From NCBI RefSeq assembly GCF_964355755.1, contig NC_092677.1, positions 3,804,101-3,868,100 on the forward strand: DNA of 64,000 nt, given 5' to 3'. This DNA comes from Antedon mediterranea (lineage: Eukaryota > Animalia > Echinodermata). The position numbers and the translations under genes were made by a program. Below, one piece after another: positions 1-64,000 of the stretch (positions are counted from its first letter, which is position 1; each line of letters begins with the position of its first letter). The notes below the pieces were generated by a model. That model was not told where the DNA came from. It saw only the letters and a program-made list of their open reading frames with translations, and did not search any database.

Positions 1-1121
1 ATATTCGATATGGATTCTGTTCATTTTGTAAATGCAACGGATTAAAAAGCTGAAAGTATCCAAAGACAGACTCCAATTGCGTAGAAGGATCTCTAATAAT
101 TGTTATGTATTTAGTATCTGGTTTCATCACGGCTTCCATCTCTGTTCGGTTGTACCTTACATGGTTCACCAGTAAATCGTAGGTGCCTGGAAGTACCTGC
201 TTTCTATTAAAGTACGTGGAGCTAATTACATGTCCGCGTTTAGGTGTTGCAAAAGTTAAATTTTGTAAAAATCCATATCTCTGCAAGATTGAGGTGATTG
301 TAGAACTTCCAGTTTTGTGCGTCTTCAAGAAGACAATATGTTGTTGTGGCTTGCATGCAATCTTACTTGGTTTAGTCGTAGTGAAATCACTACGTTTGTC
401 TTCACTTCCTGTAGGCCTAGGCCTTCTATGCGTTCGCCGCTCCGATTTTACATCGACACAGCACAAGCTATTGTAATATATAATTAACAAAATTTATTAA
501 TATAAACAAGCCGAGGTTCATGGATGAGTTAGACGTAAATGTTACGTTTCACATTAAAATGAACATGAATTCGTATGTTATTATTTTATGTAGTCTTTGG
601 AACGGTTTAGTTACATCTATCCATCAGGTTACTTCAATCGTTTATTTTAAGGCTCCTCTGAAACTCATCTTTCTAACTCTTTTTTTTTTTAGTTTAACGC
701 TTTTTATATCTTTTTTAACAGGCTTTATGCGCTATACAAGCCCTATATTATTATTGTGTATCATTTTAAAATTAGTTTACTGCAGTAACTGCATTTTTTA
801 CTGCAATAACGCATGATTTTAGTTTGCTTCAAAGCAGTATTTGCAATAACAAGGTGATGTTAATCTAAAAATTGGCCTTCACTGATAAATATTGCATAAA
901 CAGGTTTTTAAAGAGTGTGTCAACACAATAATACACTTCGGTAACTGTAGAGTATAGTAAGTTGAACTTATTATTGGACCCTTATTCAAATAAACTTACC
1001 TTGAATTTGTGTAAACATCTTTTAGGACAATTGATGAAAAGCTCCTAAAATGATGTATCCCGATCACACTTCCTAAAATAAATACAGCAATCAGTAGAAA
1101 TTTTAACTTTCGTTTATACAT
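1..1121 (-). CDS. Galactose-3-O-sulfotransferase (GAL3ST / galactosylceramide sulfotransferase-like), 5' part; the gene continues past the left edge
   Basis: Minus-strand translation of about 467..1 gives ...CKPQQHIVFLKTHKTGSSTITSILQRYG...YDLLVNHVRYNRTEMEAVMKPDTKYITIIRDPSTQLESVFGYF. This contains the GAL3ST-type 5'-PSB motif (FLKTHKTGSST) and the 3'-PB-like motif (ITIIRDP..S). Candidate first exon 1121..1000 reads MYKRKLKFLLIAVFILGSVIGIHHF (type II signal anchor) and ends at AG|GTAAGT. The phase join between the two exons is unresolved, so there may be a different acceptor or a small missed exon. Confidence 0.85.
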
Positions 1122-1960
1122 CTTTATACTCCTTGAATTACTAAACGATGAATTTTAAGTGATAATTTTAATAAACTAAAGTGTTTGCACAGCTCTGTAC
1201 ACTGCTTTTTATATTGTCCTCTCATGGACTCTACCATTATTTATGTTTGGTTGTTACGTAGGCTTTTACAGACAATCAACCTACGGGTTCCAAATAGTAA
1301 GATCGCGTGGCAGATAGCATTGATGAGTGGGTGTTTGTACTGTGCGAGTGTTTGAAAACGGTAGGGGTGGGGGGGGGGGGGGTTCTTTGTAGATGAGGGT
1401 GGCTTTACTTTAGCTTTTGACATATAGTTAATCGATAAATGAGTTGTATCCTAATACCAGTGAATAATATGGAAATTAATATGATCCGAAATCCCCATTA
1501 AATTCATGGCCAAACGAAAATGGACACTCAGTACCGGTACCAGCATTATTGAAAAATATTTAGGGCTAATTAAAATTCAGTAGATTTTTAAAATGTAATA
1601 ATTCCACGCTATGATAGTACGAGGATCGTTCCAAAGGACTATTAACTGGAACAGACACCCGTTCAGTGTTTGAAAATTAATTGCACATTTCAAATGAATT
1701 GTTAGATTATTAAAACTTGGGCAAGGCCTACTATTATATTGACGGCCAAATTTTTATAGATTTCTTTCATTATTTACTATTTGAAGCATCAATTGTTAAT
1801 ACAAATACTTCCAAATATTTTATCTTGAATTTGTTTTCGGTAAATATAGGCTATAAGTAAGGATATATTTGCTGTGTAAACAAACAATTATTTTTGTTTC
1901 TCTAAAAGTTTAGTTCAAAGTCGTTGTACGGTGAGGGCGCAATTAATTCGCGATTGCGCA

Positions 1961-1976
1961 GTTACCACTTAGCAAC
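1961..1976 (+). promoter_or_regulatory. RFX X-box-like motif upstream of CFAP44
   Basis: GTTACCACTTAGCAAC ends 11 nt before the CFAP44 ATG at 1988. It resembles the GTNRCC-spacer-RGYAAC X-box typical of ciliary gene promoters; the spacer is one base longer than the usual consensus. Confidence 0.65.
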
Positions 1977-1987
1977 AGACTGGTAAA

Positions 1988-4900
1988 ATGGCCGAACGTG
2001 GTAAACACGAAGAAAACGGTTTGTTGATTTCTTAATTTAAATTGGCGTATATTAATACATTTGTAAAATAACCTTAATGCACTATTGCCGACATAAGTAG
2101 CGTATAACTGGTATAAAATAGTTATTTATAGGCCTAGGCTACTTAGGCTAGGCTAGGCCTAGCTAGCCTATAATAGGCTAGGCTAGGCCTAGCTAGCTGG
2201 CCTAGCTAGCTAGGGCCTACTAGAGTATTACTTAATATAGGCCTAGCTAGGTAGGCCTAGGCCCTATCCTTCCTAGGTCTAGGCCTACATACTACAAATA
2301 AAATGCCTCCCTTCCTCCTCCATACCCCTATCATGGCTAGGTAGGCTACTCCTATATAATTAATATTTAATAAGGCTAGGTAGCTAGCTCTAGCAGGGTG
2401 GTGTCAGCCAGAAAGCTGCTTTAGTTTAGCCTTATTATAGCCTTTTTGCAAGGTTACAGTACATACTTTACTTGTCAATATTATAGGCTACCTACCTAGC
2501 TAGGCCTAGGCTAGTATAGTAATACTATAATACAATAGGCTAGGCTTCTAGTAGGGGCTACTAGAGGGGGATAGGTCTAGGCTAGTTAGTAACTATTCTA
2601 GGCCGGTCAGTCTAATTACCGAAAACAACCGAAAATAACCGAAAACAACCCCAAACAACCGAAAACAACCACAAACAACCGAAAACAACCATAAACAACC
2701 GAAAACAAACCGAAAACAAAATAAAATAATCTAAATACCGAAAACAAATTTGTATAATATTTTTTAAATGTCGCCCTCTATTGATGGGTGTTTCTAAATC
2801 TAAGACCATAACATGCAGAAACAAAACCGCGCGCGCAAAAGCCAAGGAAGACCCTACGATGGTAGTGTGCACAAAATACAACTAAAAATCATGCAATCAA
2901 TCAATGATAACATCGCATTTACTTACAGAATCTATAAAAATATTTTAATTTTAGTCTTTCGATTTTTGATCCAGAAACCAGCGCATTACTCCTTACAATA
3001 ATTGTGAATATGTTAATCCATAGTATAGAAAGTAAATTGACTATGGTTAATCATGATCGATTTAATTATAGATTTTCAAAGATAATTATACAAAGATACT
3101 AGGGACTATAAAGTATACTTAAAACAAGCTCACTATAAAGGATTCACAATAAAATCTATTCAGTAAAATTACTGTAGTCGAGTAAATAACGTTTTTATCC
3201 TTAATCGCTTCAGTATTCACTTAATAAGTGACGAAAACCGAGGACGAAAAAACGCAAAGTTAGATAAAATCATGCTTTGTTTTTGAAAAGACTAAAAACG
3301 AAATGGGTTTATAGATTTTGTAAGTAAATGTAATCTATTTCATTGAATTTGTACGATTTTGAGTTGTATTTTGTGCACACTACCATTTCTTAGGGTCTTC
3401 CATGACTTTTGCGCCTCTGTATGGTCTTAGCTTTAGAAACACCCATCAATAGAGGGCGACATTAAAAAAAATATTATACAAAATTTGTTTTCGGTATTTA
3501 GATTTTTAAAATTTTTTTTTCGGTTTGTTTTCGGTTTGTTTTCGGTTGTTTTCGGTTATTTTCGGTTGTTTTCGGTTGTTTTCGGTTATTTTCGGTTGTT
3601 TTCGGTAATTAGACTGACCCTTCTAGGCTACTACTAGGGTAACCTCTGGGTGGGCCTTATTTATTAGTTAGGCTAACCTTGAATTCTTTCATTAATTCAT
3701 TAAATTGATTCTTTTTTATGCAATTTCCATTTATTTTTAGAGCCTCATTAGAGTAGAGGCATTTTCTTTACTTTATTGTCAAGTTTTTGTAATTTATCTA
3801 TAGCCTCTAGCCTAGTACTTGTTGACAGTAGTAGCCTAGTATTAGGACTAATTAATAATAGGCTAGGTAGTAAAGTGATTGTTTAGGCTTACGATACTTT
3901 ATAGCCTAATACTATTATTATATTGTTTATGTGGGATTTTTGTCTGGGCTGGGCCCTACCTAGCCTAAGCCTAATAATACTATAATAGTATGTATAAGAA
4001 GATAGCAATATAGCCCTGTTTTTTTTGTGTGTTTTTTTCGTTTGCATTTAGAAGATCAAAGAAATGTTCTAAATAACATGACAGCCTAATCTGTGCTGGT
4101 ATTTTTTTGTATACAACCCTCGCTACATAATTTGAGTGCCTGTACTTAGTAAGCCAGCCTACTCTATGTCTTAAGATCATCAGGCCTAGGCTTAATACAA
4201 CTTAATATGTTTTTCTTATTTATTCCACATTTTGCACGTTCACTTGTTTTATTAGAAATTTCACAAGAAACTGTTAAAAAGTTGAGTTTAAAAGATGCAA
4301 CACATAAATTAAAAGCAGAAGCTCTAAGAGAATTTAATTTGCGAAAAAATGACATCAGTACTAATGGGGAAGAGGATAGTAGTAAGGAAATTCACTCACA
4401 GCGAGACGGTGTTTTAGATGGAGGTAGTGGAGATAATGAAGATGGTATAAAAAGAATGACCAGCGATGGTGATAACTCCAGTATTGGTAGAGATGCTCAA
4501 CCAGAATATGAAGAAGAAAGTAATGCTCTTTCTACTGAACCTACCAAACAGCCGCCTGATGCAAAAAACTCACATGTAGTAAAAAACACAAAAAATATTG
4601 AAGAAGAAACTTTCTCTACCGGTGCCAAACTGCCTTTCTCCACCGCAGATTCCTCTGCTGACAACAGAAACCTGAGTAAGAGGATTGAATCCAAAGAGTT
4701 ACTTAAATCATCTTATTTATCAGCTGACTGTCACCACATCTGATTTTGCATGTCACGATTTATGATTCTTTAGAAACATCACCTCTCCTCAGCACCCACC
4801 ATCACACATGTTTCATTTATTGCAGAGCTTTGCACCCATATGTAATAATATATAACTAAAAGTTTGATCATTTCAGAATAATGAAGGGACAGGGGGAGGG

Positions 4901-7900
4901 GGGGGGGGTGTGGTTGAAGGAGAAATGACCTGTCTGCATTACAATATTATCTTGTTTCATAATTTCTGTGGAACTTGTTGGAGAAGTGAGTGGCCAAGCA
5001 GTTAAGACAGTGGGACCGTAATACCCTGCAATATGAACATCAGCAAGGGTTCGAGTCTGACTCACTCTATGGTTCTGGTTATGGTAGAATGAGTCTTCTC
5101 GGATAAGAACTATAAACCGTAGGTCCAGTGTACACTTCTGGTTTATGTGCACTTTAAAGAACCTAGTACATCTTTCAAGACGAGTAGGGGGTTACCCCGG
5201 TGTACTAGTACACACAGCCACTGTCACACAGACACTTATCATATAACTCATCGAGAGGGCCCCTTGATTGTCAGCATACACTGTTTAGGGTAACCCTCTA
5301 TAAATAAGGTAAAACTGTATTGTACTGGGTTTTCCACCTGTGTTGAATACGATTTTACAGTAATTCAATTTAAAAAATACGTTCTTAAAATGATTAAATG
5401 AATGTGTACTAATTGATAGTTTAGAACTACTAATTAATACCACAGTGTGTATATCAACTGTACTGTAATAATTTGAATGATGTAAATGGTACATGTTTTC
5501 CTTTTTGAATATCACTAATTGCTTTAAGTTCACATACTGTATGTTTTCTCATCTCAGACTGTTTAGTCATTTTTTAACATTATTTTAATATAATAAGAGA
5601 TTAAAGTGGATCGCCTTTGCTACATCCCATAATGTATATCTGAGTCATTAGCTAAAGTAAAGTTACTTAAGCTCTGTCTACACTTTCAAACTAGTTTGAC
5701 GTGCCCAAATATGGTAGTGATATGCTTAAATATGGTATTTATTTTTTGTGTCACATAATGTTTGACAGTGTAGACCGAGCTTTACAAAAAAAAGTGACAT
5801 TGACAAATAAAAGAACATCCATAGTTTATCAATTGTTTCATGTTCCAAAACTAATTCCATATTCCACAACGCAAAAATCCTTTTTATTTATTTTCTCAGT
5901 GAACATCTTTAACTGCATACACGCGCATAAATAATTAACTATAATGTTAATTATTTTCTGTTCTGTTTTTCGTTTAAAACACAGAAGAGAATGGTGATGT
6001 GGAGAGTGGAACCAATGCAGAAGGATCTGAACATGTCTTAGATACAACTTCTGCTGTTGGACCAGCAACGTCTGCAGATCTTGAAAACACTGGTGAAAAT
6101 CTAGAAGTTGACAAAGCATCAAAGACTAAGAACCCAGATGCTGGCGACTCAGAAAATGACCACATAGAAAATGGAGACCATTCGGCAACTATGGAAGAAA
6201 AAGTGGTTGATATTAAATTGGCAAAAACTGCCAAAGACGATGACAAACAAGCAGGTTCAGAAAACACAAATGGTGAAGACTTAAATTCTGAGAAGGAAGA
6301 CTTAAGCAAAGATAAAAATACATCAGGTATCCATTTCTTGATTAGATAGTAAAAAAAAAGATTTTCTTTTTAAACTAAATTGTTATTGATTCTTTGTTTT
6401 ACATTTTCAGAAGAGTCACTTGAAAATGTTACAAATGATGGAGATGCCACTGAGCAAGCTAATAACAATAATGATACCCTGGGCAATGCAGAAGAACAAA
6501 CAACCAGTGAGACCAATCAGGATGATAGAACCTCTTTGGAAGCTAATACAAATGTCAACAACTCTGCAGATGGTGAGAAAAATGAAAACAAGGAAACAGA
6601 AGATTCCACAGCAGACCAGGAAAATGACCAACAAGAAGAGGAGAGTCGTGAACCTGTAGCAGAAAGTAAACAAGAGCAGGACAAAAACACAGATGGAGAT
6701 AAAGGAAAACAAGAGAGTGTACCTGCAACAGAAGAGGATAACAAAAACACTGATAAACAGCAAGAACAGAGTAATGTATCCACAACAGAAGCTAAGAATG
6801 AGGAAGACAAAAGCACAGATGGAGCTGATGGAGGCGCATTTTCCAAAGGACAAAAAAGTGATAGTTCTGCTAAAGATGCAATAGAACTTCAAGAAGTCCA
6901 GCAAGAGTCTTTCAAAGAGTCAACTAATTTTGAAGAACCTATAGCAGAAACAAAGAGTTCACCAGCACAAGAGATTGTGCCAGAACCCTCAGCTGGAGAA
7001 GCATCTACTGCAGCAGCTACAGAAGGTGATCTTCAGAAGGATGATCAACAACCAGATGAAGGCTCTGTGGAACCAGAAGAAGCCAGAGAGCAAGATGAAG
7101 ATAAAATCCCATCACAGTTTTACTATGATTCGTCAGAACTGCAGTCTACTGCTAAGGTTGCAGAAGATTCAGGACTACCATTGGATTTGCTTAAAATACA
7201 GTATCCTTGGATTGTTTTTACAATGCTATAGTTAAGGTTTAAAGCTCTGTCTACACTATCAAACTAGTTTGACAAAAATAATGTGCCCAAATATGATAGT
7301 GATATGACATCATCATGTCCATATATCGGCACATCGCATTATTTTTGTACATAAAGTTTATAAGTGTAGACAGCTTTAAGAACCATGCCAAACTTTTACA
7401 GTAACTACATTTTGTGTACTCTTTAACTTTTGTATGCATGCAAGCTTTTTATGGGAAATTATACACATTGATTTTTGCAGCGACTGTCTCATAAACTTCT
7501 ACATTGAAATAAACTAAACTAGTAAAAAATGTAGTTACTGCAGTAAACTGTAGTAATTTTTGAAGAATACTTTTTATGCTTATTATCCTTGAAATACGAC
7601 TCCAGTCATTCTTTTGGCTACGACTGTTTGAAACATCACAATTTACTGATGTTGGATGCCAACACTATCATCTTCATAGCAGGTAATATGGTTCAATTGT
7701 TGGATATTACTACCAATGAACAGAAGTACATCCGAAGCACAAGTGGTGGAGGAATTGGTGCTATTGCTGTGAGTACACGTAGAGATAGATATTTTGCATT
7801 TTCTGGATTTTTAAAATCATTGATATCTAATACTGTATATGTTTTTTAAGGTTCACCCAAGTGGCAAGTATTTCGCTGTTGCCGAAAAAGGAGTAATGCC

Positions 7901-10900
7901 TAATATAAACATTTATGAGTTCCCGTCACTAAAGCTGTATCGTATTTTACGAGAGGGGACGGAGACGGCCTATGCTCACATTGATTTCAACCCGTCGGGG
8001 TCACTGCTTGCCTCAGTTGGAAGCAGTCCAGATTTTATGCTGACCGTGTGGAATTGGGCAGATGAGGTGATTATGTTGCGATCCAAGGCTTTCTCTCAAG
8101 ATGTTTTCCGTGTAACATTTTCACCAGATAACGAAGGCCAACTGACAACAAGTGGTATTGGCCATATTAGGTAAATATATGCTACTGATCTAAAGCTCTG
8201 TCTACACTATCAAACTGTTTGTTATCAGATGGGTTATTCCATTTTATATATAGGGCTTCTTTTATTTTTAATTTGTAAAAAAGTGTGATGTGTCCAAATA
8301 CAGTAGTGATATGACATCATCATGTCCATCTATTGGCACATCAAATTATTTGTCACATAAAGTTTGATAGCGTAGACAGAGCTTAACAGCCTTCCGATAA
8401 CTAACATATTTTTTTTTAAATAATTTTCCTAATAACTTTGACAATAATGTTTACTTTATAGATTCTGGAAAATGGCCCATACTTTTACCGGCCTAAAGCT
8501 TCAGGGTCAACTTGGCAAGTTTGGTCGTACTGCCATTTCCGACATTCGGGGGTACATTGAGCTACCAGACGGCAAGGTGCTATCGGGAACGGAGTGGGGA
8601 AACATGCTGCTTTGGGATGGCGGCTTGATCAAAGTTGAGATTGCTCGCAAACACAAGAAGAATTGTCACACCGGACCGATTGAACAATTTGTGATGGATG
8701 AAGGCGAACTCATTACAATTGGAGCTGATGGTTTTATTCGCGTAAGCTAATTTGAATTTTCTGAAATATGAATTTAATAATATTCCATGACTTAAGCTCT
8801 GTCTACTCTATCAAATTTTTATATAACAAAAAATGTGATATGGACATGATGATGTCATATCACTACCATATTTGGGAATATCACTACCATATTTGGGCAC
8901 ATCGCACTTTTTTGTCTTGAAACTAGTTTGATAGTGTACGGTATTCTGTATACCATGTAATTCTAAAAAATGGAAAAAAAAGTTTAGAATGTTTTGACGT
9001 TTTATTAACTACAGTAAATAATCTTTGTATGGTTCCTTTACAGGTTTGGGATTTTGAAAGTATAGATACCGCAGACTCTCACGATGACTCTGGAATATTT
9101 GAGATGGAACCGATGAATGAGTTGAAAGTGGGGAACGGGGTTCATCTTCGATCCATGATAAAATCGGTTGATCCAGAGGCTCAAAGTATTTGGTTTGCTC
9201 AGGTAAGGATTTTTAGTCAGGACTTCAATAAGTTGTTGATAATGTTATTTAGAGAAAATTAAGTTAGAGTAAGGCATCTGGTTTCTGCCGATTCTAGTTC
9301 CAATACATTAGAACCCTTTTTATAAGGTTTTTGTGAAACTAGTTTGATAGTGTAGAATAGCCTAAGGAGACACTGTGTCTAGATAAAGATGTACGCTCTT
9401 TCTAATTATTTATCAAATCTCTCTAGGATGCAAACGGCGCCATATGGAAGTTGGACTTGTCCTTCTCTCACACCACAAAGGATCCAGACCAGTTATTTTC
9501 GTTCCATTCTGGAGTTATCACAGAGGCAGTTTCTTCTGGTGTATCGCATCTGGTTGCCACAACTGGTGATGATTGTAAGTGAAGAGGTTTGCAATGTCAG
9601 AATATGGGACATTTTTTTTTCTGGCAATTACATTATATGGAACAGTCAATAGTTTGTGTAATTTATTATTTTCTATCCGCACGGTTAACTATGAATACTG
9701 TGCTGATGGAAAACGAATGAAGCACTGAAAAAAGAGATTTTTTTTCTTCTTTTTTTTTTTATAGATATTAAATAGAGATATACTACTAAAACTACTGTAT
9801 TTCAATTCAGAGGACTACTGTTTAATAACATGTTTAATTTTTTTGTAGGTACCGTTAGAGTCTATGACTATAGCTCTAAGTCCAAGCTATGTCAGACTAG
9901 ATTTAATTCAGGTGGAACGTCACTTTTATGGATACCTGATATTGTAAGTTTTTAGTTATTAGTGTGTTTATCATAGTCAATATAAAAATGAATATTTATT
10001 ATGCTGGTTAGTTTTTTTGGGTTTCATAAGATAGGGAACCATTTATAATAACCCTGACTCTCCCACAGACAGACAAACTTTCAATATTAACATTATGTTT
10101 ACGTTTTAATTATCAACCAGATTGACCCAAAAGGTCGAACAATCTTGGCAGGCTTCGAGGACGGTGTGGTACGTGTTCTGACCGTTTCTAAACGTGACCC
10201 TAATGACACAACACCAGTAAAACGACAATCAATCGTAACCAATGCTCAGTTATTACTTAAGCAAGCATTCAAGCCTCAAAGTTCAAAGGTCACTTCAATG
10301 GCAATTGACTCAAAAGGAGAATTCCTAAGTACAGGGGTAAGTATCATGTAAAATTAAACTATGTCTGTGTAAATTATTTTCTAATACAAACATTCAACAG
10401 CTTTCAAAAAGTTTTGTCAACCAAATAAAAACACTTCTCTTCATAATTTTAAACACGTTTTTTGTTTTTTAACAGGGTTCTGATAGCACTGTGTTCTTTA
10501 TGACAGTTGGTGATGTGTACAAACCAATTGGCTTTGTTGATGTCCCAGGTCCTGTAACCCATTTGACATGGTCCCCACCACATTTTGTAAGTATACCACT
10601 TTAATATTTGCATACATGCTTAAAAGAATTACCACATATGATCTGTTCAACATTGTGGTGTTCTCTCAGCAAATACTCACAAAGAACGGTTATGTATAGA
10701 ATCTAATCAGAGTTTTCTATACTTTAGCTCAATATACAACACGTCTAAAATCTTTTCGTCCACACACGTAAGCACCCTTTTACATCACAAGTTGATATCC
10801 AGGTTTGCGTAGTGTGAATGAAATTTTTTTTTTTTCTAGGATAAAAATACACTGCTTGTGTTCTGTGCGAACGGCGAAGTAGTAGAAATAGAAGCTCCTG

Positions 10901-13900
10901 ATAGCGACACATACGACACGTCTAAAACTTTCCGTCTGAAGAACGTCAAGATGCGGAATGCAACTTTCAAAAGCGTTAAATCAAAGCTAAGAGTAAGACG
11001 CAATTTTTTTATGTATGAATCAAACCGAAAAGAGCTTTACAGACATTGAAGGGGTCAATAAGGGGTCAAGGGTGAAATATTTAGGAAATCGCACTCTAAG
11101 GTTTGGGTAATTATTACTGTATTCAGTCACAGGTATCCACATATGACATTATCTTTCCAGTATCAGGAAAATTCTGTGATACGGTATACATATGTATCAC
11201 ATGTGTCACCTGATTAACCCATGCTTTAGTATCACATGTGTTACCTGATTAACCCATGCTTAAGTATCACATGTGTCACCTGATTAACCCATGCTTTAGT
11301 ATCACATGTGTTACCTGATTAACCCATGCTTAAGTATCACATGTGTCACCTGATTAACCCATGCGTAAGTATCACATGTGTCACCTGATTAACCCATGCT
11401 TAAGTATCACATGTGTCACCTGATTAACCCATGCTTAAGTATCACATGTGTCACCTGATTAACCCATGCTTAAGTATCACATGTGTCACCTGATTAACCC
11501 ATGCTTAAGTACATGCTTCAGATGTGTATTACAGTATATTGTTAAATCAATGACCTTACCAACTAATTAGCTTCAGGTTGTGATAGCTGATGCTAAACTA
11601 ACAGACTTCACAGAATTATTTGAGTGTTAGGTAAAGAAGAAAATATCAATAACAGATTTTTTTTTATTTCATTCATACACATCCAACAGCACGTAACTCG
11701 CCAGTTACAGGATGGATAAACTATTTAATAATTGATCGTGCTAATAAACTAAGTCTTATTTGAGGCTTAGGGAGTGGAGTTAAAAAAAGTCGTGAGTTAC
11801 AAACCTGGCACTAGGTCAGGATTGAACCCTGGAACTTGGGATTGGGAGGCAAACACATCAACCACTAAGCTGCAGCTCCACCACCTTAAATGTTTACCAC
11901 ATATAATAGTGATATTTAAACTGTAAAGACAGAAAGGGGCACTCTGGTTGGTGGAACAATTTATTTGCATTTTCTTTTTCCTTGTATTCCACCATTATAT
12001 ATACAGTATGTATAAAATAGTCGAAATTGAAATTTGAAAACCTCTTTTCACTCTTTGAATAAATTTGTATAGCCTATAATTGTTAATATTGGTATGCATA
12101 AATATGTAAATCAAAAGGCAAATTACTGAAAAAATGACAATGCTGTGGATATCAGTGGCTGGATCTCAATGGAGATACAAAATAAAACAAGAACTGAAAA
12201 AATGACAATGCTGTAGATATCAGTGGCTGGATCTCAATGAAGATACAAAATGACAATGCTGTGGGTATCAGTGGCTGTATCTCATTGGAGATACAAAATA
12301 AAATAAGAACTGAAAAAATGACAATGCTGTGGATATCAGTGGCTGGATCTCAATGGAGATACAAAATAAAATAAGAACTGAAAAAATGACAATGCTGTAG
12401 ATATCAGTGGCTGGATCTCAATGGAGATACAAAATAAAATAAGCACTGAAAAAATGACAATGCTGTGGGTATCAGTGGCTGGATCTCAATGGAATAAGAA
12501 AATGAAATAAGCAAAACGATAAAGTAAAACAGCCAGAAAAATGAACACTATAGCCCTTCATCAGTACAAATGGCAATTAACATCTGTGTAAATATTAATA
12601 TTTGGGATGTTTATATTCATAAATAAATATGAACAATCCCAAATATTAATATTTGTACAGATGTTAATTGCCATCCACTTACGCACAGTATTGTCACCAA
12701 GATGTTGACGATTGAAATTTGTGACAATGTATTATAATATTTTGTAAGATTTTAAAAATATGCTTTTAAAGTATTTGGATATATTTGGTAACAAACGTAT
12801 TTCTTATTCTCAATGTTTTTAATTTTTAAATAAAGTAAGTAGTAAGTAAGTAAATTTATTGTAATTTGTAAATATATAAAAAAGTTTTACATTGAAATGA
12901 ATTGACCAGATAATTCTCAGACAAATTGACCCAAAATGTTGATATCTTAATTTAAAGAGAAAGGAGGAAGAAAAAAGAAAAGAAGAAGAAATGAAAAAGA
13001 AAAGAGAAGAGGAAGAAAGGCAGCGAAGAATTCGACGAGAACGTGGGATTGAATCGGATGAAGAAGATGAGGAAAAAGGTATATATTTATTTAATATCCT
13101 TTTTTTAACTGTTTTGTAAAAAGTAAGAACTTTTAACAAGATATATTGTCTCATTGAAAAAATAATTCTTAAAAATTTTTTTTTTAATATGTCACATGTA
13201 ATATTGTCACATAATAGTTATTCACTTTGACCAATATTTGGATCGAAAACAAAATTATTTACCTGAAAAAACTGTAATTTAAAGCAAAAAATAGTCAAAT
13301 TGGCTGCCAGCCAATGGGTTTTTGGTTGAATTTAACCATTTATTTTGTCATTTTTTTTTTTTTCGTTACGGAAGGGATTAACTTTGTTAAAACTACAAAA
13401 TAACCCATTTAAAGTCTGATTTAATTAATCTTCATTTTTCATGTTTTTGGGGGACAAATACATCTTTAAGAATATACAAATAATGAATGTTTATGAGTTG
13501 AATGGTGAGAATACAGTATTTTATTAGAGAAATTGACTGCTATATTGAATGAAACAAAGCCGAGTTAAATATAACAATTTTCAACAAATACAGAACAGTC
13601 ATTATTTGTTTTATAACACACTTACTGTCCATTATCGTCGAAGGGAATCTAGGTCATTCAAAAAGGCAGCACTCAAATTTTGAACGAGGAGTACAATAGT
13701 TATAGAGGTTAATTAAATTAGAATATTTTTTTAGCGAAAACTAATTAAAACATAAACCTGTCAAGAAAGGTATGCAGGGCAGAATAATATGATATATTTA
13801 TGTTGTTATCTGTTTTTTATTTCAGAAGAGGAAGAAGAGCAATTACCTCCTCTTTACGTACCAGACGAACCAAATTCAATTCACTGCGGGTTTTACTCTA

Positions 13901-16900
13901 CTCATGATCCAAACAAGTTTTGGGTTTCTATGGTAAATATAATAATATAATAAACATAATAATAATTCTTACCCCAGTCATTGAATCAAATACATGGACA
14001 GCTCCATAATTCCAGTAATCAGTGCAGTTGTGTTTGACCCTATAACCCTACTACGTATCCAATTATGTTACTAATGGGTATACTGATGTAATCATATTTA
14101 AAATTTGTTTTGTAGGGTAGCTACGATGCTGGATATCTGTACGAATGCGACTTTCCAGATGAGAAAAAGAATCTGCAGCTGAAGCGAGAGGATCGTGAAG
14201 ATGATATTGGGGATCCATGTCAAGCAGTTCCAGTAACTGACAGTAATGATGTCCCTATCAGGAACATCACATTCAGGTATTGACACATCTATTATGATGA
14301 CAAACAAGTGTGATGTGCCCAAATATGGTAGTGATATACCCAAATATGGTGGTGATATGACATCATCATGTCCATATATAGGTACTTCACATTTTGTTGT
14401 CACATAAAGTTTAATAGTGTAATATGATGTCAGATCTCGCGCAATTAAATATTTAATGTTGAATTCTAATTAAAACCTTTTAATTTATTCCAGTAAAAAT
14501 GGTCAGCAGGTTATATTTGGCTTTGAAGATGGTTCAATCCGAATCCAATCAATCAATCAAGATGGATTGAAATTCAAACCAAACACCTCACATGGAGACT
14601 TAACAGGTCTTGGACCTTATTGGACGTTGAATGTGCACGACAACAACTACGGTGAAGTGACCAGCGTGGCTACCAGTATGGATGACCGTTACATCTTCAC
14701 TACTGGTACCGATGGTAACTTCTTTGTCTATAGGCTGATGACGCAGGAACAGATTGAGGAAGCTAAGGCGATTGCTAAAGCTAAGATTCCATCCGCTAGG
14801 GTAAGTGATGTTTTACCTTAAGCTCTGTCTAAACTATCAAACTAGACAAAAAAGTGTGATGTTATGGTTGTTATATGACATCATCATGTACATATATGGA
14901 CACATCACATGAAGTTTGATAGTGTAGACAAGGCTTTAGAAAGAGTACAATTATTTTTGTAACTTACTTTTTACTGTGGCCCTTCAGATGAAACGTCGAG
15001 CCGATAGTCCCATACGATGCACGCTAAAGGTAAAAGAAAAGCACTGCTCGCTGCCGTGGGGCCACAGAACTTCCTCAGTTTCCAGTTAAAGTTTGAGCAT
15101 GATTATAATTACATTTTACAGTGTTCAAATTTAGTTTTTATTGCTCAAATTTAGTATTCAATTTTAGCTTTTGTAAGATTTGAATTTTATCCAGAAACTG
15201 AATTCTATTTCACTCAATTAGTTGGAACTTTATATGCCTTAAATTTATATTGTAGCATTATATGCCATATGCTTTAGTTAGTAAGTGTTGAACATCAATC
15301 ATTATGTGCAAATTTAATCTAGAATTATTAAATCTATATATGAGTTAAATTTCTTTATGGACTTTGTATGCTCTAAGTTATAGATATTGCAACATATGTT
15401 CGGTAAGAATATGTTTCAGTGAAAAGTCAAATAGAAATGTTTGAATTATCAATGTGATTGCAATGTAAATGAAATTAATTGTTTGATATTTGTTGATAGT
15501 AGAGGTTGTGCCTTATGTTCATAGCATTGAAAAGATTGTTTGAAAAGTAAAATTATTTGTTTAATAAGTTATTGTTTGGGAACAATTTTGTGTGTTAGAG
15601 CATGGATTAAAGAATAGAAATGTAGAGGCTAAGAGAATCTCTCCAAAAAAATAAAATTACCTGGTCTTTTTTGAGAAATGATTAATGGAATTCATTGATC
15701 GTCTACTGTAACATCATTTGAATGCATTCACTCCAAATCTGAGGTCATGAAAAAAGGGTGATGTGGCCAAATATCGTGTCCATATATGGAACTGTGAAAG
15801 AACCACTTAAGCTCTGTCTACACTATCAAACTTTATGTGACAAAAAATGTGATGTGCCCATATATGAACACGATGAAGTCGTATCACTACCATATTTGGA
15901 CACATCACACTTTTTTTTGTCAAACTAGTTTGATAGTTTAGATGAGTGTTACCTTTATACTTATATTGTCATTAAAATATGAATATAAACACTTATATCT
16001 ACACTATCAAAGTAGTTAACAAAAAAGTTTGATGTTCCCAAATATGGTAGTTATATGTTTCAAATATGGTAGTAATATGACATCATCATGTCCACATTTA
16101 TTTGTCAGAATTATCTTATATGCTGATATTAGAACACCTGTTGATTATCTCATGAAATCACTTAATTGGAAACATATAAATCAACGATGGGACCATAATA
16201 TTCTTATAATGACCTTTAAATGTTTAACAGGTACTGTTCCCGATTACCTAATTGATTTATGATTTTATTGATAATTATCATAATTTAAATACAAGAAGCA
16301 AATCGAAAAACACTTTAGTCTTACCAAAATGGCATAATGATTCTGGTAAAAGAACATTTCAATACCGCTCAGTCAAACTCTGGAATAATCTTTCACCAGA
16401 TATTCGCAGCTCTATAAATTCATTAACTTTGCAATCGTTTAAAAATTTGATCTAATTGGTTTTTTTCTCTTGCTTCTTGTGATATTGTAGTCTTTAAAAA
16501 CGTTTTCATAATTTTCCATTTTTATTGTTTATATTTGTAATTTGTAAGTGTTAACTGGACTTCAAGGAAGAATAATGTACAAATATTGAATGAATATCAG
16601 AATAAAGAAAGATTTCTATCTATCTATCTATAAAGTTTGATAGTGTGAGATTAACACTAGTAACTAACTAGCCTATCATGGACTAGTCGGCAAAAACATG
16701 TATGTACACCTACAGTATGTACTATCATTCACTACAGTATGTACTATCATTCTCTATTCACAGAAAGAAGATATAGAAAGGAAGGTAGATGATATTGAAA
16801 ATAAAGACCATTACAGCATTGAGGTTGAGAAGCAGAAGGCAGAACATGACAGAATGATGAAGCTTGCCGAAGAGAAGAAAATGAACGTACGAAGAACAAT

Positions 16901-19900
16901 TGCTAGACTGAGACGCCAGTTTAAGAAACTTCTGGAATCAAACGCTGACCTGCCAGAACATTTGCAGCTAGAAAGAATGGTAAAGATATTTTCTGACATT
17001 ACATTATTATTTTTCTTTTATGCATATTTCCAAGGGTAGCCGTAAGAGAGTTCAATAATAAAAATAGATAGAATTGTTTCTGCTTTTAGGAATTTGAAAT
17101 GGATCCAGAGATTAAGAAAGATATGGAACGGCAAACAGCACAGAGAATTGAACTTGTTCGTAAAGAATTGGCATGGGAATCTGATAAGCATCAGATTGCT
17201 CTAGACAAGCTGAAGAAAAGGTAATTATCAATTCAGAGTCTCAACATTTTGTACCTCAGAGCAAACTATTCAACTGTGTCGGTTCTGTTGTGATATTCTA
17301 AATGAGTCAAATCACTAATAACTGGACATCTGGCTTAGAGTATGTGCACATTAAAGAACACAGTGCATGTTGTTTGTAGGACCCCTCAGGATACAAACCT
17401 CCGGGTTTAGAGGGTTATCCTTTGCTCCTGCTCGTTTTTTGTTGTCTTTGTTCTGTTTTTGTTGTTTGTTAAGTCTGCGACTTTTGATGTATATATACGT
17501 GTATATATTTCTGTAACACTGTTATTTTTATATGAGCAAAAAATAAAAACAAACAAACAAACTGCACTGTGACTACTGTAGGTCCATGTAGGACCTACAG
17601 TAATTTGAATTTCCGCATTTGAGAATCAAATAAAACAAATGTATTTATTTATTATTTGTTTGCAGATTCAAGAATGAGCTTGAATGTGAAAGAATCACAG
17701 TGATATCAATCCAGAGTTCTCACGAGGTGTCCACATTCCGTACGTCAGAACTCTCTGAGGACTTCTACCAGTTGAAAGCAGATATGGTCAGTCGTCAAGC
17801 AACCAGAATGACTGAGAGAGGGCTGAGCAGAGATCCTACCAGAGAAGCTCTTCTACGGCAGGCCAAGAGATCAGAGAGTGAATCTGATACCATGATCGGC
17901 ATTGGGGCACAAGATCACAAGAAGACCATGGTGCTTACTGGCAGACTTGGAGAGAAAGTTGCCAATGCTTTGCAGAAAGCGGAAAGAATTAAGAAGAAGA
18001 GAGAAGCCAGAAAGGCACAGGTTGGTAATCATCATTTTTCCCTGCTCTGAGTCCGACATATTTTCATGGTTCATTAGAAACTTAAGTCAAATCTGCTAGT
18101 GCAATATCTTTAATAGGCCATAACAAAATATCACTAATAAATGTAAATTGAAATGCAATGGCCACAGAAAGAGAGAAAGTTTTACCGATTGTTTCACACT
18201 TCAACATCTCCAAATATGGTATTGATATGACATCATCATGTCCATATATGGGCACATCACATTTTGTTGTCACATAAAGTTTGATAGTGTAGAAAGAGCT
18301 TAAGGCTTTGTTCTTTTTTAAAATGATTATTTTTCTTTTCCAGTGGGTGGAACTGCATGAACACAAGCCCCCTGAAGACTATGAAGACCCAGATGACATT
18401 CGTGCCATCAAAGAAGCCCAGGAACACATGGGAGACTTCAAGTTAAAGACCGCTAAAGACTATGTAGTGCCGGAGCATCTGCGCATGAATGCACACAAGA
18501 AACTGAATCAACTGATTATCCTTAAGGAATTGGTATGTTAATCTTGTAATTTGTTGTGTATTACTGTATATTGTTTCTTTAATATTCTGTTGAAATTATA
18601 TGTATATTGTGACAGCACACATCGCTATTTCTCATAATCATTATCATTTTTATTATTTATTATATGATAAGTTTTATCAAATCATCACATGAAATGAATC
18701 TTTATTTGGAATAAAGAAGTCTTATTAGTATGAAACAACCTAAAGCTCTGTTCACACTATCAAACTTTATGTGAGAAAAAAATGTGATGTGCCCATATAT
18801 GGACATGATGATGTCATATCACTACCATATTTGGGCATATCATCTTTTTTTTGTTTGATAGTGAAGACAGAGCTTAAAGTTCAAATTTATTCTTTACAGC
18901 TACACGAACACAAATACGAATTCAACCAAAAGGTAATCGGCCTGCGAAACAAGAAAGTGCGTATGATCACCGACATCAAAGGCTATATACAAGATCTGGT
19001 TGAGCTTCAGAAGGAAATGCCGATGGAGCAGCATAAGCCACTCCCAACCTGTCCAGATCTCCACCCATGTGAAGTACCAGAGAAGTAAGAATAGTTTGGT
19101 TTTTTGATTCTGCGGATCTTTTTGTGCGATATTCACCAGTCACATGATTCTCAGTACTGTATCTGTAATTTGTCCAGTTTAATAAACATATTCTGAAATA
19201 CAGTGTTACATCTGTATCACATGTGATGCCTGTATTATATTCAGGTTAAGCTTATGGTTTATTATTCTGATATTGTCATATACAATACAGAGAACAGGTG
19301 CTAAGTAAGACATTTTCCTTAAATTTACAAGTTAATAAATATTTTTCTTAAATGGTATATTATTCATTTAATCTTTAAAGCATTTCCGAATAGCTGAATA
19401 TGGACACCACTGTCTTAGTTGATCAGGTTGTTTCGTATCCATTTTTCTATGGTTGTAATAAATTATTTTAATTGATTGAATTGATTGAAATATATATTTA
19501 TACTGGATAACCTCTTCAGTCAAAGACTGGTCTCCCAGAGGGCCCAGTTATGATCAGTGGCTGTGATGTACTAGTACACCGGGGTAACCCCCTACTCGTC
19601 TCGAAAGATGTACTAGGTTCTTTAAAGTGCACACGAGCTAGATGTGTACACTGGACCTACGGTTTTAGTCCTTATCCGAGAAGACTCGTTGTACCTCCAG
19701 AACCGGAGTGAGTAAGCCTCGAACCCCTGCCGATAATATGGCTACGTAATTACGGTTCCACTGTCTTAACCGCTCGGCCACTCACTCTCTTTAATTTTAG
19801 GAAATTTGAGTACACTAGAGAGAGCTTGTTAAAGTTCAAAGAAGAGATGGCAGTGAGAGCAGTGAATGAAATCAAGGGTATAGACAGTGGTGGGTTTGGA

Positions 19901-22900
19901 GGATTTGGTGGATTTGGTGGAGGAGCTGCACCCCCACCTCCGGAGCCAATGGTAAAGTCTTAGTTACCTTTGTCAATGTTTTCATCCTGTTTGCATATTG
20001 TGAGGATATATCAATAGTTGAAAAAAAAAAAACAACTTGTTTAAAGTTCATTTCTTTAGATAAAAAGAACTATTATTGATAAATAAAGATTCCAAAGTTT
20101 TTTCACTTAAGCAGTACTTAACTATCTTAAGAAAATTTCTTACCTTTGCCGAAAAAGTTATGTTTTCACCCTATTGTGAGGATATTTCAATATAGTTAAT
20201 ACAATTTGTAAAATGTTCAGTCCGTTATATAAAAAGAAAATTTTTGATAAATTTTCAGTTTTTCACTTAAGCACTACTTATCTATCTTAAGCAAAACTAT
20301 TGATGCGACTGCTTGCCCTGATTCCAATCATGCACCTCTGTTGAAATTCAACTCTATTTACAATTTGTTTTCCTTCTTTAGAAGCAAGAATCGGCTACTC
20401 CTACCAAAATAGGCACACCAAAGCAGATTGTTTCGTCCATGTCTGTGCGCTCAGGTGTGTCGGTTGAGAATATATCCTCTCCCGGAAAAGAACTGTCTGT
20501 GTTGGAACAGCAGCTGCTGAAAGTGAAAGAAATAAGAGTTCTATACCGGCAGGATACCATCTTGAAGAAGATTGATGAACTGATCAGAAACTTTGATGCA
20601 GAGCTTCGTATTCTCCGACATTACAAGTTCAAAGAGGACATTGACCTCAAGAATGCTGACCTTCGGTATGATGATACGATTGTTCTTTAAATGATAATTT
20701 TGACTTTTAAGCGCATAATGCATATAAAGTTTCTATGCTCTTCACATAAAAAAAAATAAAATGAAATAAGTCAAATAAGAAAGAGCAATGGTAAATGTTA
20801 GTGGCACTGCGTAAATTAGCTTACCAATCTTTAAATCTGTGATTTTTTCATATCCAAAAACAGTATCACAAACTAAGCTTCAACAGCTAGAGAACATTCT
20901 TAAATTACATTATGAGAAAAATAAGTATTAGTTGTGATCTTAAGGAACCAAATCATAATACACGTATTTACAGCTCTTGTCTGTCCTCAGTGCTCCCTTT
21001 GGCGATAGTTGTCATTTACAGCTCTTGTCTGTCCTCAGTGCTCCCTTTGGCGATAGTTGTCATTTACAGCTCTTGTCTGTCCTCAGTGCTCCCTTTGGCG
21101 ATAGTTGTCATTTACAGCTCTTGTCTGTCCTCAGTGCTCCTTTTGGCGATAGTTGTCATTTACAGCTCTTGTCTGTCCTCAGTGCTCCCTTTGGCGATAG
21201 TTGTCATTGACAGCTGTTGTCTGTCCTCAGTGCTCCCTTTGGCGATAGTTGTCATTGACAGCTCTTGTCTGTCCTCAGTGCTCCTTTTGGCGATAGTTGT
21301 CATTTACAGCTCTTGTCTGTCCTCAGTGCTCCCTTTGGCGATAGTTGTCATTTACAGCTCTTGTCTGTCCTCAGTGCTCCCTTTGGCGATAGTTGTCATT
21401 TACAGCTCTTGTCTGTCCTCAGTGCTCCCTTTGGCGATAGTTGTCATTTACAGCTCTTGTCTGTCCTCAGTGCTCCTTTTGGCGATAGTTGTCATTTACA
21501 GCTCTTGTCTGTCCTCAGTGCTCCTTTTTTATGTTTCACTGAAAGAAATAAATAAATAATATTTTTTTAATTTTTTGTAGACATGTAACATTATTCGAAG
21601 AGCTGCAACTTCTCAAAGAGTTTGAGAAAAGCGAGAATGTCCTCGCAGCGAAAGTGGAAAGCAAGGAGAACGAGAAAGAAGAAATGCAGATTAAAGTTGC
21701 AGAATGTAAAGCGAAATTAGACGCCAAGAGAAAAGACATCGATCGTCTTCATGACAAAGAGAAGGCTTTGTACGCCCAGTTTCAGGCGTCTCTTGGCGAG
21801 AACAACAAGTTTGCAGAGTTCTTGACAAAGGTGTTTAAGAAGAAAATTAAAAGAGCCAAGAAAAAAGCTCTGGCTGAGGATGGAGGTTAGTTTGAGTTAC
21901 CAAAATGGCAAAAAAAGATATGTTACTGAAATAAGAAATAATGATAAGATCAATACTCTTTAAAATAATCACTTTATTATTAATAAAAAAATGTGAATAT
22001 TAAAAGATAGCTGTAAAACTTTGAACTTTTGTTTATCACCAGCCTCTGATGATGAAAGTGAAGAAAGTTCTGACGATGATTCTGATTGGTCAAGTGAGGA
22101 AGAAGACAGTGACGAGGACGGACTAGATGATTCTGTTTGTCCACCAGGATGTGATCAGGTAAATTGAGAAGTTTGACTATTCCACTTTCCTGTGTTTTTT
22201 CTGTGTTTCTCCTGTGTTTCTGAAGCACTGATGAAGAAAGTGAATCTAGTGGGGACTATAGAAAGGACTGAAGACATTTCAAACTTTCATTTTAAAATAA
22301 TTACCTTTTTTAATATTTATTTTCAAGGCTTTGTTTGACAACACATGTGCTCTACGTGAGAAACGACTTGACTTTGAAGAGTTACTGGCTGAGGAGAAAA
22401 AGACAGCTGATGCGCTTAAGAAAGAGACGGACACTCTCAACCGCAAACAGAAGATTATTGACAATGCGCTCTCTACAGCTGAGGGTGACCTAGAGGCATT
22501 TCAAGTGTGTGGATAGTAGATATATTAACATTTAGTTATGATTCTTAAGCTCTGTCTACATTATCAAACTTTATGTGTCTAAAAAAATGTGATGTGCCCA
22601 TATATGGACATGATGATGTCATATCACTGCCATATTTGGGCATATCACTACCATATTTGGGCACATAAAGTTTGATGTAGACAGAGCTTTAGAACATTGC
22701 TCTATTATGATAAAAACAACAGCATTGATTTCAGGTGGTAAAAAAAAAATTAGGATTGATTATTATAAAAAAATGTTAAATTAAAAATTGTTGAACTTAT
22801 AAAAAATATAGAGTTAATTGAGATAAAGAGATCTTTTTTTGAAATCAGCTTGAGAAACAACAGAAGTTGAACGAGCTTGACATCGTAGTGACTCTGAAAC

Positions 22901-25900
22901 TGCACCAAGTTGAACATGTTGTCAATGGCTCCTTGCCTCAAGATCTGTCTTCAACCCTTGTGTTCACTAACAACAGCATGGTGAGGTTGCAGCGGCGTAT
23001 CACAGAGCTTAAAGAAGAGAAGACAGCACAGAGACGGCTCTATAAGTAAGATTTGTGATAGGGATCATGTCGAAACATTTTCTACTGCAGTAACTACATT
23101 TTCTACTGCAGTAATTACATTTTCTACTGCACTAACTACATTTTCTACTGCACTAACTACATTTTCTACTGCACTAACTACATTTTCTACTGCACTAACT
23201 ACATTTTCTACTGCACTAACTACATTTTCTACTGCATTAACTACATTTTCTTCTGCAGTAACTGCATTTTCTACTGCAATACTACATTTTCTCCTGCATT
23301 AACTACATTTTTTCTACTGCAGTAACCATATTTTCTACTGCAGTAACTACATTTTCTACTGCAGTAACATTTCTTCTACTGCAGTAACTAACTTTCTACA
23401 TTAATGTTTTTTAGTTTGTTTAAAAATTCATTAGGCAGTCACTGCAATTTACCCAAAAAGATGACTAAATATTGACCTATAAAATAAATATATAGTTACT
23501 GTACTGCATTAGAATAATTGTGACATGATTCCTCCGACAGTACATTCAGAGTTTGTCATCTTTTCCTATATTGATAATTATTCCTCAAAACACGCTGAAT
23601 TTACTTACCACTTTTCAACGCAATAATTGTAAAAGAAAAGAAAAAAAATGATTTATTGATGACTACTTTAATTATACAGGGAACATCGGCAGCAACATGT
23701 GCGTTTAATCAAAGAACGCAAGTTGATGGAGACACGCATCGTCGAACTTGAGGAGCAGTGCAAGGAATCCATGATCCAGAAGTTTGGATGTGTGGTTGAT
23801 CTTGAGAAAATTGAAACACTGGGCGTCAACAGAAACATTGAAGAGTTGAAAGAGAGGATTCGACAGAATGAAGTGACAAATACCAACGATTTACAGAAAT
23901 GGCAGGTTAGTGAAGGAATCATATTACAATTATTCTACTGCAGTTACTGCAGCAACTACATAAATATTCAACTCCAATAACATGATTTTAGCTTGTTTGA
24001 AAGAAAAAGTTTATAACTACAATAAATAGTAAATTCGCAGCGTATGTGGCAATTGACGTTTGTCGCTGCATAGTCCCAGATTAATATTTAAAACAAATAG
24101 TTTGACATGTCCCTTCTAAACAACCAAAGTAAAATTTTAACCATCATTAGTACTACTACTTTATATAAAAATCTTAAAACATAATTTGACATTGTTTAGG
24201 AAAAGATAGAAAGCAAAAAGGATCGAATAACGGAACTTACTAGAGAGAATACAGAGGCAATCCGACACCTAACCATGCTTCTTGGGGAGAATAAGGGATT
24301 AGAGAAGGCTCTTGACTCCAGACAAAAGACACTGGTATGTTTATGTGTGTGAAACTCTTTAACACTGATTGCTGTGGAAGGAAATCACCATTTCTAATAA
24401 TCTTCACGTTTTGCTTGTGTGAATTAATATTCTTTACTCCATGTGTGAATAAAAAGAAAAAAATGATGTTGATTATTTTAGATTTTAACGACTCAAGTTC
24501 ATAAATTCGCCATGTCATATCAGCCGAGAGTAAGAGAGATATAATATAATAGGCCTGAAAAGATTTACGTTTTTGCTCCAAACAATCACATATATACAAA
24601 GTTAACAAATTTGTTGAAATGACATAAGTGCATGTATGTTGCATGGTAGGTTTTAAGCTCTGTCTATGCTATCATACTAGTTTGACAAAAGAAGTACCCA
24701 AATATGGTAGTAATATGCTTAAATATGGTAGTGATATGACATCATCATGTCCATAAAATGTGCACACCACATTTTTTTAGTTTGATAGTGTAGACAGAAC
24801 TTTATTAAAAAGTGTGTTTTGTATATGATTATGACAATGAGAACTTTGATGATGTTTTGTTTTGTTTTATCCTTTATTCATATTTTCTATATTACATATG
24901 TAGTACTATTTTCGTTTTCACAATATTCATTTTACTTTTATTTCACTCATTATACTGTATAGTGTGTATAACATTCATTTTTAACTTCACTTTATTCCAT
25001 TCTTGTTGTTTTCTGTGCATATATTTATATTATTACAGTATGTACATAATATATGTATTTGTATGTGAGGAATCTTTCCCTACAACATTGTACCTCTGTC
25101 CATATTCACAAATTGCACTTAAGTGTAAATATTTCCCAAAAGGATGTCTCCCTGAAAAAAATACTTTTTTTCTATTGAAGTCAAGTGTCAAATTGCAAAA
25201 TGGCCTATTCAAAGTCTTTTTTTGAATGATCTTTATTTTTGATGTTTTTGGGGGACAAATACATGTTTAAATATAAAGTATTTCACTTAAGTCAATTTAC
25301 AGATTACCTTTAAGATAGTAATAGTTATACAGCATGTATGTATTTCTATTTGTTCATTTATATATTTTTACTGATACAGTAGATCCCTATTAAAGCGTGG
25401 TTCCCACTAGCGACGCAACACAAGGACGTAACGCAACGCAAGTGAATTGACCAATCACAAGCGATGGCTTATTCGCTTGTGATTTCTAAAGCGTGGTTCC
25501 CACTAGCGACGCAACACAAGGACGTAACGCAACGCAAGTGAATTGACCAATCACAAGCGATGGCTTATTCGCTTGTGATTGCTAACTGTCTATAACTTCG
25601 CTTGTCATTGGTTAAAACGCTTGCGTTGCGCTTACGTCCTTGCGTTACGTGCTAGTGGGAACCGAGCTATTAAGGGGACATTTTGTGGATTTTTAAAAGG
25701 TGTCCCCTTAATAGGGGTTTATGTTCTAGTATAATCCCTCAAATTTTAAATGTATAGTGAATGTGGTGTTTTTCATCATAATATTTTGCACTCCTAATTG
25801 AATTACTGCACCAACTGTCTTACTTGGAGAATAGCCTCACCTGGGACTACTATCGACTATAGTGATCCCATACCTCACACTCTTAATTCATTGTGTGCCG

Positions 25901-26812
25901 TGTCATTAATATCATTCATTTTCTTCCTTCATCACTTCATTGTGTGCCTAACAGAGTCTTGGACCTGCAATGGTGGTAAATATTATCATAATCTTATTAT
26001 CATTAATAGTTTTCTTCACATTAATCTGTCTTGAAATTTATATTACATTATTTTATAGTATTTAAATACTTACATAAAGAATTATAACTTTGTGAAATAA
26101 ATATGTTTGTGAATTGTAAAAATTGAATGGAAACATTTTTAACAATTATTAATTTCGACCATTATTTCTAGTATGACATTTTTAATAATCATGTCATTGT
26201 GGACAGATGATTTTTTTTATTAGTCTTCTTTAGGAGGGAAGGAATCATGCAGTGATATCACTACTTTCCACTAAGGCCCTCACAACCCCGGTCATTTTTG
26301 CATCAAACATATATGAAAACATACTCCCATAGTCTAACGTCAAACACACTGCTCCACGCGCCCACTATTTGGGACGTTCATTAACAGACCCTGTAGTGAG
26401 ATAAAAGCTGTGTGTAATTCAGACTGCAATAGGTTCCGGGTCAAATCTCAGTATTTACAAATACTTTTTTGTTTAAAAATTAGGGTGGAGAATTTCAGGG
26501 AAGTCGCAAAGCAGATTTGGAAGAAAAGCAACGACTAATACAGTTAGTTCAGGTAAGTACAAGTTAAGACAAGTAACAAAAACAAAAAAACAGAACTTAT
26601 AGATAGGTCTTTTAATGACAGAAGCTGAACTTATCTTACACGCACTTTTGTTTTAATATTTCATTTAGCTTCAAGCCCAGGAGATTGAAGCCTTGAAAGA
26701 AGAGATAAGTTTGCTGTCCCGTAAAGGTGGTCATATATTACCTCCGACCCAACCACCTATGCCGCCAACTCCACACAACAGGCAGGTTATGTCAAGCAAT
26801 GGGCCCTCATAA
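1988..26812 (+). CDS. CFAP44: Cilia- and flagella-associated protein 44 (WDR52): acidic N-terminus, WD40 repeats, C-terminal coiled coil
   Basis: Approximate exons: 1988-2018, 4256-4675, 5985-6326, 6411-7200, 7606-7768, 7851-8170, 8462-8741, 9044-9202, 9427-9574, 9849-9943, 10121-10336, 10476-10586, 10840-10992, 12958-13078, 13826-13932, 14116-14276, 14494-14800, (14988-15029), 16764-16979, 17090-17220, 17666-18020, 18344-18532, 18900-19084, 19801-19951, 20382-20665, 21581-21885, 22043-22158, 22328-22504, 22849-23045, 23680-23905, 24200-24334, 26484-26552, 26669-26812 (TAA). Diagnostic peptides include [89 protein letters not shown] and [18 protein letters not shown]. Confidence 0.95.
2128..2600. 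repeat. Low-complexity TAGGCCTA/CTAG-rich tract in CFAP44 intron 1
   Basis: Dense degenerate repeats of TAGGCC, TAGGCT and GCTAGC. They continue more weakly at 3621-4200. Confidence 0.8.
2604..3620. mobile_element. Foldback-like non-autonomous DNA transposon with ~340-bp TIRs and an 8-bp TSD
   Basis: Ends read (C/G)GGTCAGTCTAATTACCGAAAACAACC... on both strands. The inverted arms span about 2604-2960 and 3285-3620 and contain 10-bp CCGAAAACAA subrepeats. The direct repeat TTCTAGGC flanks it at 2596-2603 and 3621-3628. Confidence 0.9.
4984..5270 (+). mobile_element. tRNA-derived SINE with a Deu/Nin-like core
   Basis: A-box-like TGGCCAAGCAG and B-box-like GGTTCGAGTC are followed by the core CTCGGATAAGAACTATAAACCGTAGGTCC...TTTAAAGAACC...GAGTAGGGGGTTACCCCGGTGTAC. 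Homologous copies occur at 19470-19790, 30484-30546 and 51850-52030. Confidence 0.8.
5668..5783. mobile_element. Harbinger/PIF-like MITE family A (first of ~24 copies)
   Basis: TIR AGCTCTGTCTACACTATCAAACT with TAA/TTA flanks and internal AAATATGGTAGTGATATG subrepeats. Other copies (approximate): 7243-7378, 8193-8385, 8794-8938, 14300-14420, 14820-14937, 15809-15940, 15996-16646, 18205-18302, 18743-18875, 22547-22690, 24655-24802, 41341-41493, 41825-41995, 42583-42729, 46388-46477, 48102-48223, 49935-50056, 50180-50344, 50945-51100, 51332-51380, 53289-53449, 55031-55200, 61423-61558. Confidence 0.9.
7201..7605 (+). other. U12-type (minor spliceosome) GT-AG intron in CFAP44
   Basis: The 5' site is GTATCCTT. 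A branch-like TCCTTGAA lies at 7586-7593, 10 nt before the terminal AG, and there is no polypyrimidine tract. Splicing restores the frame KI-H-HSFGYDC. Confidence 0.8.
11194..11512. repeat. 35-bp minisatellite, ~9 copies
   Basis: Unit GTATCACATGTGTCACCTGATTAACCCATGCTTAA. Confidence 0.95.
11745..11885 (-). mobile_element. tRNA-derived SINE, second family
   Basis: The minus strand reads GGAGCTGCAGCTTAGTGG...GGGTTCAATCCTG...AACTCCACTCCCTAAGCCTCAAATAAGACTT. A related plus-strand copy lies at about 29735-29845. Confidence 0.65.
12125..12515. repeat. 68-bp tandem repeat, ~5-6 copies, derived from a dispersed repeat
   Basis: Unit ACTGAAAAAATGACAATGCTGTGGATATCAGTGGCTGGATCTCAATGGAGATACAAAATAAAATAAGA. 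Single inverted copies occur at about 33915-33985 and 47440-47535. Confidence 0.9.
12568..12675. repeat. ~108-bp imperfect palindrome (probable MITE remnant)
   Basis: ATGGCAATTAACATCTGT...AATATTAATATTTGGGAT pairs with ATCCCAAATATTAATATT...ACAGATGTTAATTGCCAT. Confidence 0.75.
16110..16630 (+). mobile_element. 3' fragment of a CR1/L2-group LINE nested in a family A MITE
   Basis: Frameshifted ORF2 C-terminus ([10 protein letters not shown]...[13 protein letters not shown] / YHNLNTRS...[16 protein letters not shown]), then a 3' UTR with AATAAA and a (CTAT)n tail. The MITE left half lies at about 15996-16100 and its right end at about 16631-16646. Confidence 0.85.
19470..19790 (-). mobile_element. 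Near full-length tRNA-derived Deu/Nin-like SINE
   Basis: The minus strand reads GAGTGAGTGGCCGAGCGGTTAAGAC (A box)...GGTTCGAGGC (B box), then the core, then a (CAAT/TCAAT)n tail. Its head abuts the 3' splice site of the exon at 19801. Confidence 0.85.
20966..21527. repeat. 48-bp minisatellite, ~11-12 copies
   Basis: Unit TTTACAGCTCTTGTCTGTCCTCAGTGCTCCCTTTGGCGATAGTTGTCA, intronic in CFAP44. Confidence 0.95.
23075..23400. repeat. 21-bp minisatellite
   Basis: Unit ACATTTTCTACTGCA(C/G)TAACT, about 15 copies. Related short TACTGCAGTAA motifs are scattered elsewhere in the window (about 778-830, 7530-7550, 23935-23960). Confidence 0.9.
25392..25670. mobile_element. Harbinger-like MITE family B with an internal 96-bp duplication, nested in a Tc1/pogo-like MITE
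   Basis: TIR AGCGTGGTTCCCACTAG...CTAGTGGGAACC. The left ~96 bp is duplicated (25392 and 25488). The host element CAGTAGATCCCTATTAA...GGGGACA...GTGTCCCCTTAATAGGGG flanks it. Other family B copies occur at about 36086-36221, 41059-41240 and 61937-62175. Confidence 0.8.
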
Positions 26813-27007
26813 AACACAACAAAATTATTAAATTTCACTAATTGTATCATATTGATTTTATTAAAATTATTTCTGTTGTCTCATTTTATTTTTAAAATGA
26901 ATTAGTTATTATTATTAGTTATAGATATAAAGTTATTATATATGATATTCTTGTTGTGTGGTACAAAATTGATATATGTTGTTTACCTGCACAAGTTGTA
27001 TTTTGAT

Positions 27008-27487
27008 TCCGTCCACATTTGATGTACACTGTACTATGCTGTTAATATTACAAGTGTTTTATACCTTGGTGAGTAACTCTCCTTCATGATTTTGTTCAAA
27101 TTTGAATTACAAATTTTTTCTATACCGTGAAATTCATGCACATTATTTCCACCTTATTCATTCGTGTGAATGATTCCGTCCAATATAATAATATTTTAAC
27201 TTTGTGTTAAAAATTGTATATATATATACGAAATAGAAATCCATGCAAATATTTACTATAATATGCTTAGTTCACTCCGTCCATAGTTCAAAACATTAGA
27301 TGTATTTGATGTCATTATATTTTAAAGATAGAATTTTACATAAACACACATTCAAAGAAAGTGTTGCATTAACAAAATATTTTGAATATATTGTGATGAA
27401 AAAGTTGTACTGTACCAACATGGAAAATTACATCAATATTTGTAAAAATCTATTTGAAAGCGCCATTCCATAATATCAATCCGTCCA
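27008..27487 (+). promoter_or_regulatory. Cluster of four miR-184 8-mer seed matches (TCCGTCCA) in the putative CFAP44 3' UTR
   Basis: TCCGTCCA at 27008-27015, 27175-27182, 27276-27283 and 27480-27487, between the stop codon (26812) and an AATAAA at about 27565. Confidence 0.65.
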
Positions 27488-28724
27488 AGGTAACATAGCA
27501 TTCTTCCAGTTTACTGATATAACACTATTCCAATATTCTGTGATGAGTGTAATGTAAATAATATAATAAATCAAGATACTACTGTATATTATAACCTAGT
27601 CATGTTCATTTGTTAAAAATTACTTTACTTAGTACAGCACTCCAAATTTTTGGTTTTTTAAATTGCTTTATAAGGCAATTATAATCTTTTTAAATACTTG
27701 GCAACACTTTTATCTTGCTTAGTATAGTACTTGCTTTGTTTGTTAGCACGATAGCATTCACAATTTTTAAGTTATCATTCTGAATTTTCGGTGTAATTAG
27801 GTAGATACTTGCAGAATATGCCTTTTGAAATTCAAGAAAATTGGTTCGCAAATAAAAAAAAATAAATATTTGTATTCTTTCATCATGGGCCGAAATATTC
27901 ACATGCGCCATCTGGCAATATTTTGCAAAGTACTTCACTCAGTTTTTGAGTTCTTTAATTTTGTTTGTTTTTGGTTATTTTTCAATCGTTAATTAAATCT
28001 GAATTGTTGGCTATAAACCTCATGGAGTCGCACAATCGACGCGACATTCATAATCGTACTTTCACTGTTGATAGATTTTTTAGAACTAATAACAACATTT
28101 CTTCAACATTTAACAGTTTTATGGGTTAGATACACAGAAGCCAAAGTGGCTTGTCTTTGTAGTCTAAACATAAAACAAAGACGGATGCAGTACATTTTGA
28201 GACAGAAAAATAAAAAAACAAATTGAGATTAAGCAAAATATTTACAACTCCATTGTGCAGTAGCACTGAAAAAAACACTAAACAGCAATTTAAATACCTG
28301 TTTCCAAATAAGTTTATTGAATATATACACAGAAACAATACTACTGTACAGTAAATTCTAATTGATGTTGTGATATTTTTTTTCATCTTTAATATCAGTG
28401 AGAAGTTAAATATGTGGACCAGTTTGCACTATATGTATACAAGCGAAATGTTATGTCAAACCTTTGTACACAATACTTAGAAAGAAGAAGAAATAGAAAG
28501 AGGCTGGATTTGAAGTCACTGTTAAGTGACATCTTCTAGTGCACGATCATGCCAGAATACTTAGTACTTGTTTACTTCAGTTACGATAAGAAGTCTTAAT
28601 GGTCAACAACTAGTCATATTTTTATGTGCAAATCAACAATTATTAGTGTGAACAAGACTCAACAGTCAAGTGAAATGTAAATCTAGAGTATGTTCAGACA
28701 GCATTTAGAAAGTTCTAAGAAGAA

Positions 28725-31700
28725 TCAGAGCACCAGCCTATCTGGATCAACCTCCTCTTGGCTGTAGTCGTGTTCATCTGGTTTTTCCTTGAGAGCATTG
28801 TCCAATTTATTCTCCTCTGCTAATGTACGGAAATGCTGAAATAAAGAAGAAAAAGATTGTGTCGTATTTTTGGAATAATACTGAACATTCAAGTAGGGTG
28901 GACTTGAGGTACGAGTGCCAGGCTAGTGATCTGAAGGTTGTGGGTTCGAGTCCTGACAAAGGTTCATAAATTCATTCATTCAGGCTTATCGCCTGACTTT
29001 ATTTACTTTAGGCCTCTGGCCCCTATTTATTAACAAAAATAAGTACAATTTACATCAGTTTTGGCAGAATTTTACAGCTTATTCAAACTAACCTGAGAGT
29101 TTTTAAACTCCGAGTAAAGTGTGAAGAGAACATGCAAAGCTTGAGTTTTACTCTGGTAGATTGGGATATCAAGAATGGCACAGATCATCTCCACATACTG
29201 GTCTAGGGTGCAGTCAAGTTCAGCTGTTGGTAGTCCAACCTTATTCAGAAGCTCCTCAAATTCTTCTGGCCATTCCTGCATCAAGGCTTCAATTTCTGGC
29301 ATTGTTCTATAGAGAGAAAAACATGGTGTATTGAGAAAACAGTTTGTTTAAGGTATAGCCCTCAGTCAGAAAATTTATACTTTTCGAGTCTTTGTTCTTC
29401 GAGGAGAAAGAGCTAGATTGTCAGTTTATCCATGTAAGCTTGGCACGAATTAGACACTTACTTATTGTAATGTACAGTAGGTGGTGGCTTAGACCTATGC
29501 AAGTCACTAATACTTTCTATCCAGTTTTTTATTTGTTTAGGATTCTTGTCCGCGTTCTCTATACTCCTGACTTGCATCGTCTTGGATGTAGTCTGCTTGG
29601 AGATTGCACGTAGCTGCAGGTCAAGGACCGTGGGGTCAGACTGCTTGGCGCATGGTTCATCGAGCACTGATAGACCTAATGTGTCTGGCTTGTTGTCTGG
29701 CCTTGGGATCTGTAAGGACAGAGAGAAAAAGAATTGTGGAGTTGTGGCTATGATGCTTGGCTATCAATGCAAGGGTCCTGGGTTCAAGTCCTGTCATATG
29801 TCAGATTTTTTGCAACTCCACTCCCAAAGACTTATAATAAGACTTTGTTTAAGTAGTTGTGTTTATGTTTTTCTTGTGAACGTGATTGCAACCTTTACAG
29901 AGGATAGTGAATGAATTCGGATCGAAAGTTTTGTCTATTTGGTGCTATTATCGAGTTGGTTGGTGACGTGCGTTGGAATGTAAATTAGTTAAGCTAACCC
30001 AATCAATAACCGATTGTCAAACAGGACATTAAAAATAAATGAAAAAACTTGCCTTAATAAAAGCATCTATGTCTCCAACTGCTGGTATGTAGTCTGGGAT
30101 AAATGGCCTCAACTTGTGATCTAACTCAATAGTCTGAGGGGTGTATCGTGTAATGTATTGGAATAGATCTTTAATCTCTTCACTCACAGGCAGAGTGTCA
30201 TACTCGGCTGGGTCGTAAGCGCTATAAAACAATTTTAGGAGACCAAATAAAGCATGGTACAAATTCAAAATATACAGGCTTTTAAAAGATAAAAATATTG
30301 TTAATTTGTACATTTTAGATAAAGAAAATACTACTGATAAAAATCAAAAGTAATTTTAAACCCTTTAAGATGTAATTCATCTGTGTGTAATGAAAGCTAT
30401 AGAACGAAACACAAACCAGTTGATCTGTGGCCATTTCTCTAATGTAATTTATAGATTTGTTTTGTTTTGTTGTTGTTTTTATAGTTATGATCAGTGGCTG
30501 TGAGTGACAGTGGCTGTGTGATGTACTAGTACACAGGGGTAACCCCGCTTTGTAAGCTTAATTTAAACAAATGATCACCCTTCTAATGCCACATGGGGGT
30601 CATCGCCATCTCCATCAGAAGAATCTGATCCAGATTCATCATCATCATCATCATCTTCTTCTTCTTCTTCATCGTCATCATCATCATCGTCTTCCGAAAC
30701 TTGCCGTTGCTTTGGTGGTACCGTCTGCCTTGGCGGGTTTAAAGCCTGCAAACAAAACATGAAATACAAATAAATTAATATCATTTTTGCGATGTTATAC
30801 TTTTTAAATGATTGACCACACAAGAGGTTTTAGTTCGTCTACTCTACCTTCTTTGTCATAACCTCGTCCTCAAAGTCATCATCGCTGTTGTCCGTCATGC
30901 TCGTGCTATTTCCTCGCAAACCAATCCCAGCTTTATTCAGAAAGAGAAGAATAATTAATCAATTAAAAAGAATTTTAAATATATTTGTATTAACTATTAT
31001 AATAAATTTCTGTTTATCTACAAAAGAAGGGTTGATAATAAATAAAAGGTGTAAAGATATGATTAATTTTATCTAGGTTTAGCCTAGGCCTATTATACCT
31101 GTACCTGGGAAGCCTGCAGGAACTCGTGGGCTAGGAGTGTAATTTGAAGCAACCTCTTCTGCGTCCGGCACTTCTAGAGACTCGTCGTATGGTTGGTTAG
31201 TTACGATCTTTGCCTGTAAAAATAACAAAAGCAAATAATTATCAGATACTGTATATCATAACATAGGCTATAATAATAGAATACAGTAGCATTAGTTTTA
31301 GTATTATTATTATTATTGATAATGCCGGTACATACTGAAATAATATATATAATAATAAAAATCCAATCAATATTAATTATTATGTTTGCACATTTACAAT
31401 GCGTCCAAAGTGTGTGGGCAGACGTAGGCCTTTTTAAAAATTACCATCATCTTTAGAGGCTGGTAATAGCATAATAGAGGCATCATCATATCACACTTAG
31501 GCCTATTCCCCGGGGTGCCTTCCCCGGCAGTGTCTTTTTAAATCAAAAGTCAATCAATGATTATGACAATGAGGTGAGAGCGTCCCACACACTCTTCCTA
31601 GCAACCGCGAATCTTACTTGTTTTTTCAACAACTAAAGCCATTTCTTATCATTTTTTGCAGCCCCAAATCCACTTTAAATACTACTCTAATAGCTACATG

Positions 31701-31785
31701 TACTTTTGTTTAGTTATAATACTTATAAATGATTTAAAAACTAGAAATTTACTCCTCCGTTTTCGTCTTCAGAATCATCCGCCAT
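28725..31785 (-). CDS. IFT46: Intraflagellar transport protein 46 (IFT-B1 core subunit)
   Basis: Exons 31785-31753, 31213-31105, 30930-30848, 30745-30579, 30221-30053, 29709-29462, 29306-29093 and 28835-28725 join in frame. The product reads MADDSEDENG...NQPYDESLEV...acidic tract...LEGAYDPAEYDTLPVSEEIKDLFQYITRYTPQTIELDHKLRPFIPDYIPAVGDIDAFIKIPRPD...LDEPCAKQSDPTVL...LMQEWPEEFEELL...LHVLFTLYSEFKNSQHF. Confidence 0.97.
29710..30052 (-). other. Non-canonical GC-AG intron in IFT46
   Basis: The donor reads AAG|GCAAGT and the acceptor CCTTACAG|ATC. This join gives the conserved peptide DAFIK-IPRPD. Confidence 0.85.
31592..31605 (-). promoter_or_regulatory. RFX X-box-like motif in IFT46 intron 1
   Basis: GTTGCTAGGAAGAG on the minus strand, with a strong GTTGCTAGG half-site, about 180 bp downstream of the IFT46 ATG. 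Confidence 0.5.
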
Positions 31786-31974
31786 TTGGCCATCGCAGGT
31801 ATGTTGATTATTAATAGAGGGCTCACTTCATTCAAATATAATGAGGGCAGTATTGATAAATAATGAGGTGATTTTTTCCCATCAGCAAATCAACATCATT
31901 ATTACAATCTTGAGTTCTCAAAAATGTAAATAAAGGTCATTTTTAGTTTTCATTTGTTGCATATTAATTCTGGA
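31786..31974. promoter_or_regulatory. Putative bidirectional promoter between IFT46 and GRAMD1
   Basis: Only 189 bp separate the divergent ATGs at 31785 (-) and 31975 (+). The interval contains repeated (T)AAT(A)GAGG(G/T) motifs. Confidence 0.65.
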
Positions 31975-34900
31975 ATGGCCCAGAAGCCCCAACGGTCAAT
32001 GCTTTCAAGCCAGAGGACACTTTTAGAACTTGCTGAGGGTAAAGAATCACCAACGACAGGTAATCGCGAAGGCCGACCGACTTCTCTTCCTTCACCACTT
32101 GCAGGTAGTTTGAGCAGCGGCGGAAAAGCCGATGAATCGCCTACTACTGGGACTGCGGCGGAGAGAGAGCCTGGATTGACCACATCATCACCACCGGGTT
32201 CTTTGAATATGGACAATCTTGGGAAGACTTCAAAAGAAAATGATCATCCATCGATGCGGAGAAATGCTAGTGCACCAATTACTTTATCTGGTGTAGGCCT
32301 AGGTGGAACAAATGGAGATTCACACAGCCTTACCAGGTAAGACAAATATTAATTTATAAATTTTAATATTAATATTATTATACTTATTTGACCTAGGTCT
32401 ACCTCTAGCTCAGGTAGGCCTAGCAAGTAGGTAATAAACATACCTTTTTTTTTAGTTTTTCATGTGATTATACTGGCAACCTTTATTTTTTTGTTGCAAA
32501 TTATAAAAATCACTGATCAATAAATAATGCACTTGTCAATTGTATGACCCACTATACGACCCCCGGGAGAGGTGCGTCATTTGTCCGATGTGCGTCATAC
32601 TTTTGAATACCATGACGCACCCGTGCGTCAATTATTTTTACTGTTTTTTAAAGAGGATACTGTAATCCCCAAGGGCCAATGTTTTCATGAATGGTGGATG
32701 ATAAAGGTGATAATATATATTATTGATGTATTTTTAATGTTATGTATTGAGATGCCAAATAAATGTAAGAAAGAAAAGAAAAAGTGATGGATATTGACAC
32801 GCCATTTTTCATTGATGTGACGTACCATCTAGGTTTTTTACACACCCCTGCATTAATAATACTTGTAAATGACGCACCTCTTCCGGGGGGTTGTATAGTG
32901 GGTCATACAATTGACAAGTGCATAACCCTAAAATAATCTCAGTTGTAATATAAGAGAGATCAGCGAGAGAGAGAGAAATGCGAGAAAGAGGGATCAGCGA
33001 GTGAGAGAGAGAGATTTTTGTAGTTTTGTAAAAGTAGGTAAATTTTGATTGTATTATTGTAATTTGTTCTCTAAATATTGTAGTTCAAGTAAAATAAATT
33101 CAAAAGTGTACATTCAATAAAAACATTATAGTGTTTTTTTAAAAATTCTATTTGAAATAAATTATGATAAAATACATTGTCAATTATATAATTGTTAAAA
33201 TGACCACCACACCTGCATATAATGTACCGGTAGCATATGGCTTTCATTGTGAGTTTTAATGGTATGTTATTTAAATACAATTTCTGATTATTAATTACTG
33301 TATATCAGGTGATCAGATTATTTCTGCAGGTTAGATGTTTTGATAAAGAATGATGATATGTTATTATATTACAGTTTATGATGTATGCTATACTTAATAT
33401 TAATGCAGTTATATTATCATTATTATAGTTAAACATTAAGATTTTAACTACGGACAGTAAAAAAGACATTTAAAATTCACAATTTAACAATAACATTTGT
33501 AATGTTAAATTGTGAATTTTCTTTTTAATAACATACAAATGCACCAACTTCCTTCTGTTTTTAACTTGTGCCTGCAGTCCGGTTTCCTTTTCTTTTTTTT
33601 TTATTCATATAACCATCCTTATAACTTACTCATAAGTAGGAATAAGTACAAATTTATGTTTGCTGCCCTCTGTAGTATGCATTTTGTTGTACTGTAGGTG
33701 ATGAGAGTCAGCAACGAGACATAAAATATTGTTAGTATCTAAAAAATTAATGATCTTGTGAAAAACCATCATGATAAAAAACATTTTCTTAATAAAATAA
33801 TAGAGTACTGTTAAAAAAAAATTAATTATAATTAATATGAAATGAATACTGTTTTGGTAATTTATTTAAGTTCTGCTAATTTTTCTGGCTGTTTTACTTT
33901 TATTATCATTTTTATTTAGCATTTTGCTTATTTCATTCCAATCTTCATTGAGATCCAGCCACTGATACCCACAGTCATTTTCTTTTGAATTTAATTAATT
34001 AATGAAGATATTATTTGTTATTTCTTTACCTTGTTTTTTATTTATTAGAAATAACATGAAGCATTATTATTCTATTGCAATAACTACATTTTCTGAACCC
34101 TTTTAACCTATTTATGTAATTAAAATCTTTTTTGGGGGTAATCCTACACCCCTGTTTATTGCAGTGACTGCCTGATAAATTTCAACATTGATTTAAACAA
34201 ACTAGTCATTCATTATTGCAATAACAATTATTGAACAGTACTGCAGTCGTCTGTAGTAAAATTGTCACCTAATCCCTAATAACCTAATACTGTAGTGATA
34301 TACTAATAATTGCCTCAACCAGTGAAGAGAGAAATTAAACAGTGCACACAATTCCACTATACGCTACCTATTGTTTTCTTTTTGACACCGTCATTGTTTT
34401 TAACAAGAATAGAACCCATCAATAGGAATTTTCACCAAACAGTTTAATAAGTGCATTTAGCATCCTGTTGGCTGCTATGGAGACAAAAGCTTTGATCTGA
34501 TTGGCTAGTTGTTTTGTGTCATTCATTCATAGAAAATAAGATTACTTAATCGCGGCTAAGATGATGACTTGCAGTACCGGTGTATTATGAAGTACCAGTA
34601 GTCACTGGTGACCAGCAATGCAGATTTTAAATTCTTATAGGACTACGTTTTTAAAGTTGACTGCCAGAGTTTTTTTTTTTACCAAAAGAAGCGCGTTTGT
34701 TAATCTACCTACCACCAGGAAGCTTTCGACGTTGCTGCAAGCATTGTAACACAGGCCGCCACACAAAGACTGTCCGTTCTATTTTCTGCATCATCGGGTT
34801 TTTTTCTACTGGAAACCAGGTTTGAGATTTGTATAGGAGAAATTGATTCCATAGATTATCTAATACCGTAATAATATTCAGCTTATGTAATAATGTAGCC

Positions 34901-37900
34901 TTGAATAATATTAAATTCTTTACTAATTAATATTATTTCAAATTATATAATTTAAAGATATATTATCCCCCTAAACATTTTTTTTTTTTCAAGTTTTTTT
35001 TATGTCGCATACTATAGTGACACTTTGACAAAAAAATTAAATCGGGAAAAAAAATTATTTACCTGAAAAAACTGTAATTTAAAGCAAAAAAATAGTCAAA
35101 TTGGCTGCCATCCAATGGGGTTTTCGTTGAATTTTACCATTTATTGTCATTTTAATGAGAAAACATTTTTTAATAAAACTACAAAATAACATATTCAACG
35201 TCTGATTTTATTAATCTTCATTTTTCATGTTTCTGGGGGACAATACAATACATCTTCAAATACAGCATTGGCGTATTCAAGATTTTGTAAACGGGAAAGA
35301 GCTAGCAATAGCCTACAGTTAATTAATAAATAATAATATTCTGGCAAAAATAATTATCAAGAAGTACAGGTAGTTTATAATTTCATAGTAACTGTTAAAA
35401 GTTGATAAACTGCATATAAATTAATATAAAATTAATGACATCATTCATATTTATAGATATTACACATAATTATTATAATTCATATTAATCATTTTTTGTA
35501 TTAAATAGGATGCATTTTATGATCCAGGATTTCATATTCAACGTCATCTTATCTTGGTTTTAAGTTGGTAATAAAACATGTTACAGTAATGCTGGTATAC
35601 AGATATCAATAGATATGAGATATCAATCTTAAAATTAAAATATAGAGTGAAAAAATTAATCACAACTCTATTCTAATCTTTTGTGAAAATTAATTGGAAA
35701 GCACAAATAATTTTGTTTTTATCAAAATATTTTTAATCATAAATTTATTTTTACTTTTTACTTTTTTGAAGAAATAATATTACAAAATTTTGTTTCAAGA
35801 AATAATACTTACAATACAGAATAGTATAATAGAACACATTAGAAAAAAGATAATGAAAATGTTATGATATTACACTATAAATTGCCAATGATGTTTATTA
35901 ATACAGTATTTAATTTTATTAATAAAATATGTAAATCATGCCATGATGAGACTAAAATATTTATTTTATAACTGAAGATCTACAGTTTAGAAATTTGATT
36001 CCAAACAGAAAAACATTGCAAATTAATAATTATATACTTTAAACTTTACCAGACTTTACAAATATATATAATATCACTATTATTAAAGCTTAGTTTCCAC
36101 TAGAACGTAACACAAGGACGTAAACGTAACGCAAGCGTTTTAACCAATGACAAGCGAAGTTATAGACAGTTAGCAATCACATTGCGTCCTTGTGTTGCGT
36201 CGCTAGTGGGAACCACGCTTTACACAAAATTTAAACTGCCCGTTGAAAAAACTTAATTAATTAATTTAAAATGTTACATATATATTTTATCACCTGACAA
36301 TAAGGTTTAAATATTAATTCCAAACAGAAAAATATTACATATTAATAATTTTATTGTGTAAATATAATATCAATTTTAAACTTTACCAGTTACAAATATA
36401 ACAGTAACACTAACAGGTAGAGAACAAATTCTAAACTGCCGGGTGATATACTAAAAATCAATGAATTAATTTAGCAACGATTTTACCTGAAAATAAGGTT
36501 TAGAAATTAAACATTGCAAATTAATCATTATTATAATATTGTTTAGTCTATTTCATGCCTACAGTAGCTTACCTGGATAAACTGAAAATAGCCCTTTTTC
36601 CCCAAAAAGTAGAAACATAAGTAGAACACAATCAACAAACTTGACCTTACCTGTAATTCCTACAACCAAACTTTCCACTCCCGGAAAACAGGTAATCCCC
36701 AAACAATCTAACCGTGTTTAGCAAATAAATTGACCTCCCATTTGCATTTTGTTCTTTTTTACGTCTGTTGATCCACAGATTAAGAACAATAATCGTTCCC
36801 GTGAACTACGCCATCATCTGATCCTGCTTGCATTGTTAGAATTCGACAAGTGGAAACTTTTATGGAAGATCAGCATTCCATTGCTATTTAACCTAAAATC
36901 ATATGACTTTATGTTTTGTATTGAAGCTTTGTTTGTACCAGTCACCAATTCATTCGTTAAACAACGTTGGCATAATATTCATGTGTGATGCGGTAATCTA
37001 TGCTGTACCATTATAAAACGTACTACTGTACAATATTTGATAGGAAATAAAAAGTACTGTGTATTTAACAGAGAATTAAAACCACAAACAACGCTGAACT
37101 TTCATCATTTAGAGGAAATATTCCGGAATATATTTTCTTTTTATTGACCAAAGGAGTGTTGTTACCAGCGAATCAAACCACACCGGATTATATGGATGGA
37201 AAACGTTTCTGTATAGAATTAATATTTTACCTGTAGCATTGTGGTGTTGTTATACCATTGTGTTGCTTACTGAAGGTGAATTGACCTGAATTCAGTAAAT
37301 CTATTCAGGAATTTATTAAACAATGAGAGAGAAGATCCCATCCTATGCGGATGAATTGATTGGATGGTTTAACGTTTTGTTATCCTAATACCCTGTCAAC
37401 TTTACATCATTTCTAGTTCAGAGTTTGCCTGTCATTCGTGTTGTACTAACAGTGTACTTCAGTTGATTAAAAACACTGGTATCTCGTATATACAGTGGAT
37501 GCGTATTATTTTGCTACTGAATTGTAAAGCCATACAAAATGTATTTGTTGGTATCATTGGTTTAAACATTGTTTTTCGGTTGGATTATTTTCTTACGAGT
37601 ACCTGAACGTTTTTTTTTTTTACTTGCTGGGATGATGAAGTTAAATATTCAGAGTGAAGATGGAACTAGGCAAGAAGAAAATGAGGATGAGATCATTGGA
37701 ACTATCACAAATGAAGTAACGTTAGCAACGAGTTTGGTGACGAGTTCACCAACGGTGCAATACGTGCACCAAGATACCTTGAATATACCGACTTTAATAA
37801 GACACAGAACCACCAGCGTACCAGATTTAATGTCGGATGATAGCTCAACTTGCGAGAGCGATGCGTATAAAGTACAAAACAGATGTCAATCGGCTACTCT

Positions 37901-40900
37901 TAGCCGTGATGCGACGCTACAAAAACCAAAGAAATGCAATCCACGTTTGAGCCCAAAAATAAAGAAAGTCACAAAACTGATCAAGAAGAAAGTTGCAATT
38001 AAATCAAAAGCGAAACTGTAAGTTTGGCAAATCATTTCTAAATTAAAAATTCAATTCAAACAAAATTTGAGAGAGTTGAAAGATTTACCTAGAAACTAGC
38101 ATCCTTTCCATGATTTGTATAGGGTTCAAGACCTGTAAACAGGCCATCTGTAAACTAGCCTAGCACCTTTTGTGTGAAAAATTCTGTCTACAGGCTTGTT
38201 TTTTAATAATAGCTATACGTGAAAATAATGACTAAAAATGCAGGTACAATAATAACAGTACTCTTACTATTATGTACCATTTTGACTTTATGTTCCACTT
38301 TCAAACATTCTTTGTTGTTCAGTTAATTGGTTAGTCAAAGTCTTAGTACTTTCATGGAGTAATATTAATATTACTCCGTTGTACATTGAAACAAAATCAC
38401 AGAGCATGAAATTGGCTCAAAAGAGCATTGTAAGTTAGAGTTGGTGTGCTCATAAATGAAAAAAATACATAGCCAGTGAAAAATATATCCTAGACTTTAT
38501 TACAGTCTAGACTATATGCCACTGCCAGAAGAAATTTTAAATAAAAATATTTTTTTGAATGATGTATACCAAAGTTACATCCCCCTTACCAAAGTCATTG
38601 GTGTACTCTCCCAGCCCCGCCCCCTCCCCTCCCCCCACCTATTGAACTCCCACCAAAGCCTTTGGTCCCCCGCGAAAATTATTAATCTCCCACCAAATTC
38701 ATTGGTCCTCCACGAAACATCTTGTTGCTTTCTGATCATCTGAATTTATATTGAGCGCTGTTTTACTAGTCCCCAGTTATTGTGAAATCCATATCCTGTG
38801 ACCTCTGACCTATGAAGGTTACTTTAAATTGTAAAAAAGAATTTATTATACTGTACATTTCATTTTCTTAAAAGTTAAATTCATAATTTCCGGTACACTT
38901 TACCGTAAAAGTTTTGTTAATGTAACTACTAATTAAATTAGTAATTCTAAGATAAATTTAGAAAAGTGTGTGTGTGGAATAAACCATTAAGATTCAGTAT
39001 CAACATATGGAAATCTATGTGTTTATAGTACCTCGACAGAACGACAACGGATGGGGACCCTCCAAAGAAATTGCATTTTATTTGTCAGGAATTTGTATGA
39101 TTTATTTCTTTTTTATTTTTAAATGCGCCTTGAGCACTCTGGAGTGGTATGTGCGCTATAAAAATCTTATTATTATTATTATTATTACCTCAATGTGATT
39201 TAAACCCCCTATTATAAAAATGGTATAATCTAAAGGATGTTTATATGGCATGATCATGTGAAGGACATATAGCCAATCCTGTACTTCTTGTGTAAACCTG
39301 CTGATTCAATGCAACGACGTCCAAACATGGATTTCGTCTTTTTAAATTTCATCCCAGAACTTAAATTCCTGTCAAATAAAAGGTAGTATTTATTTAAGTG
39401 TTTATTAAGTAATTATTTTTTGTTTGGCATTGGATTTATATTTTATATATAATTATTTGAATGATGGAAGAATGAGTTTGTTTGAGCTGTAGGGGAATTC
39501 CCTATTACGATCTCAAGATCAAATTGTGGTAAAGATATGTACCTGGCACTGATGGAAGTGATGCGATTTGATACAACTTTATGTCCTGTACTTAGAATTT
39601 TAACTTGGTGTATATAATATTCATACAATATTAAAGTTATGTACTAAACTATCTATCTACATTTGAATTTAATTTTAAAGTTTATAAATTTACTTAAAAA
39701 TTAAGGACAGTTTTTGTTGCAATGTTACTCACTACAAGTGGTTGATTCAGAAGAATAGTGGCTTTGGAAGTGAGGGTGGGAAGTGAAAAATGGGTTGGGA
39801 TGTAGTACAGCACAGTACAATTATACAGTAGTACCATAATATTTATAGTTAATATAATACTAATATAATAATAAACTTTCATATTAGTAAATTTTTAATA
39901 ATATATTTTTTGTTCAATATATTAGCCATAATTACAATTTCTACTGTGTGTTAGTATAAATGGTTCAATGTATTTTTAGCTTGTTTAATACTGTATGTGT
40001 TTTTAAGTACTTTCGAGGACCACTTATACTTATTATAGTTTTACCTATGTACATTACAGTACAATAGTTAAGTACCATAATATACTAGTGTACTGATAAG
40101 ACAACTATTGATAGAGTTTAGGATACATTGTACTATACAGTTGTAATACCATAATATACTAGTGTACTGATAAAACAACTATGGATAGAGTTTAGGATAC
40201 ATTGTACTATACAGTTGTAATACCATAATATACTAGTGTACTGATAAGACAACTATTGATAGAGTTTAGGATACATTGTACTATACAGTTGTAATACCAT
40301 AATATACTAGTGTACTGATAAAACAACTATGGATAGAGTTTAGGATACATTGTACTATACAGTTGTAATACCATAATATACTAGTGTACTGATAAGACAA
40401 CTATGGATAGAGTTTAGGATACATTGTACTATACAGTTGTAATACCATAATATACTAGTGTACTGATAAAACAACTATGGATAGAGTTTAGGATACATTG
40501 TACTATACAGTTGTAATACCATAATATACTAGTGTACTGATAAGACAACTATGGATAGAGTTTAGGTTACATTGTACTCTACAGTTGTAATACCATAATG
40601 TACTAGTGTACTGATAAGACAACTATGGATAGAGTTTAGGATACATTGTACTATACAGTTGTAATACCATAATGTACTAGTGTACTGATAAGACAACTAT
40701 TGATAGAGTTTAGGTTACATTGTACTCTACAGTTGTAATACCATAATGTACTAGTGTACTGATAAGACAACTATTGATAGAGTTTAGGTACATTGTACTC
40801 TACAGTTGTAATACCATGTTTCATTTGGTAAACATTTAATTTTGTAAACATTCAATTATTTTTCTCCATCTGTTTTTTTATTACCTCACTGCATCAGCAT

Positions 40901-43900
40901 ACCTGTATATTGTAGATAAGGAATTAAAGTATAGATCATGATAATATTAAATAATTTGCATAAGAAAACCTATTTTTTTTCCTACTCAGACGTAATCCTA
41001 CTGTATTCTTAGGACTGTACGTTTCAGTCATACCATTGGACTGTATACTCCTTAAGTTAAGCGTGGTTCCCACTAGTGACACAACACAAGGACGTAACGC
41101 AACGCAAGTGAATTGACCAATCACAAGCGATGGCTTATTCGCTTGTGATTGCTAACTGTCTATAACTTCGCTTGTCATTGGTTAAAACGCTTGCGTTGCG
41201 TTTACGTCCTTGCGTTACGTTCTAGTGGGAACCAAGCTTTAAGGAGCTTTCGAATTTCGACGAACAAGCTATATCATGTTAATTCATTGTACGAATGTGG
41301 GGTCAGTGGGTGTCGCTCCCCACCACAACACAGGTTTTTAAAGCTCTGTCTACACTATCAAACTTTATGTGACAAAAAAATGTGATGTGCCCATATATGG
41401 ACACAATGACATCATATCACCACCATATTTGAGCATATCACTACCATATTTGGCCACATCACACTTTTTTGTTGATAGTGTAAACAGAGCTTTACAGTAG
41501 GTCTAGACGACGACCGACGACACATAGATTGAAGTGATATGGTATACTTTGATAGAATGTTTAAAAATATAAGATTGAATGTATTCCATTTTAATTATTC
41601 TTTCATAATTTTTTCTTTTTTTTAGTAAAAATAGTGAATCTTCTGATGTTAATGCTGACGAATGTAGCCAATCAGGTGATGAAAGGTAAGTCCTGGCACA
41701 TGACTACAAAATCAATAGAGCGTAAACAAAACGATTGTCACATGCTTTTAGTAAATCGTTGGTTAAGGGAGAATAGGAAGGTTTATTAAACAATAATCAA
41801 ATGCTTTCAAATAACTTTAGAGTTAAGCTCTGTCTACACTATCAAACTTGATGTGACATAAGAATATAATGTGCCCATATACTAGTATAGTATGAACATG
41901 ATATCATATCACTACCATGTTTGGACATATCACTACCATATTTGGGTACATCACACTTTTTTTGTCAAACTAGTTTGATAGTGTAGACAGAGCCCTAGAT
42001 TGTTAATCTACGCATCTAAATCCAGCTTATCCCCCAAAAAATTAAAAAATTAAATTAATAACAAAAAAAACTTTGAATAGTAAAGTGAATCACTTCCATA
42101 GAAAAATAAAAATTATGTTTTCACTTGTTAAAAGACACAATTATCAGTTATATTCAACCAAAAACCCATTGACTTCTAGTCAATTTGACAATTTTTTGCT
42201 TTAAATTTCGGTTTCTGCAGAGTAAATAATTTTTTTATCCAATTTTTAGTCCGTCACCTATTATGTGACATTAACATGATATATTCATCAAAAACATCGG
42301 GAAAAAATTTTTGTTCGGGGTGGACGATATATCTTTAACAATAATTTAACAAACAGTTCTCTTTTTTCCCTATTTTTTTCCTTTTTTTTTATTCCGGTGT
42401 TGGTTTTTCAATCCTCTTTTTTCTTTCAGCCTTCCTTCTTCCTCCACCTCTTCAACCCATTCTATGTTATCATTCAGGTAATACGATCACTTCATTTGTT
42501 TTTGTTTCATGTCATTCTCTTTCCTACTTGGGGATTCTATGCTCTTTTTTTAGTGTCATTGTTTATATTATTTAGTTTTATGAAGCTCTGTCTACACTAT
42601 AAAACTTATGTGACAACAAAATAGGATGTGTCAGTACCATATTTAAGCATATCACTACCACCATACAATATTTAAGCCCATCATTCAGTACTTTTTTGTC
42701 AAACAAGTTTGATAGTGTAGACAGAGCTTACAACACCATAATACACAGTGTATATTACTACTAGACATTTAATTGGTTAATTTTGTACCATGTGCCGTTC
42801 ACTAATAAGCTTTAATATAATTATAATATGATATTTTGACATTTGTTGTTCTTCTAGCATCAAATCAGAAGATAGGAATGCAAGGTATTATAACAATAAT
42901 TTTGATTCATATTTATATTTAAAATAATTGATTTATTTATAATCAAAAGTAAATTGATGTTTCTTATTTTCTCTTGTGTAATACAAATTGGATCTCCATA
43001 ACGTTTTTTTTATTTGTGTTACCCGTTTTACCTCGGAATTCTCAACCAAATAAATTCAATTTTGATCATGCATGTTACAGATTTTATCTTCTTTACATTC
43101 TATATCAAGTGTAGTGAATCAAGCTGAAAAGTGGGTCATTATACCTAAGTTTTTTATGTAACTAGACAAAAATCACTCCTGCCTAACCCCCCCACGCAAA
43201 AAAAAAATCATATTGTGTTTTATGATTAAGAGTGGTTGTGTGGTCATTTTAAGTTTGGTTTACTGCTGCTGTATCTTCTTTTGATTAACTTTAAAACAAT
43301 CCCCTCTTATGCCATAATTGCAAGTAATCACATAGTTTAGGATGTTTGCATACAGATTTCCTTAAAAACGCATTTCTTATTGTAAGTTATTGTTTATCCT
43401 AACGTAAAGCAACATTAAGGATTTGGACCCATGCTCCTCAGAATCATTGTCTGTGTCAAAAGGCGCACCGACCACCAACACCAAAGTGACGCACGTGGTA
43501 AAGTCACGTACACCGCTCGACGTCTTTCTTTCGCATTCTCATAAAATGAAAGTACGTCGAGCCCGTGGAATACGTAATAAGCGGTCTTCCCAAGGCGATC
43601 GTCTACGTCGTTTTGAGCTACGAGAAATCAGGTACTCAACGTTGTCGTTGCTATGTCAGTGGTGCACTATAGAAGAGGGATAACCACACGTATTTAATGT
43701 GCTCTGCGGCAACGTACAGTGGCCCTTTGTTTACGATCGCATGTCGTTGTTAATTTTATATTGTAATAACAGTCCCATGCAATCACCATTGCTTTGTTCA
43801 TGTTCATTTGTTAATATTGTACTTCAGTATTTAGATTGTTGTAGTATTACACAGTAGTTGTCTTAGTGAAAATCAGTATTTTGTGTACGTACCGTAAAGT

Positions 43901-46900
43901 CAATTACTTATTTCAAATTCTTTCCAACAAATTAGTATAAATGATTACCAAGCCAACACCTTAAATAATAATTTGTTCTCTTAAAAGGGGTGTCCACTGA
44001 AATAGAGGTTGGCTAGCGTTATACTATGTATTTCTACCCGTTTGTTATAAGAAAGTGTCCCCTGAATAGAGGATGTTCTTAAAGGATTCTACTGTATTTT
44101 ATCTGACTTAATAAGTCTATTTCATGCCTTGCTTACCTGGATAAACCGACAAATGCCATATTCTCCTCAAAGAGCAAGATATACTCGAAAAGTAGAACAT
44201 TCATTGAACACTCCTCTCCATAAATGGTTTGTGGACTGTATCATTTATGGAGAGGGGTGTTGAATTTTCTACTTTTCGAATATATCTTGCTCTTCGAGTA
44301 AAATGGCATTTGTTGGTTTATCCAGGTAAGCTAGGCACGAAATAGACTACCAAAACCATTTCTGATTTGTGTAATTTTCCATCTCCATCCTAATCATCTC
44401 TATTTCTGTCGTTAGTCTGTCAGCTAGCCCGAACTATAGACTTAGGCTTTGTCATCGCTATGATTTTTTTAGAACAATCAATAATTTTAATCACATAGAA
44501 AGTCAGACACTAAACTCATCAGGATTTATTGACAATCAGTACTTAATAAATATTCATAAATTTATAAATTTATCCAGGTACGGTAATCATTGTTTATCTT
44601 ATCATCTCATAATTATATTCATTTGAGCTTGGATATGAATATGTTTGACCTGGAAATTATTTTATTGCTCATATTGTCTTTCTGATTGCAACTGTGTGCA
44701 CTGAACCATAGTAATGTCTCAGTCTTATTTCGTCTTTGCTCTGTTTGAGCATAGAGGTACAGTTGTACCCTTCCTAGTTTGATTAGCACACTCACACACG
44801 ATATATTTATTGTTCAAATTGAACTGTTAAATTCATAAAAACCAGTTGAATTCTCAAGTTTAGATATTGTTGTTCTTTGGCAGTTTCAGTTTTGAATGAA
44901 ATGTAAATATTCAATTTGTGTATTTTGTACACATACTGTATTTCACATCAAAGGTATTAGTCTATAAACCCCTACCCTCACCTCAACTCATTTCCAATGT
45001 AGGAGGCTACTATTACTAACAGTCAATATATGCATCTGTGCTGTACCCAGTTCCTTAGTTTAATACTGTAAAGCAATGATAAATTTGGACCTGCCGTTTG
45101 TTCGAGTACCGTATTTGTTGTTGGTTTTGTTGTTGTTATAATATCTCCAATTCATAATGCTAAGTTTAATAGCTGAAATTAAATTAATTATTGCTAATCA
45201 TTTATGGAGAATTAGGCTTTGATTATTTTGCAAGTGTATGTTAACTGTTTAAATTTATTTATCATGTATTAGTTACTACTTTATGTTACTGTGAATGATT
45301 AAAAGCATTGTTAAGACTACCGTTAAATTTACACCACAGCCTTTTTTTAAATATGTTAAGGTTTAATATGGTTTTTCTTATTATTATCTTATTTTTTGAG
45401 GTTTTTAAACCGGTTTTATAACTTAAATGTAAACTTTCTTTTTGTAGCAATCAGAATGGTATGACAACATCACAATCAGTCCCAGAATACCTTGCAGCTG
45501 ACAACAGCACCGTCAGAAAGCGATCACCTAAACTAGGAAAGAAAAAAAATGTCCGCAAATCAACTCCATGGTACAGTGTAAGTGTCTCGAAGCATAAAAT
45601 GTATTTCAATATTATATTTATGTATTTAACAAGGTATTATCTTTCTTTAGTGTATTTTGTGCCTAGCTATACCTGGATAAACCAACATTAGCCCTTCTCT
45701 CTGGAGTGAGAAAACGATACCAAAAAAAAAGAATTGTAGATGTCTTGTACATTCCATCTAGAGTTTCCTTAGTTTATTTTGTGCGTAGTTATATCTGGAT
45801 AAACCAATCTTAGCCCTTCTCTTCTACCTACTCCCACACCTCTAGTGATGTGTTGTTATTTATGTTCATTTTATTTATAGGTCCTTCAATCAAACTACAA
45901 ATCAAGATGTGAGGAATTTCAGAAACTTTTCAAAGGTATTCCAGATACAGAGCGTTTAACAGTCGGTGAGTTTAAGAATAAATTGTTGGTGCAGTGACCT
46001 CTGACCTTAATTTTTTTTTTCTGCTGATGACTGACTTCAAATTCCACAAATTTAAAATCAAGTTTTGAATCCTGTATTTTCAGATTATTCATGTGCATTA
46101 CAAAAAGAGATATTAGTCCATGGACGGATGTATGTTACACAAAACTACCTGTGTTTTTATGCAAATATATTCAAATGGGAGACAACAGTGAGTACATTAT
46201 TATTATAATCATATTGGTCCCAACAGCAGACCTCAATTCTACAACCTCTCCCAAAGACTTTTAGCTGTAAATGTAATAATTGATGCAAACCGCTGATTCA
46301 ATTATATAGAAATGTCCCATGCAAGTTGCAATGTTGTTTATACTGTTTAAAAGATTTTTTGGAAATCCAAAGATTTTGGCCAGTCTAAAGCTCTGTCTAC
46401 ACTATCAAACTTTATGTTACAAAAAATGTGCCCAAATAGGTATGTCACATAAAGTTTGACAGTGTAGACAGAGCTTAAAGATGATGGGGTTTTTGAGGAT
46501 TTTTACTTTAATTTCTACTAAATTATTTGATTCTTTTTGTTTTAGCTTACAATTCAACTAAAGGACATAACGGCAGTGACTAAAGAAAGGACAGTGCGGT
46601 TCATACCAAATGCATTGCAGGTCACTACAGCAACAGAAAAGGTAAAAAAGAGTTAGTTTTACAATTATTGTTGACATTTTTTATCAAAAAACATCATTAT
46701 TAAAACATTTATGAAATTGAAAAAGTTTTAATTTCAAGGTGTTTATTGATTTTTTGTTTGAATTATGATTCATTTTATTTTCCACAGTACTTTTTTACAT
46801 CATTTGGGTCTAGAGACAAATCGTTTATGACCATCTTCAAACTATGGCAGAATTCACTCATGCAACTGGTGAGTATGCTGGCATTATGCCAAGTATACAG

Positions 46901-49900
46901 TTTTTATAACGTGTGCACATTGTCTGTGTTGGATTTAAAAACATGTCGTCGTGAGGTGGTTTCCCGAATGATCGTAAAATCAAAACGGTACTGGGTATGA
47001 CCAACTAGCGTTCTTGTCACCAACTAGTCATCCATTCATAGAAGTACTGATGTAGTAGCCTATCTGTACGGTGACCATAGAATGTGACCCGAGACATGAC
47101 TAACTACGACTTTTAGTTGATAGAAGATTGACAAAATTGTTAAGAAGAGTTGTACTATATGTGGATGTTTAATGAAATTATGTCAATAATGTTTGCTATA
47201 CAATTGTCTCACTGGATTTGTGCGCACAATATTATTTATAAGTCCAAGATCTGACACTAAATTTTGGAATTTTAATTATAGTTTTTAATAATAATAATAA
47301 TAATATACAACATTTCTATAGATAATTATTGTGCTCAAAGGCGCTTCACATAAAAATACATCACTGTACAAGACAAACAGTTCATCAAATAAGTTAGATA
47401 AATTACATTAAATAAATATATATTTATATTTTTGATTTAGCTTTTCGTTTTGATTTAGCTTTTCGCTTTTTATTTTTGTATCTCCATTGAGATCCAGCCA
47501 CTGATACCCACAGCATTGTCATTTTTTTCAGTAATTTGCCTTTGGATTTATATAAAAATATAAAAATATATCTATTTAGAAAGTGGTTAAATTTTAATGT
47601 TGTTTTCATTATCAAAGTTAATGCTGTTTATTGTAAATCTTGTTGTTGTATAGTATGTTCTGTTGAAGGAAACATTTTCAATGCACTTTCTGGCCTTTAA
47701 ATGAATAAAGTGGATTTAATTTTTCCAGGTTTTTTTCCTGCCATAAATGTTGAAATTGGTTTTTGGCTACCGTCACTTTTGCGACAATGTCCAGCAAAAA
47801 TGCCCTTTTCAATTTTTATTTCCACAGGCTGTTTTACAAAAATCAAATCTTGTTTTCTTCCGTAGGAAATGCCTCCAGTAGAGTTCTGGAAATGGATACA
47901 TTGTAATTACGGATATGACCTTGGAATTCCCGAAGACGAGCTTCCAGAAGATTATGTATTTCCAAGTAAAGAAGCAGAAGACAGTGGAGATGACAAATCC
48001 AGGGGTCAGGCCTCTGAAGGTCGTGGTAGTGATGGAGATGACCTCAGTTTGTCCGAGTCAAGGGTTAGTACAATTCAAAGATTATTTTTAAAATCTGCTT
48101 AAAGCTCTGTCTACACTATTAAACTAGTTTGACAAAAAAAGTGTGATGTGCCTAAATATGGTAGTGATATGTCCATATATGGGCACATCACATTTTTTTG
48201 TCACATAAAGTATCCAGAGCCTTAAAAACCTTTAAGTCTTTAGCATCTCTGAAGCTACCCACAACGTTCTTAGAATATTTGTTACACCAATGATTTTGAT
48301 TATATATTTTAGGAAGAACCTGCTGTAAAAGATGTTGAGTATATTATTGAAGAGGATGAAAATGGTACAACAGCACCACCATTACTAACTGGTCTCGATC
48401 CTCCTCGTATTGATGTCTCCGACTACTCAGAAGCCGAAGGTAATTGCACCTAATAATTGTAATTCTTTTAGCCTGATTTTGTTTGTTTGTAATATTTTTT
48501 TACCGTAATAAATAAATGCGTATTATTTTATAAAGTGATTGTTGTTAATATTTTAACATTGATCCATAGAGTTTGTGCAATCTGTTTATTGTTTTATTTT
48601 TTTATCTTAATTATGCCAAGCAAAATGAATTTCCATTTTAAGTGGGCCAATAAAATGTAATCTTAGTATTATTTTATTACTATTAATAATTATTTTTATT
48701 ATTTAACAGTTTTAATAATAGTTTTATTTTCATCTGTTTTTCCAGAAGAAGTTTTGTGCGGCTGCAATGACATGCATCAAGGGAAGCAATATTTAAATGA
48801 GGTGTTTGGAGTATCGTGCGAAACACTGTTTAAACTGTTATTTGCGGAAGATTCAGTATTTTATTTAGATTATGTTAAAGCAAGAAAAAGTACAGGTAAA
48901 TCATCATCATTAAACGTCACCATCATTATCAACTCAACTCTCTAAAAGCTGTATAGTATCAAAAGAGGTCTGGCCTAGCAGATGTACTTTCTCTGCTGCC
49001 TAGATTGGAACATTTCCGTGACCTAGGCCTATTTACTTGCACTTTTAGTGCTTGTTTCGTCTTGAAAAAGGTACTACAGGCTTGTATTTGGCTCTAAATT
49101 TTAACAAAATGTGTCACCCTTTAACAGAATCTATGCACATGTATAAAGTATAATGTTGCAGATTCAGAGCCTTTAGAGCATGAAAGTGAAATGTGCATTA
49201 TAGTATGCTATTTTTTATTTTTTTTAAAATTAAGATATTGAAATTGGAAAATGGAGGACAGAAGAAGATAGCTCAAAAGACTCTAGAGTGGTCACGTATA
49301 TATTTCCCATAAACAGCAATATTGGACCGAAATCCTCACAAGTTACAGAAACTCAAGTAAGAATTATTTGTTTACACAATACAATTTATGCAAATTTGTT
49401 TATTTAAGGCATTGTAATTTATGCAAATTTTCTTTACATTTATTTTTCGTTTTAAACAGTATAATTTATACTAATTTTGTTTACCATTTATTGTTTGTTT
49501 AAGACATGATTTATGCAAATTTTTCTTTTGTGGTTTTTTGTTCATTGTTTTTTTTTTTTACATTTAGACATTCCATCGTGATCTTAGTAAAGAGGGAAGC
49601 TGCTATATAACAACAAATAAAGTAGAAAATAAAGGAATACCATACTCGGACAATTTTCATGTTCTAGGTCGTTGGTGCATCACCCGGGTCAGCGAAAATA
49701 AATGTCGTTTGTGGTAAGGATAAACAACTATTTAAAAAATGTAAACTCGAAAAAGTCTGGTTTTGGCAAAATTTACTATGTTTTAATCTTCAGTATAGAG
49801 TAGAATCCCTAATAAGTGGACACCTGAAGGATTCAACAAAGTGTCCTCTTAATAGAGGTGTCCCATGAATAGGTGTTGAAAACCATATATTTCACAAAAA

Positions 49901-52272
49901 GAAAGAAATAAAAACTCCCAAAGACTTGATTCGAAAGCTCTGTTTACACTAGTATCAACACTAGTTTGACAAAAAAGTGTGGTAGTGATGACATCATCAT
50001 CATGTCGACATCACATGTTTTTGTTGCATAAAGTTTGATAGTGTAGACAGAGCTTTAGACTTTGTTAATGTAGAGCATCTTGTAAATGTTTGTCAGGAAG
50101 ACTTTCAAGTGTACGATAGAATCTTATCAGTTCTTTTCAATAATTAGTTTTTCTCTTATCCTTTTTTAACATTATTCCTAAGCTCTGTCTACATTATCAA
50201 ACTAGTTTGACAAAAAAAGTGTGATGTGCCCAAATATGGTCTTAATATGCACAGATATGGTTTGGATATGACATCATCATGTCCATATATGGGCACATCA
50301 CATTTTTGTTGACACATAAAGTTTGATAGTGTAAACAGAGCTTTATTCTTTCAACATTTATTAATACATTTTTCCACAGTGTTCATGCTGAAATAAATTT
50401 TACCAAAGCATCTTGGTTTATCAGGAATATTATTGAAAAGCAGGTTCATGTTGGACTCAAGAATGGCTATATATTCCTAGGTAAGTGACAACCACTAATT
50501 TGCCATTTAACATTCATTATTTGGAATTCAATTTGTTAATTACTTTATCATACTGTTTAGTAACAAATAAGTATTGTTTGAAATTTTGTTTGTTTTGGTG
50601 ATTTTATAGACCAAAAAAAGTTTTAAGTAAAACTGTTCGTATGTCTTATGTCTATACAAAAAAGATCATAAAAATACATTTCTGTATTAAAAGTATAAAT
50701 AAATGTTAATATTTATGTTATGTATATTTATATTCACTCCAGAATTGTGATTTTATATTTTTTCTGTTTTGCAAAAAGGTAAATATCTGAGAGAAAATCT
50801 TGAAGTAGTAAGTGGTAAAAAGAGGAAGGTGAAACGAAGGAGAATCCCAAGTCATAAAGAAGAAGGAGATGAGAGCACTTCCTCCCAACGTCCATTAAAG
50901 AAAAGTATATCAGTACATGACCAAAACACTGGTAAGTGTAACTAAAGCTGTGATATGTCCATATATGGACTTGATGATGTTATATCACTACCATATTTGG
51001 ACATATCATACACATTTTGTTGTACTGTAGGTGACTTCTTAAGCCCTGTCTTCACTATCAAATTTCTGTATATGGACATGATGATGTCATATCACTACCA
51101 TTATTAATTTTTTTTCCACGTTTTTAAACATCTTTCTTTAAATTAATGTCATCTATGAAAACATTATCACAATATGCAAATAAAAAAAAATCCATTAACA
51201 CAATTATTTTAGCAAAAATAATAAAAAATATTCTATGCTAATATTAGTATTCTCAGTGCAACGATTTTTACAACACTATTTATGTTATCCAATCCAAAAA
51301 CTCAACTGTGTTCAAATTTATTTTTAATGTAGAGCTCTTTCTACACTGTCAAACTAGTACGACAAAAAAAGTGTGATGCTTTATAGCCCTATGAGAAAGA
51401 AGTTTAAGAGCTGTTCAGTATTATTATTTTTTAGCAGGAGTGTTATCGTACCTCTTACCTCCCTGGTTACGTGGCACACAGTCCACCTCTCGTGGCGTGA
51501 TGTTTGCGATTTGCTTAGTACTGTTTCTTCTGGTTGTGGTCAATGTCTTCCTATACTCTCAACTCCAGCATCTAGAGCGCAAAAGTCTCGATAGGAACCT
51601 GTGGACACGGAGTGAGGTGTTTGATAAGATTGATAAGGTGCCGGCGTCTGCTGAAGACTGGAAGAGGTTGATCAAACAGCAGCAGATATTCCATGAGGAA
51701 GAACTCGCAAAGTGGAGAGATATTATTAGTTTATGTGTTCAACTCATGAGACAGGTTGGTTTTTTTTTTTTTTTTAAAGCTCAGGTACATGCATGAATTT
51801 CAAATATAATCTGGTTAAATATATCAGAAAACAAATAAGTATGAGCAGGATTATAAACTGTAGGTCCAGTGTACACATCTAGCTCATGTGCACTTTAAAG
51901 AACCTAGTTCATCTTTTGAGACGAGTATGGGGTTACCCCAGTGTACTAGTACAACACGGCCACTGATCATAACTGGGCCCTCTGGAAAAAGAGTCTTTGA
52001 CTGAAGAGATCACCTTGTATAAACAAAGAAGAAATAAATATCTTATCTGACCATTCCCTTCTTTCTGTGTAACAAGACACATAAATACAATGTTGTATTT
52101 TTACTTTATTTTCTTCTTCTGTTTTTTCTAGATGGAGACAGCGTTAGAAGATCTAAAATCAGACATAGACCCAATATCTTCACTATCAAATCTGGACAAG
52201 TTTGCAAGTGAAGCACTCCAACATTTACCGATATCGTCACGTGACAAAGAAAACGATCATGGACCCACCTGA
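31975..52272 (+). CDS. GRAMD1: GRAM domain-containing protein 1 / Aster (GRAM + VASt/StART-like + TM + amphipathic helix)
   Basis: Approximate exons: 31975-32336, (alternative first exon 37632-38017), 41626-41685, (42430-42477), (42858-42884), (43410-43631), 45448-45577, 45881-45965, 46084-46187, 46546-46641, 46788-46868, 47866-48063, 48313-48439, 48746-48895, 49235-49356, 49568-49713, 50380-50480, 50779-50931, 51438-51754, 52132-52272 (TGA). GRAM domain: YKSRCEEFQKLFKGIPDTERLTVDYSCALQKEILVHGRMYVTQNYLCFYANIFKWET...FIPNALQV...YFFTSFGSRDKSFMTIFKLWQN. VASt domain: IGPKSSQVTETQ...GIPYSDNFHVLGRWCITRVS. TM: VMFAICLVLFLLVVVNVFLY, followed by the EELAKWRDII helix. The 5' exons are less certain than the core. 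Confidence 0.93.
32527..32923. mobile_element. MITE with ~55-bp TIRs in GRAMD1 intron 1
   Basis: ATGCACTTGTCAATTGTATGACCCACTATACGACCCCCGGGAGAGGTGCGTCATT pairs with AATGACGCACCTCTTCCGGGGGGTTGTATAGTGGGTCATACAATTGACAAGTGCAT. Confidence 0.85.
34952..35260 (+). mobile_element. Kolobok-like non-autonomous DNA element family
   Basis: Starts TTAAAGATATATTATCCC and shares a body (...TTTACCTGAAAAAACTGTAATTTAAAGCAAAAAATAGTCAAATTGGCTGCCA...GGGGGACAA) with copies at about 13135-13470, 25140-25270 and 42025-42337 (-). The superfamily call rests only on the TTAA/AAAG-type ends. Confidence 0.6.
40073..40816. repeat. 74-bp minisatellite, ~10 copies
   Basis: Unit TACCATAATATACTAGTGTACTGATAAGACAACTAT(T/G)GATAGAGTTTAGGATACATTGTACTATACAGTTGTAA. 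Confidence 0.95.
44113..44350. mobile_element. Hairpin MITE with ~110-bp inverted arms
   Basis: AGTCTATTTCATGCCTTGCTTACCTGGATAAACC...CTCTCCATAAATG pairs with CATTTATGGAGAG...GGTTTATCCAGGTAAGCTAGGCACGAAATAGACT. Related ends occur at about 29400-29457, 36544-36630 and 45648-45820. Confidence 0.85.
51850..52030 (+). mobile_element. 5'-truncated Deu/Nin-like SINE copy
   Basis: TATAAACTGTAGGTCCAGTGTACACATCTAGCTC...GGGGTTACCCCAGTGTACTAGTAC...GTCTTTGACTGAAGAG matches the copy at 19470-19790. Confidence 0.8.
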
Positions 52273-54765
52273 GATTCTAATGCAGATAATATATCTATTT
52301 TATAACAATAGTTTATATCTTTTAATTATTCATAAATTTTTAATATATTCATGTTTTTTGTCCAATCGCGCACAACATTGTTATCAAACAGCCGATTCTA
52401 GGTGCTGTATCTAAATTGGTGTCAGTATCGTAGGCACATTCTAAGATACAGCATCACATGTGAAGCACATGTAAAAGCCTGTATCATAAATTTTAACCTT
52501 CAGTTATACAGGTGTCACATGTGATACACATGTATTGCTGTATGTTAAAATATACCTATGATCGCGGCAAATATTTTCATATTTGTAGATACAGAACTGA
52601 GAATCGGGTGAATATTATCACCTTTTTTCACCTCAATTTTTGGATGTATTTGTTTTTCTCAAGTTTGTTTACAATTTGTTGCATTTCGAGAATTTTTTAT
52701 TTCTAAATTTTACTCCGACTAAATATAGCGGTAACTATATATGGAACATATAGAGTAGGTATTATTCTTAAATTTTAATTATTATTAATTACTCTGTTTA
52801 GTTCTTATCAAAAATGAATTTTTGTCTAGATGAATTTACGATTAAATTCATCTTGACATTTCTATATTACAGTACTACAGTAAAGATAAAGGTGCCAGAA
52901 ATAAACCAATCAGATTGCAGTTCTAAGTCATGTGATAAACATGTCATCATACACTTTATTGACGGAAAATTCAAACATTTCAAATTTAAATCATTAATAA
53001 ATTATTAAAATCCCTTTGATTGAATTTTGCAGTAATCATTTCCAAATTTTTAATATTATTTAAATTTGTTTATCATATTGTTGCATCCATAGAGTATAAT
53101 TAAATTAAGAATTGATTTATTGATAGAATTAAGTTTTATTATTACATAATGATGATAAATATGCTAATTGTAATTGATTTTTGCATAATTATGCAAAACC
53201 CTTTTGTTCATGTCAACGCACATGCATTACAGATAAAATTAACCTCGGTCACCATCAGGGTCTTGTTTTTTTATAATACAGTATTAAATTCTGTCTACAC
53301 TATCAAACTTTATGTGACAAAAAAATGTGATGTGCCCATATATGGACATGATGATGTCATATCACTACTATATTTGAGCATATCATTACCATATATGGGT
53401 ACATCACACTTTTTTGTCACATAAAGTTTGATAGCGTAGACAAGGCTTTACAGGTTGGAGTATTTTAAGCATTAACTTATTAAATGTTAGCCTTTAAACA
53501 GAGTATAGATTATATAAATGTAACCTCGTACATAGTTTTACCTGTTTAGTATGACGTCATTTTAAAGGTAAATTCTGTATATTGTTTGATATAGGTAGCC
53601 TCTAAACTGACTGATGTAACTTGCATCAAATCAAAATTCACCTTGTAGCATGGATTAAACCCGATAATGTATATTTATTGATTCCAGATTTTACAAGTTG
53701 AAAATATTTAATCTAATCTAAAGAGCGTCTCCAATCAATATTTTTATAAAAATAAGCAGAGTGTACTGTACTACTTATACACACAAAATAACTATATTAT
53801 TCATATTACATTGCAGCAGAACCCTTTAGAGATGCAAAAATATGTCCCCTTAATAGAGGTTGGTCGTAGTTTTAAAATATATTGCCTCGATAATTTCACA
53901 AGAATTTTACTCAAATAGACATTCCCCTTATATAGGTGTGTGCCAATGTAGGGTTTCCACTGTGTTTTAATTTATCTATAAATAAATAATAAGGATTTAA
54001 TAATATTAATAATTAATAGACATTATATTATTATGATTATAAGAAAAAACATTTTCAGTTTTGCCAAAAACATAAACAGCGTTAAACATATTGGTAAGCT
54101 ATTATACCCACCAGCTCGGTTAATTAAAGGAACAGTACAAGTTACTTTGTTAGTGCGATTGTGATTTTATTTTTACTCATAATTCATTTGAGCCATTTTC
54201 TGTGTTTCATTCGTACCTCTCTGTAAAATGTTGTTTATAATATCATATTGTCTCTTAATATTCTTATGAAAGTAACCATCTAAACTTTAATTGTAAAATT
54301 ATGTTATTAACTATTAATTTACTCAATATGTGTGTTGCTTTAAGTTTGGCCATTTTTCGTTTTGGTTTTGTTTTATGGTTGTTGTTTTAAATATTATTAT
54401 AATGTTTATATTACTGTAGACAAACATGTTTTATGTTATTTTTATGTATCTTGTTATATTATTACAAGATCTAGTACCACCACAATTATTTCTTATGATT
54501 TGATTAAGTTTTCAGAGTTTTCATTTTAATTTTCGTTGCCGTTCACATGATACTAATGTCATTTTCACCATGTCAGTTGATAGTTTTCATATTAATTTAT
54601 TAATGTTTTAAGTTAAATCTCATATGGATAACACTACATTATTTGTGATTACCTCATGGTGTAGTACCTTCCCTTTCATCTCACGAGTTTGGTTCAAGTC
54701 CTATGTTTGTTCAAACTAAAAATTAACACTAAACCCTATCACCACTAACAAGTTATAAATTAATA

Positions 54766-54914
54766 AATAATGAATGTTTTGTATTCATTGAATAGGGATG
54801 ATATTTATACTCGTTTAAAAATTGACTATTTAACCTATCATGTTCAATAGTACAGTCGAATATTCCATATGTGTAGATATAATATCCCTATTCAACTCAT
54901 AAACATTCATTATT
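54766..54914. repeat. Inverted repeat (MITE-like) in or after the GRAMD1 3' region
   Basis: AATAATGAATGTTT...TTGAATAGGGAT pairs with ATCCCTATTCAA...AAACATTCATTATT. Confidence 0.7.
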
Positions 54915-55849
54915 TGTATGAAATAATATACTATATTAATGAGACAAACCATCGCAACCCAATATTTTGAACTCTATTAGTTCATCTTCAGGGAACCCCA
55001 TTATGCTGTACGACGATGGTACCCAGCTTTAAGCTCTGTCCACACTATCAAACTAGTTTGATAAAAAAGTGTGCCCAAATATGGTCGTGGGATGCCCAAA
55101 TATGGTAGTGATATGCTCAAATATGGTAGTGATATGACATCATCATGTCCATATATGGGCACATCACATTTTTTGTCACATAAAGTTGTAGACAAGGGTT
55201 TAGGGCATTTATTGTATTGTATATTTAAAAAATATGTACGTAACTCGAGCGTACATTTGATCGTGCGTATTTTGTCTTTATTTGTGCTAAAAAAAATAGA
55301 TATTAGATATTTTTAAAATTGGACAAAACGGTCAGTAACGATCTATTATGTAAGTATTGTATCATAGAAATATAGTTTATTTATTGTTACCAATTAAAAT
55401 ACATAATTACGATGGCTGGTATTTAATATGGCGTTATTTTATTAATATAATATTTGGATGTACATTTAATTTATTGAAGAGATTGATATTATTTGCCTAC
55501 GGATTTTCACGAATGTTGAAACAAAAATAAATGATTTTTCTTTATGGAAATATGTATTTTTCTTTATTATATACTTGTTGTGTATAGAACAAAAAACAGA
55601 AGACAAAAGACAAGATAAGAAAATAACCGTCTTCGCTCGACTTTTTCTGTTGAATTTCAATCACGCGTGTCATTTTGTTTTAGGATTTGTGATTGGACAA
55701 TGCCTCTACCAACAAGTTGTCTTTACTAAGCAGCTCTGTCGAGCAATGATGGAATGGCGTGACCAGTATGTTTCAAAAGTGTTATGTGAGAGGAGATGAT
55801 TTTGGTAGGCCTACGATTTAGCACCATATCTGTGGACAGAACATGAGCA

Positions 55850-56383
55850 GGAAACACCAAATACCAGCTAAATGGAAACACCAAATACCAGCTAAATGGA
55901 AACACCAAATACCAGCTAAATGGAAACACCAAATACCAGCTAAATGGAAACACCAAATACCAGCTAAATGGAAACACCAAATACCAGCTAAATGGAAACA
56001 CCAAATACCAGCTAAATGAAAACACCAAATACCAGCTAAATGGAAACACCAAATACCAGCTAAATGGAAACACCAAATACCAGCTAAATGGAAACACCAA
56101 ATACCAGCTAAATGGAAACACCAAATACCAGCTAAATGGAAACACCAAGTACCAGCTAAATGGAAACACCAAATACCAGCTAAATGAAAACACCAAATAC
56201 CAGCTAAATGGAAACACCAAATACCAGCTAAATGGAAACACCAAATACCAGCTAAATGGAAACACCAAATACCAGCTAAATGGAAACACCAAATACCAGC
56301 TAAATGGAAACACCAAATACCAGCTAAATGGAAACACCAAATACCAGCTAAATGGAAACACCAAATACCAGCTAAATGGAAAC
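55850..56383. repeat. 24-bp minisatellite, ~22 copies
   Basis: Unit GGAAACACCAAATACCAGCTAAAT, intergenic between GRAMD1 and SSUH2. Confidence 0.97.
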
Positions 56384-56954
56384 TACATCCAAAAATGAAT
56401 GGATACAGGATAAAATGAATGATTGTATAAATTTTTATATCAATGCAAAACTTAGTTTTAAATAATTGTACATACATAGTATACCTATTGTATAATAACA
56501 TGTTTTTTTAATGGAATGTATGCTAGAAAATGTCAAATCCGTTAAACGATGACGTTATTAACAGATGACGTCACGATTACTTGACCAAGTTTGAAACTTA
56601 AAATACTACACCCTTTTTCAGTTATGTATACCCATGGCGGATCCATGGTATACCTATATAGGGCCCGCCTACAGTCTATGAGAGGATGACGTATATTGAC
56701 GTCGTTAACAGTAACGACGATGTTGCGTAACAGATTTTTTTTTTAAGCCTCTTCGTATACATTTTATATTTTATAAGTTTATATACATTTTTTTTACGTT
56801 CGCCAACGGATTGCTGACACGTCGCGCTGGAAAACGGTATACAAAATATCGTTACTAAATCTATTCTTTTTACACACACACAATCTATGACGCGTTTGCA
56901 TCGGGCTTCGCTACTGTAAGAAAACAACATTATATTACTATTAAACTTAATTTA

Positions 56955-57977
56955 GTCTCTTCGGCCGCCCATATCTAAAGAATCGTGCATCTTACACACG
57001 ACTCTCTTCAGCCCATATCTAAAGAATCGTGCATCTTACACACGACTCTCTTTGGCCGCCCATATCTAAAGAATCGTGCATCCACTTACGCATGACTCCT
57101 TTTGGCCGCAAGTATCTAAAGCCTGTTTTCCTGTCGACGTTAAGTTACGTTCAGTTGCGTTGAGTTGACATATTCAACGATTTAACAGGAAAAGGGGGTA
57201 AAAATTAACGTTGAAAATCGTTAAAATCTTAAATCGTTAAAGTTGAACTCGGTTCAACTTTAACGATTACGATCGTTACGATCGTTAAAACTGACCAATC
57301 AAATGGTCCACAAATTACGTCATTGCAGTTTGTGAAAAAATAGGTACGCGCTGACAATTCTTGAATGTTTACAACGCGACGATGTTTTTCACCTTTTTTG
57401 TACACTTTTATTAAGGTCTGATATTTAAAAAAAACAAGTGTAAGTTAAATTAAATTATAATATTAAACCAATTAAATTTAATGTTTGTCTTTAGTGTAAG
57501 CCTAGATTACGATATCAACGAAAGTATGTCCTAGGCTGGGTTTAAGCATCAAAACCCGTAACTTTTTCAATTTTCACGCGGTCCCGGCTGCGCGTGGCCG
57601 GCCTTAGTTTTGCAACACTTCACGTCCGCGTGTCCCAGCAACGCTCGAGAGAACCAAGAAACTATGAACGATCGCGTAAAAATGTGTAAATATTGGCGGT
57701 CCGACTCGATCATCGTCATCGCTATTTTATTTTCAACTTTAACGATTTTAAACTCAACGCAACTCAACGTATTTCAACGTCGACAGGAAAACAGGCTTTA
57801 AGAATCATGCATCTTCTTACGCACGATTCTCTTCTGCCGCGCTTACCAAAGAATCGTGTATCTTCTTACGCACGATTCTATTCGGCCGCCCATATCTAAA
57901 GAGTCGTGCATTTCTTGCGCACGACTCTCTTCGGCCGCCCATATCTAAATAATCGTGCATCTTCTTACGCACGACTC
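56955..57977 (-). repeat. Seven ~45-50-bp tandem copies of the SSUH2 terminal codons + stop + start of the 3' UTR, interrupted by a MITE
   Basis: The minus-strand unit is GAGTCGTGCGTAAGAAGATGCACGATT(A/C)TTTAGATATGGGCGGCCGAAGA. The first copy is the real coding end. Confidence 0.9.
57120..57797. mobile_element. Harbinger-like non-autonomous element (~680 bp) inserted in the SSUH2 3' repeat array
   Basis: TIR AGCCTGTTTTCCTGTCGACGTT...AACGTCGACAGGAAAACAGGCT with TAA/TTA flanks. It splits the fourth repeat unit. Confidence 0.85.
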
Positions 57978-60900
57978 TGGATAGTCTGGCGCATACACTT
58001 TGTTTTCTTCTCCGTAAACCCAGAATGACTTGGTCTTTCTCTTCCAGTCGTACTTTGCCTCTACTGAAGGTAACGCAACGAGAACATGGCACTAAAAAAA
58101 TGAAAGAAAAACGTTACGTTGTTAACGTGCGCATGCGTGTATGTGCCATCTGGTACTTGTTTTGTAAACCATGGAGCTATAATAACAGTAGCCCCATGTT
58201 CAGAATATTCGATAGCGTAGAGCCCCTCCTTCGAGACACCCCTGTTATTTCCCGTGTGTATAATAAAAAAAAAAAAACGATAGGCCTGTGATGTTTTGGA
58301 AAATATTATATTCAGAATTTGTATTTCGCAAAAAGATCTTGGTGTTTTTATTGATAGTTCCCTTTGTTTTTCTTTTCATATTGATTATCTTGTTGGCAAG
58401 TGCAATAGACTGCTTGGGCTGATGTGGCGTAATTGTAAACATTTTGACAGGCAAACCAAAATCCACCTTTATTATTCAATTATCCATCCCATTCTCAACT
58501 TCAGTTCTGTTATTTTTAATTCTATTTCGAAAACTCAGTCTACGCGCATTCAGCGTCTGCATAACCGTTTTTTACGCTACATCAGCCACAACCAGAATCC
58601 TGACTTTCATTTCCATGTCCGATCTCCTGAGTCTCGTAGAACCTTTTTTGATCTTGTTTTTTTGTATAAATGTATTAATTCTTTATTTGACTGTAATTTA
58701 GTTAGTAATTTTTATCTTAGAGTCCCTAGTCGTCGTCTTAGAAGAAATACTACTTTTCATATTCCTTTTAGTAGAGTAAATGTTTTAAAAAATGGTTTTA
58801 TTAGTAGATTAAGTCAAACTTATAATTCTTTTACTTTAAGAAATCCTGAGTTAGATATCTTTAGTAATGATTTCCGTAAGTTTCGTAACATTGTTAGTAG
58901 TTTAGTTTAATGTTTGTTATTGTATATGTTCGTGTTTGTCTATGTTCCCTCCTGTAAGTGGTGAACCATGAGCTCACTGTTGGTTGGGAAATGAATAAAT
59001 AAATAAAAAAATAAATAAATAAATAAAGAAGAGGAAACCCTTCTTGGGACACCCGGCCCTATTGAAGGGTACACTTTTCCATGAAACTAACGTAGAGCAC
59101 TATATATCTTACACTGCACTCACGAGCAAGCCCAATTAGGCGACACTTTGTTGGGTCCCGAGGGTGTACCCTTATCAGAGATGCTACTGTGGTGTAAATA
59201 CTATTAATGTATTACCGTACCTGCTGGACGATACGTTTTGTTGAATCCACCGCATGTTTGGATATCATGTCGTCAGATGCTGTATTTACGTCTCCAATGT
59301 GGTAATTTGCAATAGGACTAACCTAAAATCATTGTAAAATACCTGTCATGCATATATACTTATTCGTGTGTGTTATTTGGAAAACTATGCGTACTTATAC
59401 TTCTTTACTTTGCTGTGCCACAACACACTCTGTCTTACATCTTATTTCTGGTCGCTTTCAAACACAAATTTATTTATTATTATTTTTCATTTACAGTATG
59501 AACTACTAATGTTGAGTTATAGGTCCTTTTTTTGGCCAGTATTCTCAAGTATTGGAAAAGAAAATTCTTTCTTACCGTTGTAGCTTCTGTTTCAATAACT
59601 TTTATCTTATGCGACTTTTGTAGGTTTTTGTTTGCAACTTTTGTTGGGTTCAGCCAAATCTCATTCTCGATAATATCACTAAAAGAATTACAACATTAGA
59701 ACATTGTACCTCAATGTCTTTTTTTTTTAAGGAAGAATACGTTATTTATATCTGTTGTCCGAATTTCCCCCCCCCCCCCCGGGTCCGGCGCCGTCAAATC
59801 AAATCAAAAGTGAATGCTTTACGCGGCTATACGCCAATAGACATGCGCGTTTCCACGAGAGTTAACGAAACATTGACGTTCGATTTGATTTGCCGGACCG
59901 GAACCGTGCTGGAACAGGTGTGAAAGACCCTTTACGCGGATAATTGATAAGTGTATTGTAATCTGGAATAAGTGACTAATTTACAAGATTAGTATTAGAT
60001 ACCATTTTTGTTGTATCTGTTATGTCATGTTCTTACTAGATTACATTGTCATATCAACATTTATTGCATCTTCACAATCATTGATGAAGTTGTTTCTGAT
60101 TAGATAAATTCTTTTTATTCTGACAGCGCAAACATGTTAATGTGTTTACATTGAGCAAATTGGGTCTAAACTCATGATAGCGATCAACACATGACCAGAT
60201 CCTTTGGTACGCCATTTTGGTTCTTTCATTCTTTAAGCCTATAATGGTTTAGCCTACATAATGTCGACATTTGTGTATGTTTTAGACGGAGATTTTTGAC
60301 TTAATATTAATAAAAAGATAAATATGTTGGCACATATGGCGTTTCATACGTATAATACTTGAGCTCGTAAAATACAGGCTTTGGGCAAGTCTAGTTTCGA
60401 CCGTCCTTTTGAGAAAGGAGAGACATGTTTTTATTTTATTACAAACTTACTTTATAGACATTCGTATACTTACAATTTCGATAAAAGTTTTATGTAGAAA
60501 TGTAGCTGCTTGTGTCCCTGGCAGACCGAGCATACAATGCAAGCATGTCCCCGACATAGCTGGCAGTTAGGGTGTCCAGTCCCTCCGCATTGTACACATC
60601 CTGTCTCTTTCACTTTCCCAGTTCCTTTGCACTTCTTACAAAACGTCTAAAAGTTTATACGAAATTATGAATATTTTTTATTACGATATGAACATTAATT
60701 AATGAATAAAAACATTTTATTAATTTAGTGTATTAAAGAGAAAAAAGTATAGGCCTACAATTATGCAATTTTGTTTACCGTTCCACGGCCCTGGCATCGA
60801 TAACACTTGTTAAACCCTCTCCCAGTACATCCGTGACATGTCTGTAAAAAATCAAAATAAAATAAAATTGTTTTCCTCGACAGAAAATATGGTAAAACAT

Positions 60901-63900
60901 TCACAATTACATCATACATAGAAAAAATTACAATTAAAAACATTCATTAAAACATCATATCATACATAAAATGAGACGAATTTAAATAATATTAATTCGT
61001 TTTGGAAACATATTTACTTTGTTGATGTCACGATCACAAAGTTCCATAATTACAGAACATAAACTTGTTTTTTTATTACTTCTCCTGATTACCTCGCGAG
61101 TGACACGCGGCAAATATTCGTGTAAGTAGGCCTCGTGTAGGATTAGTTTCAAACAGTTGTAAAATAGTTGTATTGTAATTACCTCTATAGTTGATGTTTT
61201 TGGTACATTACACGCTTTGGTATGTTTCTTCCACATGGCATCGGGTTCATTGTTCACATTCCACAACATTGGTGTGAGTGTGTTGTTGTGTCCGTCCACA
61301 GTCTGACCTAAAACATCCAATTAGGCTATTATTAATTGAGATTTACTACTATTTTCCCTATAGGTATTTCATGAAGATAATTTTTTTTTTTTTGTGATAG
61401 AAAACCAGTCGAGGGAAGTCTTAAGCTCTGTCTACACTATCAAACTAGTTTGACAAAAGTGTGATGTGCCCAAATATGGTAGTGATGTGACATCGTTTCC
61501 ATTATATTGGCACATCACATTTTTTGACACTTAAAGTATGATAGTGTAGACATATCTTTACAGTTGGTATTCCACGATTTAAAACATGTTGTACTACCCA
61601 AACTTGAAAATATTGAGATAGACAATAATAGCAATAAGGAAGCCTACAGTAACAACATGACGTTGTCCTGTCTTTTATTCTCATAATTAATTAGTTACCG
61701 TCACATTTTTGTATACCTTTAAATGGTTCGAATACCCTAATGGTTTCCCTGGTTTCTGTAAACGTGCGGAGTTTGTACTAAAAAAAAATAAAAAAATTAA
61801 TTAATTAAACATAATTAGGTTAGTTATAGAGGTCGTTTGTCATAGAAGTAGATAGATTGAATCAGTTAAAACATTATTTGCCAAGTTATGATTTAATTCC
61901 AAATTGAGACGCAACACAACGACGTAGCGCAACTTTAAGCTAGGTTCCCACTATAACTTTGCGTGTTAAGCCACCAATGACAAGCGACAGTTCGAATAAT
62001 CCATCTCTTGTGATTGGCCAATTCACTTAAGTTGCGTTACGTTCTTGTGTTGCGTCTCTAGAAGGAACCATGTATAAAGGGATTTGACCAATCACAAGCG
62101 ATATATTTGTTCCACTGTCGCTTGCCATTGGTCAACTTGGTTGCGTTGCATCTACGTTCTAGAGAGAACCAAGCTCCAGATATCTTGACAATTTGTCTTA
62201 GCTACGTTTTTATGGTAACTCTTCTTAATATCATTTAAATTATGTTCAATTCCTAAAAATACCTTGTGAATGGGAAGGTTGATAACTTGTTCCACATCAA
62301 TATCATTTATAACTCTTTTTCCATAACAGCATTGCTGCGATACGTGTAATGTTAGGGCCTCTTTGGCTTCTGTTTTGTTTATGGGATTGGGTAAACTGGA
62401 ATATAAAGCGAGAGATACAGTTAAAAACCAAAACAAGATAAAATTAAAGCAACACCATGATGTAGACCCATGGTTAACTATCATCAATGAATCTTCCTTT
62501 TTTACTAAAAAATTAATGTAGAACTAAAAATGTTTTTTTATGGAATTATTATATATTAACAAGTTTGGAATGAGACGTTCCATTTGATGGATTTATGGAT
62601 TGAAATCTTGTTGCACGGTACGGTTTTTTTAAATCAGAATTCCTTCATTTTTGAAAGGAGATAAAGAAAATATCATAGGCCCTATAATATTTTAATATTT
62701 AAAAATATTTCTATTAACAGAAATGCTATGAAATTAACTATCACAGTATCTATTAAAATTAATATTACTTAATAATAGTAATTTGTTTGATCGTGTGGTC
62801 TGTTGTTTTTATAGGCCTATTTTCTCTACTATTTTATTATACTCGACTTGTTCACCTTTGCAACCGGCCTCGCATTGTAGCGTGTGTCTAACCTTTATAG
62901 CCAATATAACCTAATCGATTATTTAAGAGAAAGTCCTACAATGTAAATATAATCAAATCTCCACTTTGGCTATTAGTACGTGGAGTTTAGTACACATGTT
63001 CACATTGATTACTACAACTAGGTGTCCAAAATCAATTTGCTTTTATAAGCATAGAGCAGAGATGCGTTATTATGCTTGTTTAGTATGTATTACAAATCGA
63101 ATTACTCGTTGATGAATTTATCACGGATTTTAAGCTCAGTCTTGTCATCAATTTGTGGAATTAAATGCATGTGGAAATTCTAATCAAACATTTTTTACCG
63201 AAATATTAAACATTACTGCTCGTTGTTAATTTTCCATTTTCTCGTAAATAGCAAGTTGTTCGAAATAAAACTTAGACCTAGTGTTTTAAAGAAAATATTT
63301 AAAATGTAATATTATCGCTTACCTTTGAAACTGTTGGGAGATATTCTTTTGTACGGCCTGATTGGGCTTAGGATGAGGTTTTCCTATACAAGTTAAATTA
63401 GTTAATATGATATAAAGTTGTGTCATGATACGAGATTTATGGAGATCATAACGTATGTCCATTTAGGTTACGGCAATGTTAAAAAGTACCGTATTACATT
63501 CATAGTCAACCATTTCGTTTTAATGTATATTGTGATTCTGTAAAATGAAAACTGTACTTAATTTTGTGATATATAATTAGGCTTAATCTAACCAAGGCAA
63601 TCTAACAACATGATGTTGAGCTCCGGAGATCAAAGGGTTTATCTGTGGCTGCGACACGACCGTTAACAGATACCGCGGAGAATAATGTACATTGTATAGT
63701 ACTGTTGGGTATTTGTCGCAGCCAGACATAAGATCAAAGGACTGTTACGAGTTCCTACCTTGGCAATGTCAGCTCAGTGTCTTGTTGTTAGATTATTAGG
63801 TATTTCTTACCTTGGCGAACTGTGGTTGTTTCATAACCTGGTATAGCTTGTAGCGCCTGCGTCATCTTGTACTGGGGCTCCTTGGCGTTCGGGTTGTCAA

Positions 63901-63972
63901 CAACGTCTTGGTCTGGAGAGTCCGGCCACGAATACGCTGCATTCTTGGCATCTCCATCGGGAAGAGACCAAG
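57945..63972 (-). CDS. SSUH2: Protein SSUH2 homologue (DnaJ-type CxxCxGxG zinc-finger repeats, C-terminal CaaX); the 5' end lies beyond the right edge
   Basis: Approximate exons: 63972-63811, ~63384-63323, 62395-62263, ~61777-61699, 61307-61183, 60842-60779, 60646-60472, ~59678-59577, 59322-59221, 58091-57945 (TAG). Peptides: AIPGYET, EAKEALTLHVSQQCCYG, YKLRTFTETRET, TVDGHNNTLTPMLWNV, VPKTSTIETCHGCTGRGFNKCYRCQGRG, CKKCKGTG, CVQCGGTG, CSVCQGHKQLHFYI, KRIVQQCHVLVALP...FWVYGEENKVYAPDYPESCVRRCTII*. Confidence 0.88.
58290..59027 (+). mobile_element. 3' fragment of a CR1/L2-group LINE (RT C-terminal region), antisense within the last SSUH2 intron
   Basis: ORF 58296-58910 contains KDLGVFIDSSLCFSFHI...LYYSIIHPILNFSSVIF...RIQRLHNRFLR...RRTFFDLVFLYKCIN, typical of non-LTR ORF2 ends, followed by an (AAAT)n tail at about 58993-59027. 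It sits inside remnants of a Tc1/pogo-like MITE (about 58216-58250 and 59030-59190). Confidence 0.88.
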
Positions 63973-64000
63973 CTAAGGGAAACCAGGATTATTCAAAATA

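Follow-up and report, generated by a model that had tools for sequence, protein, structure and literature searches.

Candidate miR-184 sites in the 3' UTR of a crinoid CFAP44 gene and recurrence of the site core behind CFAP44 in other animals

CFAP44, its 3' UTR and the octamers

The window, that is the whole stretch of 64,000 nt that was analysed, holds on its plus strand the gene of CFAP44 (also named WDR52), an axonemal protein of motile cilia. Coding exons aligning to relatives span 7076-26812 in a tblastn exon map built with Ptychodera and Tubulanus CFAP44, whereby the true start lies further upstream, and the last coding exon comprises 26669-26812 with its TAA stop codon at 26810-26812. 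The identity given to the gene in the preliminary description is borne out by this map and by the exon at 21582-21878, which shares 92% identity with CFAP44 of Anneissia japonica (next best Ptychodera, 76%); in a tree the encoded protein clusters with those of sea urchin and acorn worm. The 3' UTR was assigned to 26813-27590, a tail of 778 nt with a GC content of 25%, which is covered by contigs up to 27530 and probably ends at about 27590, as judged from an AATAAA at 27565-27570, which probably serves as poly(A) signal for the long tail. Two proximal ATTAAA hexamers on the same strand (26827 and 26860, together 26827-26865) are putative poly(A) signals, the first as previously described and the second one nucleotide before the position formerly given (26861), and either might be used for alternative polyadenylation. 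On the minus strand the convergent IFT46 gene follows (28725-31213, Pfam PF12317, stop codon 28725-28727). Two ciliary genes stand tail to tail across 26812-28725, and the interval that separates them contains a dispersed repeat (about 27712-28200).

Five sequencing runs cover the region, none of them recorded as RNA, and run X1 was taken as RNA from its spliced joints: it contains six IFT46 joints, five of them with CT..AC ends, and thus spliced mRNA. One X1 contig begins at the border of the last CFAP44 exon (26667), reaches 27335 and spans octamers 1-3 (numbered in the order given below), and a second (27306-27530) spans the fourth, which agrees with the proposed location of all four in the 3' UTR, whereby X1 represents one study and its contigs carry neither strand nor RNA-end information. 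Its cover is absent at 27548-27711, its depth in the bin 26564-26727 comes from the last-exon contig alone, and uncovered parts of X1 were not counted as evidence. In the DNA runs, which derive from one sample, a single contig crosses 26400-27741 (to 27713 in X4), and over the octamers similar contigs do not pile up as they do at the repeats of 27712-28203. None of the 12 substitutions listed for X1 in 26813-27530 falls inside an octamer (21 gap letters occur besides), a count which is uninformative on constraint, as only about 0.5 such changes would be expected by a hand estimate. At 27306-27336 the X1 contigs carry 89 and 78 letters that do not fit the window, which suggests an insertion allele between octamers 3 and 4.

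Past the CFAP44 stop codon, the octamer TCCGTCCA occurs four times on the plus strand (27008-27015, 27175-27182, 27276-27283 and 27480-27487), exactly where it had been reported, with starts 101-204 nt apart and 196-668 nt past the stop. All four lie upstream of the AATAAA at 27565, again as described. Six copies exist in the whole window on both strands, as compared to a mean of 0.45 in 100 shuffles, none of which held six. Both further copies are antisense to open reading frames; the one at 61291 (+) had been noticed before, whereas the one at 46121-46128 (-), residing antisense in a GRAM-domain exon, had been overlooked. A Pfam search of one exon at the 61291 gene returned no match. Seven Markov models predict 0.002-0.004 octamer copies in the 778-nt tail and assign at least four copies a probability of 3e-13 to 1.5e-11, which becomes 2e-8 to 1e-6 once all 65,536 8-mers are corrected for. 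The tail contains eight CpGs, four of which lie inside octamers. The flanks are dissimilar (mean identity 0.36) and a search for tandem repeats gave none covering the four octamers, in accord with the former statement that they did not arise by tandem duplication. When windows of 800 nt were slid along the sequence, the only other words that are not AT-rich and occur at least four times with dissimilar flanks were a TAGGCCTA patch at about 1850-2580 and a TCA run at about 30640.

Sea urchin, sea star and acorn worm have the same miR-184 sequence (PMC3247247); it was used here, and crinoids are therefore bracketed by the groups sharing it. At all four sites TCCGTCCA is the reverse complement of miR-184 nt 1-8, and the exact 8mers previously noted are thereby confirmed, since a canonical 8mer is reported to combine a match to nt 2-8 with an A at t1 (PMC9880601). 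The sites reside in AU-rich and accessible context, with flank AU contents of 0.67, 0.78, 0.75 and 0.65 for sites 1-4, which are more open than 81%, 99%, 93% and 79%, respectively, of the 8-nt windows of the same tail; the AU content is not specific to the sites, as the whole tail is 75% AU. Pairing beyond the seed, rated by duplex energy, was equalled or surpassed by random flanks at frequencies of 0.31, 0.12, 0.13 and 0.53 (sites 1-4), so that extended pairing, which had been considered at sites 2 and 3, was dismissed. The special pairing formerly ascribed to site 3 involves nt 10-15 behind a bulge, but 13% of random flanks equal it, and the X1 allele alters 27270, which lies inside this pairing. 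The extended pairing of the 3' half that defines supplementary sites and degradation triggers is absent at all four crinoid sites. No 7mers for miR-34, -92, -29 or -200 were found in the crinoid CFAP44 tail and none for miR-184 in the IFT46 tail, and an Rfam search of the 64,000-nt window gave no match, so that no miR-184 gene was found there.

CFAP44 tails of other animals

Metagenome contigs were scanned with an alignment of the CFAP44 C-terminus, whereby 252 pattern matches condensed into 51 loci. Two of these had no stop codon in reach and were excluded, and the remaining 49 formed 25 clusters of mutually non-alignable tails, from which 27 representatives were drawn (the longest member per cluster, except that the coral and 'rotifer-like' clusters contributed two sequences each, the latter name, for L031/L035, being a guess). 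Trees were calculated with FastTree, and for loci of less than 150 residues the placement relied on identity only. TCCGTCC, the match to miR-184 nt 2-8, was found within 600 nt past the stop in six of the 27 tails, where 0.26 would be expected from background counts taken from the window and the surveyed loci (P 1.3e-7). With the crinoid excluded and without any sorting by taxon, it ranks first of all 7-mers (Bonferroni 2e-3), and of 59 permuted control words with one CpG, 48 are absent from all tails and 11 are present in a single one. The limit of 600 nt was set after the matches were seen; at 300 nt two tails (P 7.7e-3) and at 4000 nt six tails (P 8e-5) have the word. Counted as lineages, the six matches amount to 3 of 13, with P 1.4e-3 at 600 nt and 4.7e-3 at 1000 nt. 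In the first 600 nt of the 14 loci initially classed as bilaterian no antisense copy was found, and the other sequence of the same loci holds two copies in 104 kb. The conservation in orthologous tails that the preliminary description wished to see checked is thus detectable for the 7mer-m8 above control words, though in a patchy manner.

Two of the six tails are bryozoan, with an 8mer plus a 6mer in L001 (89% identical to Watersipora) and two 8mers in L015, two belong to a further spiralian clade (L018 with an 8mer, L022 with a 7mer-m8), and two come from venerid-type bivalves of 97-98% identity to Mactra (L024 with an 8mer, L040 with a 7mer-m8). L001 is an intronless contig with an A run at its end and the site inside, and its two seed matches align with those of L015 though the tails are only 53% identical. 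The sites of the two bivalves do not align with each other, nor do those of L018 and L022. In both bivalve loci an AATAAA comes before the site, hence these sites may fall outside the main mRNA. Considering the four crinoid sites together with the seven of the other animals, the base 3' of the 7mer is A in nine and G in two, and the base 5' of it is T in seven, C in two and A in two; as far as can be read from these letters, the edge pattern is that of canonical 8mer sites. Extra pairing reached 0.05 at one of the seven sites outside the crinoid.

TCCGTCC is missing from 21 of the 27 tails, among them two of four bryozoans and the tunicate loci, which are short or have an early AATAAA. Echinoderm-like L037, which has the last exon most similar to the crinoid's (96% over 37 residues, same last intron position), lacks a site in 956 nt downstream. 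No locus outside the 27 representatives carries a site, whereby L014 and L041 end short of the site position in their twins. None of the five cnidarian tails has a site, as compared to six of the 22 others, a difference which is not significant (Fisher P 0.25); cnidarians and bilaterians are stated to have only miR-100 in common (PMC7935066). A contrast of bilaterians with non-bilaterians (6 of 14) was superseded by the unsorted count, and the classification of L020, L025, L027 and L043 as sponge-like was given up, since the homolog search yielded no name and the nearest longer protein was found among spiralians. In L013, a bryozoan tail without a perfect site, TCTGTCCA lies 138 nt past the stop and differs from the 8mer by one C-to-T change at the CpG, hence by its letters it is possibly a decayed miR-184 site. 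No miR-34 7mer was found in 26 other CFAP44 tails.

The second and third 7-mers of the survey were CTGTGAT (10 of 27 tails) and TGTGATA (11 of 27), which we take to resemble seed matches of the K-box/miR-2 family. Within the first 600 nt they occur in L001, L015, L017, L018, L022, L024, L027, L040, L043 and L049; CTGTGAT is likewise present in the crinoid tail (27538-27544, +) and TGTGATA in L037. The miR-2 family arose in protostomes (PMC3384581).

Readings of the sites and a possible role of miR-184

The four octamers are probably working miR-184 target sites in the CFAP44 tail, as judged from their match, number and recurrence in sequence. Repression by miRNAs is of the GW182/CCR4-NOT type, and according to general miRNA biology miR-184-loaded Argonaute would bind the sites, whereby CFAP44 translation and mRNA level would be lowered. 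Cooperative miRNA sites are spaced by about 8-40 nt, hence the crinoid sites, with starts 101-204 nt apart, would act independently and not cooperatively.

Any element of a 3' UTR might recur past the stop codon, and the motif could thus be a conserved element for an RNA-binding protein or a DNA-binding factor with an incidental miR-184 match. However, the conserved word reaches just as far as the nt 2-8 match and is followed by A in nine of 11 sites, and the words ranking next are of the seed-match type as well (K-box/miR-2); as the word is found on the sense strand only, a DNA element is disfavoured, and this explanation is considered improbable. Remnants of a dispersed or tandem repeat, read-through from IFT46 on the minus strand or mere chance could also have produced the octamers; here it counts in favour that contigs give no strand, and that TTTATT at 26857 and 26885 could terminate a long IFT46 tail. 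Against them stand the dissimilar flanks and the one DNA contig without pile-up, in line with the earlier opinion that no repeat is involved, the X1 contig, which continues through the last CFAP44 exon as far as the acceptor, and the recurrence in other phyla on the CFAP44 sense strand, which leaves very little room for this group of explanations. Four strong sites in less than 500 nt would furthermore suit a tail serving as sink or degradation trigger of miR-184 instead of a repressed target, as had been proposed alternatively. Yet outside the seed none of the crinoid sites pairs better than chance, hence supplementary pairing, sink and degradation trigger alike lose their basis, and adult urchin and sea cucumber samples contain miR-184 as one of their most abundant miRNAs, which four seed-only sites could hardly titrate; a sink is regarded as scarcely credible. 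In particular, one urchin study reported miR-184 as the conserved miRNA of highest abundance, and in tube foot of sea cucumber it took third place (PMC3048847, PMC4221132), but northern blots gave hardly any miR-184 signal in urchin embryos and none in sea star (PMC3247247).

The remaining alternative concerns history only and is compatible with working miR-184 sites at this locus: crinoids and several spiralian lineages may each have acquired real sites on their own, without any ancestral link. The patchy distribution over six of 27 tails, the lack of positional alignment beyond bryozoans and the absence of a site in L037 speak for it, but gain in four lineages would still require shared selection on CFAP44, and TCCGTCC outranks all other 7-mers. 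The tails of different phyla are not alignable, thus positional mismatch between them is expected under both histories. Independent gain is accordingly a reasonable possibility, albeit not the favoured one, while an old target with turnover of its sites, present in one deuterostome and three spiralian lineages, is held at about even weight, the other option being repeated recruitment.

With respect to the role of the four sites as miR-184 targets, analogy points, as the most likely option, to an axonemal mRNA that would be kept low in miR-184-rich cells without motile cilia, a proposal for which we see roughly equal grounds for and against. A second, unlikely role would be to hold back translation of CFAP44 in male germ cells up to the time of flagellum assembly. 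The pharyngeal organs of amphioxus are ciliated. Amphioxus miR-184 is reported to be expressed broadly and to reach these organs (PMC3145563), hence its strict exclusion from ciliated cells is not assured, and such broad expression sharply fits neither exclusion nor timing in germ cells. Mutual exclusion was described for Drosophila, where miR-184 targets Nrx-IV, Mcr and Gli of the pleated septate junction and is absent from the tissues possessing these junctions (PMC12677480). Both cases share the miRNA, the site core and target mRNAs encoding structural proteins, in flies with the miRNA absent where the structure is built; unlike the Drosophila case, the target considered here is axonemal, spans phyla instead of flies and is known from sequence. 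In mouse, miR-184 is reported from spermatogonia to round spermatids with Ncor2 as target, i.e. in cells later building a flagellum; the abstract of that report mentions no CFAP44 link (PMC3227627), and the present survey comprises no vertebrate CFAP44 tails.

miR-34/449 promote ciliation from within the ciliated cells of vertebrates. Likewise a miRNA would here be tied to motile cilia, yet, unlike miR-34/449, miR-184 would repress an axoneme component. Compared to canonical bilaterian 8mer sites, which show the same match to nt 2-8 with A at t1, AU-rich open context and several copies, site type and mechanism are ordinary; the unusual part is the recurrence across phyla, the CFAP44 word being found in a deuterostome and three spiralian lineages, since bilaterian miRNA targets were described as largely not conserved (PMC7935066). 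The top-ranked seed match behind one axonemal gene in bryozoans, bivalves and a further spiralian clade, together with four copies in a crinoid, constitutes a candidate cross-phylum target. Such targets are rare, and the CFAP44 pair is directly testable in ciliated larvae of urchin, bivalve or annelid. In the open-access literature searched, no link between miR-184 and CFAP44/WDR52 was found, although target-prediction tables, supplements and subscription journals may list the pair, and among the matches listed none connected miR-184 to FoxJ1, ciliogenesis or cilia. The publications naming both miR-184 and CFAP44/WDR52 mention the two in tables that have no relation to each other, and in some of these publications most 'miR-184' matches are miR-1843.

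The question raised is whether miR-184 shapes where and when motile cilia are built. Rather tentatively, miR-184 might already have restrained the motile-cilium programme in the bilaterian ancestor; it would have targeted CFAP44 since before the protostome-deuterostome split with turnover of the sites, and would have other cilium genes such as FoxJ1 as targets too. If true, this would add a rare pair of miRNA and target across phyla, and a brake on the whole programme would provide a shared function for the deeply conserved miR-184, for which none is agreed.

Further features of the window

miR-184 sites in the convergent pair CFAP44 and IFT46 are confined to CFAP44. At 58284-58907 an open frame of 208 codons resembles, by eye, the end of a LINE reverse transcriptase; Pfam gave no match. 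The palindromic words TAGGCCTA/CTAGCTAG are dense at 1850-2620, with 18 matches in 2000-2999, and form smaller patches at 31000-32400, whereby these patches lie near the likely 5' ends of two divergent pairs, sulfotransferase/CFAP44 and IFT46/GRAM-domain gene. A MITE-like element with inverted ends is present at 25391-25670 and at about 41057-41240, and its first copy contains an internal tandem duplication of 96 nt.
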